Positions 1 through 39,457 of a stretch of 39,457 bases of DNA are shown piece after piece (the first letter of the stretch is position 1; each line of letters opens with the position of its first letter). A program made the translations under genes and the position numbers. This stretch comes from Actinomycetota bacterium (GTDB taxonomy: Bacteria; Actinomycetota; Actinomycetes; JAKEEW01): NCBI GenBank assembly GCA_046725875.1, contig JBKOZJ010000177.1:1-39457 (forward strand), given 5' to 3'. The notes beneath the pieces are model-generated. The model ran no database searches. It had not been told where the DNA came from and saw only the letters and a program-made list of their open reading frames with translations.

Positions 1-331
1 GGCCGAGCCCGGTAGGCCTTACCGTCCTCGACCACGGCACCCAACGCGGTGCCGGTCGGTCGATGCTGGCGCCTCCAGTAGGACGCCACGGGAGCGCGGC
101 TCCATCCACTGCCACCCACATCTGATCCTTTCGCTGTCCACGATCGATCAGTGCGGCAGCAGATAGACAATTTGGCCCACAGCCACCGCCTGGAATCAAC
201 CGCGTGATCGCCAAGACGCGGATGATCGATCGTGGCGTCGGCCGGTTGAGCATCCGCGCCTGAACCGTCGTCCTGGAGTCCCCCGACCTGATCCAGACCA
301 TCGCGCGGCGACTGTCCACAACGCGGCCAGA

Positions 332-353
332 TGTCCGATCCACTATCTACACT
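332..353 (+). promoter_or_regulatory. PafBC-dependent (RecA-NDp-type) DNA-damage promoter of pcrA/uvrD1
   Basis: TGTCCG-N10-TACACT is one mismatch from the TGTCGG-N10-TA-N3-T consensus and ends 10 nt before ATG 364. Confidence 0.6.
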
Positions 354-363
354 CGACGGCGAG

Positions 364-2910
364 ATGAGCTTGTTTTTCGACGATCTTCCGATGCCCGGCG
401 CCCGCGCTGCTCTGCGCCCCGATCCGGCCGACGAGGAGGCGCAGCCGGAGGGCGTTGCCGTGTTGCACGACGCGGCCGGCCGGGCCGCGAGTCGGCTACC
501 GAAGATCACCGAGGACGACGCGAAGCCGGCCGGCGAGACCGGGCCGACCGAGGCGGCCGCCGCCGGATCCGCGGACGGCAAGGCCACCGGGTCGCGGCGG
601 ATCGACCCGGAGCGGCTGTTCCAAGGCCTAAACCCGCAGCAGCGGGCCGCGGTCGTCCACGAGGGTTCCCCGCTCCTGATCGTCGCTGGTGCCGGCTCGG
701 GGAAGACCCGGGTGCTGACCCACCGGATCGCCTACCTGCTCGCCGCGCGTGATGTACACCCGGCACAGATCCTGGCGATCACCTTCACCAACAAGGCGGC
801 CGGAGAGATGAAGGAACGGGTCGCCAAGCTGATCGGACCGCGGGCAAAGGCAATGTGGGTGTCGACCTTCCACTCCGCCTGCGTTCGTATTCTCCGGAAG
901 GAGGCCAAGCGACTCGGCTTCACTGGCGGGTTCTCGATCTACGACCAGGCCGACTCCCAACGGCTGATGACCCTGGTTGTGCGCGAGCTCGATCTGGACC
1001 CGAAGCGCTTCCCACCCCGGTCGTTCGCCGCGCAGGTGTCTAACCTCAAGAACGAGCTGATCGACGAGGAGACCGCGACCGACCGGGCGAAGACGGTCCA
1101 GGAGAAGACGCTGGCCGAGGCGTACACCCTTTACCAGCGCCGGCTACGCGAGTCGAACGCCATGGACTTCGACGACCTGATCATGACGTCGGTCAACCTG
1201 CTGCAAGCCTTCCCGGACGTCGCCGAGCATTACCGCCGCCGATTCCGCCACGTTCTCGTCGACGAGTATCAGGACACGAATCACGCGCAATACGTCCTGA
1301 TCCGTGAGCTGGTCGGCACGGAGGCGAAAAGGACCGTCGACGGCGACCTGGTGCGGAGCGATGGCAACGAAAGGCCCGGGGACGCCCGGCCGGCACTTCC
1401 ACCCGCGGAGCTGTGCGTCGTCGGCGACGCCGACCAGTCGATCTATGCGTTCCGCGGCGCGACGATCAGGAACATCCTCGAGTTCGAGCGCGACTACCCG
1501 AGCGCCAGGACGATTCTGCTCGAGCAGAACTACCGCTCCACGCAGATCATCCTCAACGCCGCGAACTCGGTGATCTCCCGCAACTCCGAACGCAAGCCGA
1601 AGAGCCTGTGGTCGCAGGCGGGTCCGGGCGTGAAGATCATCGGGTACGAGGCGGACAACGAGCACGACGAGGCCGCCTTCGTTGCGAATGAGGTCGACCG
1701 GCTGACCGATGCCGGCGAGGCGTCGCCCGGACAGATCGCGGTGTTCTACCGGACGAACGCTCAGTCCCGGGTGTTCGAGGAGGTTTTCATCCGGGTCGGC
1801 CTGCCCTACCGGGTGGTCGGCGGCGTTCGATTCTACGAGCGCAGGGAGATTCGGGACGCGCTCGCATACCTCCGTGTCCTGGCCAATCCCGAAGACACCG
1901 TGTCGCTGCGCCGGATTCTCAACGTCCCCCGCCGCGGCATCGGCGACCGGGCTGAGGCGTGCGTCGTGGCGTGGGCAGAGAAGGAGCGGCTCACGTTCGC
2001 CAAGGCGCTTGCCCGGGCGAACGAGGTGTACGGGTTGGCGACCCGATCGCTGCACGCCATCGAAGGTTTCGTATCGCTGATGGAGGGGCTCCGCGTCCTT
2101 GTTGACAGCGGTGCCGGTCCGTCCGCCGTACTCGACGCGGTCCTTGACCAAACGGGCTATCTCGCCGAGCTCGCCGACTCCACCGACCCACAGGACGAGA
2201 CGCGCGTAGAGAACCTCCACGAGCTGGCCGCGGTCGCCCGGGAGTTCGAGGAGTCCAACCTGGGCGGCGGGTTGGTCGAGTTCTTGGAGCAGGTGTCCCT
2301 GGTGGCGGACGCGGATCAGGTCCCGGAGAGCGCGGTCTCCGACTCCGCTGCCGCGGGGAGCAGCCATCGCGGCGGCGTCGTCACGCTCATGACGCTGCAC
2401 ACAGCCAAGGGCCTGGAGTTTCCGGTTGTCTTCGTGACCGGCATGGAGGACGGCGTCTTCCCGCACATGCGATCGATGGCCGACAAGAAGGAGCTCGAGG
2501 AGGAGCGCCGGCTCGCCTACGTGGGGATCACCCGAGCGCGCGAACGTTTGTACGTCAGCCGGGCGGCGCTGCGCAGCGCCTGGGGAGCAGCATCGGCGAA
2601 CCCGAAGTCGCGGTTCCTCGACGAGATTCCGGACGATCTGGTCGAGTGGAAACGGCTCATCACTTCTGCCCGGAACGCGTTCACGGCTCCGTCGCTCGCC
2701 GCGGCCGCCGCCCGTCCGGGAGCCCGGTCGCCGGGCAATCGAGCGATCATCTCGCTGGAGCCGGGCGACCGGGTCAGCCACGACTCGTTCGGTCTCGGTA
2801 CCGTCGTCGCAACCAGGGGAGTGGGCGACAACGTGCAGGCGCAGATCGACTTCGGCTCCGCCGGGACGAAGTGGCTGGTCTTGCGCTACGCGCCGGTGGA
2901 GAAGCTCTGA
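364..2910 (+). CDS. pcrA: ATP-dependent DNA helicase PcrA/UvrD1 (848 aa)
   Basis: SF1A motifs AGAGSGKT, TFTNKAA, VDEYQD, VGDADQSIY, LEQNYRS, TLHTAKGLEF, EERRLAYVGITRA; C-terminal Tudor-like GDRVSHDSFGLG. Start moved from 331 to ATG 364 because the promoter motif lies inside 331-363. Confidence 0.95.
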   Translation: MSLFFDDLPMPGARAALRPDPADEEAQPEGVAVLHDAAGRAASRLPKITEDDAKPAGETGPTEAAAAGSADGKATGSRRIDPERLFQGLNPQQRAAVVHEGSPLLIVAGAGSGKTRVLTHRIAYLLAARDVHPAQILAITFTNKAAGEMKERVAKLIGPRAKAMWVSTFHSACVRILRKEAKRLGFTGGFSIYDQADSQRLMTLVVRELDLDPKRFPPRSFAAQVSNLKNELIDEETATDRAKTVQEKTLAEAYTLYQRRLRESNAMDFDDLIMTSVNLLQAFPDVAEHYRRRFRHVLVDEYQDTNHAQYVLIRELVGTEAKRTVDGDLVRSDGNERPGDARPALPPAELCVVGDADQSIYAFRGATIRNILEFERDYPSARTILLEQNYRSTQIILNAANSVISRNSERKPKSLWSQAGPGVKIIGYEADNEHDEAAFVANEVDRLTDAGEASPGQIAVFYRTNAQSRVFEEVFIRVGLPYRVVGGVRFYERREIRDALAYLRVLANPEDTVSLRRILNVPRRGIGDRAEACVVAWAEKERLTFAKALARANEVYGLATRSLHAIEGFVSLMEGLRVLVDSGAGPSAVLDAVLDQTGYLAELADSTDPQDETRVENLHELAAVAREFEESNLGGGLVEFLEQVSLVADADQVPESAVSDSAAAGSSHRGGVVTLMTLHTAKGLEFPVVFVTGMEDGVFPHMRSMADKKELEEERRLAYVGITRARERLYVSRAALRSAWGAASANPKSRFLDEIPDDLVEWKRLITSARNAFTAPSLAAAAARPGARSPGNRAIISLEPGDRVSHDSFGLGTVVATRGVGDNVQAQIDFGSAGTKWLVLRYAPVEKL

Positions 2911-4088
2911 CCTACTCCGCGCTCAGTCATCTGTCCTGCCCGACGTGCGGGAATGAACGCGCACCGGACGAGGTCGTCGGTCTCTGTACATGCGGCTCGC
3001 CACTACTCGCCGAGTACGACTTGGAGCTCGTACGGGCTTCGATCGTTCCAGAAGTGGTCGGGACGCGCTCGCCGACGCTCTGGCGGTACCACGAGCTGCT
3101 GCCGGTTGGCGCCCCTGAGCACGTCGTGTCGCTGGGGGAGCGGATGACGCCGCTGCTGCGACTCTCCCGGCTCGGCGCCTCCTACGGCGTGCCCGCGTTG
3201 CTGATGAAGGACGACGGGCAGCTTCCGACCGGGACGTTCAAGGCCCGGGGTGCGGCCGTCGCGCTGTCCCGCGCAAGCGAGCTCGGCGTGGCGGGAGTGG
3301 CGATGGCGAGCAACGGCAACGCGGGCGCGGCGTGGACCGCCTACGCCACCCGGGCGGGCCTGCCGAGCTTCGTCGCGATGCCTCGCGATGCACCCGCGAT
3401 CACCAAGGTCGAGTGCGCCGCGGCCGGCGCTGAGGTCGCGCTCGTCGACGGCCACATCGGTCATTGCGCGGAGCTGATCCGTGAGTACGTGGGCCAGCAT
3501 GCCGGCTACCAAGACGTATCGACCCTGAAAGAGCCGTATCGCATCGAGGGCAAGAAGTCGATGGGCTTCGAGCTGGTCGAGCAGCTCGGCTGGCGGGTGC
3601 CGGACGTCATCGTCTACCCCACCGGCGGCGGTGTCGGCCTGATCGGCATCTACCGCGCCGTGTGCCAGCTCCAGGCCCTCGCATGGATTGGCGCGCGGCT
3701 GCCGCGACTGGTCGCCGTGCAGTCCGCCGGCTGCGCGCCCGTGGTCCGCGCGTTCGACGAGCGGGCGACGACCTGCCGGCCATGGCACGACCCGCACACC
3801 GTCGCCTTCGGGATCACCGTCCCCAAGCCGCTCGGTGACTTCCTCGTCCTCGATGCGCTCTACGCCACCCGCGGCACCGCCGTCGCCGTCGACGACGCCG
3901 AGATCCTCGCCGAGCAGGCTCGGTGTGCCCGGTCTGAAGGGCTGCTCGTGTGCCCAGAGGGGGCGGCAACGCTGGCTGCGGTACGGCGACTGCGGAACTC
4001 GGGCTGGCTCGAACCGTCCGACGAGGTCGTCGTACTCAACACCGGCCTCGGCCTGAAGTACCCGGATACGCTTGGAATGCCGACGTAG
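2907..4088 (+). CDS. thrC: Threonine synthase-like PLP enzyme, fold type II (393 aa)
   Basis: N-terminal CxxC...CxC zinc ribbon, LWRYHELLP, PTGTFKARG (PLP lysine), ASNGNAG, PTGGGVG, CPEGA, LNTG. Start uncertain: CTG 2907 overlapping the pcrA stop, or GTG 2871. Confidence 0.85.
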   Translation: MTYSALSHLSCPTCGNERAPDEVVGLCTCGSPLLAEYDLELVRASIVPEVVGTRSPTLWRYHELLPVGAPEHVVSLGERMTPLLRLSRLGASYGVPALLMKDDGQLPTGTFKARGAAVALSRASELGVAGVAMASNGNAGAAWTAYATRAGLPSFVAMPRDAPAITKVECAAAGAEVALVDGHIGHCAELIREYVGQHAGYQDVSTLKEPYRIEGKKSMGFELVEQLGWRVPDVIVYPTGGGVGLIGIYRAVCQLQALAWIGARLPRLVAVQSAGCAPVVRAFDERATTCRPWHDPHTVAFGITVPKPLGDFLVLDALYATRGTAVAVDDAEILAEQARCARSEGLLVCPEGAATLAAVRRLRNSGWLEPSDEVVVLNTGLGLKYPDTLGMPT

Positions 4089-4407
4089 CGGCGGCACACG
4101 GGCGGCTACCCGCTCCCGGCAGGAACGGGGAATGTGCGCGCCGTTGACTCGGGTCCGTGGCTTACTGAATTAGCCGCATCCGCGAGGTCGCCACAAGTCG
4201 TGGAAGCCGTGGTGAGGTCCACAGCTTGGCGATATGCTTCAGCGCAATTCCGTGATTGATCGGTCACTAACTGTGCTGTAATGGATCAATAGCATGGAGT
4301 GAAATTACCGAAGCATAAGAGAACCCTGCCCACTCGGCACGCGTACCCAAATTGCCTTGTAGTCGTGCCGTGCAGGCGGAGTTTCTATACCGGAATCCTT
4401 GGCTGAA

Positions 4408-5274
4408 TCAGGGTCGCAGGCCGTGGTTAACCAGCCACGCATAGGGATCGACCGGAGCCCCGCCACCCGGGTGCACCTCCAAGTGAAGGTGCGGGCCGGT
4501 GGCGTTGCCGGTGCCGCCGACGCGACCGATGATTTCGCCGGCCGCGACCGTACCGCTGGTGCGCACGAAACCCGAGAGGTGGCAGTACCACGTCTCGGTG
4601 CCGTCCAGATGGCGCACACTCAGCCGATTGCCGTAGGCGCCGTCCCAGCCGGACTCGACTATCGTGCCCGGCGCCACCGCACCAACTGCCGTTCCCAAGG
4701 GTGCGGCGAAGTCGAGCCCCGTGTGCCCGTTCGCCCAGTGGCTGCCGCCGGCGCCGAACCCTGCCGTAAGGCGATAGCCGGAGACAGGGAGCGAGTAGGC
4801 AGTCGCGAGTGCCGCACGGCGAGCGGCCGCGGCCTTCCGGTGCGCCGCTGGGGCCTTCTTCCTCGTCTCGGCCGCGGCCGCGGCCTTCTTCCTCGTCTCG
4901 GCCGTGGCCTTCTTCTTTGCCGCCAAGGCCATGCGCGCCGCCTGCCGGCCGGCTCGCTCGGCCGCGGCACGGGCGGCCAGGCGCCCCTCCAGCATCTCCT
5001 CCTCGACCGAGCGGTTGCTGCTCGTCCCGGCGGCCCTGCCGACCGCGGTCGTAGTGGTTGGTGAGTCATCACGAGACGAGGCGTTCGCCGCGCCGATTGC
5101 CGCGATTGTTATTGCGACGGATCCGGCTACTAAGAGCCGATTGTTGTTTCGGCCGGCCCGGCGAAAGGTCCGCCACCGTGGGCGCTTATGAGCCGGCACC
5201 GCTCCCATTACCGACGTGTCACTGCTACTGGTCGAGTTGGGGGTCTGCCAACCCCCAACATGTCGGCGAGCCAT
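4408..5274 (-). CDS. M23 family peptidoglycan endopeptidase (secreted/anchored, Ala/Lys-rich linker)
   Basis: HTGLDFA, YGN, YCHLS, GNATGPHLHLEV motifs; hydrophobic segment LLVAGSVAITIAAIGAA; start ATG 5274 tentative. Confidence 0.9.
   Translation of the reverse strand: MARRHVGGWQTPNSTSSSDTSVMGAVPAHKRPRWRTFRRAGRNNNRLLVAGSVAITIAAIGAANASSRDDSPTTTTAVGRAAGTSSNRSVEEEMLEGRLAARAAAERAGRQAARMALAAKKKATAETRKKAAAAAETRKKAPAAHRKAAAARRAALATAYSLPVSGYRLTAGFGAGGSHWANGHTGLDFAAPLGTAVGAVAPGTIVESGWDGAYGNRLSVRHLDGTETWYCHLSGFVRTSGTVAAGEIIGRVGGTGNATGPHLHLEVHPGGGAPVDPYAWLVNHGLRP
4852..4904. repeat. Intragenic 23-bp direct repeat with 30-bp period (AETRKKA x2) in the M23 linker
   Basis: ggccttcttcctcgtctcggccg at 4852-4874 and 4882-4904. 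Confidence 0.85.
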
Positions 5275-5667
5275 ATTGATGGTCACCGTCCTGTTTCCGG
5301 GGACAAAACCCGGCCACGATAGGCAACGCATTTGGCTGCCGCAAACCCGGAACGTAAATTGCGTCCGACAGAATGCGGCAATCAAATTGTGAGCTGATCA
5401 ATGCGGTCTGTGCACAAATGATCTCTGGACTGCGTTGTAATCGAGCTAACTCCGCATGGCGCCGACGTCCGATCCCGGCGCGATCGCCACTGCAGTCGGT
5501 CCGCCATCTCCGCTGGTCATGGCGGCTCGGGCGAGCGGGGAGCCGGTCCTCTAATCTGAACAGGCCGAGGTGTGGACCGACGCCATTCGCCGCCGCGACC
5601 GGGTCGCGCTGGCCTCCGGCCGCGGCGACGACCAGGTCGGCGGCGGAGGTCGAGCACACGACCGCAA

Positions 5668-5683
5668 TGTGAGATGGATCACC
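5668..5683. promoter_or_regulatory. CRP/GlxR-like binding site
   Basis: TGTGA-gatgga-TCACC, one mismatch from TGTGA-N6-TCACA, immediately upstream of the AAGGAGG RBS of the B12-binding gene. Confidence 0.5.
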
Positions 5684-5697
5684 CTCAAGGAGGTCCG

Positions 5698-6156
5698 ATG
5701 ACCACCGCTGGAATCCCGGCGCCGGAGGAGGCGGAGACCGTTCCAGCCACCTCCGGTAGTGGCGGCAAGATCCGGATCGTGGTGGCCAAGCCGGGGCTTG
5801 ACGGTCACGACCGCGGCGCCAAGATCGTCGCGAGGGCACTGCGGGACGCGGGTATGGAGGTTATCTACACCGGGCTGCACCAGACGCCGGAGCAGATCGT
5901 CCAGACGGCGCTGCAGGAGGACGCGGATGGCATCGGGCTGTCGGTCCTGTCCGGCGCCCACATGACGCTCTTTCGGCGCGTTGTCGAGCTGCTGCGCGAG
6001 CGGGACGCCGGCGACGTGGTGGTCTTCGGCGGCGGAATCATCCCGGACGACGACATCCCCCAGCTCGAGCAGATCGGCGTCGCGAAGGTGTTCACGCCGG
6101 GCGCCTCGACCCAGTCGATTGTGGACTGGGTGCGAGCCAATGTGCACCCCGCCTGA
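5698..6156 (+). CDS. icmB: Cobalamin-binding small subunit of an acyl-CoA mutase (IcmB / methylmalonyl-CoA mutase C-terminal domain), 152 aa
   Basis: [10 protein letters not shown] base-off/His-on motif, [28 protein letters not shown] before ATG 5698; pcrA-M23-icmB order as in Streptomyces. Confidence 0.85.
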
Positions 6157-6263
6157 TCGCCTTCCAGTCCGGACCGACTGCCGGGCCTGCTGCGTAGGAT
6201 TGCCGGCGCCTGCGATTCCGACAGAGATTTCTGACGGAATCCTGACATCCCTGGACACAAACC

Positions 6264-6797
6264 GTGCCCGATCCGGTACATTCCGTACCCGTGACCGACA
6301 GCCTTTCCACCGTGCTGCGTGATCCAGCCCGGTTGGCTGCGCTGTGGCGGGTCACGCCGGTCGAGCCGGCCATCGGTGGAGTCTTCGATCGTGCCGCGCA
6401 ACGGGCGGCGGCGGCGGTGGATGCTCCAATCGGCCTGGTCGTCCTGGTCGAGGAGGAGCGCCAGCTGCTCGCCGGCGGCTTCGGCTTGCCCGAGTCACTA
6501 GCGGAGTTCACCGAGCTCCCGGCGAGCTGGGGCTTCTGCCCGTTCGCGTTGGCCCTCACCGGGCCGCTCGTGTTGGATGACGTCTCGCAGCGCCCTGAGT
6601 TCGCCCGCAGCCCGCTGGTCAGGGAGCTCGGGGCGATCGCATATGCGGGTGTGCCGTTCCCCGGCAGTCATCGCCAGCCGGTCGGCGCGCTCTGCGTCGT
6701 TGATCAGGCCATGCGGCGGTGGAAGGCGGACGACCCGGCCGTGCTCGCAGATGTCGCAGATGTTGCCGCCGCGGACCTGGCCGCCCTGACCGAATGA
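6264..6797 (+). CDS. Stand-alone GAF domain protein
   Basis: DPARLAAL...FDR, FC, PLVLDD, AYAGVP, GALCVVD...RRW pattern typical of GAF domains; start could be GTG 6264 or 6291. Confidence 0.85.
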   Translation: MPDPVHSVPVTDSLSTVLRDPARLAALWRVTPVEPAIGGVFDRAAQRAAAAVDAPIGLVVLVEEERQLLAGGFGLPESLAEFTELPASWGFCPFALALTGPLVLDDVSQRPEFARSPLVRELGAIAYAGVPFPGSHRQPVGALCVVDQAMRRWKADDPAVLADVADVAAADLAALTE

Positions 6798-6937
6798 CGC
6801 TCATCGGCAGAGGGGGCTAGCGACAGCGGCATGCTGTCTGGAGACTAGGTGAGACCGGCGCCGTGCGCGACGGCGGGCCGGGGCTGGCTGGGCGCCTGCT
6901 TGGAGGGGCCGTGGTCAGCCAATGACGGGAGCTGCGG

Positions 6938-9424
6938 TTGTTCGACGTCGTGTCGTTCTCGCTGAGCGACATGGTGGAGTGCGCGTCGGGTCTACGACGC
7001 GCAGCGAGCGGCTGCCCTTCACTCGAGACGGCCGGGCAGCGGATCATCACTTATTTACGATCCAACTTCCTTGATCCACAGACTCACCGGCCGTCATTCG
7101 CCCTCGCCCGGCTTTTCGTCAGCTACTCATGGGCCGAGCTGAGCCCGGACATGCAGGACATCGCGCGCAAGCAGCTGCCGGATGAGGTCGACCCGGTGCC
7201 GGGCATGCGCTGCCTCGTTTTGACCGGCAGCGACGGTCAGCTCGCCCAGTGGCAGGGTCCGTCCCGCTCGGTGGCCCACCGAGTGATCCCGCTGCCGGAC
7301 GTGGAGGGCGCGGCGCGGGCGCCGATGATCGCCGCCTTGGTGCGTCAGCTTGGCCTCCCCGACGACGTCGTCTTTGGCAGATCCACTGGCGACGGCGAAT
7401 CGGCGGAGGATTTCGGCGTATTCCACGTCATGGAGGCGCGTGGCAGCGCCGACGTTGCCGACCAAGAGTTCATAATCAAGCACCGCATTAGGTCGGTGCT
7501 CGGCTTCGGCGGTGCTTTCCCCGGTGGGCGGGTCTTCGCCACCGTGTTCTTCTCCCGGACCGCTATCCCGCTGCAGACCGCCGAGCTTTTCCGGACCGTC
7601 GCCCTGTCGGCGCGGCTCGCGTTGTTGCAGCACCTTCGTGGCGAACCGGAAGCGGTCGCGGACGAGGCGGCCGTCCTGCGCCAGTTGCTCGAGCTTCACG
7701 AGACCACTGTCAGGGAACAAGCGCTGCGGCTGGACGCGACTCTCGTGCAGCGCCGCCGGCAGGACGCCCGGCTCATCGAGGAAGCGGCCACCGTGGAGAC
7801 CCTCCGCGAGATCGGGACGAGACTCGCCGCGGAGATGGAGCTCGACCAGGTGATGCAGATCGCCGTCGATGCGGCGACCCGGGTGACCGGAGCGCGTTAC
7901 GGTGCCTTCTTCTGCACGATCGACGAGCTGTCCGGCGAGCGGGCGATGCGTTACGCGGTGTCCGGCACGTCCCCGGCGAGCTTCGACCATCTGCCAATGC
8001 CGCGAGACACCGGGATCTTCGGCCGGATCTTCCGGGGCGAGGGCGTGCTGCGGGCGGACGACGTAACGCAACATCCCGCCTACGGCGAGAACCCACCCTT
8101 CGAGGGTCTGCCAGCCGACCATCCGCCGGTGCGGAGCTTCCTCGCGGTCCCCGTCGTCTCGCAGGCCGGCGAGATCCTTGGTGGCTTCTTCTTCGGCCAT
8201 CCGGACATCGGCCTCTTCGACGAGCGCGACGAGCGGCTCGCGGTGGGAATCGCCGCCCCGACGGCGATCGCATTGGACAACGCGCGCCTCTACCACCAGC
8301 AACGTGGCTGGGCGGAGGAGCTGCAACGGGCGCTGATGCCACAGCCCGTGGAGATCGAGGGCCTGCAGATCGCTTCGCGCTACCTACCCGGGGCGGGCCA
8401 TGGGCAGGTGGGTGGTGACTGGTTCGACGTAATCCCGCTGCCCTGCGGGCGAACGGCGTTCGTCGTGGGCGATGTTATGGGCAAGGGCATCCCGGCCGCG
8501 GCCACCATGGGCCAGCTGCGGGCCGCGGTGCGCGCGTACGCCGTGATGGATCTACCGCCTGTCGATATCATGCGCAACCTGAACGAGCTAGCTGGGGCAC
8601 TGCCCGGCCAGCAGTTCGTGACCTGCATATATGCCGTGTACGACCCGGTTTCGCGGACCCTCGGATACGCCAACGCGGGCCACCTGCCACCCGCCGTGGT
8701 CACCCCCGAGCGTGACGTGTGGTTGCTGGAGGACCAGCTCGGCCTGCCGCTCGGCCTGGAGGGCGCAGTCTTCAAGGAGCGCGAGATCGTGCTTCCCCGA
8801 GGGGCGGCCTTCCTGCTCTATACCGACGGCCTCGTCGAGACCCGGCAGCGGCCGATCTCCGAGGGGGTCGAGCTGCTGGTCCGCCAGCTCGCCCACGACG
8901 AAGGCGACCTCGAGGCCGCCTGCGACGTCCTGGTCGGGACCATTGCTGCCGGCCAGCGCGACGACGACGTGACGTTGTTGTATGTCAGGGAGGTCGCCGA
9001 CGAGCCCGTCCTGCAAGCGTCGATGCGGCTGCCCGGGCAGCCGTCGGGCGCGGCGGATGCCCGTCGATTCGTCCGGGCGACACTGCTCGCCTGGGGGATG
9101 GCGCAACGGGGCGACTCGCTCGTTCTGGTGGCCGACGAGCTGCTGACCAACGCGATCAAGCACGCTGCGACCGACATCGAGCTCCGCCTCTGCCGCCTAT
9201 CCGGCCGGCTCGTGATCGAGGTACGGGACGAAGACGCCCGGCTGCCCAGACTCGCGACCGCCGCGCGGTACGACGAGCGGCACCGCGGCCTGCTCATCGT
9301 CCAACGGCTCGCCTCCCGCTGGGGGGTACGCCCGGTGGGCAAGGGCAAGGTCGTCTGGGCCGAGATCGACGACCCGCCCGTTGCCGCGGCCGAGCCGGTC
9401 GTGGCCGGCGCCGTTCCCGCCTGA
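6938..9424 (+). CDS. SpoIIE/PP2C-family phosphatase: unassigned N-terminal domain, coiled coil, GAF, SpoIIE, RsbW-like HATPase_c
   Basis: GAF (H.PVRSFLAVPV...FFGH), PP2C motifs VGGDWFD, VGDVMGKG, NAGHLPP, YTDGLVE, DDVTLL; HATPase ELLTNAIKHA, RGLLIV...RWG; TTG start with GGGAG RBS. Confidence 0.9.
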   Translation: MFDVVSFSLSDMVECASGLRRAASGCPSLETAGQRIITYLRSNFLDPQTHRPSFALARLFVSYSWAELSPDMQDIARKQLPDEVDPVPGMRCLVLTGSDGQLAQWQGPSRSVAHRVIPLPDVEGAARAPMIAALVRQLGLPDDVVFGRSTGDGESAEDFGVFHVMEARGSADVADQEFIIKHRIRSVLGFGGAFPGGRVFATVFFSRTAIPLQTAELFRTVALSARLALLQHLRGEPEAVADEAAVLRQLLELHETTVREQALRLDATLVQRRRQDARLIEEAATVETLREIGTRLAAEMELDQVMQIAVDAATRVTGARYGAFFCTIDELSGERAMRYAVSGTSPASFDHLPMPRDTGIFGRIFRGEGVLRADDVTQHPAYGENPPFEGLPADHPPVRSFLAVPVVSQAGEILGGFFFGHPDIGLFDERDERLAVGIAAPTAIALDNARLYHQQRGWAEELQRALMPQPVEIEGLQIASRYLPGAGHGQVGGDWFDVIPLPCGRTAFVVGDVMGKGIPAAATMGQLRAAVRAYAVMDLPPVDIMRNLNELAGALPGQQFVTCIYAVYDPVSRTLGYANAGHLPPAVVTPERDVWLLEDQLGLPLGLEGAVFKEREIVLPRGAAFLLYTDGLVETRQRPISEGVELLVRQLAHDEGDLEAACDVLVGTIAAGQRDDDVTLLYVREVADEPVLQASMRLPGQPSGAADARRFVRATLLAWGMAQRGDSLVLVADELLTNAIKHAATDIELRLCRLSGRLVIEVRDEDARLPRLATAARYDERHRGLLIVQRLASRWGVRPVGKGKVVWAEIDDPPVAAAEPVVAGAVPA

Positions 9425-9549
9425 CCGGACGGAGCGGTCCTGATCCTGCCGTGTACGTACGTAGGTCCGCCGCCGCCCCGCGACTTCCGACGTGCGCGTG
9501 CGTGAGGTCGCGAGAGGCCCCGAGAGACTCGCGGAATAGAGTCGGCGTC

Positions 9550-9831
9550 ATGTGCCGGAGCATCAAGACACTACGTCCGCCATACACGGAAATGCTCACT
9601 GAGAGCGATGTCCGAGCTGCCGCGCTGCAGTATGTTCGCAAGATCTCGGGGTTCCGGGCTCCGGCGCCGCACAACGCGGCCGCTTTCGACAAGGCCGTCG
9701 AGGCGGTGGCCGCGGCGACTGACGAGCTCCTTCGCACCTTGGTCGTCCGCGGAGCGCAGCCGGCCCAGGCGAGCGGCGTTTCGAAATCACAGCTGCAGGT
9801 TGGAAGGTCAACGCGCCAGGCGGCCAGCTAG
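9550..9831 (+). CDS. DUF2277 family small protein (93 aa)
   Basis: MCRSIKTL...VRAAALQYVRKISGF...N.AAF signature; TAGAGT -10 seven nt upstream suggests a leaderless transcript. Confidence 0.85.
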   Translation: MCRSIKTLRPPYTEMLTESDVRAAALQYVRKISGFRAPAPHNAAAFDKAVEAVAAATDELLRTLVVRGAQPAQASGVSKSQLQVGRSTRQAAS

Positions 9832-9866
9832 CCGATCTCGGCGGATTCTCCTGCCAGGCTCCGTGG

Positions 9867-11135
9867 TCAACCGGTCCGGGACCGGTCTTCTTGAGGTGGG
9901 TCGGGGAGGAGCGGCACGGCAAGCCCGTGGTCGTGTCCCAGCAGAACCGCTCGGGTGATCGCTGCCGTACCGAACTTGTCGCGGACCCGGTCGAGGACGG
10001 AGTCGAGCGCGCTGAGCTGCCGGCTGCCGAATGGGAGTGGCAACTGCACGGCCCGGTCGTCGTCGAGGTTGCTCAGGGTTATACCGACCAGCGTGAGGCC
10101 CTCCTGGTGAATCACCGGCCAGGCGCCGACGAGGAGTTCGCGGGCGGCAGCGAGGATCATGTCGGTGTCCCCGGTGGGCTGCGGCAACGTGTGTGAGCGG
10201 GTCGCCCGGGAGAAGTCGTCGAAGCGCAGCCGAAGGACTACGGTGTGGCAGACCCGCCGGCCGGCTCGCAGCCGCCGTGTTACCCGATCGACGAGTGCGA
10301 CGACCGTGGCCTCGATCTCTTCGGGCGGCCGACGGCGCCGGCCGAGCGCCCGCTGCGAGCCCACCGAACGTCGTCGGCGGCCGACCTCCACCGGACGCGG
10401 GTCGTGGTTGTTGGCGAGGGCATGCAAGTGCCGGCCGGCCGCCCGGCCGAGCATGGCGACGAGCGATGCCTCCGGCGTCCCGGCAATCTCAGCAACGGTC
10501 TTGATGCCCCGGTCATGCAACTTTGTGGCCGTCACCCGGCCGACGCCCCACAGCATCTCGACCGGCAGCGGGTGCAGAAACTCCAGCTCACGGTCGGGCA
10601 GCACGACAAGTAGACCGTCCGGCTTGGCTACCCGGCTGGCGACCTTGGCGAGGAACTTGGTACGGGCAACGCCGACCGTGATAGGAAGCCCGACCTGGTT
10701 CAGGATGTCGCGGCGCAGGTTTCTGGCGATCTCGACTGGCCGGCCGGAAACTTGGCGCAGCCCACCGACATCGAGGAACGCCTCGTCGATCGAGATCCCT
10801 TCCACGAGCGGGGTGGTGGCCTCGAAGACGGCGAAAGCGGCCTTGCTGGCGTCGGAGTAGGCCGACATGCGCGGCTCGACGACCACCGCGTGCGGGCAGA
10901 GCCGGCGAGCTTGCGCGCCCCCCATGGCTGTCCGTACACCATAGGCCTTCGCCTCGTAACTGGCGGCAAGCACCACGCCGCCTCCGACGATGACCGGCCG
11001 GCCACGCAGCGCCGGGTTGTCCCGCTGCTCCACTGATGCGTAGAAGGAGTCGAGGTCGGCGTGGAGGATCGTGGGATCAGGTGCCGACGCGGACCACCCT
11101 CCGCTTGAGCCGCCAACTTCGCCGGACACGAACAT
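9867..11135 (-). CDS. dinB: DNA polymerase IV (Y-family)
   Basis: ILHADLDSFYASVE, AASYEAKAYGV, SIDEAFLD, KFLAKVAS..AKPDG, QLPLPF clamp-binding-like motif; start ATG 11135 or GTG 11129. Confidence 0.95.
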   Translation of the reverse strand: MFVSGEVGGSSGGWSASAPDPTILHADLDSFYASVEQRDNPALRGRPVIVGGGVVLAASYEAKAYGVRTAMGGAQARRLCPHAVVVEPRMSAYSDASKAAFAVFEATTPLVEGISIDEAFLDVGGLRQVSGRPVEIARNLRRDILNQVGLPITVGVARTKFLAKVASRVAKPDGLLVVLPDRELEFLHPLPVEMLWGVGRVTATKLHDRGIKTVAEIAGTPEASLVAMLGRAAGRHLHALANNHDPRPVEVGRRRRSVGSQRALGRRRRPPEEIEATVVALVDRVTRRLRAGRRVCHTVVLRLRFDDFSRATRSHTLPQPTGDTDMILAAARELLVGAWPVIHQEGLTLVGITLSNLDDDRAVQLPLPFGSRQLSALDSVLDRVRDKFGTAAITRAVLLGHDHGLAVPLLPDPPQEDRSRTG

Positions 11136-11142
11136 ATGTTCG
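11129..11142. promoter_or_regulatory. LexA (SOS) box
   Basis: Perfect palindrome CGAACATATGTTCG matches the Gram-positive/actinobacterial CGAAC-N4-GTTCG box and overlaps the dinB start. Confidence 0.9.
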
Positions 11143-11232
11143 CATCGACAGCCGACAAGAGCTACCAATGCCGCATCGCCGCCGCCACCGGGAGCGACCG
11201 GGGTACCGGGGATCCAGCGGCGCGGTGGTAGG

Positions 11233-12357
11233 TCAGCGGTGGGATCCGATGGTCGGGAGGACGACCTCGAACCGGCAACCGGTGGCCGTGTTCTCGACCA
11301 TAATGCGGCCGGAGTGCGCCTCCACGATGCCGCGGGCGATGGCCAGACCCAGCCCGGCGCCCTCACCCGGGTGCGGAGTACGGGCGTTGCTCCCGCGCCA
11401 GGCCACGTCGAACACCCGGTCGAGGTCACCGCTCGGGATGCCCCCGCACCCGTCGGTGACGGCCAGCACGGCGCCGTCCTCGCGGGCCGAGGCCCGAACC
11501 AGCACGGTGCCGTCCGATGGGGTGTGTCTGATCGCGTTCACGACAAGGTTGCTGAGCACCCGGGAGATCTGGGTGGGGTCCGCCGGTACGATCAACGGCC
11601 CGATCGCCTCTCCGGTCAGGTGCACACCACGCGACTGCGCTAGTGCGTCCGCGCCCCCGACCGTGTCGCTGACGAGCTCGGTCAGCGAGACCTGGGCGAG
11701 TGACAGCCGCAGCGCGCCGGCGTGAATGCGGGCCAGCTCGAACAGATCGTCGACCATTTCAGAGAGCCGATCCACCTCGACCCTGATCTGCTTGTGATAG
11801 CGCCCGGGGTCGTCGGTGATCCCATCCTCGAGCGACTCAGCCATCGCACGCAGTCCGGCGAGCGGCGTGCGCAGGTCGTGGGAGACCCAGGCGACGAGCT
11901 CCCGGCGGGACGCCTCGAGCGCCCGCTCGCGTTCGCGGGACTCGGCCAGCCGGGCGCTTGTTGCCGCCAGCTCGCCGCTCAGCTCGGCCAGCTCCGCCGT
12001 CACTGGGTTCGGCGGCGGGTCGAAACGCTCGCCCACGCCGAAGGCTCGGGTCGCTGCGCGCAAAGCGCGGCTGCCGGCCACTACCCGCCGGCCGAGTACG
12101 AGCGCCACGGCCAGCGAGATCACGCCGGCAACCAAGCAGATCAGCAGTACGACCTGGAAGTCGTGGCTGGACAGGAACATCGCTGCAGCGGTCGCCACCA
12201 CCCCGGCGACCATGGCAAGGACGGTAATGAGCGCGACCGCGGCCAGCGACATCCACGCCGAGCGGCGGCGTAGCAGCCACAGCGCAAGCAGGCCGACGAT
12301 GCCGACGCCGCCCGCAGCGCCAGCCGTGATCAGGACGACCTGAACGTTGTCACTCAT
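11233..12357 (-). CDS. Membrane sensor histidine kinase (three N-terminal TM segments, HisKA, HATPase_c)
   Basis: SHDLRTPL H-box, NLVVNAIRHT N-box, DGCGGIP, GAGLGLAI. Confidence 0.93.
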   Translation of the reverse strand: MSDNVQVVLITAGAAGGVGIVGLLALWLLRRRSAWMSLAAVALITVLAMVAGVVATAAAMFLSSHDFQVVLLICLVAGVISLAVALVLGRRVVAGSRALRAATRAFGVGERFDPPPNPVTAELAELSGELAATSARLAESRERERALEASRRELVAWVSHDLRTPLAGLRAMAESLEDGITDDPGRYHKQIRVEVDRLSEMVDDLFELARIHAGALRLSLAQVSLTELVSDTVGGADALAQSRGVHLTGEAIGPLIVPADPTQISRVLSNLVVNAIRHTPSDGTVLVRASAREDGAVLAVTDGCGGIPSGDLDRVFDVAWRGSNARTPHPGEGAGLGLAIARGIVEAHSGRIMVENTATGCRFEVVLPTIGSHR

Positions 12358-12430
12358 CCTGACCTACTGATCTGGCCGCCGAGTTTGGCATCGCTGGTGG
12401 CCAGGACCTGGGCAACTACTGCTGGCATCC

Positions 12431-13189
12431 CTACTCGCCCGATCTCGTTGCGGTGCCATCAGCAGTGGCCGGCCTTTGGTCGGCCAGAGGCTCGTCCGGC
12501 GGCGGGTCGAAGCGGTAGCCGATTCCCCAAACGGTGGCGAGCAGTGTCGGGTTGGCCGGGTCCGGCTCGATCTTCTCGCGGAGCCGGCGTACGTGCACGG
12601 TGACCGTCGACTGGTCGCCGAACGACCAGCCCCACACCTTCTCCAGCAGCTCGGCCCTGGTGAACGCTTGACCGGGGTTGGCGAGAAAGAACGCGAGAAG
12701 GTCGAACTCGCGACCAGTGAGCTGCAGCGGCTCGCCAGCCCGCTCGGCGCGGTGGGCGACAACGTCGACCTCGATGTCTCCGGCCCGCCGAAGCCTCGGC
12801 CCGGTCGCTGCCGGATCGGCCATACCGCGGGTACGTCGCAGGACGGCTTCTACCCGGAGTACGAGTTCACGGGGGCTGAACGGCTTGGTCACGTAGTCGT
12901 CCGCGCCGACCTCCAGACCCACCACTCGGTCGCTCTCGGCGCCGAGGGCGGTGAGCATGATGATGGCAACCGGGCCCAGCTCCCGCAAGCGGCGGCAGAC
13001 CTCGAGGCCGTCCAGACCCGGGAGCATGAGATCGAGTACGGCGAGGTCTGGCACCCGCGCCCGAGCCATCGCGAGCGCGGTCGGACCGTCCGCTGCATGG
13101 CCGATCTCCATGCCGGCGCGGCGGAGGTAGCCGACCACCACCTCGGCCACCGTCGGGTCGTCGTCGACGACCAGCACGTTGGCGGTCAT
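12431..13189 (-). CDS. OmpR/PhoB-family response regulator
   Basis: VLVVDDD, LDLMLPG, GADDYVTKPF, winged helix LTGREFDLL...TVTVHVRRLREKIE...TVWGIGY; TAAGCT -10 eight nt upstream of ATG 13189. Confidence 0.93.
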   Translation of the reverse strand: MTANVLVVDDDPTVAEVVVGYLRRAGMEIGHAADGPTALAMARARVPDLAVLDLMLPGLDGLEVCRRLRELGPVAIIMLTALGAESDRVVGLEVGADDYVTKPFSPRELVLRVEAVLRRTRGMADPAATGPRLRRAGDIEVDVVAHRAERAGEPLQLTGREFDLLAFFLANPGQAFTRAELLEKVWGWSFGDQSTVTVHVRRLREKIEPDPANPTLLATVWGIGYRFDPPPDEPLADQRPATADGTATRSGE

Positions 13190-13546
13190 ACCTGAGGAGC
13201 TTAGGTAGCCAAGCGCGCCTTCCTGCCCGGTCTGCTCGGCTTTCCCCGATCCGTAAGCAGTGATGAGCCGTGCCTGCCCGCTTTCCATGGGCCAGGAGCC
13301 CGACCGTCCGACGCTGCGGATGGACCGCGTCGTGTCGTTGGACGGGAAGGACTGGGAACTGTCCTACCGTCGTGGTCTCATTGCTCCTGCCGGCCGCTCC
13401 CGAAGCAGCACGTTGGGGCGGGCGGGCCGATGCTCGGCAGGGCGGGCATCGGGCAATCCGGGATTGTCTCCGGTGCCTTGGCGGGACGACCCGGTGGGTC
13501 GTCGCCCGGGTTCGCGACGAAGATCCGTGCGAGGGGGTGGGTAACC

Positions 13547-16500
13547 ATGGCGGCTGGCTATCGGCTGGTGCGACGCCCGGTTCTACCCGTGAGCGCGCCA
13601 TTGCTGGACCCGCACCAGCGGGCGGTCGTCGACCACCGTGGCGGTCCGTTGCTCGTACTTGCCGGCCCGGGAACGGGCAAGACCACGACGCTGGTCGAGG
13701 CGGTGGCCGATCGTATCGTCAGGGACGGCGTGGCGCCGGGCTCGATCCTCGTGCTGACCTTCAGCCGCAAGGCGGCCGCGGAGCTGCGGGAGCGGATCAC
13801 CACACGGCTCGGCGCGACTACGATCGGCCCGGCGGCGTCGACGTTTCACTCGTTCTGCTACGGGCTGGTCCGCCAGTACCAGTCCGCCGACGCCTTCTTG
13901 CATCCCCTGCGGCTGCTGTCCGGACCCGAGCAGGAGGTGATCGTCCGCGACCTGCTGACCGGCAGCATGGAGTCTGGCCGCGTCGACTGGCCCGGGAGCT
14001 TGCGCGCCAGCCTTGGTACCCGGGGGCTGGCGGCCGAGGTACGCGACGTGATCGCTCGCAGCCGAGGCCTGGCGCTGGATCCGGCGGATTTGCCGCGGCT
14101 GGGGAAACAACGCCCGGTCGGCGATGCCGGCGAGACCTCCGAAACAGCCGAAACGAGCGGCGCTGAGACATGGCGCGCGCTCGCCACGTTCGTCGAGGAG
14201 TATCTGGATGTCCTCGACAGCCAGGGTGCGATCGATTATGCCGAGTTGGTCCACCGCGCGGTCCTGCTCGCCGAGTCCGCGCCGGTCAAGGCCGATCTGC
14301 GGGAATGCTTCCCGGTCGTTTTCGTCGACGAGTATCAGGACACCGATCCCGCCCAGGTACGGTTGCTCAAGGCGATCGCGGGCGACGGCCATGACCTCGT
14401 GGTCTTCGGAGATCCCGACCAGTCGATCTACGCGTTCCGCGGTGCCGATTTGCGTGGCATCCTCGACTTCCCGCAGTCGTTTCTGACTCGCGCCGGGCGG
14501 CCCGCGCCCGTGCGGGCCCTGCGGGTGTCCCGCCGGCTCGGCCCCCGAGTCCTCGCCGCGTCGCGCCGCGTGGCGACCCGACTGCCACTCCCCGGTCTTC
14601 CCGCCGATTCCGTACGCGACCATCGCGGCCTTCGGCCCGGCCACGGGCCGAGAACCGAGCCCCGGGCAAGCTTCGCCGACGCCGTCGAGGTCTATACGTT
14701 TCCCTCGCTTGGCGCCGAGCTCGAGGCCGTCGCCGACCTGCTCCGCCGGGCGCACCTCGAAGACGCCATCTCCTGGTCGGAGATGGCCGTGCTCGTCCGG
14801 TCCGGGCGCCGCTCGATCGCTGTCACCAGACGGGTGCTTGGCGCCGCCGGCGTGCCCCTTGAGGTCGCCGGCGACGAGCTGCCGCTGCCTTCCGAGCCCG
14901 CGGTGGCGCCGTTGCTGCTCGCGCTGCGCTGCATCGCCGACCCCAGGGCCCTCACCGCAGAAGCGGCGGCGGGGCTTCTGCTCTCGCCGCTCGGGGGAGC
15001 CGACGCGGCCAACCTGCGCCGGCTCGGCCGGGCGCTGCGGGCGCAGGAGAGAGCAGCGGTCGCGGCGGAGGGCGGCTCGCTGTCCGAGGTCCGATCCTCT
15101 GCCGAGCTGATCAGGGAAGCCGTCACCGCCCCTGAGAATCTAGTGGCACTCGATGATGCGGTCGCCCGGCCGGCCGTCCAGCTCGGCGGATTGCTCCGCA
15201 ACGCCCGCGAGACCCTGACCGCGACCGGCTCCACCGAGCAGGCGCTGTGGACGCTGTGGTCCAGCACCTCCTGGCCGCGCCGCCTGCTGCGTCAGGTGGA
15301 GCGTGGCGGCGCAGCCGGCCGGCGCGCAGACCGCGACCTCGATGCGCTCTGCGCGCTCTTCCACGCGGCGGCCCGGGCCGAAGAGCGTGGGGGCCACCGC
15401 AGCTCCCTCAGCTTCCTCGCGGAGGTTGAGGCGCAGCAGATCCCGGCGGAGACACTTGCCGAAACCGGTGTGCGCGGCGAGGGAGTACGCCTTCTCACGG
15501 CCCACCGTGCCAAGGGTCTTGAGTGGCGGCTCGTGGTCGTGACCGGCGTACAGGAGGAGGTCTGGCCCGACCTGCGCCGGCGGGGCTCCTTGCTACAGGC
15601 CGACCGGATCGGTCCCGATGGGCTGCAGCCACCGCCGAGCCTGCCGATGCTGCTCGCCGAGGAGCGGCGGCTGTTCTATGTGGCGGTCACCCGCGCCAAG
15701 CAGCGCCTGGTCGTGACCGCGGTCCGGTCCCCGCAGGACGACGGCGAGCAGCCGTCTCGCTTCCTCGACGAGCTAGGCGTTGAGCCAGTCCGGGTCGACA
15801 TGCGGCCGGCGCGGCCAATGACCCTTGCCGGGCTGGTCGCCGACCTGCGCGCCGCCGCTGTCGACCCGTCGGTCTCGGTGGGGGTACGGATGGCGGCCGC
15901 ACGGCGGCTCGCAGCATTGGCATCGGCCACCGACGACGAGGGCGCGGCGCTGGTCCCGGCCGCCCACCCGGACCGGTGGTGGGGGCTTGCGGCGCTGACC
16001 GAGTCCGCCACCCCGGTGCGGGATGCCGATGAGCCGGTGCGGCTGTCGCCAAGTGCGGTCGATGGGCTGCGCGACTGCCCACGGCGCTGGTTCCTCCAGC
16101 GAGAGGTCCGCGCGGACACCGCCCGCTCCACCGCACTCGGATTCGGTAGCGTCGTCCACGCGCTGGCCAAGGAGGTCGCCGACGGGGTCACGCAAGCCGA
16201 CGCGAACGTCTTGCTCGAGCGGCTTGACCGGGTCTGGGGCCAGCTTGCGTTCGAGGCGCGTTGGCAGTCCGTGCAGCAGCGCGAGGAGGCGCGCCGCGCG
16301 GTCCTGCGCTTCCTCAATTGGCATTCCGCGGGCCGCGGCCGCACACCGGCCGCGACCGAGCATCCCTTCGACGTCACCGTGCACGCCGGCGGGGCGGCCG
16401 GTCGGACAGACGGGAGGCCCGCCGTCGGCGGCGGCGTCGAGGTCCGCCTGACCGGCCGAATGGACCGCGTCGAGGTCGACGATGACGGGAACGCATGGGT

Positions 16501-16981
16501 CGTGGATTTCAAGACCGGCAAGAACCCGGCGTCGCAGCAGGATGTCGAGCGCAACCTGCAGCTCGGCGTTTACCAACTGGTCTCGGCGGCCGGCGGCCTC
16601 GCCTCCCTCGGCACTATGCAGGCCGCTGACCCCGGGGGACCGGGAGCCGACGCATCAGTGATGGTCAGCGGCCCATTCGGGCCGACCGAAGATGTGCTCA
16701 CCCAGCTTGGCCGGCCCGGCGAGGGGCGCGGCGTCGGCGGTGCGGAGCTCGTACACCTGCGAGTGGACAACCCGCGCAACCCTGGCGGCCCGAAGGTCCA
16801 GCGGCAGGGTCCGGTCGAGCCGACCGGCGAGGGGCCGACCTGGGTCGAGGAGGCGCTGCTGCATGCGGAGCGACTGGTGCGGGCCGAGCGGTTTCCGGCT
16901 CGGCTCGGCAAGAACTGCGGCTGGTGTGAGTTCCGTGGGTCATGCCCGGCCCAGCCGGAGGGCCGGCAGGTGGTGGAGTAG
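13547..16981 (+). CDS. adnA: AdnA helicase-nuclease subunit (UvrD-like motor plus RecB-like nuclease with Fe-S cysteines)
   Basis: AGPGTGKT, VDEYQD, TAHRAKGLEW, EERRLFYVAVTRA; nuclease GRMDRVE..VVDFKTG; DCPRRW...CGWCEFRGSCP; tandem with adnB upstream of nudC. Confidence 0.9.
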   Translation: MAAGYRLVRRPVLPVSAPLLDPHQRAVVDHRGGPLLVLAGPGTGKTTTLVEAVADRIVRDGVAPGSILVLTFSRKAAAELRERITTRLGATTIGPAASTFHSFCYGLVRQYQSADAFLHPLRLLSGPEQEVIVRDLLTGSMESGRVDWPGSLRASLGTRGLAAEVRDVIARSRGLALDPADLPRLGKQRPVGDAGETSETAETSGAETWRALATFVEEYLDVLDSQGAIDYAELVHRAVLLAESAPVKADLRECFPVVFVDEYQDTDPAQVRLLKAIAGDGHDLVVFGDPDQSIYAFRGADLRGILDFPQSFLTRAGRPAPVRALRVSRRLGPRVLAASRRVATRLPLPGLPADSVRDHRGLRPGHGPRTEPRASFADAVEVYTFPSLGAELEAVADLLRRAHLEDAISWSEMAVLVRSGRRSIAVTRRVLGAAGVPLEVAGDELPLPSEPAVAPLLLALRCIADPRALTAEAAAGLLLSPLGGADAANLRRLGRALRAQERAAVAAEGGSLSEVRSSAELIREAVTAPENLVALDDAVARPAVQLGGLLRNARETLTATGSTEQALWTLWSSTSWPRRLLRQVERGGAAGRRADRDLDALCALFHAAARAEERGGHRSSLSFLAEVEAQQIPAETLAETGVRGEGVRLLTAHRAKGLEWRLVVVTGVQEEVWPDLRRRGSLLQADRIGPDGLQPPPSLPMLLAEERRLFYVAVTRAKQRLVVTAVRSPQDDGEQPSRFLDELGVEPVRVDMRPARPMTLAGLVADLRAAAVDPSVSVGVRMAAARRLAALASATDDEGAALVPAAHPDRWWGLAALTESATPVRDADEPVRLSPSAVDGLRDCPRRWFLQREVRADTARSTALGFGSVVHALAKEVADGVTQADANVLLERLDRVWGQLAFEARWQSVQQREEARRAVLRFLNWHSAGRGRTPAATEHPFDVTVHAGGAAGRTDGRPAVGGGVEVRLTGRMDRVEVDDDGNAWVVDFKTGKNPASQQDVERNLQLGVYQLVSAAGGLASLGTMQAADPGGPGADASVMVSGPFGPTEDVLTQLGRPGEGRGVGGAELVHLRVDNPRNPGGPKVQRQGPVEPTGEGPTWVEEALLHAERLVRAERFPARLGKNCGWCEFRGSCPAQPEGRQVVE

Positions 16982-16983
16982 CG

Positions 16984-19900
16984 ATGGAGTCGGTAGGTCA
17001 CCGGACGGCGGACATCACGGCGCCTCTGCTCGCGGCCGGCGACCTGTCCCAACTCCTTGAGGTCCCATTCACGCCCGAGCAGTTCGCCGCCATCAGCGCG
17101 CCGGCCGAGCCGGCCGTCGTTCTGGCCGGAGCGGGCTCAGGCAAGACCACCGTGATGGCCGCGCGAGTGGTCTGGCTGGTGGCAACCGGCCAGGTTGCAC
17201 CCGACCAGGTGCTGGGTTTGACGTTCACCAAGAAGGCGGCGGGGGAGCTGGCCCACCGGATCAGGACAGTGCTTGCCCGGCTGCGGTGGCCACCGATTTC
17301 CCAGACTTTGCAGGGGCCGTACCCGTTGATGCCCGACGAGAACGCCGGGGAGCCGACGGTCTCGACCTATCACGCCTACGCGGGGCGGCTGATCAGCGAG
17401 CACGGGCTGCGCATCGGCGTAGAGCCAGACGCTCGGCTACTCGCGGACGCGACCCGTTACCAGCTCGCCACCAGGGTGATCAGACAGGCGACCGGCCCGT
17501 TCTCGGCGCTGACCGGGCGGGTGTCGGACATCGTCGACGACCTGGTCGCACTCGACGCCGAGCTGTCCGAGCACCTCGTCGGCACGGACGAGCTGCGCGA
17601 CTACGACAAAACGACCAGGTTGGAGATCGAGTCGTCGGCGAAGCTGACCAACGGCCTGGTAGCCGCGTTGAACTCGATCGCCAGGCGGCATGAGCTAGCC
17701 GCACTCGTCGATGACTACCGTCGGGCCAAGCGGGAGCGGGCGGTTGTGGACTTCTCCGACCAGATGGCGCTCGCCGCGACGCTCGCCGAGCAGCGCCCGG
17801 AGGTCGGCACCGCCGAGCGGGACAGGTTCCACATCGTTCTGCTCGACGAATATCAAGACACATCCGTGGCGCAGCGCAGGATGCTGGCGGGACTGTTCCG
17901 TGACGGTCATCCGGTAACCGCAGTCGGCGACCCCTGCCAAGCGATCTACGGCTGGCGGGGTGCTTCGGTCGCCAACCTCGAGGAGTTCCCGAGCCACTTT
18001 CCGCGGCGGCACGGCGGTCCCGCACACCGTTATGCGCTGATCGAGAACCGCCGCAGCGGTGAGCGCATCCTGACGGCCGCCAACTCGCTGTCTGGTCCGC
18101 TCCGCAAGGCTCATGAAGGAGTCGGCGAGCTTCGGGTCGCGCGCGACCGTAGGGGGCAGGGCTGGATCCGGTGTGCGTTGCACGAGACGTACGCGGAGGA
18201 GATCGCCTGGCTCGGTGCGCAGGTCAAGGCGGCGCTCGAGGCCGGCACCCCAGCCGCTCAAGTCGCGATCCTGGTCCGGGTCACCAGCGATTTCGCAGCC
18301 ATCCACACCGAGCTGACCCAGCGTGACATCCCGGTCGAAGTCGTCGGGCTCGGCGGGTTGCTCGCGCTTCCCGAGGTCGCCGACGTCGTCGCCACCCTCC
18401 GCGTGCTGGACGACCCGACAAGCAACGCCGCGCTGGTCCGGCTCCTCGCCGGCCCGCGGTGGCGGATCGGACCGCGTGACCTGGCCCTGCTCGGTCGGCG
18501 GGCCGGCCAGCTCGTGTACGTACCGGACCCCCGGCGCAGTGATCTAGTCCCGGCCTCCGGCGACGCGCCGGAGGTGCCCGATCCGGACGCCATCCTGGAG
18601 GAGGCGGTCGGCGGAATCGACCCGGCCGAGGTTGTGTCGCTCGCCGACGCCCTCGTGTCACCGGGTCGTTTTGGCTACTCGGCGGAGGCGCTTGCCCGAT
18701 TCGGAGCGCTCGCCGCCGAGATCCGCGAGCTGCGCAGGCACCTCGGCGAGCCGCTGCTTGAATTGCTTCACCAGGTGGTGACGGTGATCGGGCTCGACGT
18801 CGAGCTCGGCGCGAGTCCGCAAGCTCGCGCGGCGCGTCGGCGCGAGTCGCTCGCCGCCTTCCTCGACGTCGCCGCGCAGTTTCGCGATCTCGAGGACGAC
18901 GCGTCGCTGGGTGCCTTCCTCGCCTACCTCCAGGCCGCGGACGAGTACGAACGCGGGCTGGACGGCGCAGCGCCCAGCGGCGCTGAGTCGGTAAAGCTGC
19001 TGACTGTCCACCGGGCCAAGGGCCTGGAGTGGGACGTCGTCCTGCTACCCGACCTCACCGCGAGCGTCTTCCCGGCCGGTCGCGGCCGGACCCGCTGGAC
19101 GCGCAGCGGGAAGGTGTTGCCATTCGGGCTGCGCGGCGACTGTGCATCGCTCCCCGAGGTCGCCGAGTGGAGCACGCAAGGACTTGAGACCTTCGACCGC
19201 GTGTGTCGCGAGCTCGACGACCTGGAGGAGCTGCGGCTCGGCTATGTTGCGGTAACCCGCCCGCGGCATCTGCTCATCGCGAGCAGCCATTGGTGGGGGC
19301 CGGCGCAGAAGAAGCCGCGCGGACCGTCCCCCTATCTCGAGACGCTGGCAGCGCAGTGCCGGAACGGCGGCGGCGAGATCGTCCGGTGGGTCGAGCAGCC
19401 CGCCGAAGCGGAGAATCCCTATCTCGGAGCGGCCGCCGAGGCGGCCTGGCCGGCGGCCCTCGACCCGGTGGCACTCGACCTGCGGCGCGCCGCGGCGGAT
19501 CAGGTGCTCGACATGCTCGGCGCTGACCGCCGCGATGGCCGATATGAGCAGTTGTCATTGCTCGGGCCGGGCAGCCTCACGGCGGTGGCAGGCGGGCATC
19601 ACAGTAGCCGCGGTCCTCGGGACCCGGAGCTCACGCCGTCCGAAGCTGCGCTGGTCGCTGCCTGGGACCGCGACATCGACATGCTTCTCACCGAGGCGAG
19701 GCGGCTGCGCCGGCGGGACCGCGACGTGTCGCTGCCGACGACGCTCTCGGCCTCGCAGCTCATGCGGCTGGCCGACGACGCCGACGCCTTCGCTCGCGAG
19801 CTCGTCCGCCCGCTCCCCCGCAAGCCGGACCCAGCGGCTCGACAGGGCACTCGGTTCCACGCATGGGTGGAGTCCCGGTTCGGACAGCAGCCGCTGCTCG

Positions 19901-20304
19901 TCGACAACGACCTGCCCGGCGCCGCCGACGCGGAGATCGCGGATGAGTTGGATCTTGCAGGATTGCAGAGCAGCTTCGAGAAGTCGGCGTACGCCGACCG
20001 GGTGCCGTATGCGCTGGAAGCGCCGTTCCAGCTGATGATCGCCGGCCATGTGATTAGGGGGCGGATCGACGCGGTGTATGAGACCGCAGACGGCGGTTTC
20101 GAGGTCGTGGACTGGAAGACCAACCGGGCGCAGAGCGCCGATCCGCTCCAGCTGGCGATCTATCGGCTCGCGTGGTCGGAAATGCATGGCTTGTCGATCG
20201 ACCGGGTAAGCGCCGCATTCGTCTATGTCCGCTCAGGTCAGACGGTGCGTCCGCGGTCGCTGCCCGGCCGTGTTGAGCTGGAGGCCATCCTGGCTGGGAG
20301 CTGA
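16984..20304 (+). CDS. adnB: AdnB helicase-nuclease subunit
   Basis: AGAGSGKT, LDEYQD, VGDPCQAIYGWRGA, TVHRAKGLEW; nuclease GRIDAVY...VVDWKT...QLAIY. Confidence 0.9.
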   Translation: MESVGHRTADITAPLLAAGDLSQLLEVPFTPEQFAAISAPAEPAVVLAGAGSGKTTVMAARVVWLVATGQVAPDQVLGLTFTKKAAGELAHRIRTVLARLRWPPISQTLQGPYPLMPDENAGEPTVSTYHAYAGRLISEHGLRIGVEPDARLLADATRYQLATRVIRQATGPFSALTGRVSDIVDDLVALDAELSEHLVGTDELRDYDKTTRLEIESSAKLTNGLVAALNSIARRHELAALVDDYRRAKRERAVVDFSDQMALAATLAEQRPEVGTAERDRFHIVLLDEYQDTSVAQRRMLAGLFRDGHPVTAVGDPCQAIYGWRGASVANLEEFPSHFPRRHGGPAHRYALIENRRSGERILTAANSLSGPLRKAHEGVGELRVARDRRGQGWIRCALHETYAEEIAWLGAQVKAALEAGTPAAQVAILVRVTSDFAAIHTELTQRDIPVEVVGLGGLLALPEVADVVATLRVLDDPTSNAALVRLLAGPRWRIGPRDLALLGRRAGQLVYVPDPRRSDLVPASGDAPEVPDPDAILEEAVGGIDPAEVVSLADALVSPGRFGYSAEALARFGALAAEIRELRRHLGEPLLELLHQVVTVIGLDVELGASPQARAARRRESLAAFLDVAAQFRDLEDDASLGAFLAYLQAADEYERGLDGAAPSGAESVKLLTVHRAKGLEWDVVLLPDLTASVFPAGRGRTRWTRSGKVLPFGLRGDCASLPEVAEWSTQGLETFDRVCRELDDLEELRLGYVAVTRPRHLLIASSHWWGPAQKKPRGPSPYLETLAAQCRNGGGEIVRWVEQPAEAENPYLGAAAEAAWPAALDPVALDLRRAAADQVLDMLGADRRDGRYEQLSLLGPGSLTAVAGGHHSSRGPRDPELTPSEAALVAAWDRDIDMLLTEARRLRRRDRDVSLPTTLSASQLMRLADDADAFARELVRPLPRKPDPAARQGTRFHAWVESRFGQQPLLVDNDLPGAADAEIADELDLAGLQSSFEKSAYADRVPYALEAPFQLMIAGHVIRGRIDAVYETADGGFEVVDWKTNRAQSADPLQLAIYRLAWSEMHGLSIDRVSAAFVYVRSGQTVRPRSLPGRVELEAILAGS

Positions 20305-20451
20305 ACACGTGCGCCGCTGTGAACCACGGGCACATGCCCTACGTGGAGAAGCTAGGGCAGGTGCTTGGCAGTGCGAGGTGCCGCGCTCGACCATCCCGGG
20401 GCTCAGGGGCTCTCCTGGCCACTCGGGTTCCCCAGACGGGAAGGGACGCAG

Positions 20452-20862
20452 GTGGCCGGACTCGTCAGACAACCAACCGCTTCCGCAGGTGATCAGGTCC
20501 GGCGGCTGGCCGCCGAGGCCAAGCTAGCCCGATCGACGGGCCAAGCCGGGATAGCCCGTCCGCGTCTGGAAGGGCCGTCGGCGGGCCGCATCCGCTCGGC
20601 TCGCCTCGCCGATCCGGACGGCGGCAGCCGTGGCGAGACGGTGCGTACCCGCTCGGCGCTGCCCGCGTCCCGGTCGCCGACCTCCGAGGAGTCAGAGCTC
20701 CTGCAGCTGCTCCAACGGGGGCTGAAGGATCGGGCGATCGCTCGGGCGCTCGGGATCGGCGAGCGGACGGTACAACGTCGCCTCAGCCGGTTGATGACGA
20801 CACTCGGGGCGAAGACGAGGTTTCAGGCGGCGATCAACGCTGTTCGGCGCGGCTGGCTATAG
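20452..20862 (+). CDS. Small LuxR-type helix-turn-helix protein, possibly truncated
   Basis: C-terminal LLQLLQRGLKDRAIARALGIGERTVQRRLSRLM..LGAKTRFQA...VRRGWL; N-terminus is low complexity; GTG 20452 chosen for its purine-rich RBS. Confidence 0.65.
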   Translation: MAGLVRQPTASAGDQVRRLAAEAKLARSTGQAGIARPRLEGPSAGRIRSARLADPDGGSRGETVRTRSALPASRSPTSEESELLQLLQRGLKDRAIARALGIGERTVQRRLSRLMTTLGAKTRFQAAINAVRRGWL

Positions 20863-20939
20863 CGCCGCCAACGGCCCGCGCGGCGGGTGAGGCCAACGTC
20901 AAGGGCGCAATTCCGGCGAGGCGGTTCGGATATGTAAGA

Positions 20940-21839
20940 GTGGCCGCCATGGTCCTGTTGCCGCCCGCCAACCTGGCGCTGGCGCGCGGGACCGTCGACC
21001 GGGCCTCCCGGCTTCGCATGGACGACCGGGCGGTCGCCGCTCTCTGGGCAGACGAGGAGACCCGGGTCCTTCGAGTACACGAGGGAGAGACGCTCGTCGC
21101 GGGCGATCCTCCGGAGCTGGTGTTTGGCATCCCAGCCAACGGCACGGGCGAGCGGTTCTTGCTTGGGCTCGATGGGGACGGGCGCGCGTATTTCGCCGTG
21201 GCGGAGGCCTTCGCGGCGGGGCCGGGTCAGCGATCGGCCAACCTGCGTACCGTCGGTGCGCTGCTCTCCGATCGGGACGTCGGTCTGTTCGTACACGCGG
21301 TTGCACTCGATAATTGGCACGGCACGCACACGCATTGTGCTCGGTGCGGCGCCCGCACGGTCGTCGCTGCCGGCGGACATATACGGCGTTGTCCGGGCGA
21401 TGGCAGCGAGCATTTCCCCCGAACCGATCCGGCAGTGATCATGCTTATCACGGACACCGAGGACCGAGCTCTCCTGGGTAGACAGCACAGCTGGCCGGCC
21501 CGCCGGTTCTCGACTCTCGCAGGCTTCGTCGAGCCAGGGGAATCCGCGGAGCAGGCGGTTGCCCGCGAAGTGCGCGAGGAGGCCGGCGTCGAGGTCGGCG
21601 AGGTGCGCTATTTTGCCAGTCAGCCATGGCCGTTCCCGTCCAGCCTCATGCTCGGCTTCTATGGGCGGGCGGTCACGACCGAGATCGTCTTGGAGGATGA
21701 ACTTGCCGAAGCCCGGTGGTTCACAAGAGACGTGCTCGTCTCCGAAATCTCCGCGGGCTCGCTCGGGTTGCCGCCTTCGGTCTCGATCGCTCGCCGCCTG
21801 ATCGAGGGCTGGTACGGCGGCGAGATCCTAGACGAATGA
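20940..21839 (+). CDS. nudC: NAD(+)/NADH diphosphatase NudC
   Basis: Zinc finger HCARCG...RRC, FPRTDPAVI, Nudix box GFVEPGESAEQAVAREVREEAG, SQPWPFPSS signature. Confidence 0.95.
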   Translation: MAAMVLLPPANLALARGTVDRASRLRMDDRAVAALWADEETRVLRVHEGETLVAGDPPELVFGIPANGTGERFLLGLDGDGRAYFAVAEAFAAGPGQRSANLRTVGALLSDRDVGLFVHAVALDNWHGTHTHCARCGARTVVAAGGHIRRCPGDGSEHFPRTDPAVIMLITDTEDRALLGRQHSWPARRFSTLAGFVEPGESAEQAVAREVREEAGVEVGEVRYFASQPWPFPSSLMLGFYGRAVTTEIVLEDELAEARWFTRDVLVSEISAGSLGLPPSVSIARRLIEGWYGGEILDE

Positions 21840-21900
21840 ACCAATTGGTAAGGCTGGTGGGCTAGGCGATCAGCGCTGACTTTGTGGAGATGCAGGGCAC

Positions 21901-21922
21901 TGTCGGCGTTCTTGGCTACGTT
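21901..21922 (+). promoter_or_regulatory. PafBC-dependent (RecA-NDp) promoter, leaderless uvrD2
   Basis: TGTCGG-cgttcttggc-TACGTT is an exact TGTCGG-N10-TA-N3-T match, 6 nt before in-frame GTG 21929. Confidence 0.8.
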
Positions 21923-21928
21923 TCTCGT

Positions 21929-24082
21929 GTGACGCCGGAGGAGATGCTGGAGGCGCTTGATCCCGAACAGCGTGCGGTTGCCACCGCGCTCGATGGTCCG
22001 GTGTGTGTGCTCGCCGGTGCGGGGACGGGCAAGACCCGAGCGATCACTCATCGGATCGCCTATGCCTGCCGGATCGGCCGGCAGCAGCCGCACCACGTCC
22101 TGGCCGTCACGTTCACGACCAGAGCCGCGGGCGAGATGCGGGACCGGCTGCGCCGCCTAGGCGTCGAGGGCGTCCAGGCCCGAACTTTCCACTCCGCGGC
22201 GCTCCGCCAGCTGCAGTATTTTTGGCCGAAGGCGATCGGTGGCCGGCAGCCGCGCATCGCGGAAAGCAAGGCGCCGCTGGTGGGCGAGGCCGCGGCGCGC
22301 TGCCACGTCAGCGCCGACCGCGCAGCCGTACGCGACCTCGCCGCGGAGATCGAGTGGGCGAAGGTAACCCAGACTGTGCCGGACGACTATGCCGGATCAG
22401 CAGCTAAGGCGACCAGGCTGCCACCGGCCGGTGTCGACCATTCCACCGTCGCACGAATCTACGAGGCTTATGAAGAGGTGAAGTCGAGACGGGGCTTCAT
22501 CGACTTCGAGGATGTGCTGCTCCTAACCGTGGGGATCCTGGAGGACTCGGCCGAGATCAGAGATCAGGTTCGCGGGCAGTATCAGCACTTCGTCGTGGAC
22601 GAGTTCCAAGACGTCTCCCCACTGCAGCATCGGCTGCTGACTTTGTGGCTCGGTGACCGGCGCAGTCTCTGCGTCGTTGGCGACCCGAACCAGACCATCT
22701 ACTCGTTTGCCGGCGCGACCTCCGACTACCTGCTCCGCTTCCAGTCGACATATCCGGACGCGGCCGTCATACATCTCGTCCGCGACTACCGATCCACGCC
22801 GCAGGTCGTCCGCCTCGCCAACGAGCTGATCAGACGGTCGGCGGCCGTGGTTGGTCCGCGGCGCGTCGACCTCCTGGCGGAGCGCGTGGCGGGACCCGAG
22901 CCGGAGATCGTCGAGTACTCCGACGAGCTGGCCGAGGCGGAGGACTTGGCGGGTCGAGTCGCCAAGCTGATCGCGAGCGGGGTGTCGCCACACCAGATCG
23001 CAGTGCTTTACCGGACGAATGCACAGTCTGGGGCGTATGAACAGGCGCTGAGCGATGCGCGCATTCCTTACGTGGTGCGCGGTGCGGAACGGTTCTTCGA
23101 GCGGCGCGAGGTACGTGAGGCGATGCTGCTGCTGCGCGCGGCCGCCCGCAGTGATGCTGCAGCGGCCAACGAGGCTCGGCCGGACGGTACGGCCGCCGAC
23201 GCCGCGCTGGAGGATGGCGCCCGTGACCTTGCGGAGCAGGTGCAAGCGATCGTGGCCACGCTCGGTTGGCGGCCGGAGCCCCCCGTCGGCACGGGAGCTA
23301 CCAGGGAGCGATGGGAGTCCATCGCCGCGCTCGTACATCTCGCCGAGGAGTTCTCCGCAGCGAACCCGGCCGCAACGCTGGCTAACATGTCGGCCGAGCT
23401 CGAGCAGCGCGCGGCCGCGCAACACGCACCCGTCGCCGATGGCGTCACTCTGGCGTCGCTGCATGCGGCCAAAGGGCTCGAGTGGGACGCCGTCTTCCTG
23501 GCCGGCCTGGCCGAGGGACTTGTTCCGATCGGCTACGCAACAACCGCGGCAGCGATCGAAGAGGAGCGGCGCCTCCTCTATGTCGGCGTAACGCGGGCCC
23601 GCCTGCACCTGACCTTGTCGTGGGCCAGCGCCCGCGCGCCAGGCTCTCGAGGCGCGCGCCGGCCGTCCAGGTTCTTGTACGGTCTGCGCGCGTCTGGTGC
23701 GCCGACGTCGAGCCTGTCCAGCAGGGCCAGAGGCGTCGCGGCATCGGGTCGCCGGACGGCCGCCGGATGCCGGGATTGTGCTAAGCCGTTGCACGACGCC
23801 GCGGAACGCAAGGTCGGTCGGTGTGCGACGTGCCCGGCAACCTACGACGAGGAGCTCTACGAGCGGCTGCGCTCCTGGCGGCTCGAGCAGGCGACGGCGG
23901 CCAGAATACCTGCATATTGCGTCTTCACAGACGCGACATTGGTGGCGATCGCTGAGGTACGGCCAGGGAGTGAGCGCGAGCTTGCCGCTATCCCGGGAGT
24001 AGGACAGGTCAAGCTTGATCGTTACGGCTCAGATGTCCTGGCGATCTGCACTACTCCAAGGACGGCGGCGACCTACCACTAG
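21929..24082 (+). CDS. uvrD2: ATP-dependent DNA helicase UvrD2 (717 aa)
   Basis: AGAGTGKT, VDEFQD, SLHAAKGLEW; tetracysteine CRDC...RCATC; C-terminal HRDC domain (LYERLRSWR...PAYCVFTDATL...GVGQVKL). Confidence 0.93.
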   Translation: MTPEEMLEALDPEQRAVATALDGPVCVLAGAGTGKTRAITHRIAYACRIGRQQPHHVLAVTFTTRAAGEMRDRLRRLGVEGVQARTFHSAALRQLQYFWPKAIGGRQPRIAESKAPLVGEAAARCHVSADRAAVRDLAAEIEWAKVTQTVPDDYAGSAAKATRLPPAGVDHSTVARIYEAYEEVKSRRGFIDFEDVLLLTVGILEDSAEIRDQVRGQYQHFVVDEFQDVSPLQHRLLTLWLGDRRSLCVVGDPNQTIYSFAGATSDYLLRFQSTYPDAAVIHLVRDYRSTPQVVRLANELIRRSAAVVGPRRVDLLAERVAGPEPEIVEYSDELAEAEDLAGRVAKLIASGVSPHQIAVLYRTNAQSGAYEQALSDARIPYVVRGAERFFERREVREAMLLLRAAARSDAAAANEARPDGTAADAALEDGARDLAEQVQAIVATLGWRPEPPVGTGATRERWESIAALVHLAEEFSAANPAATLANMSAELEQRAAAQHAPVADGVTLASLHAAKGLEWDAVFLAGLAEGLVPIGYATTAAAIEEERRLLYVGVTRARLHLTLSWASARAPGSRGARRPSRFLYGLRASGAPTSSLSSRARGVAASGRRTAAGCRDCAKPLHDAAERKVGRCATCPATYDEELYERLRSWRLEQATAARIPAYCVFTDATLVAIAEVRPGSERELAAIPGVGQVKLDRYGSDVLAICTTPRTAATYH

Positions 24083-24107
24083 CGTCCTGGCACCAGTAGC
24101 TCCGTAC

Positions 24108-24137
24108 CGATGACTTCCGGGGCGTCGCCCGGTCTTA
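24108..24137 (+). promoter_or_regulatory. Putative ECF-sigma (SigG/ECF56-like) promoter
   Basis: CGATGA-N18-GTCTTA resembles the CGATGA-N18-GTC motif reported for mycobacterial SigG; about 30 nt upstream of ORF 24168. Confidence 0.5.
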
Positions 24138-24167
24138 TGTGTGAGCCATCGAACCGGAAGAGGGACC

Positions 24168-24353
24168 ATGATGTTCTCCATTACCTGCCCACGCCACGGC
24201 TCAGACGTCCTGGTCGGAAGTCGCCGGATCCGGTCGCTCGGCAATTCCGAGACCGGCATCGCGCTCGAGATCGAGTGCTACTGCGGCACGTACGTGCTTC
24301 TCGAAACCGGCCGCAACTATGTCAGTCAGGCCAGCGTCCGGGCAGCTGCGTGA
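24168..24353 (+). CDS. Small putative metal-binding protein (CPxH...CxC), 61 aa
   Basis: MMFSITCPRHG...ECYCG; GAAGAGGGA RBS; fills the intergenic gap. Confidence 0.7.
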   Translation: MMFSITCPRHGSDVLVGSRRIRSLGNSETGIALEIECYCGTYVLLETGRNYVSQASVRAAA

Positions 24354-24449
24354 CGGAGCTCCTGCCTTCGTACGAGCTTCGACGGCAGCACCGTCCCCAC
24401 TCGATGCTCCGAGATGGTCACACAACCCCTTCCAGCAAGGAGTAAGAGG

Positions 24450-24596
24450 ATGTATCTCATAAACGAAGATCTCGCCCGCGTACATATACGGGAACGACAG
24501 CGAGAGGCGCAGGATGCGCGAGCCGCCTATGAACTGCTCTATGTACGAAAGGAGCGGCGCAAGGCGGATGAGGCGAAGCCGGCGTCCGGAGCCTAG
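24450..24596 (+). CDS. Small helical basic protein, 48 aa, paralogue of 25625-25798
   Basis: MYLINEDLARVHIR...; AAGGAG RBS; 26 of 48 residues identical, without gaps, to the protein downstream of whiB7. Confidence 0.75.
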   Translation: MYLINEDLARVHIRERQREAQDARAAYELLYVRKERRKADEAKPASGA

Positions 24597-24663
24597 CGAG
24601 CAAGGATCGTTAGCCGGAGGGTGCCCCAGCGGGGCTCGGGCGTCGGTTCGGTAACCGTTGCCG

Positions 24664-24701
24664 TAAATGGTTTGCGCACACTCCCCCTGCGGCCTTAGCG
24701 T
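24664..24701 (+). promoter_or_regulatory. WhiB7-type autoregulated SigA promoter
   Basis: AT-rich TAAAT just upstream of -35 TTGCGC (24672-24677), 18-bp spacer, -10 TAGCGT (24696-24701). Confidence 0.7.
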
Positions 24702-24806
24702 TTTGTCTCGCGGGTGCGCGCACGCGCGCGCCCCAACAGCGCCGGGGTTCCTGGACCGTCGGCGGTCCGGGCGCCAAGATCGAGAAGCAGACAGGAGGTG
24801 GCCCCG

Positions 24807-25103
24807 GTGGAGAGCACTTACCCCGTGACGTCGGCGGCCGTCCTGCCTGTTGCCGCCCCGGTGTCCGACGACGCCCGCTGCTGGATCCGTCCGCTTCGGA
24901 GGACCCTTGCGCCCGCCTTCGGGCCGGTCAAGGGGACCCGTATGTCCATCGTCGGGTCTTTGGCTGGCCCGTCGGTCGCCGGCACAGCCGCTAACGCGTG
25001 TGAGCGCTACGTCGTTTCCATCCTTCCGACCGTCGAGAAGCAGCAGGCCACGGGCGCCGCCTTCGGCGCCATCCCGGTCCGCACCTGGAGTCCACCGGTC
25101 TAG
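24807..25103 (+). CDS. whiB7/wblC upstream leader ORF (uORF, 98 aa)
   Basis: AGGAGGTG RBS then GTG 24807; lies between the promoter and the attenuator, with its stop codon inside a hairpin. Confidence 0.7.
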   Translation: MESTYPVTSAAVLPVAAPVSDDARCWIRPLRRTLAPAFGPVKGTRMSIVGSLAGPSVAGTAANACERYVVSILPTVEKQQATGAAFGAIPVRTWSPPV

Positions 25104-25126
25104 ACGACACTAGATCCGGCACCTCC

Positions 25127-25170
25127 AGGGCCGCGGAACCCAAACCGGGATCCGCGGCCCTTCCGTTTAT
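25127..25170 (+). terminator. Attenuator (intrinsic terminator) in the whiB7 leader
   Basis: Stem AGGGCCGCGGA (25127-25137) / TCCGCGGCCCT (25151-25161) followed by TCCGTTTAT. Confidence 0.8.
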
Positions 25171-25198
25171 CCGAGCGAAACGTTATCCGAGCGAAACG
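25167..25198. repeat. Perfect 16-bp tandem duplication
   Basis: TTATCCGAGCGAAACG at 25167-25182 and 25183-25198. Confidence 0.95.
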
Positions 25199-25220
25199 AG
25201 ATCACAAGGAGGTGACCTCG

Positions 25221-25496
25221 GTGCAGTTGGTGCTTGTCGAAGACCTCGACAGCCAAAACGGAGAGCTTCCATGCCGGATCTACGACCCCGAGCTGTTCTT
25301 CGCGGAGAAGCCTGAGGACGTCGAGTTTGCGAAGGCCCTCTGCCGGACCTGCCCGGTGCGTATCCAGTGCCTTGCCGGTGCTCTCGCCCGGCGTGAGCCC
25401 TGGGGTGTCTGGGGTGGCGAGCTGTTCGTCCAGGGCGTGGTCGTGCCGCGCAAGCGGCCCCGGGGACGTCCCCGCAAGACCGAGATTGCCGCATGA
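25221..25496 (+). CDS. whiB7: WhiB7/WblC Fe-S transcriptional activator (91 aa)
   Basis: LPC...DPELFFAE...AKALCRTCP...C, EPWGVWGGE turn, C-terminal AT-hook RPRGRPRK; AAGGAGGTGA RBS before GTG 25221; uvrD2-whiB7-ABC1 synteny. Confidence 0.95.
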   Translation: MQLVLVEDLDSQNGELPCRIYDPELFFAEKPEDVEFAKALCRTCPVRIQCLAGALARREPWGVWGGELFVQGVVVPRKRPRGRPRKTEIAA

Positions 25497-25624
25497 CCAA
25501 ACCATCAAGGACTCAAGTCCCCGACCTAGTCCAGAAGGTCACGATGCCTGACCGCAACGAACCAGCGGGCCGTGGGGTGCACGCCACGGCGTCGCTTACA
25601 GACTTCGAATCAAGGAGCCCGAAG

Positions 25625-25798
25625 ATGTATCTCATCCAAGAAGACCTAGCCCGCGCGCACATACGCGCGCTCCAGGATGAGGCGGCCGCCGAGAACATGG
25701 CCCGCGGACTGCTGCTGATCCGCAAGGCCGCCCGCAAGGCTGACAGGGCGCGGCTGGCTGCTAAGCGCGCGCTCGCCGCGGCCATCGCATACGACTGA
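25625..25798 (+). CDS. Small helical Ala/Arg-rich protein downstream of whiB7 (57 aa; ORF could extend to ATG 25493)
   Basis: MYLIQEDLARAHIR...; AAGGAG RBS before ATG 25625; alignment with the 24450 paralogue starts exactly at this Met. Confidence 0.75.
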   Translation: MYLIQEDLARAHIRALQDEAAAENMARGLLLIRKAARKADRARLAAKRALAAAIAYD

Positions 25799-25880
25799 CG
25801 GCCAGGTTCGGCCCGGCATTACCGGACTCGCCGGGACGACGACGGCCGCACGCTGCGGTCGCTGGCCGGTGACCGCGAAT

Positions 25881-25916
25881 GAGAAGCCCCGGCACCTACC
25901 CGCGCCGGGGCTTCTC
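25881..25916. terminator. Inverted repeat, probable bidirectional terminator between convergent units
   Basis: GAGAAGCCCCGGC / GCCGGGGCTTCTC 13-bp perfect stem. Confidence 0.7.
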
Positions 25917-26001
25917 CCCGGTCAAGCGCCCGGGCACACCGTCGCACTCTTGCTAGACACGGCCGAGGCGGGCTACGCCGCGAGGCGTTGCAGCGAAGCG
26001 A

Positions 26002-27324
26002 TCAAGACGTCGTCGGTTGTCCAAGGCCAGGGAGCCAACGCTCGAGCTCGCCGCGCCACCTCCCCCGTGCCTCGAGCTGGCACAAGACGCCGACCCCACC
26101 CATCCAGACGCGGTGGATGAGCAGGTAGGACGGAGGCAGGTTGAGCTGCAGGCCGGTGACATAGGCCGGCGAGCGAGGGTCGGCCACCCGGGCCGCCTGG
26201 CGGCGGAGCCAACCCCGGTTGAACTGAAACTCGTCGGCCGTGATCGGCTCGACGAACGGCAGCAAGTAAGCGAGCAGCGCGTCGGCGTCGACGCGGACGC
26301 TGTTTCGGACGAATCCCTCGGCCCGCAGGCCTTCGAGGAGTCCGTCGGCGTCGCCACTCAGCCCGACTCTGAGCAGGCGCCCAATGGGTTCGGGCAGCCC
26401 GCCAGGCAGCCGATTCACCGCGCCGAAGTCCAGCACACCAAGCCGGCCGTCGGGAAGCAGTCGGAAGTTGCCGGGGTGCGGATCGGCGTGCAAGATTCCG
26501 GCCCGAGCCGGACCCGAGAACAGGAATCGGACGTAGAGCAAGCCGGCTCGATCCCTGGCTTCCTGGTCGCCGTCTTTGATGATCCGCGACAGTGGGGTGC
26601 CGTCGATCCACTCGGTGACCAGTGCGCGACTAGAGGACGCGACCACCTTGGGTACGACGATGTCCGGGTCGCCGTCGAATGCCTCGGCGAAGGTCTGTTG
26701 GGCCGATCCCTCCAGGACGTAGTCGAGCTCCTCCGCCACCCGGTCCCGAAGCTCGGCGAGCAGCGGCTTGGTATCGAGGCCTGGCATGAACGCGCCGAAC
26801 ACCCGACCGAGCCGGGCGATCTGGGCGAGGTCGCCGAGCAGTGCAGCCCCGGCTCCGGGGTATTGGATCTTCACGGCGACTTGGCGCCCGTCGTGCCACA
26901 CCGCCCGATGCACCTGTCCGATCGAGGCGGCAGCCGCCGCTCGGTCGTTGAATTCCGCGAAACGCCCGCGCCACTCGGGGCCGAACGACTCGGCGAGCAC
27001 CCGATGGACGGCCGCCGCCGGCAACGGCGGAGCGGCCTCTTGCAGCCGGGTGAGCGTGGCTCGGTATGGGCTCACCAAGTTCTCTGGCAGCGCCGCCTCG
27101 AAGATCGACAGGGCTTGGCCGAACTTCATCGCCCCACCCTTGAGCTCCCCCAGGACGCGGAAGACCTGGTCCGCCGTCCGCTGTTGGAGCTCGGCCGCGA
27201 CCAGTTCGGCGGACTGTCCGCCGAGCCGCCGCCCGATGCCGATGGTTGCGCGGCCGGCCATGCCGAGCGGAAGCGTGGCGAGCTTCGCCGTCCGGATGAC
27301 CGCCTTGCGCGGGAGGTCACTCAC
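26002..27324 (-). CDS. ABC1/AarF/UbiB-family atypical kinase (Rv3197-like)
   Basis: LKGGAMKFGQ (KxGQ), AAASIGQVH, VAVKIQYPG, EELDY, HADPHPGNF, LDFG. Confidence 0.93.
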   Translation of the reverse strand: MSDLPRKAVIRTAKLATLPLGMAGRATIGIGRRLGGQSAELVAAELQQRTADQVFRVLGELKGGAMKFGQALSIFEAALPENLVSPYRATLTRLQEAAPPLPAAAVHRVLAESFGPEWRGRFAEFNDRAAAAASIGQVHRAVWHDGRQVAVKIQYPGAGAALLGDLAQIARLGRVFGAFMPGLDTKPLLAELRDRVAEELDYVLEGSAQQTFAEAFDGDPDIVVPKVVASSSRALVTEWIDGTPLSRIIKDGDQEARDRAGLLYVRFLFSGPARAGILHADPHPGNFRLLPDGRLGVLDFGAVNRLPGGLPEPIGRLLRVGLSGDADGLLEGLRAEGFVRNSVRVDADALLAYLLPFVEPITADEFQFNRGWLRRQAARVADPRSPAYVTGLQLNLPPSYLLIHRVWMGGVGVLCQLEARGRWRGELERWLPGLGQPTTS

Positions 27325-28451
27325 CCTTGCATTGTCCCTGACGGGTAAGCGGGACGTTTCGTCACTCCGGTCACATCTGCATCACATGGGCACGCCGGGT
27401 GTGCTGACCATGACCGCCGGCGGACGCTCCCAGACGGGCTGTCGATCTCCAGCGTTCCGTCCACGCTCGGCGGGAGCCGGCCGTCCAGGAACTCGAGCGC
27501 GTGCATCGTCGCATACGACGCGACGAGTGTTGCGAGGACGACATCGCACGGCGCGGGTGCGCGTGCTGCCTGGCGGCCGCGTTCGATGGCGGCGAGCTGA
27601 GCTGCCACCCGCGGCCAGCCGGGGTCGCGGTCGGTGCGATGGAGATCGTGGCACCGAAGGCAGGAGGAGCGCCCGGGCACAACGAGCGGACCGATCACTC
27701 CGGTGAGTTCCCGTACGCCTGCATAGAGATGGGGAGTGCCGGACTCGACCAGCCGGTCACTGGTGCTGCGATCGACCGGCCCGGCCGGGCTGACGATGGC
27801 GAGATGCGGGTGCGGCTGACCGGTTGGCAGCGCCGGGGTGACACCCGGCGCCGCGCGCTGGGCGGCTCGCTGGGCACCGCTGTCCCGGCGCCGGTCGACC
27901 TGGTCGAAGATGATCCCGGCTGGGGCGAGATCTGCAGGTCGAGCGAGGATGGGGTCCTTGACCTTGACATATCTGATGCCGGCGGCGGCCAGGAGGACCG
28001 CGATGGACGCGCCTACCCGACCCGCGCCATGCACTGTCACCGCACGGGTCCGGCGCCGGGCAAGCGCGGTAGCGCCGCCGTCGGCCGTCCCGCCACGAAG
28101 GGACAAGGCCGCGACGTCGGGGCCGAGCCGCTCCCGCTCGAGCGGGCTGAGTTCCCGCAGCGCCGCCCGGTCCGCTGCACAATCCTCGATCACACCGGCA
28201 CCTGTCAGCAGGTCGAGCAGGCGACCCGCGGCCGCTGGCTCTGCGCCGAAGTCAGCCGCCGAGTCGACGGCATCTGCGCGCTCGCGGGTGCCATCGAGCG
28301 ATTCGAGCCACTGAGCGAGCCCCTCGTCGAGATCGCCGACGACAAGCGCCCGCGCCGGATCCACCCCGATCTGGAGGGTTGACCCGTCCCGCCACACCCG
28401 GCGAAGTGCTGGTTTCAGCGCTGGCCTCGCCGCGACATCGGCTGATGCCAT
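27321..28451 (-). CDS. ThiF/E1-like (TOMM cyclodehydratase-scaffold-like) protein, Rv3196-like
   Basis: GAGRVG Rossmann loop, LAAAGI, GPLVVPGRSSCLRC, HPACPC zinc site; N-terminal helical extension; 4-nt overlap with the kinase start. Confidence 0.8.
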   Translation of the reverse strand: MASADVAARPALKPALRRVWRDGSTLQIGVDPARALVVGDLDEGLAQWLESLDGTRERADAVDSAADFGAEPAAAGRLLDLLTGAGVIEDCAADRAALRELSPLERERLGPDVAALSLRGGTADGGATALARRRTRAVTVHGAGRVGASIAVLLAAAGIRYVKVKDPILARPADLAPAGIIFDQVDRRRDSGAQRAAQRAAPGVTPALPTGQPHPHLAIVSPAGPVDRSTSDRLVESGTPHLYAGVRELTGVIGPLVVPGRSSCLRCHDLHRTDRDPGWPRVAAQLAAIERGRQAARAPAPCDVVLATLVASYATMHALEFLDGRLPPSVDGTLEIDSPSGSVRRRSWSAHPACPCDADVTGVTKRPAYPSGTMQG

Positions 28452-28662
28452 GCCGCCCCCTTGCCGAACAACCTGAGTCGGTCGTAGGGGACGATGCCAC
28501 AGGAGCGGGCTGTGGATCCGCCAGCGTCCACAGGAGGACGGCAACCTGTGGACGACGGGCAGTGGTGCGGTGCGAAGGGCGCGGTCGGCGCGGCCACCGC
28601 TGAATGCGAGCGGCTGACCAAGCTGGCCTGCGGGCCGGCTGACGGCCGGCGGTCTGAGCCGG

Positions 28663-28821
28663 CTAAGCCTTGCCGAGGATCCGGTTTAGCTTTGTGCCAC
28701 AGACCGGACACGTGCCCTGTGCCATCCTGCGTCCTGACTCACTTACCTTGACTTCACCGGTGAAATCGCGCTTCTCCTTGCACTTCACGCAATACGCCTC
28801 GCCCGTGTATGTCTCGGCCAT
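28663..28821 (-). CDS. DUF5679 family small basic zinc-ribbon protein (52 aa)
   Basis: AYCVKCKEKR...GRRMAQGTCPVCGTKLNRI; AAAGGAGG RBS. Confidence 0.85.
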   Translation of the reverse strand: MAETYTGEAYCVKCKEKRDFTGEVKVSESGRRMAQGTCPVCGTKLNRILGKA

Positions 28822-28988
28822 CTCGGCCCTCCTTTGGTGTACGCCCCGCCGAGCGGTTAGGTAACTCCCCCTCATCCGGTGACGGAAACCCATCCTGTCC
28901 CGCGGCATGATGCACATTGACCCCGAACGCGGCCCGGCTTGGCCGGAGCGCGCTCCCGGCCGACCCGAGGCGGATATCGGAGCAGCAG

Positions 28989-29813
28989 ATGAGCGACAGG
29001 CACGTCCTGGAAGAGTCGATCGTGGAGTACGAGCATCTCCGAGTGGAGCGCCGTACCGGTGGAGTGGTCCTCGTAGTGTTGGACAACCGGGAGCGGCGCA
29101 ACGCCATGTCGCCGGGGATGACCAAGTCATGGACCGACGCCATCACGAAGGTGCGGGACGATCCGGCGGTGCGCTGCGTGGTCGTCACCGGGGCTGGCAG
29201 TGCGTTCTGCGCCGGTGGGGACATGGAGTGGCTCGGTTCGGAGCCGCAGGCAACGGTCGACGTCCTTCGCTCGCGGATGCTGCCGTTCTACCGTGCGTGG
29301 CTGGCGATCCGCGAGGTTCCCGTCCCGTCGATCGCCGCTGTCAACGGCGCCGCAATCGGCGCGGGACTATGTCTGGCGCTCGCCTGCGACCTACGGTACG
29401 CCGCCACGGATGCGAGACTCTCGGCCCCGTTCACCACGCTGGGAATGCATGCAGGTATGGCGGCAACCTGGTTGCTGCCACAGCTCGGCGGCCTTGGTCT
29501 GGCTCGCGAGATGCTACTGGCCGGTCGAGCGCTCACGGGTAGCGAGGCGACGGCGGCCGGTTTGGTTAACCGAGCTTTCGACGGCCCCGAACTGCTCGGC
29601 TCGGTTCTCGACATCGCCGCGTCGGTCGCCGCCAAGGCGCCGATCGCGACCCGGCTGACCAAGGCGGCGCTGGCCGAGGGGCAACCGGCCAGTATCGAGG
29701 CGGCGCTCCAGTGGGAGGCGCTCGCGCAGCCCGTGACGATGGCCACCGAGGACCTCAGGGAGGGTCTCGCTGCACAGCGAGACCGGCGCCCGCCGGTCTT
29801 CCACGGGCGCTGA
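28989..29813 (+). CDS. Enoyl-CoA hydratase/isomerase family protein
   Basis: RRNAM, AFCAGGD, IAAVNGAAIGAG, LACDLRYA, EDLREGL...RPPVFHGR. Confidence 0.92.
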   Translation: MSDRHVLEESIVEYEHLRVERRTGGVVLVVLDNRERRNAMSPGMTKSWTDAITKVRDDPAVRCVVVTGAGSAFCAGGDMEWLGSEPQATVDVLRSRMLPFYRAWLAIREVPVPSIAAVNGAAIGAGLCLALACDLRYAATDARLSAPFTTLGMHAGMAATWLLPQLGGLGLAREMLLAGRALTGSEATAAGLVNRAFDGPELLGSVLDIAASVAAKAPIATRLTKAALAEGQPASIEAALQWEALAQPVTMATEDLREGLAAQRDRRPPVFHGR

Positions 29814-30071
29814 CCTAACGGCGCGCGCCGGCGAGGCCGGTGTCGCGGTCGGATGGCTGCCTCGCCGACGGTCGGCGGTGACGGCGGGCCGGCCGGCGCG
29901 GCACGGAAAAACGGTTGCGGCGGACGCCGCGCCGGCTGCCCTTGACAATTCGAAGCCCCCAGGCCGCACAGCCGTGCGCACGCCTTCCCCTTGCGGGCGC
30001 CCGACCGGTTTTCCCGGAGGCTCCGTGACGAGCACGCTAGGAAACGGGGGATGGCAGGGTCAACACAGCGC

Positions 30072-30212
30072 TGTGGACAACGGTGTGGAGGGGATGGGGA
30101 CCGGCTGGGGTGTCGCTGTGGAAGCTCGGTTTACGACGCTGTGGACAGCAGCTCAACGGTCGGTGTACGGCACGCCTGACCTGCGTTAACGCCGTCCCCC
30201 GGATGTGGAGAA
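30072..30212. promoter_or_regulatory. Cluster of DnaA-box-like nonamers
   Basis: TGTGGACAA (exact reverse complement of TTGTCCACA) at 30072 plus TGTGGA-containing variants at 30084, 30117, 30140 and 30204, all co-oriented. Confidence 0.5.
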
Positions 30213-30259
30213 AACAAAGATGCTCGGCTCTTCACCCGTTTGGCCTGTACCTTTCGGAC

Positions 30260-30913
30260 GTGGCCGTCAATCCCACTGAGCCCGGCAGCTCACGCGCCGG
30301 CGCGCCGGATGGAGATCCGGCAGCGGAGTCTGCCGAGGCTGAGTCGGTGGCCGTCGCCGCCCCGCTGGACAGCCTCAATGGGCCGACTTCGGGGTCCGAT
30401 CAGAGGGTGGAGGTGCGCCGGAGCGCGCGCCGGCGCCGCACCGTGTCGGCCTACCGCGACGGCGATCGTACGGTCGTGCTTATTCCGGCCCGGATGAGCC
30501 GCGCGGAGGAGCGGCACTGGGTCGAGGCGATGGTCGCCCGTCTCGAGCGTCAGGAGTCGCGGCTGCGTCCGAGTGACGATGCGCTGCTGGCGCGGGCGAA
30601 GCTGCTGTCGGCGCGCTACCTCGACGGCATGGCCGACCCGGCGAGCGTGCGGTGGGTGCCCAACCAGCGCCACCGCTGGGGATCGTGTACTCCATCGGAC
30701 CGGGCCATCCGCGTGTCGGCTCGGCTCCGCGGGATGCCGGAGTACGTCGTCGATTACGTGCTCCTGCACGAGCTTGCGCATCTAGTCGTGCCCGGCCATG
30801 GCTCCGACTTCTGGAGGCTGCTCAGTCGCTACCCGAAGACCGACCGGGCGCGCGGCTACCTCGATGGCGTCGCGGCCACCGCCCACCTCGACCTCTCCGA
30901 TGAAGCCGATTGA
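30260..30913 (+). CDS. M48-like/YgjP (DUF45) metallo-hydrolase
   Basis: VEVRRSARRRRTVSA, RWGSCT, YVLLHELAHL (HExxH), HG..FW; TACCTT -10 six nt before GTG 30260 (leaderless). Confidence 0.88.
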   Translation: MAVNPTEPGSSRAGAPDGDPAAESAEAESVAVAAPLDSLNGPTSGSDQRVEVRRSARRRRTVSAYRDGDRTVVLIPARMSRAEERHWVEAMVARLERQESRLRPSDDALLARAKLLSARYLDGMADPASVRWVPNQRHRWGSCTPSDRAIRVSARLRGMPEYVVDYVLLHELAHLVVPGHGSDFWRLLSRYPKTDRARGYLDGVAATAHLDLSDEAD

Positions 30914-30919
30914 GCCAGA

Positions 30920-32224
30920 TCAGCGCTGGGCGTCGTTCTCGCCATCACCGATGTCGGGGACCGTGAGATCGGTGTCGGTCCGGCGAACGTAGTCAGCCGG
31001 GTTGTCCAGGTCGTCGGCCGTCGGCATCAGATCGGGGTGCGCCCACAGCGCGTCGCGGGCATCTCTGCCGCGCCCCTCGCCATACAAATGCCACAAAGCC
31101 GCGGCCTCGCGCAGCCGGCGGGGGCGCAGCTCGAGCCCGACCAGTGTCGCGAAGGTTTGCTCCGCCGGACCACCGGCGGCGCGCCGGCGGCGTACGGTCT
31201 CCCGCAGCGCCCCGGCCGAGGGCAAATGTGGCTCGGCGGCCGCACTTACAACCTCATCCACCCAACCCTCGACGAGCGCAAGCGTCGTCTCGAGCCGGGC
31301 CAGCGCGGCCTGTTGCTCGGGCGTCTGCTCGATCTCGAACATCCCGCCCGACAGTGCCGCCTGCATCGCCTCGGGGTCCGATGGGTCGAGCCGGCCGACC
31401 GCTTCCTCGAGCCGGCTCGTGTCGACCTTGATGCCACGCGAGTAGGCCTCAACCGCGCCGAGCAGGTGGGCGCGCAACCATGGCACGTGAGCGAAGAGCC
31501 GATGGTGCGCGGCCTCCCGAAGCGCCAAGTAGAGGCGGACCTGGTCGGCGGGAACTCCCAGTCCTTCGCCGAAAGCGCCGACATTGGCCGGCAGCAGTGC
31601 GGCGGTGCCGGCCGGTCCAAGCGGCAGGCCGATGTCGGTCGACCCCACTACTTCGGTGGCGAGCTCACCGATCGCCTGTCCAACCTGGCCGCCGAACATT
31701 GCGCCGCCCATCCGCTGGATCACGCCGAGCAACGGCCCGGCCATCTGGCGCATCTCGGCTGGCACCATCTGGTCCATCGAACCGGCGACCCGGGTCGCGA
31801 CCGGCTCGACGAGCTTCCGCCAGGTCGGCAGCGTGCCCTCGACCCATTCCGCCCGGCTCCACGCGCGCGCCGTCTTCACCCCGGCGGGGATCGCGGTCAC
31901 CGCGTCCAACCAGGTGTCGGCAAGTTCCACGGCGTCGACGACGGCGCGCTGATCGGAGTTGGACACTGAGGCGTCACCCTTGGCGGAGACCGTCTGCCGG
32001 GCCATGTCGCGGGCGAGCTCCCAGTTGACCGGACCGGTCTGGTCGCTCGAGAGCGCCCGTCCTAGTTGCTGGAAGATCGCGCCAAGCTGGCCCGGGTCCA
32101 TCGCGCCGAACAGCGCGGCCATCGGGTCCAGCGGTCCCGATCCGCCGCCGGCATCATTCGCCGGGTCGTCTGGCTGCTCCGGGTCGTTCGGGTCGCGCTC
32201 TGGATCGCGCGGGAGATCGTTCAC
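30920..32224 (-). CDS. Zinc-dependent metalloprotease-like protein (DUF2342 family)
   Basis: GPVNWELA, ALREAAHHRLF, LETTLALVEGWVD, RRRRAAGGPAE, LELRPRRLREA; AGGAGG RBS before GTG 32224. Confidence 0.85.
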   Translation of the reverse strand: MNDLPRDPERDPNDPEQPDDPANDAGGGSGPLDPMAALFGAMDPGQLGAIFQQLGRALSSDQTGPVNWELARDMARQTVSAKGDASVSNSDQRAVVDAVELADTWLDAVTAIPAGVKTARAWSRAEWVEGTLPTWRKLVEPVATRVAGSMDQMVPAEMRQMAGPLLGVIQRMGGAMFGGQVGQAIGELATEVVGSTDIGLPLGPAGTAALLPANVGAFGEGLGVPADQVRLYLALREAAHHRLFAHVPWLRAHLLGAVEAYSRGIKVDTSRLEEAVGRLDPSDPEAMQAALSGGMFEIEQTPEQQAALARLETTLALVEGWVDEVVSAAAEPHLPSAGALRETVRRRRAAGGPAEQTFATLVGLELRPRRLREAAALWHLYGEGRGRDARDALWAHPDLMPTADDLDNPADYVRRTDTDLTVPDIGDGENDAQR

Positions 32225-32503
32225 GACGCTCCCTCCTGGTCGTCCGCGGCGTCGCGCGGTGGTGCCTCCGGGTGAGGACTCAATGCTCTCCACCGTAACG
32301 ACTAGATCTACCGCTCAAATGTTCCGGCCGTCCGCCCTGGGCTGAACGAGGTAAGCCGCGGTCTGCTTTTCCGGAAGCCGTGCTGGATGATCTGCCCCGC
32401 TGGGGTGCAGCGCGACGTGTCGACCGAGGACGCAGCGTCGGGTATTCCGTACGCTTGCCTGATCGGCGTTGGGCGCTGAGTGAAGGCCGGGGCAGGGAGG
32501 GTT

Positions 32504-33622
32504 GTGCTGGACACTGCGGCGGGCAAGACCCGGACTCGGCGGACGCGGGCCGGCGGGCGCCGGCGGAGCGCGCCGACCATTGCGGTCACCGGAGCCGCCA
32601 GTGGCTTGGGCCGTATCCTCGCTGCCAGACTCGCGGCGAACAGCGCCGTAGGAAGGGTGGTCGCGATCGACGACCACCGCAGCGAGCTCGCCGGAGTCTC
32701 CTGGCGTGTGCTCGACGTGCGCGACCCGCTGATCGCGGAGCGCTTCAGCGGGGTCGATACGGTGGTCCATCTCGCCGTGGACACGAGCGTGGGGAGCGAC
32801 CGGCAGGCGCGCACCGCCCTCAACGTTCGCGGCACGCAGACCGTCTTGACCGCCGCGGCCGCCGCCGCGGTTAAGCGGGTTGTGCTTTGTACGAGCGCCA
32901 TGGTCTATGGCGCCCACGCGGACAATCCGGTACCTCTCGAGGAGGACGCACCGCTGCGGGCAACCGAGGACGGCTCGCTGGTCAGCGATTTGCTCGAGAT
33001 CGAGCGGTTGGCCGAGCGGGCTCCGCGCACGCATCCAGGACTCTCGATCACCGTCGTCCGACCGGCAGTCGTGGTGGGCCCCGACGTGGACAGCGTCTTG
33101 ACGAGACATTTCGAGGCGCCGCGGCTCCTCGTCGTACGGGACTCCCGGCCGGCGTGGCAGTTCTGCCATGTCGACGACCTGGCGTCGGCGCTCGAGTACG
33201 CCTCGCTCGGCTTGGTCGAAGGCATCGTCACGGTCGGCTGCGAGGGCTGGCTGCATCAGGAGGACGTGGAACGCCTGTCCGGCGTGCGCCGGATCGAGCT
33301 GCCGGCGCCGGTTGCCTTCGGTACGGCCGAACGGCTCCACCGGCTTGGCGTGATCCCGGCACCGGCGAGCGATCTCGAATACGTCACCTACCCCTGGGTG
33401 ATTCCCTCCACCCGGCTGCGCGCCGCCGGCTGGCGGCCGATGTATGACAACCTCACGGCGTTCCACGTGCTCCTCCAACAGGCGGCGGGCCGGCATGCGA
33501 TCGCGTCGCGCCGGCTCGGCCGGCGGGACGCGACGATCGGTGCCGCCGGGGCGACGGTCGCGATACTGGGAACCGCGGCGGTCGTCCGGCGGGCCCGCAA
33601 GCGGCGCCGGTCGGACGGCTGA
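32504..33622 (+). CDS. NAD-dependent epimerase/dehydratase (extended SDR)
   Basis: AVTGAASGLG, VVHLA, NVRGT, TSAMVYGA, QFCHVDD; GGAGG RBS before GTG 32504. Confidence 0.88.
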   Translation: MLDTAAGKTRTRRTRAGGRRRSAPTIAVTGAASGLGRILAARLAANSAVGRVVAIDDHRSELAGVSWRVLDVRDPLIAERFSGVDTVVHLAVDTSVGSDRQARTALNVRGTQTVLTAAAAAAVKRVVLCTSAMVYGAHADNPVPLEEDAPLRATEDGSLVSDLLEIERLAERAPRTHPGLSITVVRPAVVVGPDVDSVLTRHFEAPRLLVVRDSRPAWQFCHVDDLASALEYASLGLVEGIVTVGCEGWLHQEDVERLSGVRRIELPAPVAFGTAERLHRLGVIPAPASDLEYVTYPWVIPSTRLRAAGWRPMYDNLTAFHVLLQQAAGRHAIASRRLGRRDATIGAAGATVAILGTAAVVRRARKRRRSDG

Positions 33623-33719
33623 CTGTGCCGGTCGGCGACGCCGGTTGTACGAAACACGGCAGCCTGGGTTTCTCAGCTGAGGGCCTCAGTAAGCAGACCA
33701 GAGCGGGCGAGGACGGCGG

Positions 33720-34199
33720 GTGAGCAACGTGACAGGTTCCGCGACAGAAGAAACTGAGATCGGTGGCCGCGGGGCTAGCCGCGTCATCCGGCTGCTGGCG
33801 ATCCGCGACGAGCCCCTGTCGGTCGACGAGGTGCTTGCCGCGGTCGCTGACCCGGCAGCCGGCGGCGTGGTGCTCTTCGTGGGAACAGTGCGCGACCGCG
33901 ACCACGGTCAAACGGTGACCGATCTCGGCTACTCGGCTCATCCGAGCGTGCTGGTCCAGCTGCGGGCGGTCGCCGAGAAGGTCGCCGCCGACTTTCCCGT
34001 TCGCGCGATCGCCGCGGTTCATCGCGTGGGGGAGCTGGCCGTCGGAGATCTGGCCGTCGTTGTGGCGGTGGCCTGCCCGCATCGGGCCGAGGCCTTCGAC
34101 GCCTGCCGACGGTTGATCGACGACCTCAAGGCGACGGTCCCGATCTGGAAACACCAGCGCTTCGTTGACGGCACCGACGAGTGGGTCGGCTCCGCCTGA
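33720..34199 (+). CDS. moaE: Molybdopterin synthase catalytic subunit MoaE
   Basis: GGVVLFVGTVRD, HRVGEL.VGD, HRAEAF, LKATVPIWKHQ...EWV. Confidence 0.92.
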   Translation: MSNVTGSATEETEIGGRGASRVIRLLAIRDEPLSVDEVLAAVADPAAGGVVLFVGTVRDRDHGQTVTDLGYSAHPSVLVQLRAVAEKVAADFPVRAIAAVHRVGELAVGDLAVVVAVACPHRAEAFDACRRLIDDLKATVPIWKHQRFVDGTDEWVGSA

Positions 34200-34308
34200 G
34201 CCGGACCGCTTTATGCCAGGTAGCACGCCGCAAGTCGGGCAAGTCGGGCGGCTGAGGGCAGCTACCGGGCGTTAAGCGGCGGTGGGAGGAGTCACGTAGG
34301 GTGCGGTT

Positions 34309-35358
34309 ATGTCCCGTCGATCAGCGACGCTGGCCGTCGCGGGTGGACTGCTTGTCCTCCTTGTCGCGGTTGCCGCCCTGCTCCCGGTCCCGTACGCGGA
34401 GCTCAGTCCGGGGCCGACGACGAACACCTTGGGCACTGCGGGTGGCAAGGAACTGATCACGATCAGCGGCCGGGGGACCTATCCCACCGGCGGGCACCTC
34501 AACCTCACGACGGTCGCCGTGACCGGCGCCAACACCAAGCTCGGCCTGCTCGAAGCGTTGCGCGGCTGGCTCGCGGACGATGTCGCGGTCGTTCCGCGGG
34601 ACACGATCTACCCCGATGACCAGACTCCTGAGGAGATCGAGCAGCAAAACGCCGAGGAGATGGAGCTTTCCCAGGAGCACGCGACCGCTGCGGCCCTGCT
34701 CGAGCTCGACGTCAAGCCGACCAAGCAGGCGGTCCTTGTCGCGAGCGTCGCGGCCGACTCGCCGGCTCGCGGGAAAATTCACGCCGGCGATCAGATCACG
34801 GCGGTGGACGGGGTGCGGGTTACCACACCTGCTCAGGTCAGGACGGAGATTCGCAAGCACAAGCCGGGCGACCAGGTCACGCTCACGCTCCTGCGCGGCG
34901 GCGCAACCCGGGACGTCACGGTGGGAACCCGCCCGGCCGACGACGACCCCGAGGTGGCCCAGGTGGGCATCGCCCCGGACATCGGCTATAGCTGGCCGTT
35001 CAAGGTCGGCATCGAGCTCGACGACGTCGGCGGGCCGAGCGCTGGCCTGATGTTCGCGCTTGGCATCTACGACAAACTGACCCCGGGCGAAATCAACGGC
35101 GGGCAGTTCATCGCTGGGACGGGCACGATCGACGACGCCGGTCGGGTCGGCCCGATCGGCGGCATCCAGATGAAGATCATCGGTGCTCGCCGCGCGGGCG
35201 CAACGGTGTTCTTGGCACCGAAGGACAACTGCGCCGAGGCCACGAACAGCCCGCCAAGTGGCATCCGGATCGTCCCGGTGAACAGCCTTGATGCCGCGCT
35301 GACCGCGCTCGCCAAGGTCCGGGTCGGCCAGACCGCCTCGCTCCCCACCTGCAGCTAG
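34309..35358 (+). CDS. Membrane-anchored PDZ domain / Lon-type (S16) protease, YlbL-like
   Basis: N-terminal TM, SPGPT, PDZ (SPA...GDQITAVDG), GGPSAGLMF (Ser), AGTGTI, GGIQMK (Lys); TAGGGT -10 six nt before ATG. Confidence 0.92.
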   Translation: MSRRSATLAVAGGLLVLLVAVAALLPVPYAELSPGPTTNTLGTAGGKELITISGRGTYPTGGHLNLTTVAVTGANTKLGLLEALRGWLADDVAVVPRDTIYPDDQTPEEIEQQNAEEMELSQEHATAAALLELDVKPTKQAVLVASVAADSPARGKIHAGDQITAVDGVRVTTPAQVRTEIRKHKPGDQVTLTLLRGGATRDVTVGTRPADDDPEVAQVGIAPDIGYSWPFKVGIELDDVGGPSAGLMFALGIYDKLTPGEINGGQFIAGTGTIDDAGRVGPIGGIQMKIIGARRAGATVFLAPKDNCAEATNSPPSGIRIVPVNSLDAALTALAKVRVGQTASLPTCS

Positions 35359-35361
35359 GCC

Positions 35362-35403
35362 GAAGGGACCCTTACTCCGGCTGGATGCACCGAGGGTCCC
35401 TTC
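35362..35403 (+). terminator. Inverted repeat after the PDZ-protease gene
   Basis: GAAGGGACCCT / AGGGTCCCTTC 11-bp stem right after the stop codon. Confidence 0.55.
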
Positions 35404-35515
35404 TACACGCGGGCGGGGCGGTCCCGGTAACGGCACTGCTCCGGAACCCGTACACATTCATAGATATGACCTGGCAGCCGTACGCAGGCGCCCGACGAGC
35501 ACGTAGGTTTGGACC

Positions 35516-38494
35516 GTGACATTCGACATGCCCGGGCGGAGGCCCCGCCGACCGGACCGCCCGACGCGGATGTTCGCGCGGCGGCCACGCGCGCTGGTGC
35601 CCACGCTCGTCGTGCTGGTCGCACTCATCATCTTCTTCAGTATCTTCACCAACCAGTGGACCGAGCTGCTGTGGTACCGATCGGTCGGTTACTCCGATGT
35701 CTTCAGGACGCGGCTGGTGACGAAGCTGCTCCTGTTCCTGGTGTTCGGGCTCATCATGGGCGGATCGATCGCGGGAACTATCTATGCGGCCTACCGCCTG
35801 CGGCCCGCGTTCCGCGGCACGTCGACCGAGCAGCAGAGCCTCGACCGCTACCGCACGGCGATCGACCCCTACAAGCGGTTGATCGTCATCGGGCTCAGCG
35901 CCTTCATCGGTCTGCTCGGTGGGCTCGCCGCCTCCAACGAGTGGCGCACCTGGCTGCAGTGGCGGAACAAGGTGTCGTTCGGCATCGAAGACCCGCAGTT
36001 CCACAAGGACATCTCGTTCTTCGCGATGACGCTGCCCTGGTGGCGCTTCGTCATCGGGTTCTTCTTCGCGGTCGTGATCCTCGCGTTGATCGCGACCGTC
36101 GCCACGCACTATTTGTACGGCGGCATTAGGTTCCAGGCTCGCGGCGAGCGGGTGGCACCTGCCGCCGCCGCGCACCTGTCGGTTCTCCTTGGCGTTTTCG
36201 TGCTGCTGAAGGCGGTGGCCTACTGGCTGGACCGGTATGGCCTCGCCGTCGCCAGCGAGCGGTTCGTCGTGAGCGGCTGGACCGGCCTACGCTATCGCGA
36301 CGTCAACGCGCTGCTGCCGGCGAAGACGATCCTGGCCGCGATCGCGCTCATCTGCGCCATCCTGTTCTTCGCCAACGTGGTCAGGCGCACGTGGCTGCTC
36401 CCGGTCATTGGCTTCGGGCTGCTCGTCGTCTTCGCGATCGTCATCGGCGGCATCTATCCGGCGATCGTCCAGCAGTTCCAGGTCAAACCGTCGGAGCGGC
36501 AGCTCGAAGCGAAGTACATGGGCCGGAACATCGAGGCCACCCGGGCCGCCTACGGGCTGAACGACGTCGACATCAAGGCATACAACGCGCAAACGGCGGC
36601 GACCGAGGGCCAGCTGCGCAACGACGCCGACACGACGGCGAGCGTGCGGCTGATGGACCCGGCCGTCGTGTCGCCGACCTTCAAGCAGGACCAGCAGGTG
36701 CGTGGGTTCTACGAGTTCCCCGACACGCTCGATGTCGACCGTTACCGGGTCGATGGGCAGAGGCAGACCCAGGATGTCGTGGTGGGGGTCCGCGAGCTCG
36801 AACAGGCAGGACTACCCACAAACCAGCGGAACTGGATCAACGACCACCTGGTCTACACGCACGGCTTCGGCTTCGTCGCGGCCCGCGGGAACACTCGGCA
36901 GCCGACCGGGCATCCGTCCTACATCGAGGCAGACATACCGCCGCAAGGCACCCTCGGCGAGTTCCAGCCGCGGGTCTATTACGGCGAGCAGGCCCCTTCG
37001 TACTCCATCGTCGGCGCGCCCGAGGGAACCACGCCGGCCGAGCTTGACTACCCGGACGACCGGCAGCCCAACGGCCAGGCGAACACAACCTATACCGGCG
37101 CCGGCGGGGTCAAGATCGGATCGTTCTTCAACAAGCTCCTCTACGCCGTGAAGTACCGCGAGGAGAAGATCTTCCTATCCAGCGGCGTCAACTCCGAATC
37201 GCGCATCCTCTACGTACGCAACCCGCGGGAGCGTGTGGAAAAGGTCGCGCCGTGGCTCACCGTGGATAGCAACACCTACCCGGCAATCGTCGACGGCCGG
37301 CTGGTGTGGATCGTGGACGGCTACACCACGACCGGCGGCTACCCCTACTCGTCCCGGCGGACGCTGGGCGAGGTGACCGAGACGTCGCTTACCACTGAGA
37401 ACCGCGCGGTCATCGCGCCGCAAGACACGGTGAACTACATCCGCAACTCGGTGAAGGCGATGGTCGACGCTTACGACGGCACGGTGACGCTGTACGCGTG
37501 GGACGAGTCCGACCCCATCCTGAAGATGTGGATGAAGGCCTTTCCGGGGACGGTAAAGCCGCGTTCGGATATCTCCGATGGGCTGATGGCACACCTGCGC
37601 TACCCCGAGGACCTGTTCAAGGTGCAGCGCGACCTGCTCGCCCAATACCACGTGACCGACGCGACCGCGTTCTACTCCGGCCAGGACTTCTGGCGGGTGC
37701 CAGCCGATCCGACCGGTGACGGTGGCGACCAGCCGCCGTACTACCTGACGATCCGGATGCCGGACCAGGAGGACGCGACCTTCTCGCTTACGAGCACGCT
37801 GGTGCCGACCAACCGGCAGAACCTCGCCGCGTTCGTCGCGGTCGACGCCAACCCCGGGTCCGACTACGGGAAGTTGCGCGTGCTGGAACTGCCGCGAAAC
37901 ACGGTCATCCCGGGACCGGCCCAAGTCCAGAATAACTTCCGTTCCAACACCCAAATCTCGCAGCGGCTCAACCTGCTCACCCGTGGTGGGCAGTCGAACG
38001 TCGTCTACGGCAACCTGCTCACCCTGCCGGTCGGCGGCGGGTTGCTCTACGTCGAACCGGTGTACGTGGAAGGCGCCAGTGGCAGTGCGACCTTCCCGCT
38101 GCTGAGGCTGGTCTTGGTGTCCTTCGGCGATCAGATTGCGATCAGCGAGACGTTGCAGGGTGGGCTGGACGCAATCTTCAGTGGCAACGCGGGAACCGAG
38201 ACCGGCGAGGAGCCACCGCCCAGCGGGCAACAGCCACCTCCAGCGGGCGGCGAGCAGCCACCGAACGCCGCTCTCACCGCACAACTCGCCAAGGCATTGG
38301 CGGACGCACAAACGGCGTACGACCGCGGGCAGGCGGCCCTGCGGTCGGGCGACTTCGCTGCGTACGGAGAGGCGCAGCAGCAGTTGGCCGCGGCATTGCG
38401 GCGGGCCGAGGACCTGGGCCGGCGGCTGACCGCCGCGGGCACCACGCCGACGGCATCTCCGAGTGCATCACAGACGGCCACACCCTCCCAATGA
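35516..38494 (+). CDS. UPF0182 family integral membrane protein
   Basis: LWYRSVGY, DPQFHKDISFF, NIEATRAAYGL, WINDHLVYTHGFG, PRVYYGE, ERVEKVAPWL, NYIRNSVKA, HLRYPEDLF, GNLLTLP. Confidence 0.95.
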   Translation: MTFDMPGRRPRRPDRPTRMFARRPRALVPTLVVLVALIIFFSIFTNQWTELLWYRSVGYSDVFRTRLVTKLLLFLVFGLIMGGSIAGTIYAAYRLRPAFRGTSTEQQSLDRYRTAIDPYKRLIVIGLSAFIGLLGGLAASNEWRTWLQWRNKVSFGIEDPQFHKDISFFAMTLPWWRFVIGFFFAVVILALIATVATHYLYGGIRFQARGERVAPAAAAHLSVLLGVFVLLKAVAYWLDRYGLAVASERFVVSGWTGLRYRDVNALLPAKTILAAIALICAILFFANVVRRTWLLPVIGFGLLVVFAIVIGGIYPAIVQQFQVKPSERQLEAKYMGRNIEATRAAYGLNDVDIKAYNAQTAATEGQLRNDADTTASVRLMDPAVVSPTFKQDQQVRGFYEFPDTLDVDRYRVDGQRQTQDVVVGVRELEQAGLPTNQRNWINDHLVYTHGFGFVAARGNTRQPTGHPSYIEADIPPQGTLGEFQPRVYYGEQAPSYSIVGAPEGTTPAELDYPDDRQPNGQANTTYTGAGGVKIGSFFNKLLYAVKYREEKIFLSSGVNSESRILYVRNPRERVEKVAPWLTVDSNTYPAIVDGRLVWIVDGYTTTGGYPYSSRRTLGEVTETSLTTENRAVIAPQDTVNYIRNSVKAMVDAYDGTVTLYAWDESDPILKMWMKAFPGTVKPRSDISDGLMAHLRYPEDLFKVQRDLLAQYHVTDATAFYSGQDFWRVPADPTGDGGDQPPYYLTIRMPDQEDATFSLTSTLVPTNRQNLAAFVAVDANPGSDYGKLRVLELPRNTVIPGPAQVQNNFRSNTQISQRLNLLTRGGQSNVVYGNLLTLPVGGGLLYVEPVYVEGASGSATFPLLRLVLVSFGDQIAISETLQGGLDAIFSGNAGTETGEEPPPSGQQPPPAGGEQPPNAALTAQLAKALADAQTAYDRGQAALRSGDFAAYGEAQQQLAAALRRAEDLGRRLTAAGTTPTASPSASQTATPSQ

Positions 38495-38517
38495 TGCGGG
38501 GGATCAATTGGCGTGCA

Positions 38518-38591
38518 TGTGGATGGACTGGTGGACAACCAGTGGACAACGGCCCTGAACCTGGGGGTAACGCAGCGGTTTCTGTGGACTG
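38518..38591. promoter_or_regulatory. Second cluster of DnaA-box-like nonamers
   Basis: GTGGACAAC direct repeat at 38531 and 38542 (11-bp period), plus TGTGGATGG at 38518 and TGTGGACTG at 38583. Confidence 0.45.
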
Positions 38592-38671
38592 ACTTAGAGG
38601 TTGCAAAGAATCTTGAAATAGCCTTGTCAGACCCCTTGCGCGGGCGTTTCGGCAGAGATAGAAATCTCTCA

Positions 38672-38975
38672 CGCCACCAGAGATGGTGACCCGCTCAGAA
38701 GGAAACTTCGGAGCTAGCGAGCACTAGGGAACTTGGGATTTCGCGAAAGTGAGTTCCCAAGGATCGGTGTTCGTGAAAGGTCCACCTGATTGGTGAGCCG
38801 CCAGGGGAGGCAGCTCCCCGGGCAGGCGGGCGCCGGGTCAACCGGGGTTCGCCGAGGTTCCACCAAGTGATGGTGGCGGGTTCTGCGGAACCACGCACCG
38901 AGCGATCGGAGCGTTGGGACCGTGGAACTGAGAGGCCCCTTCCATCTCATACATGGAAGGGGCCTCTCCCTTATA
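38672..38975 (+). ncRNA. Candidate ~300-nt structured non-coding RNA, family unassigned
   Basis: Upstream AT-rich tract and TTGCGC-N17-TAGAAA(T); consecutive hairpins with GAGA, GAAA, GAAA and GCAG tetraloops; G-U pairs favour the + strand; ends in a 16-bp perfect stem; no + strand ORF in the ORF track. Confidence 0.6.
38930..38975. terminator. Strong hairpin terminator, possibly bidirectional
   Basis: GAGAGGCCCCTTCCAT-ctcatac-ATGGAAGGGGCCTCTC perfect 16-bp stem followed by CCTTATA. Confidence 0.8.
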
Positions 38976-39177
38976 ACCCATTCTTGCCGGTCGCTTCTTC
39001 CCCCATCGCGAACGACACGCCGACGCTGTTGATGAGTCGGTCGTGAGGACCTTCCCTCATGCCGTATTTCACGCAGTGCCCGTGATCCGGAGCATGCGCA
39101 ACGCGAGCCGGCGCGGGACGGACGTAGCCTGCTCGTTTGCGGGCGTGTCGGTCCGCTCTCCGCGGGCGTTTAGTTCA

Positions 39178-39457
39178 TCAGACGTCGAGCGTCCGCAACA
39201 CCGCTCGTTCCGCCAGGTCCCGAACATCTTCGGCCACCTGGTCGCTCTCCGGATCGAGGCGCAGTCCCCGGGCTGCCATTCCACCCTTCTCGAACTCGAG
39301 GACGACCCGCGGCGCGACATAGGACGAGCGGGTCACGGCCCGGGTGTTGCCAAGCTGCTCGGCGACGCGGTCCAATGCCGAATTCACCGCTAGTGCGGTC
39401 GCCCGCTTGGTTTCGAGCGGGCCGGCCTCGTGCTCCTCGGCAAGCGCGATCGCCGCG
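39178..39457 (-). CDS. Bacterial type IB DNA topoisomerase, C-terminal part (runs off the window)
   Basis: Open frame to the window edge: AAIALA...VAEQLGNTRAVTRSSYVAPRV matches the TopIB LGNTxAVxRxSY active-site tyrosine motif, and ends in ERAVL. Confidence 0.8.
   Translation of the reverse strand, partial: AAIALAEEHEAGPLETKRATALAVNSALDRVAEQLGNTRAVTRSSYVAPRVVLEFEKGGMAARGLRLDPESDQVAEDVRDLAERAVLRTLDV

Follow-up and report, generated by a model that had tools for sequence, protein, structure and literature searches.

A stand-alone gene for a conserved, structured RNA acting in trans is probably present 3' of a UPF0182 gene in contig JBKOZJ010000177.1 of an Actinomycetota bacterium (assembly GCA_046725875.1). 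We analysed the whole 39,457-nt stretch of this contig, hereafter the window, and the explanation that best accounts for the results overall is a likely one: a plus-strand RNA of ~305 nt, encoded in a lineage of uncultured actinomycetes, that represents a family outside Rfam 15. Relatives of the element occur in at least 31 environmental sequence clusters, which together with the lack of a catalogued match makes it a promising candidate for an undescribed bacterial RNA family. An earlier note on this DNA had proposed an independently transcribed structured non-coding RNA at this location, a reading supported by the comparative evidence presented here and contradicted by none of the refuting checks named in that note, to the extent that these could be run in silico. 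The coordinates of the predicted features are given in Table 1.

Table 1. Features of the putative RNA gene and its upstream region (window coordinates).
Feature	Position	Strand	Remarks
Four GTGGA(C/T) boxes (TGTGGATGG, GGTGGACAA, AGTGGACAA, TGTGGACTG)	38518..38591	+	Conserved, one orientation, DnaA-box-like
AT-rich block (AAAGAATCTTGAAAT)	38605..38619	+	Conserved; just upstream of the -35-like hexamer
-35-like hexamer TTGCGC	38636..38641	+	Kept in informative homologues
-10-like TAGAAAT	38659..38665	+	T38659, A38660, A38664 and T38665 kept in all informative homologues
Predicted RNA, ~305 nt	38671..38975	+	Putative 5' end from promoter-like motif, putative 3' end from hairpin
P1, 5' strand (CGCCACCA)	38672..38679	+	Predicted (MFE) to pair with 38871-38878 (UGGUGGCG); closes junction domain
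P2, 5' strand (UGGUG)	38684..38688	+	Predicted to pair with 38861-38865
P3 hairpin (GCTC.GAAG-GAAA-CTTC.GAGC), GAAA loop	38693..38714	+	Loop GGAAAC conserved, arms vary
P4-P5 long hairpin, GAAA loop at 38745-48	38717..38774	+	Homologue substitutions
P6 hairpin (GGU.CACC / GGUG.GCC)	38779..38799	+	MFE; mixed support
P7 hairpin (GCC.GGGGAG-GCAG-CTCCCC.GGC)	38800..38823	+	Read in sequence
P8 hairpin (GGCGGGC.CCGG / CCGG.GUUCGCC)	38825..38853	+	Stem nearly invariant
P9-P10 hairpin, GCGA loop at 38902-05	38879..38929	+	Homologue substitutions
16-bp hairpin, 7-nt loop	38930..38968	+	Presumed terminator or 3'-end stabiliser

Genomic context and conservation of the element

The element, present as a single copy in the window, lies between two convergent genes. 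On one side is the UPF0182 gene (Pfam E-value 8.6e-295), and past the 3' hairpin the next gene (39178-39456, minus strand) encodes a C-terminal fragment resembling type IB topoisomerases (2f4q, E-value 0.028). Since no plus-strand gene follows within the window, the RNA would act in trans. This arrangement, together with the lack of any match to a riboswitch family, agrees with the claim of the earlier note that the element is not a riboswitch leader.

Searches with Rfam 15 over the complete window returned no matches at gathering score, and lowering the threshold to E<=10 for positions 38480-39180 yielded only chance miRNA/snoRNA-type matches on the terminator hairpin. The element was absent from all 80 UPF0182 loci fetched for comparison, including those of the two closest genomes, in which UPF0182 is 84-85% identical and the element is missing from the site. 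Against these 80 loci, BLASTN with positions 38600-38990 gave chance-level matches (best E-value 6.6e-4, 99 nt, 67% identity), while nhmmer with the same query and TBLASTN with 31 related open reading frames (ORFs) returned no match. BLASTN against phage and plasmid collections and a word-based protein search with the 78-amino acid minus-strand ORF were likewise negative.

The related ORFs are 31 metagenome-derived "hypothetical proteins" that map antisense onto positions 38507-38985, with scores of 136-433 in that orientation versus 38-67 on the other strand. To follow the window, each of the 31 requires between 1 and 14 frame changes, so the block spanning 38507 to ~38985 is, as judged from these relatives, conserved yet non-coding. 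Its left boundary is sharp: definite-change rates of 50-80% left of 38507 fall mostly to 0-30% inside, and conservation begins 13 nt past the UPF0182 stop codon at a level far above that of the adjacent gene tail. No GC3 signal was observed in 38500-38975, where GC content is flat across codon positions, and the local ORFs had no Pfam or NCBIfam matches.

Upstream boxes and promoter-like motifs

The conserved block extends well upstream of the predicted RNA start and includes, ~80-150 nt before it, the four GTGGA(C/T) boxes, the first three of which are spaced by 11-12 nt. The informative homologues keep the cores unchanged while the intervening bases vary, and 3-base periodicity is lacking; a protein, putatively DnaA, may bind these boxes. 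Two boxes, 11 nt apart, match TGTGGACAA at 8/9 positions and the other two are weaker, the high-affinity DnaA box of actinobacteria being given as TTGTCCACA in PMC4285127. Matches to TTGTCCACA with at most one mismatch number 10 window-wide versus 3.4 expected, a count reached in 3/100 shuffles; taken alone, the GTGGAC core shows no enrichment across the window (31 matches versus 27.5 expected). Direct repeats at an 11-nt spacing would be compatible with a response-regulator site as well. A small plus-strand ORF across this upstream block (38513-38689), with neither 3-base periodicity nor a family match, was dropped.

The AT-rich block downstream of the boxes, at which GC content dips locally to 0.51-0.59 versus 0.687 for the window, occupies the position of an UP element and may function as one. 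It is followed by the TTGCGC and TAGAAA(T) motifs that the earlier note had pointed out as promoter-like; both are present and conserved, and the 17-nt spacer between them (38642-58) varies in sequence among homologues. Conserved hexamers on either side of a spacer that varies have the appearance of a promoter, even though TAGAAA is non-canonical, missing the final T of TANNNT unless read as a 7-mer, and a consensus scan of 38400-39457 called no sigma-70-like promoters. The predicted start of transcription lies ~6-8 nt beyond TAGAAAT and coincides with the base at which helix P1 begins. A local AGAGAT-AGAA-ATCTCT hairpin (38654-69) was also considered and dropped, its pairing not being kept in homologues.

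Predicted secondary structure

Folding of the region far exceeds chance. Against a background of 175 windows of 200 nt taken from the plus strand of positions 1-17600 (mean z -0.38, sd 1.12, minimum -3.75), the minimum free energy (MFE) of 38660-38975 was -183.4 kcal/mol (z -9.9) on the plus strand and -150.4 kcal/mol (z -7.3) on the minus strand. With the terminator hairpin left out (38672-38928) the z-scores were -8.9 and -4.5, respectively, and the putative junction domain (38672-38878) gave a plus-strand z of -8.7.

MFE folding and homologue substitutions together predict a junction with 5-6 internal hairpins plus P9-P10. In the proposed fold, the long-range helices P1 and P2 would close a domain enclosing hairpins P3-P8, three of them with conserved GNRA-type loops, and, 3' of the junction, a second hairpin domain (P9-P10) would precede the 16-bp hairpin that ends or stabilises the transcript. 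The earlier note had described eight local stems, all of which can be found in the sequence (CACCA-GAGA-TGGTG at 38675-88, CACC-TGATT-GGTG, CCGG-GTCAA-CCGG, CCACCA-AGTGA-TGGTGG and GGTTC-TGCG-GAACC among them), but two are better explained by the long-range helices closing the multi-helix junction. The local GGTTC-TGCG-GAACC hairpin is contradicted by a change of A38890 to T in at least 10 homologues, and the change of T38684 to C would disrupt the CACCA/TGGTG hairpin, which argues for the long-range P1/P2 pairing instead.

The predicted helices differ in how the homologues bear on them. The strands of P1 are nearly invariant and hence uninformative for covariation. In P2, T38684-A38865 changes to C with G or T in 9 homologues, and the changes A38862 to G and C38861 to T retain wobble pairs; the nearby pair A38689-T38858 is broken in 9 homologues. 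Every homologue presents a frame change at the arms of P3. Within P4-P5, several substitutions maintain pairing (G38717.T38774 to G-C in 12 homologues, T38733-A38760 to C-G in 4, T38734-A38759 to C-G in 2 and G38743.T38750 to G-C in at least 7), with A38723-T38768 becoming A-A in 5 homologues as a contrary pair. P6 loses T38781-G38797 through a purine at T38781 in 6 homologues. For P7, the main homologue clade contains G38804 changed to C opposite an unchanged C38819 (6 homologues), together with G38805 to C and C38816/17 to T; worked out by hand, these changes would allow a hairpin shifted by two bases. Changes in P8 fall in the bulge (38832), the loop (38840), wobble-compatible sides and the apical pair G38836-C38842, which is lost (A-C) in 12 homologues. 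Several substitutions in P9-P10 are again compatible with pairing: C38896-G38911 appears as G-C in 11 homologues and as G-T in 4, T38882-A38926 as T-G in up to 17, T38884.G38924 as C-G in 9 and G38885.T38923 as G-C in up to 13. The pair A38893-T38915 is broken (G-G) in 5.

The 16-bp hairpin, presented in the earlier note as a terminator stem, exists and is invariant in stem and loop at every informative position. No T-run follows it, however, and the consensus scan did not call a terminator. Its symmetry allows it to fold on both strands. The antisense ORFs start at an ATG located in its loop, and the conservation of the loop may in part reflect this selection bias.

Substitution patterns and the plus-strand fold

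The bases of the homologues were obtained by degenerate back-translation of the antisense ORFs, which fixes few third codon positions, the pseudo-alignment is uncertain near frame changes and, as the homologues are related, the counts below are not independent. Changes affected 730/3184 informative cells at paired positions (22.9%) and 409/1159 at unpaired positions (35.3%). Among the 60 cells changed on both sides of a pair, pairing is certain in 24, possible in 22 and lost in 14, with corresponding values of 10-16, 4-28 and 13-35 in slid controls; the named compensatory pairs are located in P2, P5 and P10.

The observed substitutions were less destabilising than the same substitutions placed at random in 28/30 homologues, with a mean stability of -129.2 kcal/mol observed versus -120.9 kcal/mol for random placement. 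This fold-preserving effect amounted to 8.2 kcal/mol on the plus strand (29/30 homologues) and to 1.0 kcal/mol on the minus strand (16/30). A label-permutation control of pair compatibility gave a weak, non-significant result: the fraction of tolerated changes was 0.548 versus 0.545 (reached in 117/300 permutations), and double compatible changes numbered 46 versus 38.5 +/- 4.1 (11/300). RNAalifold was uninformative on back-translated rows with N at bases that back-translation does not fix (-7.8 kcal/mol). When these bases were filled from the window, which biases the alignment towards the window sequence, it kept P1, P2, P4, part of P5, P8, P9, P10 and the terminator; P3, P6 and P7 were not retained in the pseudo-alignment consensus. 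As far as sequence comparison can tell, homologue substitutions maintain the fold on the plus strand only. Along with the 12 G.U pairs of the MFE structure, this bears out the earlier proposal, based on GNRA tetraloops and wobble pairs, of selection for RNA structure on that strand, and the existence of related sequences whose substitutions preserve the fold answers the question of homologues that the earlier note had raised.

Alternative explanations

Ms1 (MTS2823/scr3559), the RNA polymerase core-binding small RNA of Actinobacteria, is ~300 nt long with its own promoter and terminator, as described in PMC4191392. It resembles the element in its actinobacterial host and size, in forming, here by prediction, a stand-alone gene with a sigma-A-like promoter, a hairpin 3' end and nothing encoded downstream on its own strand, and in its weak sequence conservation outside close relatives. 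Ms1 accumulates in stationary phase. The element could be this lineage's version of Ms1, having diverged beyond the reach of Rfam and left its customary gene neighbourhood, and would then belong to a known family, but we consider this unlikely. The size agrees (~305 nt, compared with 304 nt between start and terminator in M. smegmatis; PMC4191392), both have a promoter-like motif and a 3' hairpin of their own, and Ms1, weakly conserved in sequence, is reported to be found by Rfam only near mycobacteria and to have candidates in 824 species from 14 orders (PMC9130861). The absence of an Rfam match even at E<=10 thus weighs little against Ms1, given that the model is described as finding only mycobacterial relatives (PMC9130861). 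Against it stand the flanking genes, UPF0182 and topoisomerase-IB-like rather than the HAD-IB hydrolase/oxidoreductase pair, with no HAD domain among the 23 window proteins scanned, and the predicted fold, a closed, branched P1/P2 junction plus a second hairpin instead of a long hairpin with a central bubble. Judged by eye only, the element does not resemble the published Ms1 of S. coelicolor, and the supplement that prints this sequence does not contain a conserved 12-nt stretch taken from the window.

It is very unlikely that there is no separate gene and that the convergent UPF0182 and topoisomerase-IB-like genes simply share the block as a 3' untranslated or terminator zone, with hairpins that only stop or stabilise their mRNAs. 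The location, the strand symmetry of the 16-bp hairpin and the lack of a canonical promoter call would fit such a zone. Nevertheless, the closest genomes retain UPF0182 without the block, conservation just past the stop codon is much above that of the gene tail, and promoter-looking hexamers are conserved around a variable spacer. Furthermore, the plus-strand-only, fold-preserving substitutions lie well upstream of the hairpin, and ~250 nt of branched structure are far beyond the needs of a terminator.

Less probable still is an element operating at the DNA level, be it one that titrates DnaA or one that serves an integrated mobile element as origin or attachment region, in which the hairpins would matter as DNA. 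Four conserved DnaA-box-like repeats do adjoin a conserved AT-rich block, the block is missing from the site in the closest genomes, and the flanks of the homologues were not matched to UPF0182 loci. However, selection on the fold acts on a single strand and draws on G.U pairs, combinations that are mismatched in DNA as well as on the opposite strand; the element is found once in the window, with no replication or integration genes nearby, and phage and plasmid collections gave no match. Lastly, a small protein product of either minus-strand ORF (38714-38950 or 38695-38898), as their open frames and the 31 related database entries might suggest, is scarcely credible in view of the frame changes in all 31 relatives, the absence of GC3 bias and coding conservation, the R/S/P-rich composition and the lack of family matches.

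Relation to known RNAs and possible function

The stand-alone trans-acting RNA gene that we favour can also be set against other known RNAs. Like 6S RNA, the element is predicted to be trans-acting, highly structured and independently transcribed, but 6S RNA is a rod of ~180-200 nt with a central bubble, and the element has no Rfam match to it; 6S RNAs are described in PMC9130861 as widespread in bacteria except Actinobacteria. The CoRP RNA of Corynebacterium is, as presented in PMC11077062, likewise lineage-restricted, actinobacterial and structured, without likeness to 6S or Ms1. It differs in being 516 nt long, encoded between tRNA genes and cleaved into pieces of 318 and 198 nt (PMC11077062), whereas the window contains no tRNA or tmRNA genes, a comparison made by description only. 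The limitation of CoRP to one group implies that lineage-specific RNA polymerase-associated RNAs exist, and the authors of that work propose one abundant RNA polymerase-associating RNA per species, possibly other than 6S or Ms1 (PMC11077062).

The element also shares a multi-helix fold, GNRA loops, conservation and a non-leader position with several other RNAs, and differs from them in that none was matched in the Rfam scans and in that, at ~300 nt, it is shorter than OLE, ROOL and GOLLD. These are the raiA motif, OLE, ROOL and GOLLD, orphan large structured bacterial RNAs that are all expected in Rfam.

Our committed guess is that the RNA would be stable and would work by binding a protein. 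If one partner is to be named, RNA polymerase would come first, on the model of 6S, Ms1 or CoRP RNAs, itself a doubtful assignment: the fold that is supported is a branched junction and not the bubble-containing rod of 6S and Ms1. The upstream GTGGAC direct repeats, DnaA-box-like as they are, would set the transcription of the RNA. Taking both suggestions together, the element might be the first representative of a further class of abundant RNA polymerase-associating RNA, functionally equivalent to 6S, Ms1 and CoRP but with an unrelated branched fold, and with transcription set by a DnaA-box-like cluster. We regard this as a long shot; if it is true, the pool of free RNA polymerase would be tied to the state of the replication initiator. 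The DnaA-box-like repeats, if real, would in themselves constitute an unusual regulatory input for a small RNA.

Few structured non-leader bacterial RNAs reach ~300 nt or more, and those with known roles (RNase P, tmRNA, 6S and Ms1) are central to the cell. A conserved, branched ~300-nt RNA with its own putative promoter, in a lineage known only from metagenomes, would therefore add a family to the RNA databases, and it offers a test case for the detection of RNA genes through the spurious antisense ORFs that they leave in protein databases. It also provides a concrete candidate for the lineage-specific RNA polymerase-associating RNA that PMC11077062 predicts for bacteria without 6S and Ms1.

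Genomic context of the element

The predicted structured RNA element, of about 305 nt, sits in a 683-nt spacer with convergent genes on both sides. As the earlier note had stated, no plus-strand gene follows: the next gene lies on the minus strand, and its product shows a weak likeness to type IB topoisomerases (PDB 2f4q, E 0.028). GC content falls to 0.51-0.59 in 38500-38780, against 0.687 for the window; codon-position bias is absent from every reading frame of this low-GC stretch, and the local ORFs of the spacer match no Pfam or NCBIfam family. Genes for UvrD/PcrA-type helicases, a helicase-nuclease pair, NUDIX, WhiB, ABC1 kinase, Zincin_2 and PDZ-Lon proteins precede the UPF0182 gene. Otherwise the window is an unexceptional piece of actinobacterial chromosome, and it resembles the Rv3202c-Rv3193c region of M. 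tuberculosis. Within it, about 1.1 kb (24083-25211) between a uvrD-like/HRDC helicase gene and a WhiB-family gene (25212-25496) carries only short ORFs, none passing the GC3 filter, and might serve as an extended leader for the WhiB gene.

Features of the element and its surroundings
Feature	Position	Strand	Remarks
UPF0182 gene	35516-38494	+	Pfam PF03699, E 8.6e-295
GTGGA(C/T) boxes (four)	38518-38591	+	conserved, variable bases between; no 3-base periodicity
AT-rich block	38605-38619	+	conserved in homologues
TTGCGC	38636-38641	+	conserved in homologues
17-nt spacer	between TTGCGC and TAGAAAT	+	sequence varies
TAGAAAT	38659-38665	+	T38659, A38660, A38664 and T38665 kept throughout the informative homologues
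Helix P1	38672-38679 / 38871-38878	+	closes junction with P2 (supported model)
Helix P2	38684-38688 / 38861-38865	+	closes junction with P1 (supported model)
Helices P3, P4-P5, P6, P7, P8	within P1/P2 junction	+	supported model
Helices P9-P10	38879-38929	+	follow junction domain
3' hairpin (16 bp, 7-nt loop)	38930-38968	+	RNA end in model; stem and loop invariant in all informative homologues
Minus-strand gene, 3' end	39178-39456	-	reading frame from GC3 = 0.80

A scan of a genome collection with UPF0182 gave 134 pattern matches and 97 confirmed relatives, of which 80 loci were returned; the window's own genome is not one of these. The closest two of the 80, from Actinomycetota/Actinomycetes metagenome-assembled genomes, share 84-85% protein identity with the query, and all others at most 59%. 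Neither blastn nor nhmmer found anything credible for the element in the 80 loci. In the closest two, nucleotide similarity to the window spans UPF0182 and ends at window positions 38457-38460, and an ABC-transporter ATPase gene follows on the same strand about 220 nt on (L001 5958-6180, L002 5961-6178); the gene order shared with the window therefore stops right where UPF0182 ends. Since the element is missing at these loci, it is not a fixed companion of UPF0182. Phage and plasmid collections gave no match to it.

An exceptional fold on the plus strand

All the stems listed in the earlier note are in the sequence where it placed them. The plus strand of 38660-38975 folds with an MFE of -183.4 kcal/mol (z -9.9, equalled by none of 100 shuffles) and the minus strand with -150.4 kcal/mol (z -7.3), an asymmetry explained by the 12 G.U pairs of the MFE structure. 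The signal does not stem from the presumed terminator, because 38672-38928 alone gives a z of -8.9 (minus strand -4.5); the closed domain 38672-38878 gives -8.7 and -5.5, and the flanks are unremarkable (-0.3 for 38501-38700, -1.6 for 38976-39177). Across 175 plus-strand background windows of 200 nt in the first 17.6 kb, with 25 shuffles each, the mean z was -0.38 (sd 1.12, minimum -3.75). The fold of the element is exceptional. The strongest background signals lie at 5201-5800 (z -3.75 at 5201, -3.14 at 5601), from just upstream of into a small B12-binding-domain gene (5572-6156), where no Rfam model matches, cobalamin riboswitches included.

Homologues recovered as antisense ORFs

Relatives of the element were detected through ORFs annotated on its opposite strand. 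In a profile-free search of 1.84 billion representatives, the 67-aa minus-strand ORF (38695-38898) had two real matches, P0001 and P0002; three further matches were low-complexity segments of long proteins and were dropped. P0002, followed by an alignment of five ORFs of this kind, served as further queries, and of the 8000 candidates scored, 31 proteins reached E<=0.01. These proteins (94-327 aa, R/S/P-rich) are metagenome-derived, are unnamed or called 'hypothetical protein', contain no Pfam domain, come from assemblies with longest contigs of 621-97831 nt and look like spurious gene calls. A frameshift-aware dynamic programme aligned each to both strands of 38300-39200; all 31 map to the minus strand (scores 136-433, against 38-67 on the other), and fitting any one of them to the window takes between 1 and 14 frame changes. 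Conservation thus holds for the DNA and for no reading frame, so that codon-level conservation of the minus-strand ORFs, which the earlier note had named as evidence against an RNA, was not observed in any of the 31.

Each aligned residue was back-translated into its allowed base set, after exclusion of codons lying no more than two steps from a frame change, and a base was scored as definitely changed when the window base fell outside that set. The definite-change rate is 50-80% left of 38507, where there is no homology, mostly 0-30% from 38507 to about 38985, and 40-60% beyond, the last from the few ORFs reaching there. The interval from 38507 to about 38985 is thus a discrete, conserved, non-coding block. 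Its conserved parts also include the 5' strand of P1 and the GAAA-type loops.

The TTGCGC-N17-TAGAAA(T) motif is present as the earlier note described it, and is promoter-like because its hexamers are conserved around a variable spacer of fixed length. No sigma-70-type promoter emerged from a simple consensus scan, which likewise recognised no terminator in the 16-bp hairpin, since no T-run follows. Both the promoter-like and the terminator-like elements keep their place in the homologues. An AGAGAT/ATCTCT palindrome over the -10-like element was considered as a hairpin and rejected, its pairing not being conserved. Transcription would start at about 38671-38673, coinciding with the first base of P1. 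The invariance of the 3' hairpin, loop included, exceeds the needs of a plain terminator. Most of the antisense ORFs start at one of two ATGs within this loop, and its invariance may in part be a selection bias arising from these spurious starts.

The upstream boxes, TGTGGATGG, GGTGGACAA, AGTGGACAA and TGTGGACTG, share one orientation, precede the promoter-like motif and are similar to the DnaA box of actinobacteria (TTGTCCACA in Table 1 of PMC4285127) read in reverse complement; two match at 8/9 positions, 11 nt apart. The window holds 10 DnaA-box matches with at most one mismatch, against 3.4 expected (3 of 100 shuffles reach 10), and shows no enrichment of the bare GTGGAC core. A response regulator would also be compatible with the direct-repeat spacing of 11-12 nt. 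A second DnaA-box-like group of one orientation (30072-30212) comprises TGTGGACAA at 30072 (perfect), TGTGGACAG at 30140 and TGTGGAGAA at 30204, at the start of a YgjP-like metallopeptidase gene (30083-30913).

Substitution patterns and a revised secondary structure

Sampling covers only homologues in which a long antisense ORF is present by chance. They are mutually related, so that the counts below are not independent events, and back-translation fixes few third codon positions. Among informative cells of 38672-38929, paired ones are changed less often (730 of 3184, 22.9%) than unpaired ones (409 of 1159, 35.3%). Compensatory changes affect C38896-G38911 (to G-C in 11 homologues, to G-T in 4), T38684-A38865 (to C opposite G/T in 9), T38733-A38760 (to C-G in 4) and T38734-A38759 (to C-G in 2). 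Many G.U pairs turn into G-C or A-U and many Watson-Crick pairs into G.U (e.g. 38717-74, 38743-50, 38882-926, 38884-924, 38885-923 and 38891-917). Of the cells with a change on both sides, each side being narrowed to no more than two bases, 24 surely pair, 22 may pair and 14 cannot, against 10-16, 4-28 and 13-35 in six slid-partner controls. Permutation of homologue labels places the tolerated-change fraction at chance (0.548 against 0.545, reached by 117 of 300) and the double compatible changes at the borderline (46 against 38.5 +/- 4.1, reached by 11 of 300).

The definite substitutions of each homologue (20-60) were also placed into the window RNA; controls distributed them at random over informative positions with the matching base. 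Stability loss was below that of the controls in 28 of 30 homologues (means -129.2 and -120.9 kcal/mol). On the plus strand the fold-preserving effect amounts to 8.2 kcal/mol and is seen in 29 of 30 homologues, against 1.0 kcal/mol and 16 of 30 on the minus strand; in 29 of 30 homologues the plus strand also has the more stable fold of the two. This strand difference is the strongest evidence for selection on a plus-strand RNA.

The homologues also revise two local stems of the earlier note. Its GGTTC/GAACC hairpin is broken by A38890 to T in at least 10 homologues, and changes of T38884 and T38923 to C fit a longer P9 helix. The closing pair of its CACCA-GAGA-TGGTG hairpin is broken by T38684 to C, a change compensated in the long-range P2. 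Counting against the model, several other predicted pairs are broken in many homologues: G38836-C38842 (12), A38689-T38858 (9), G38804-C38819 (6), T38781-G38797 (6) and A38723-T38768 (5). In P3 every homologue has a frame change, so substitutions there are not informative on pairing. The P6 and P7 registers are not kept in the homologue consensus; hand inspection suggests that the main clade keeps the P7 hairpin shifted by two bases.

Relationship to known RNAs and possible role

Scanning the whole window with the 4227 models of Rfam 15, the check proposed in the earlier note, gave no match at gathering score. At E<=10, 38480-39180 gave seven, all far under gathering score, to miRNA, snoRNA or sRNA models, and all but one on or adjoining the terminator hairpin. 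ARAGORN finds neither tRNA nor tmRNA. The element is most likely an independently transcribed RNA of about 305 nt, which would act in trans, given that the next gene is convergent. With its branched fold, conserved GNRA loops and hardly any long single strand, the modelled structure would fit a protein-binding or self-contained RNA better than an antisense base-pairing sRNA.

6S RNAs are widespread in bacteria except Actinobacteria (PMC9130861). Ms1 has a length of about 300 nt and a promoter and terminator of its own (PMC4191392), resembling the element in length and in its promoter-like motif and 3' hairpin. Identity with Ms1 is nevertheless not supported. The neighbouring UPF0182 and topoisomerase-IB-like genes differ from the Ms1 synteny in PMC9130861, whose main text contains neither 'UPF0182' nor 'topoisomerase'; the predicted fold is branched and does not form one long hairpin around a central bubble; comparison by eye revealed no resemblance to Ms1 of S. 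coelicolor. The lack of a Rfam match weighs little here, as the Ms1 model finds only relatives of mycobacteria (PMC9130861). The literature examined on Ms1 and similar RNAs (PMC9130861, PMC4191392, PMC11077062) describes no RNA of this genomic context, and a 12-nt conserved stretch of the element does not occur in the supplement that prints the S. coelicolor Ms1 sequence.

The element is a candidate for a new family of stand-alone, structured RNAs in bacteria. The one concrete partner that can be named would be RNA polymerase, a role that we consider rather unlikely and that draws on analogy with Ms1 and with a further RNA: according to PMC11077062, Corynebacterium has an RNA polymerase-binding RNA of 516 nt unrelated to 6S or Ms1, and each species is proposed to have one such RNA, possibly unlike either.
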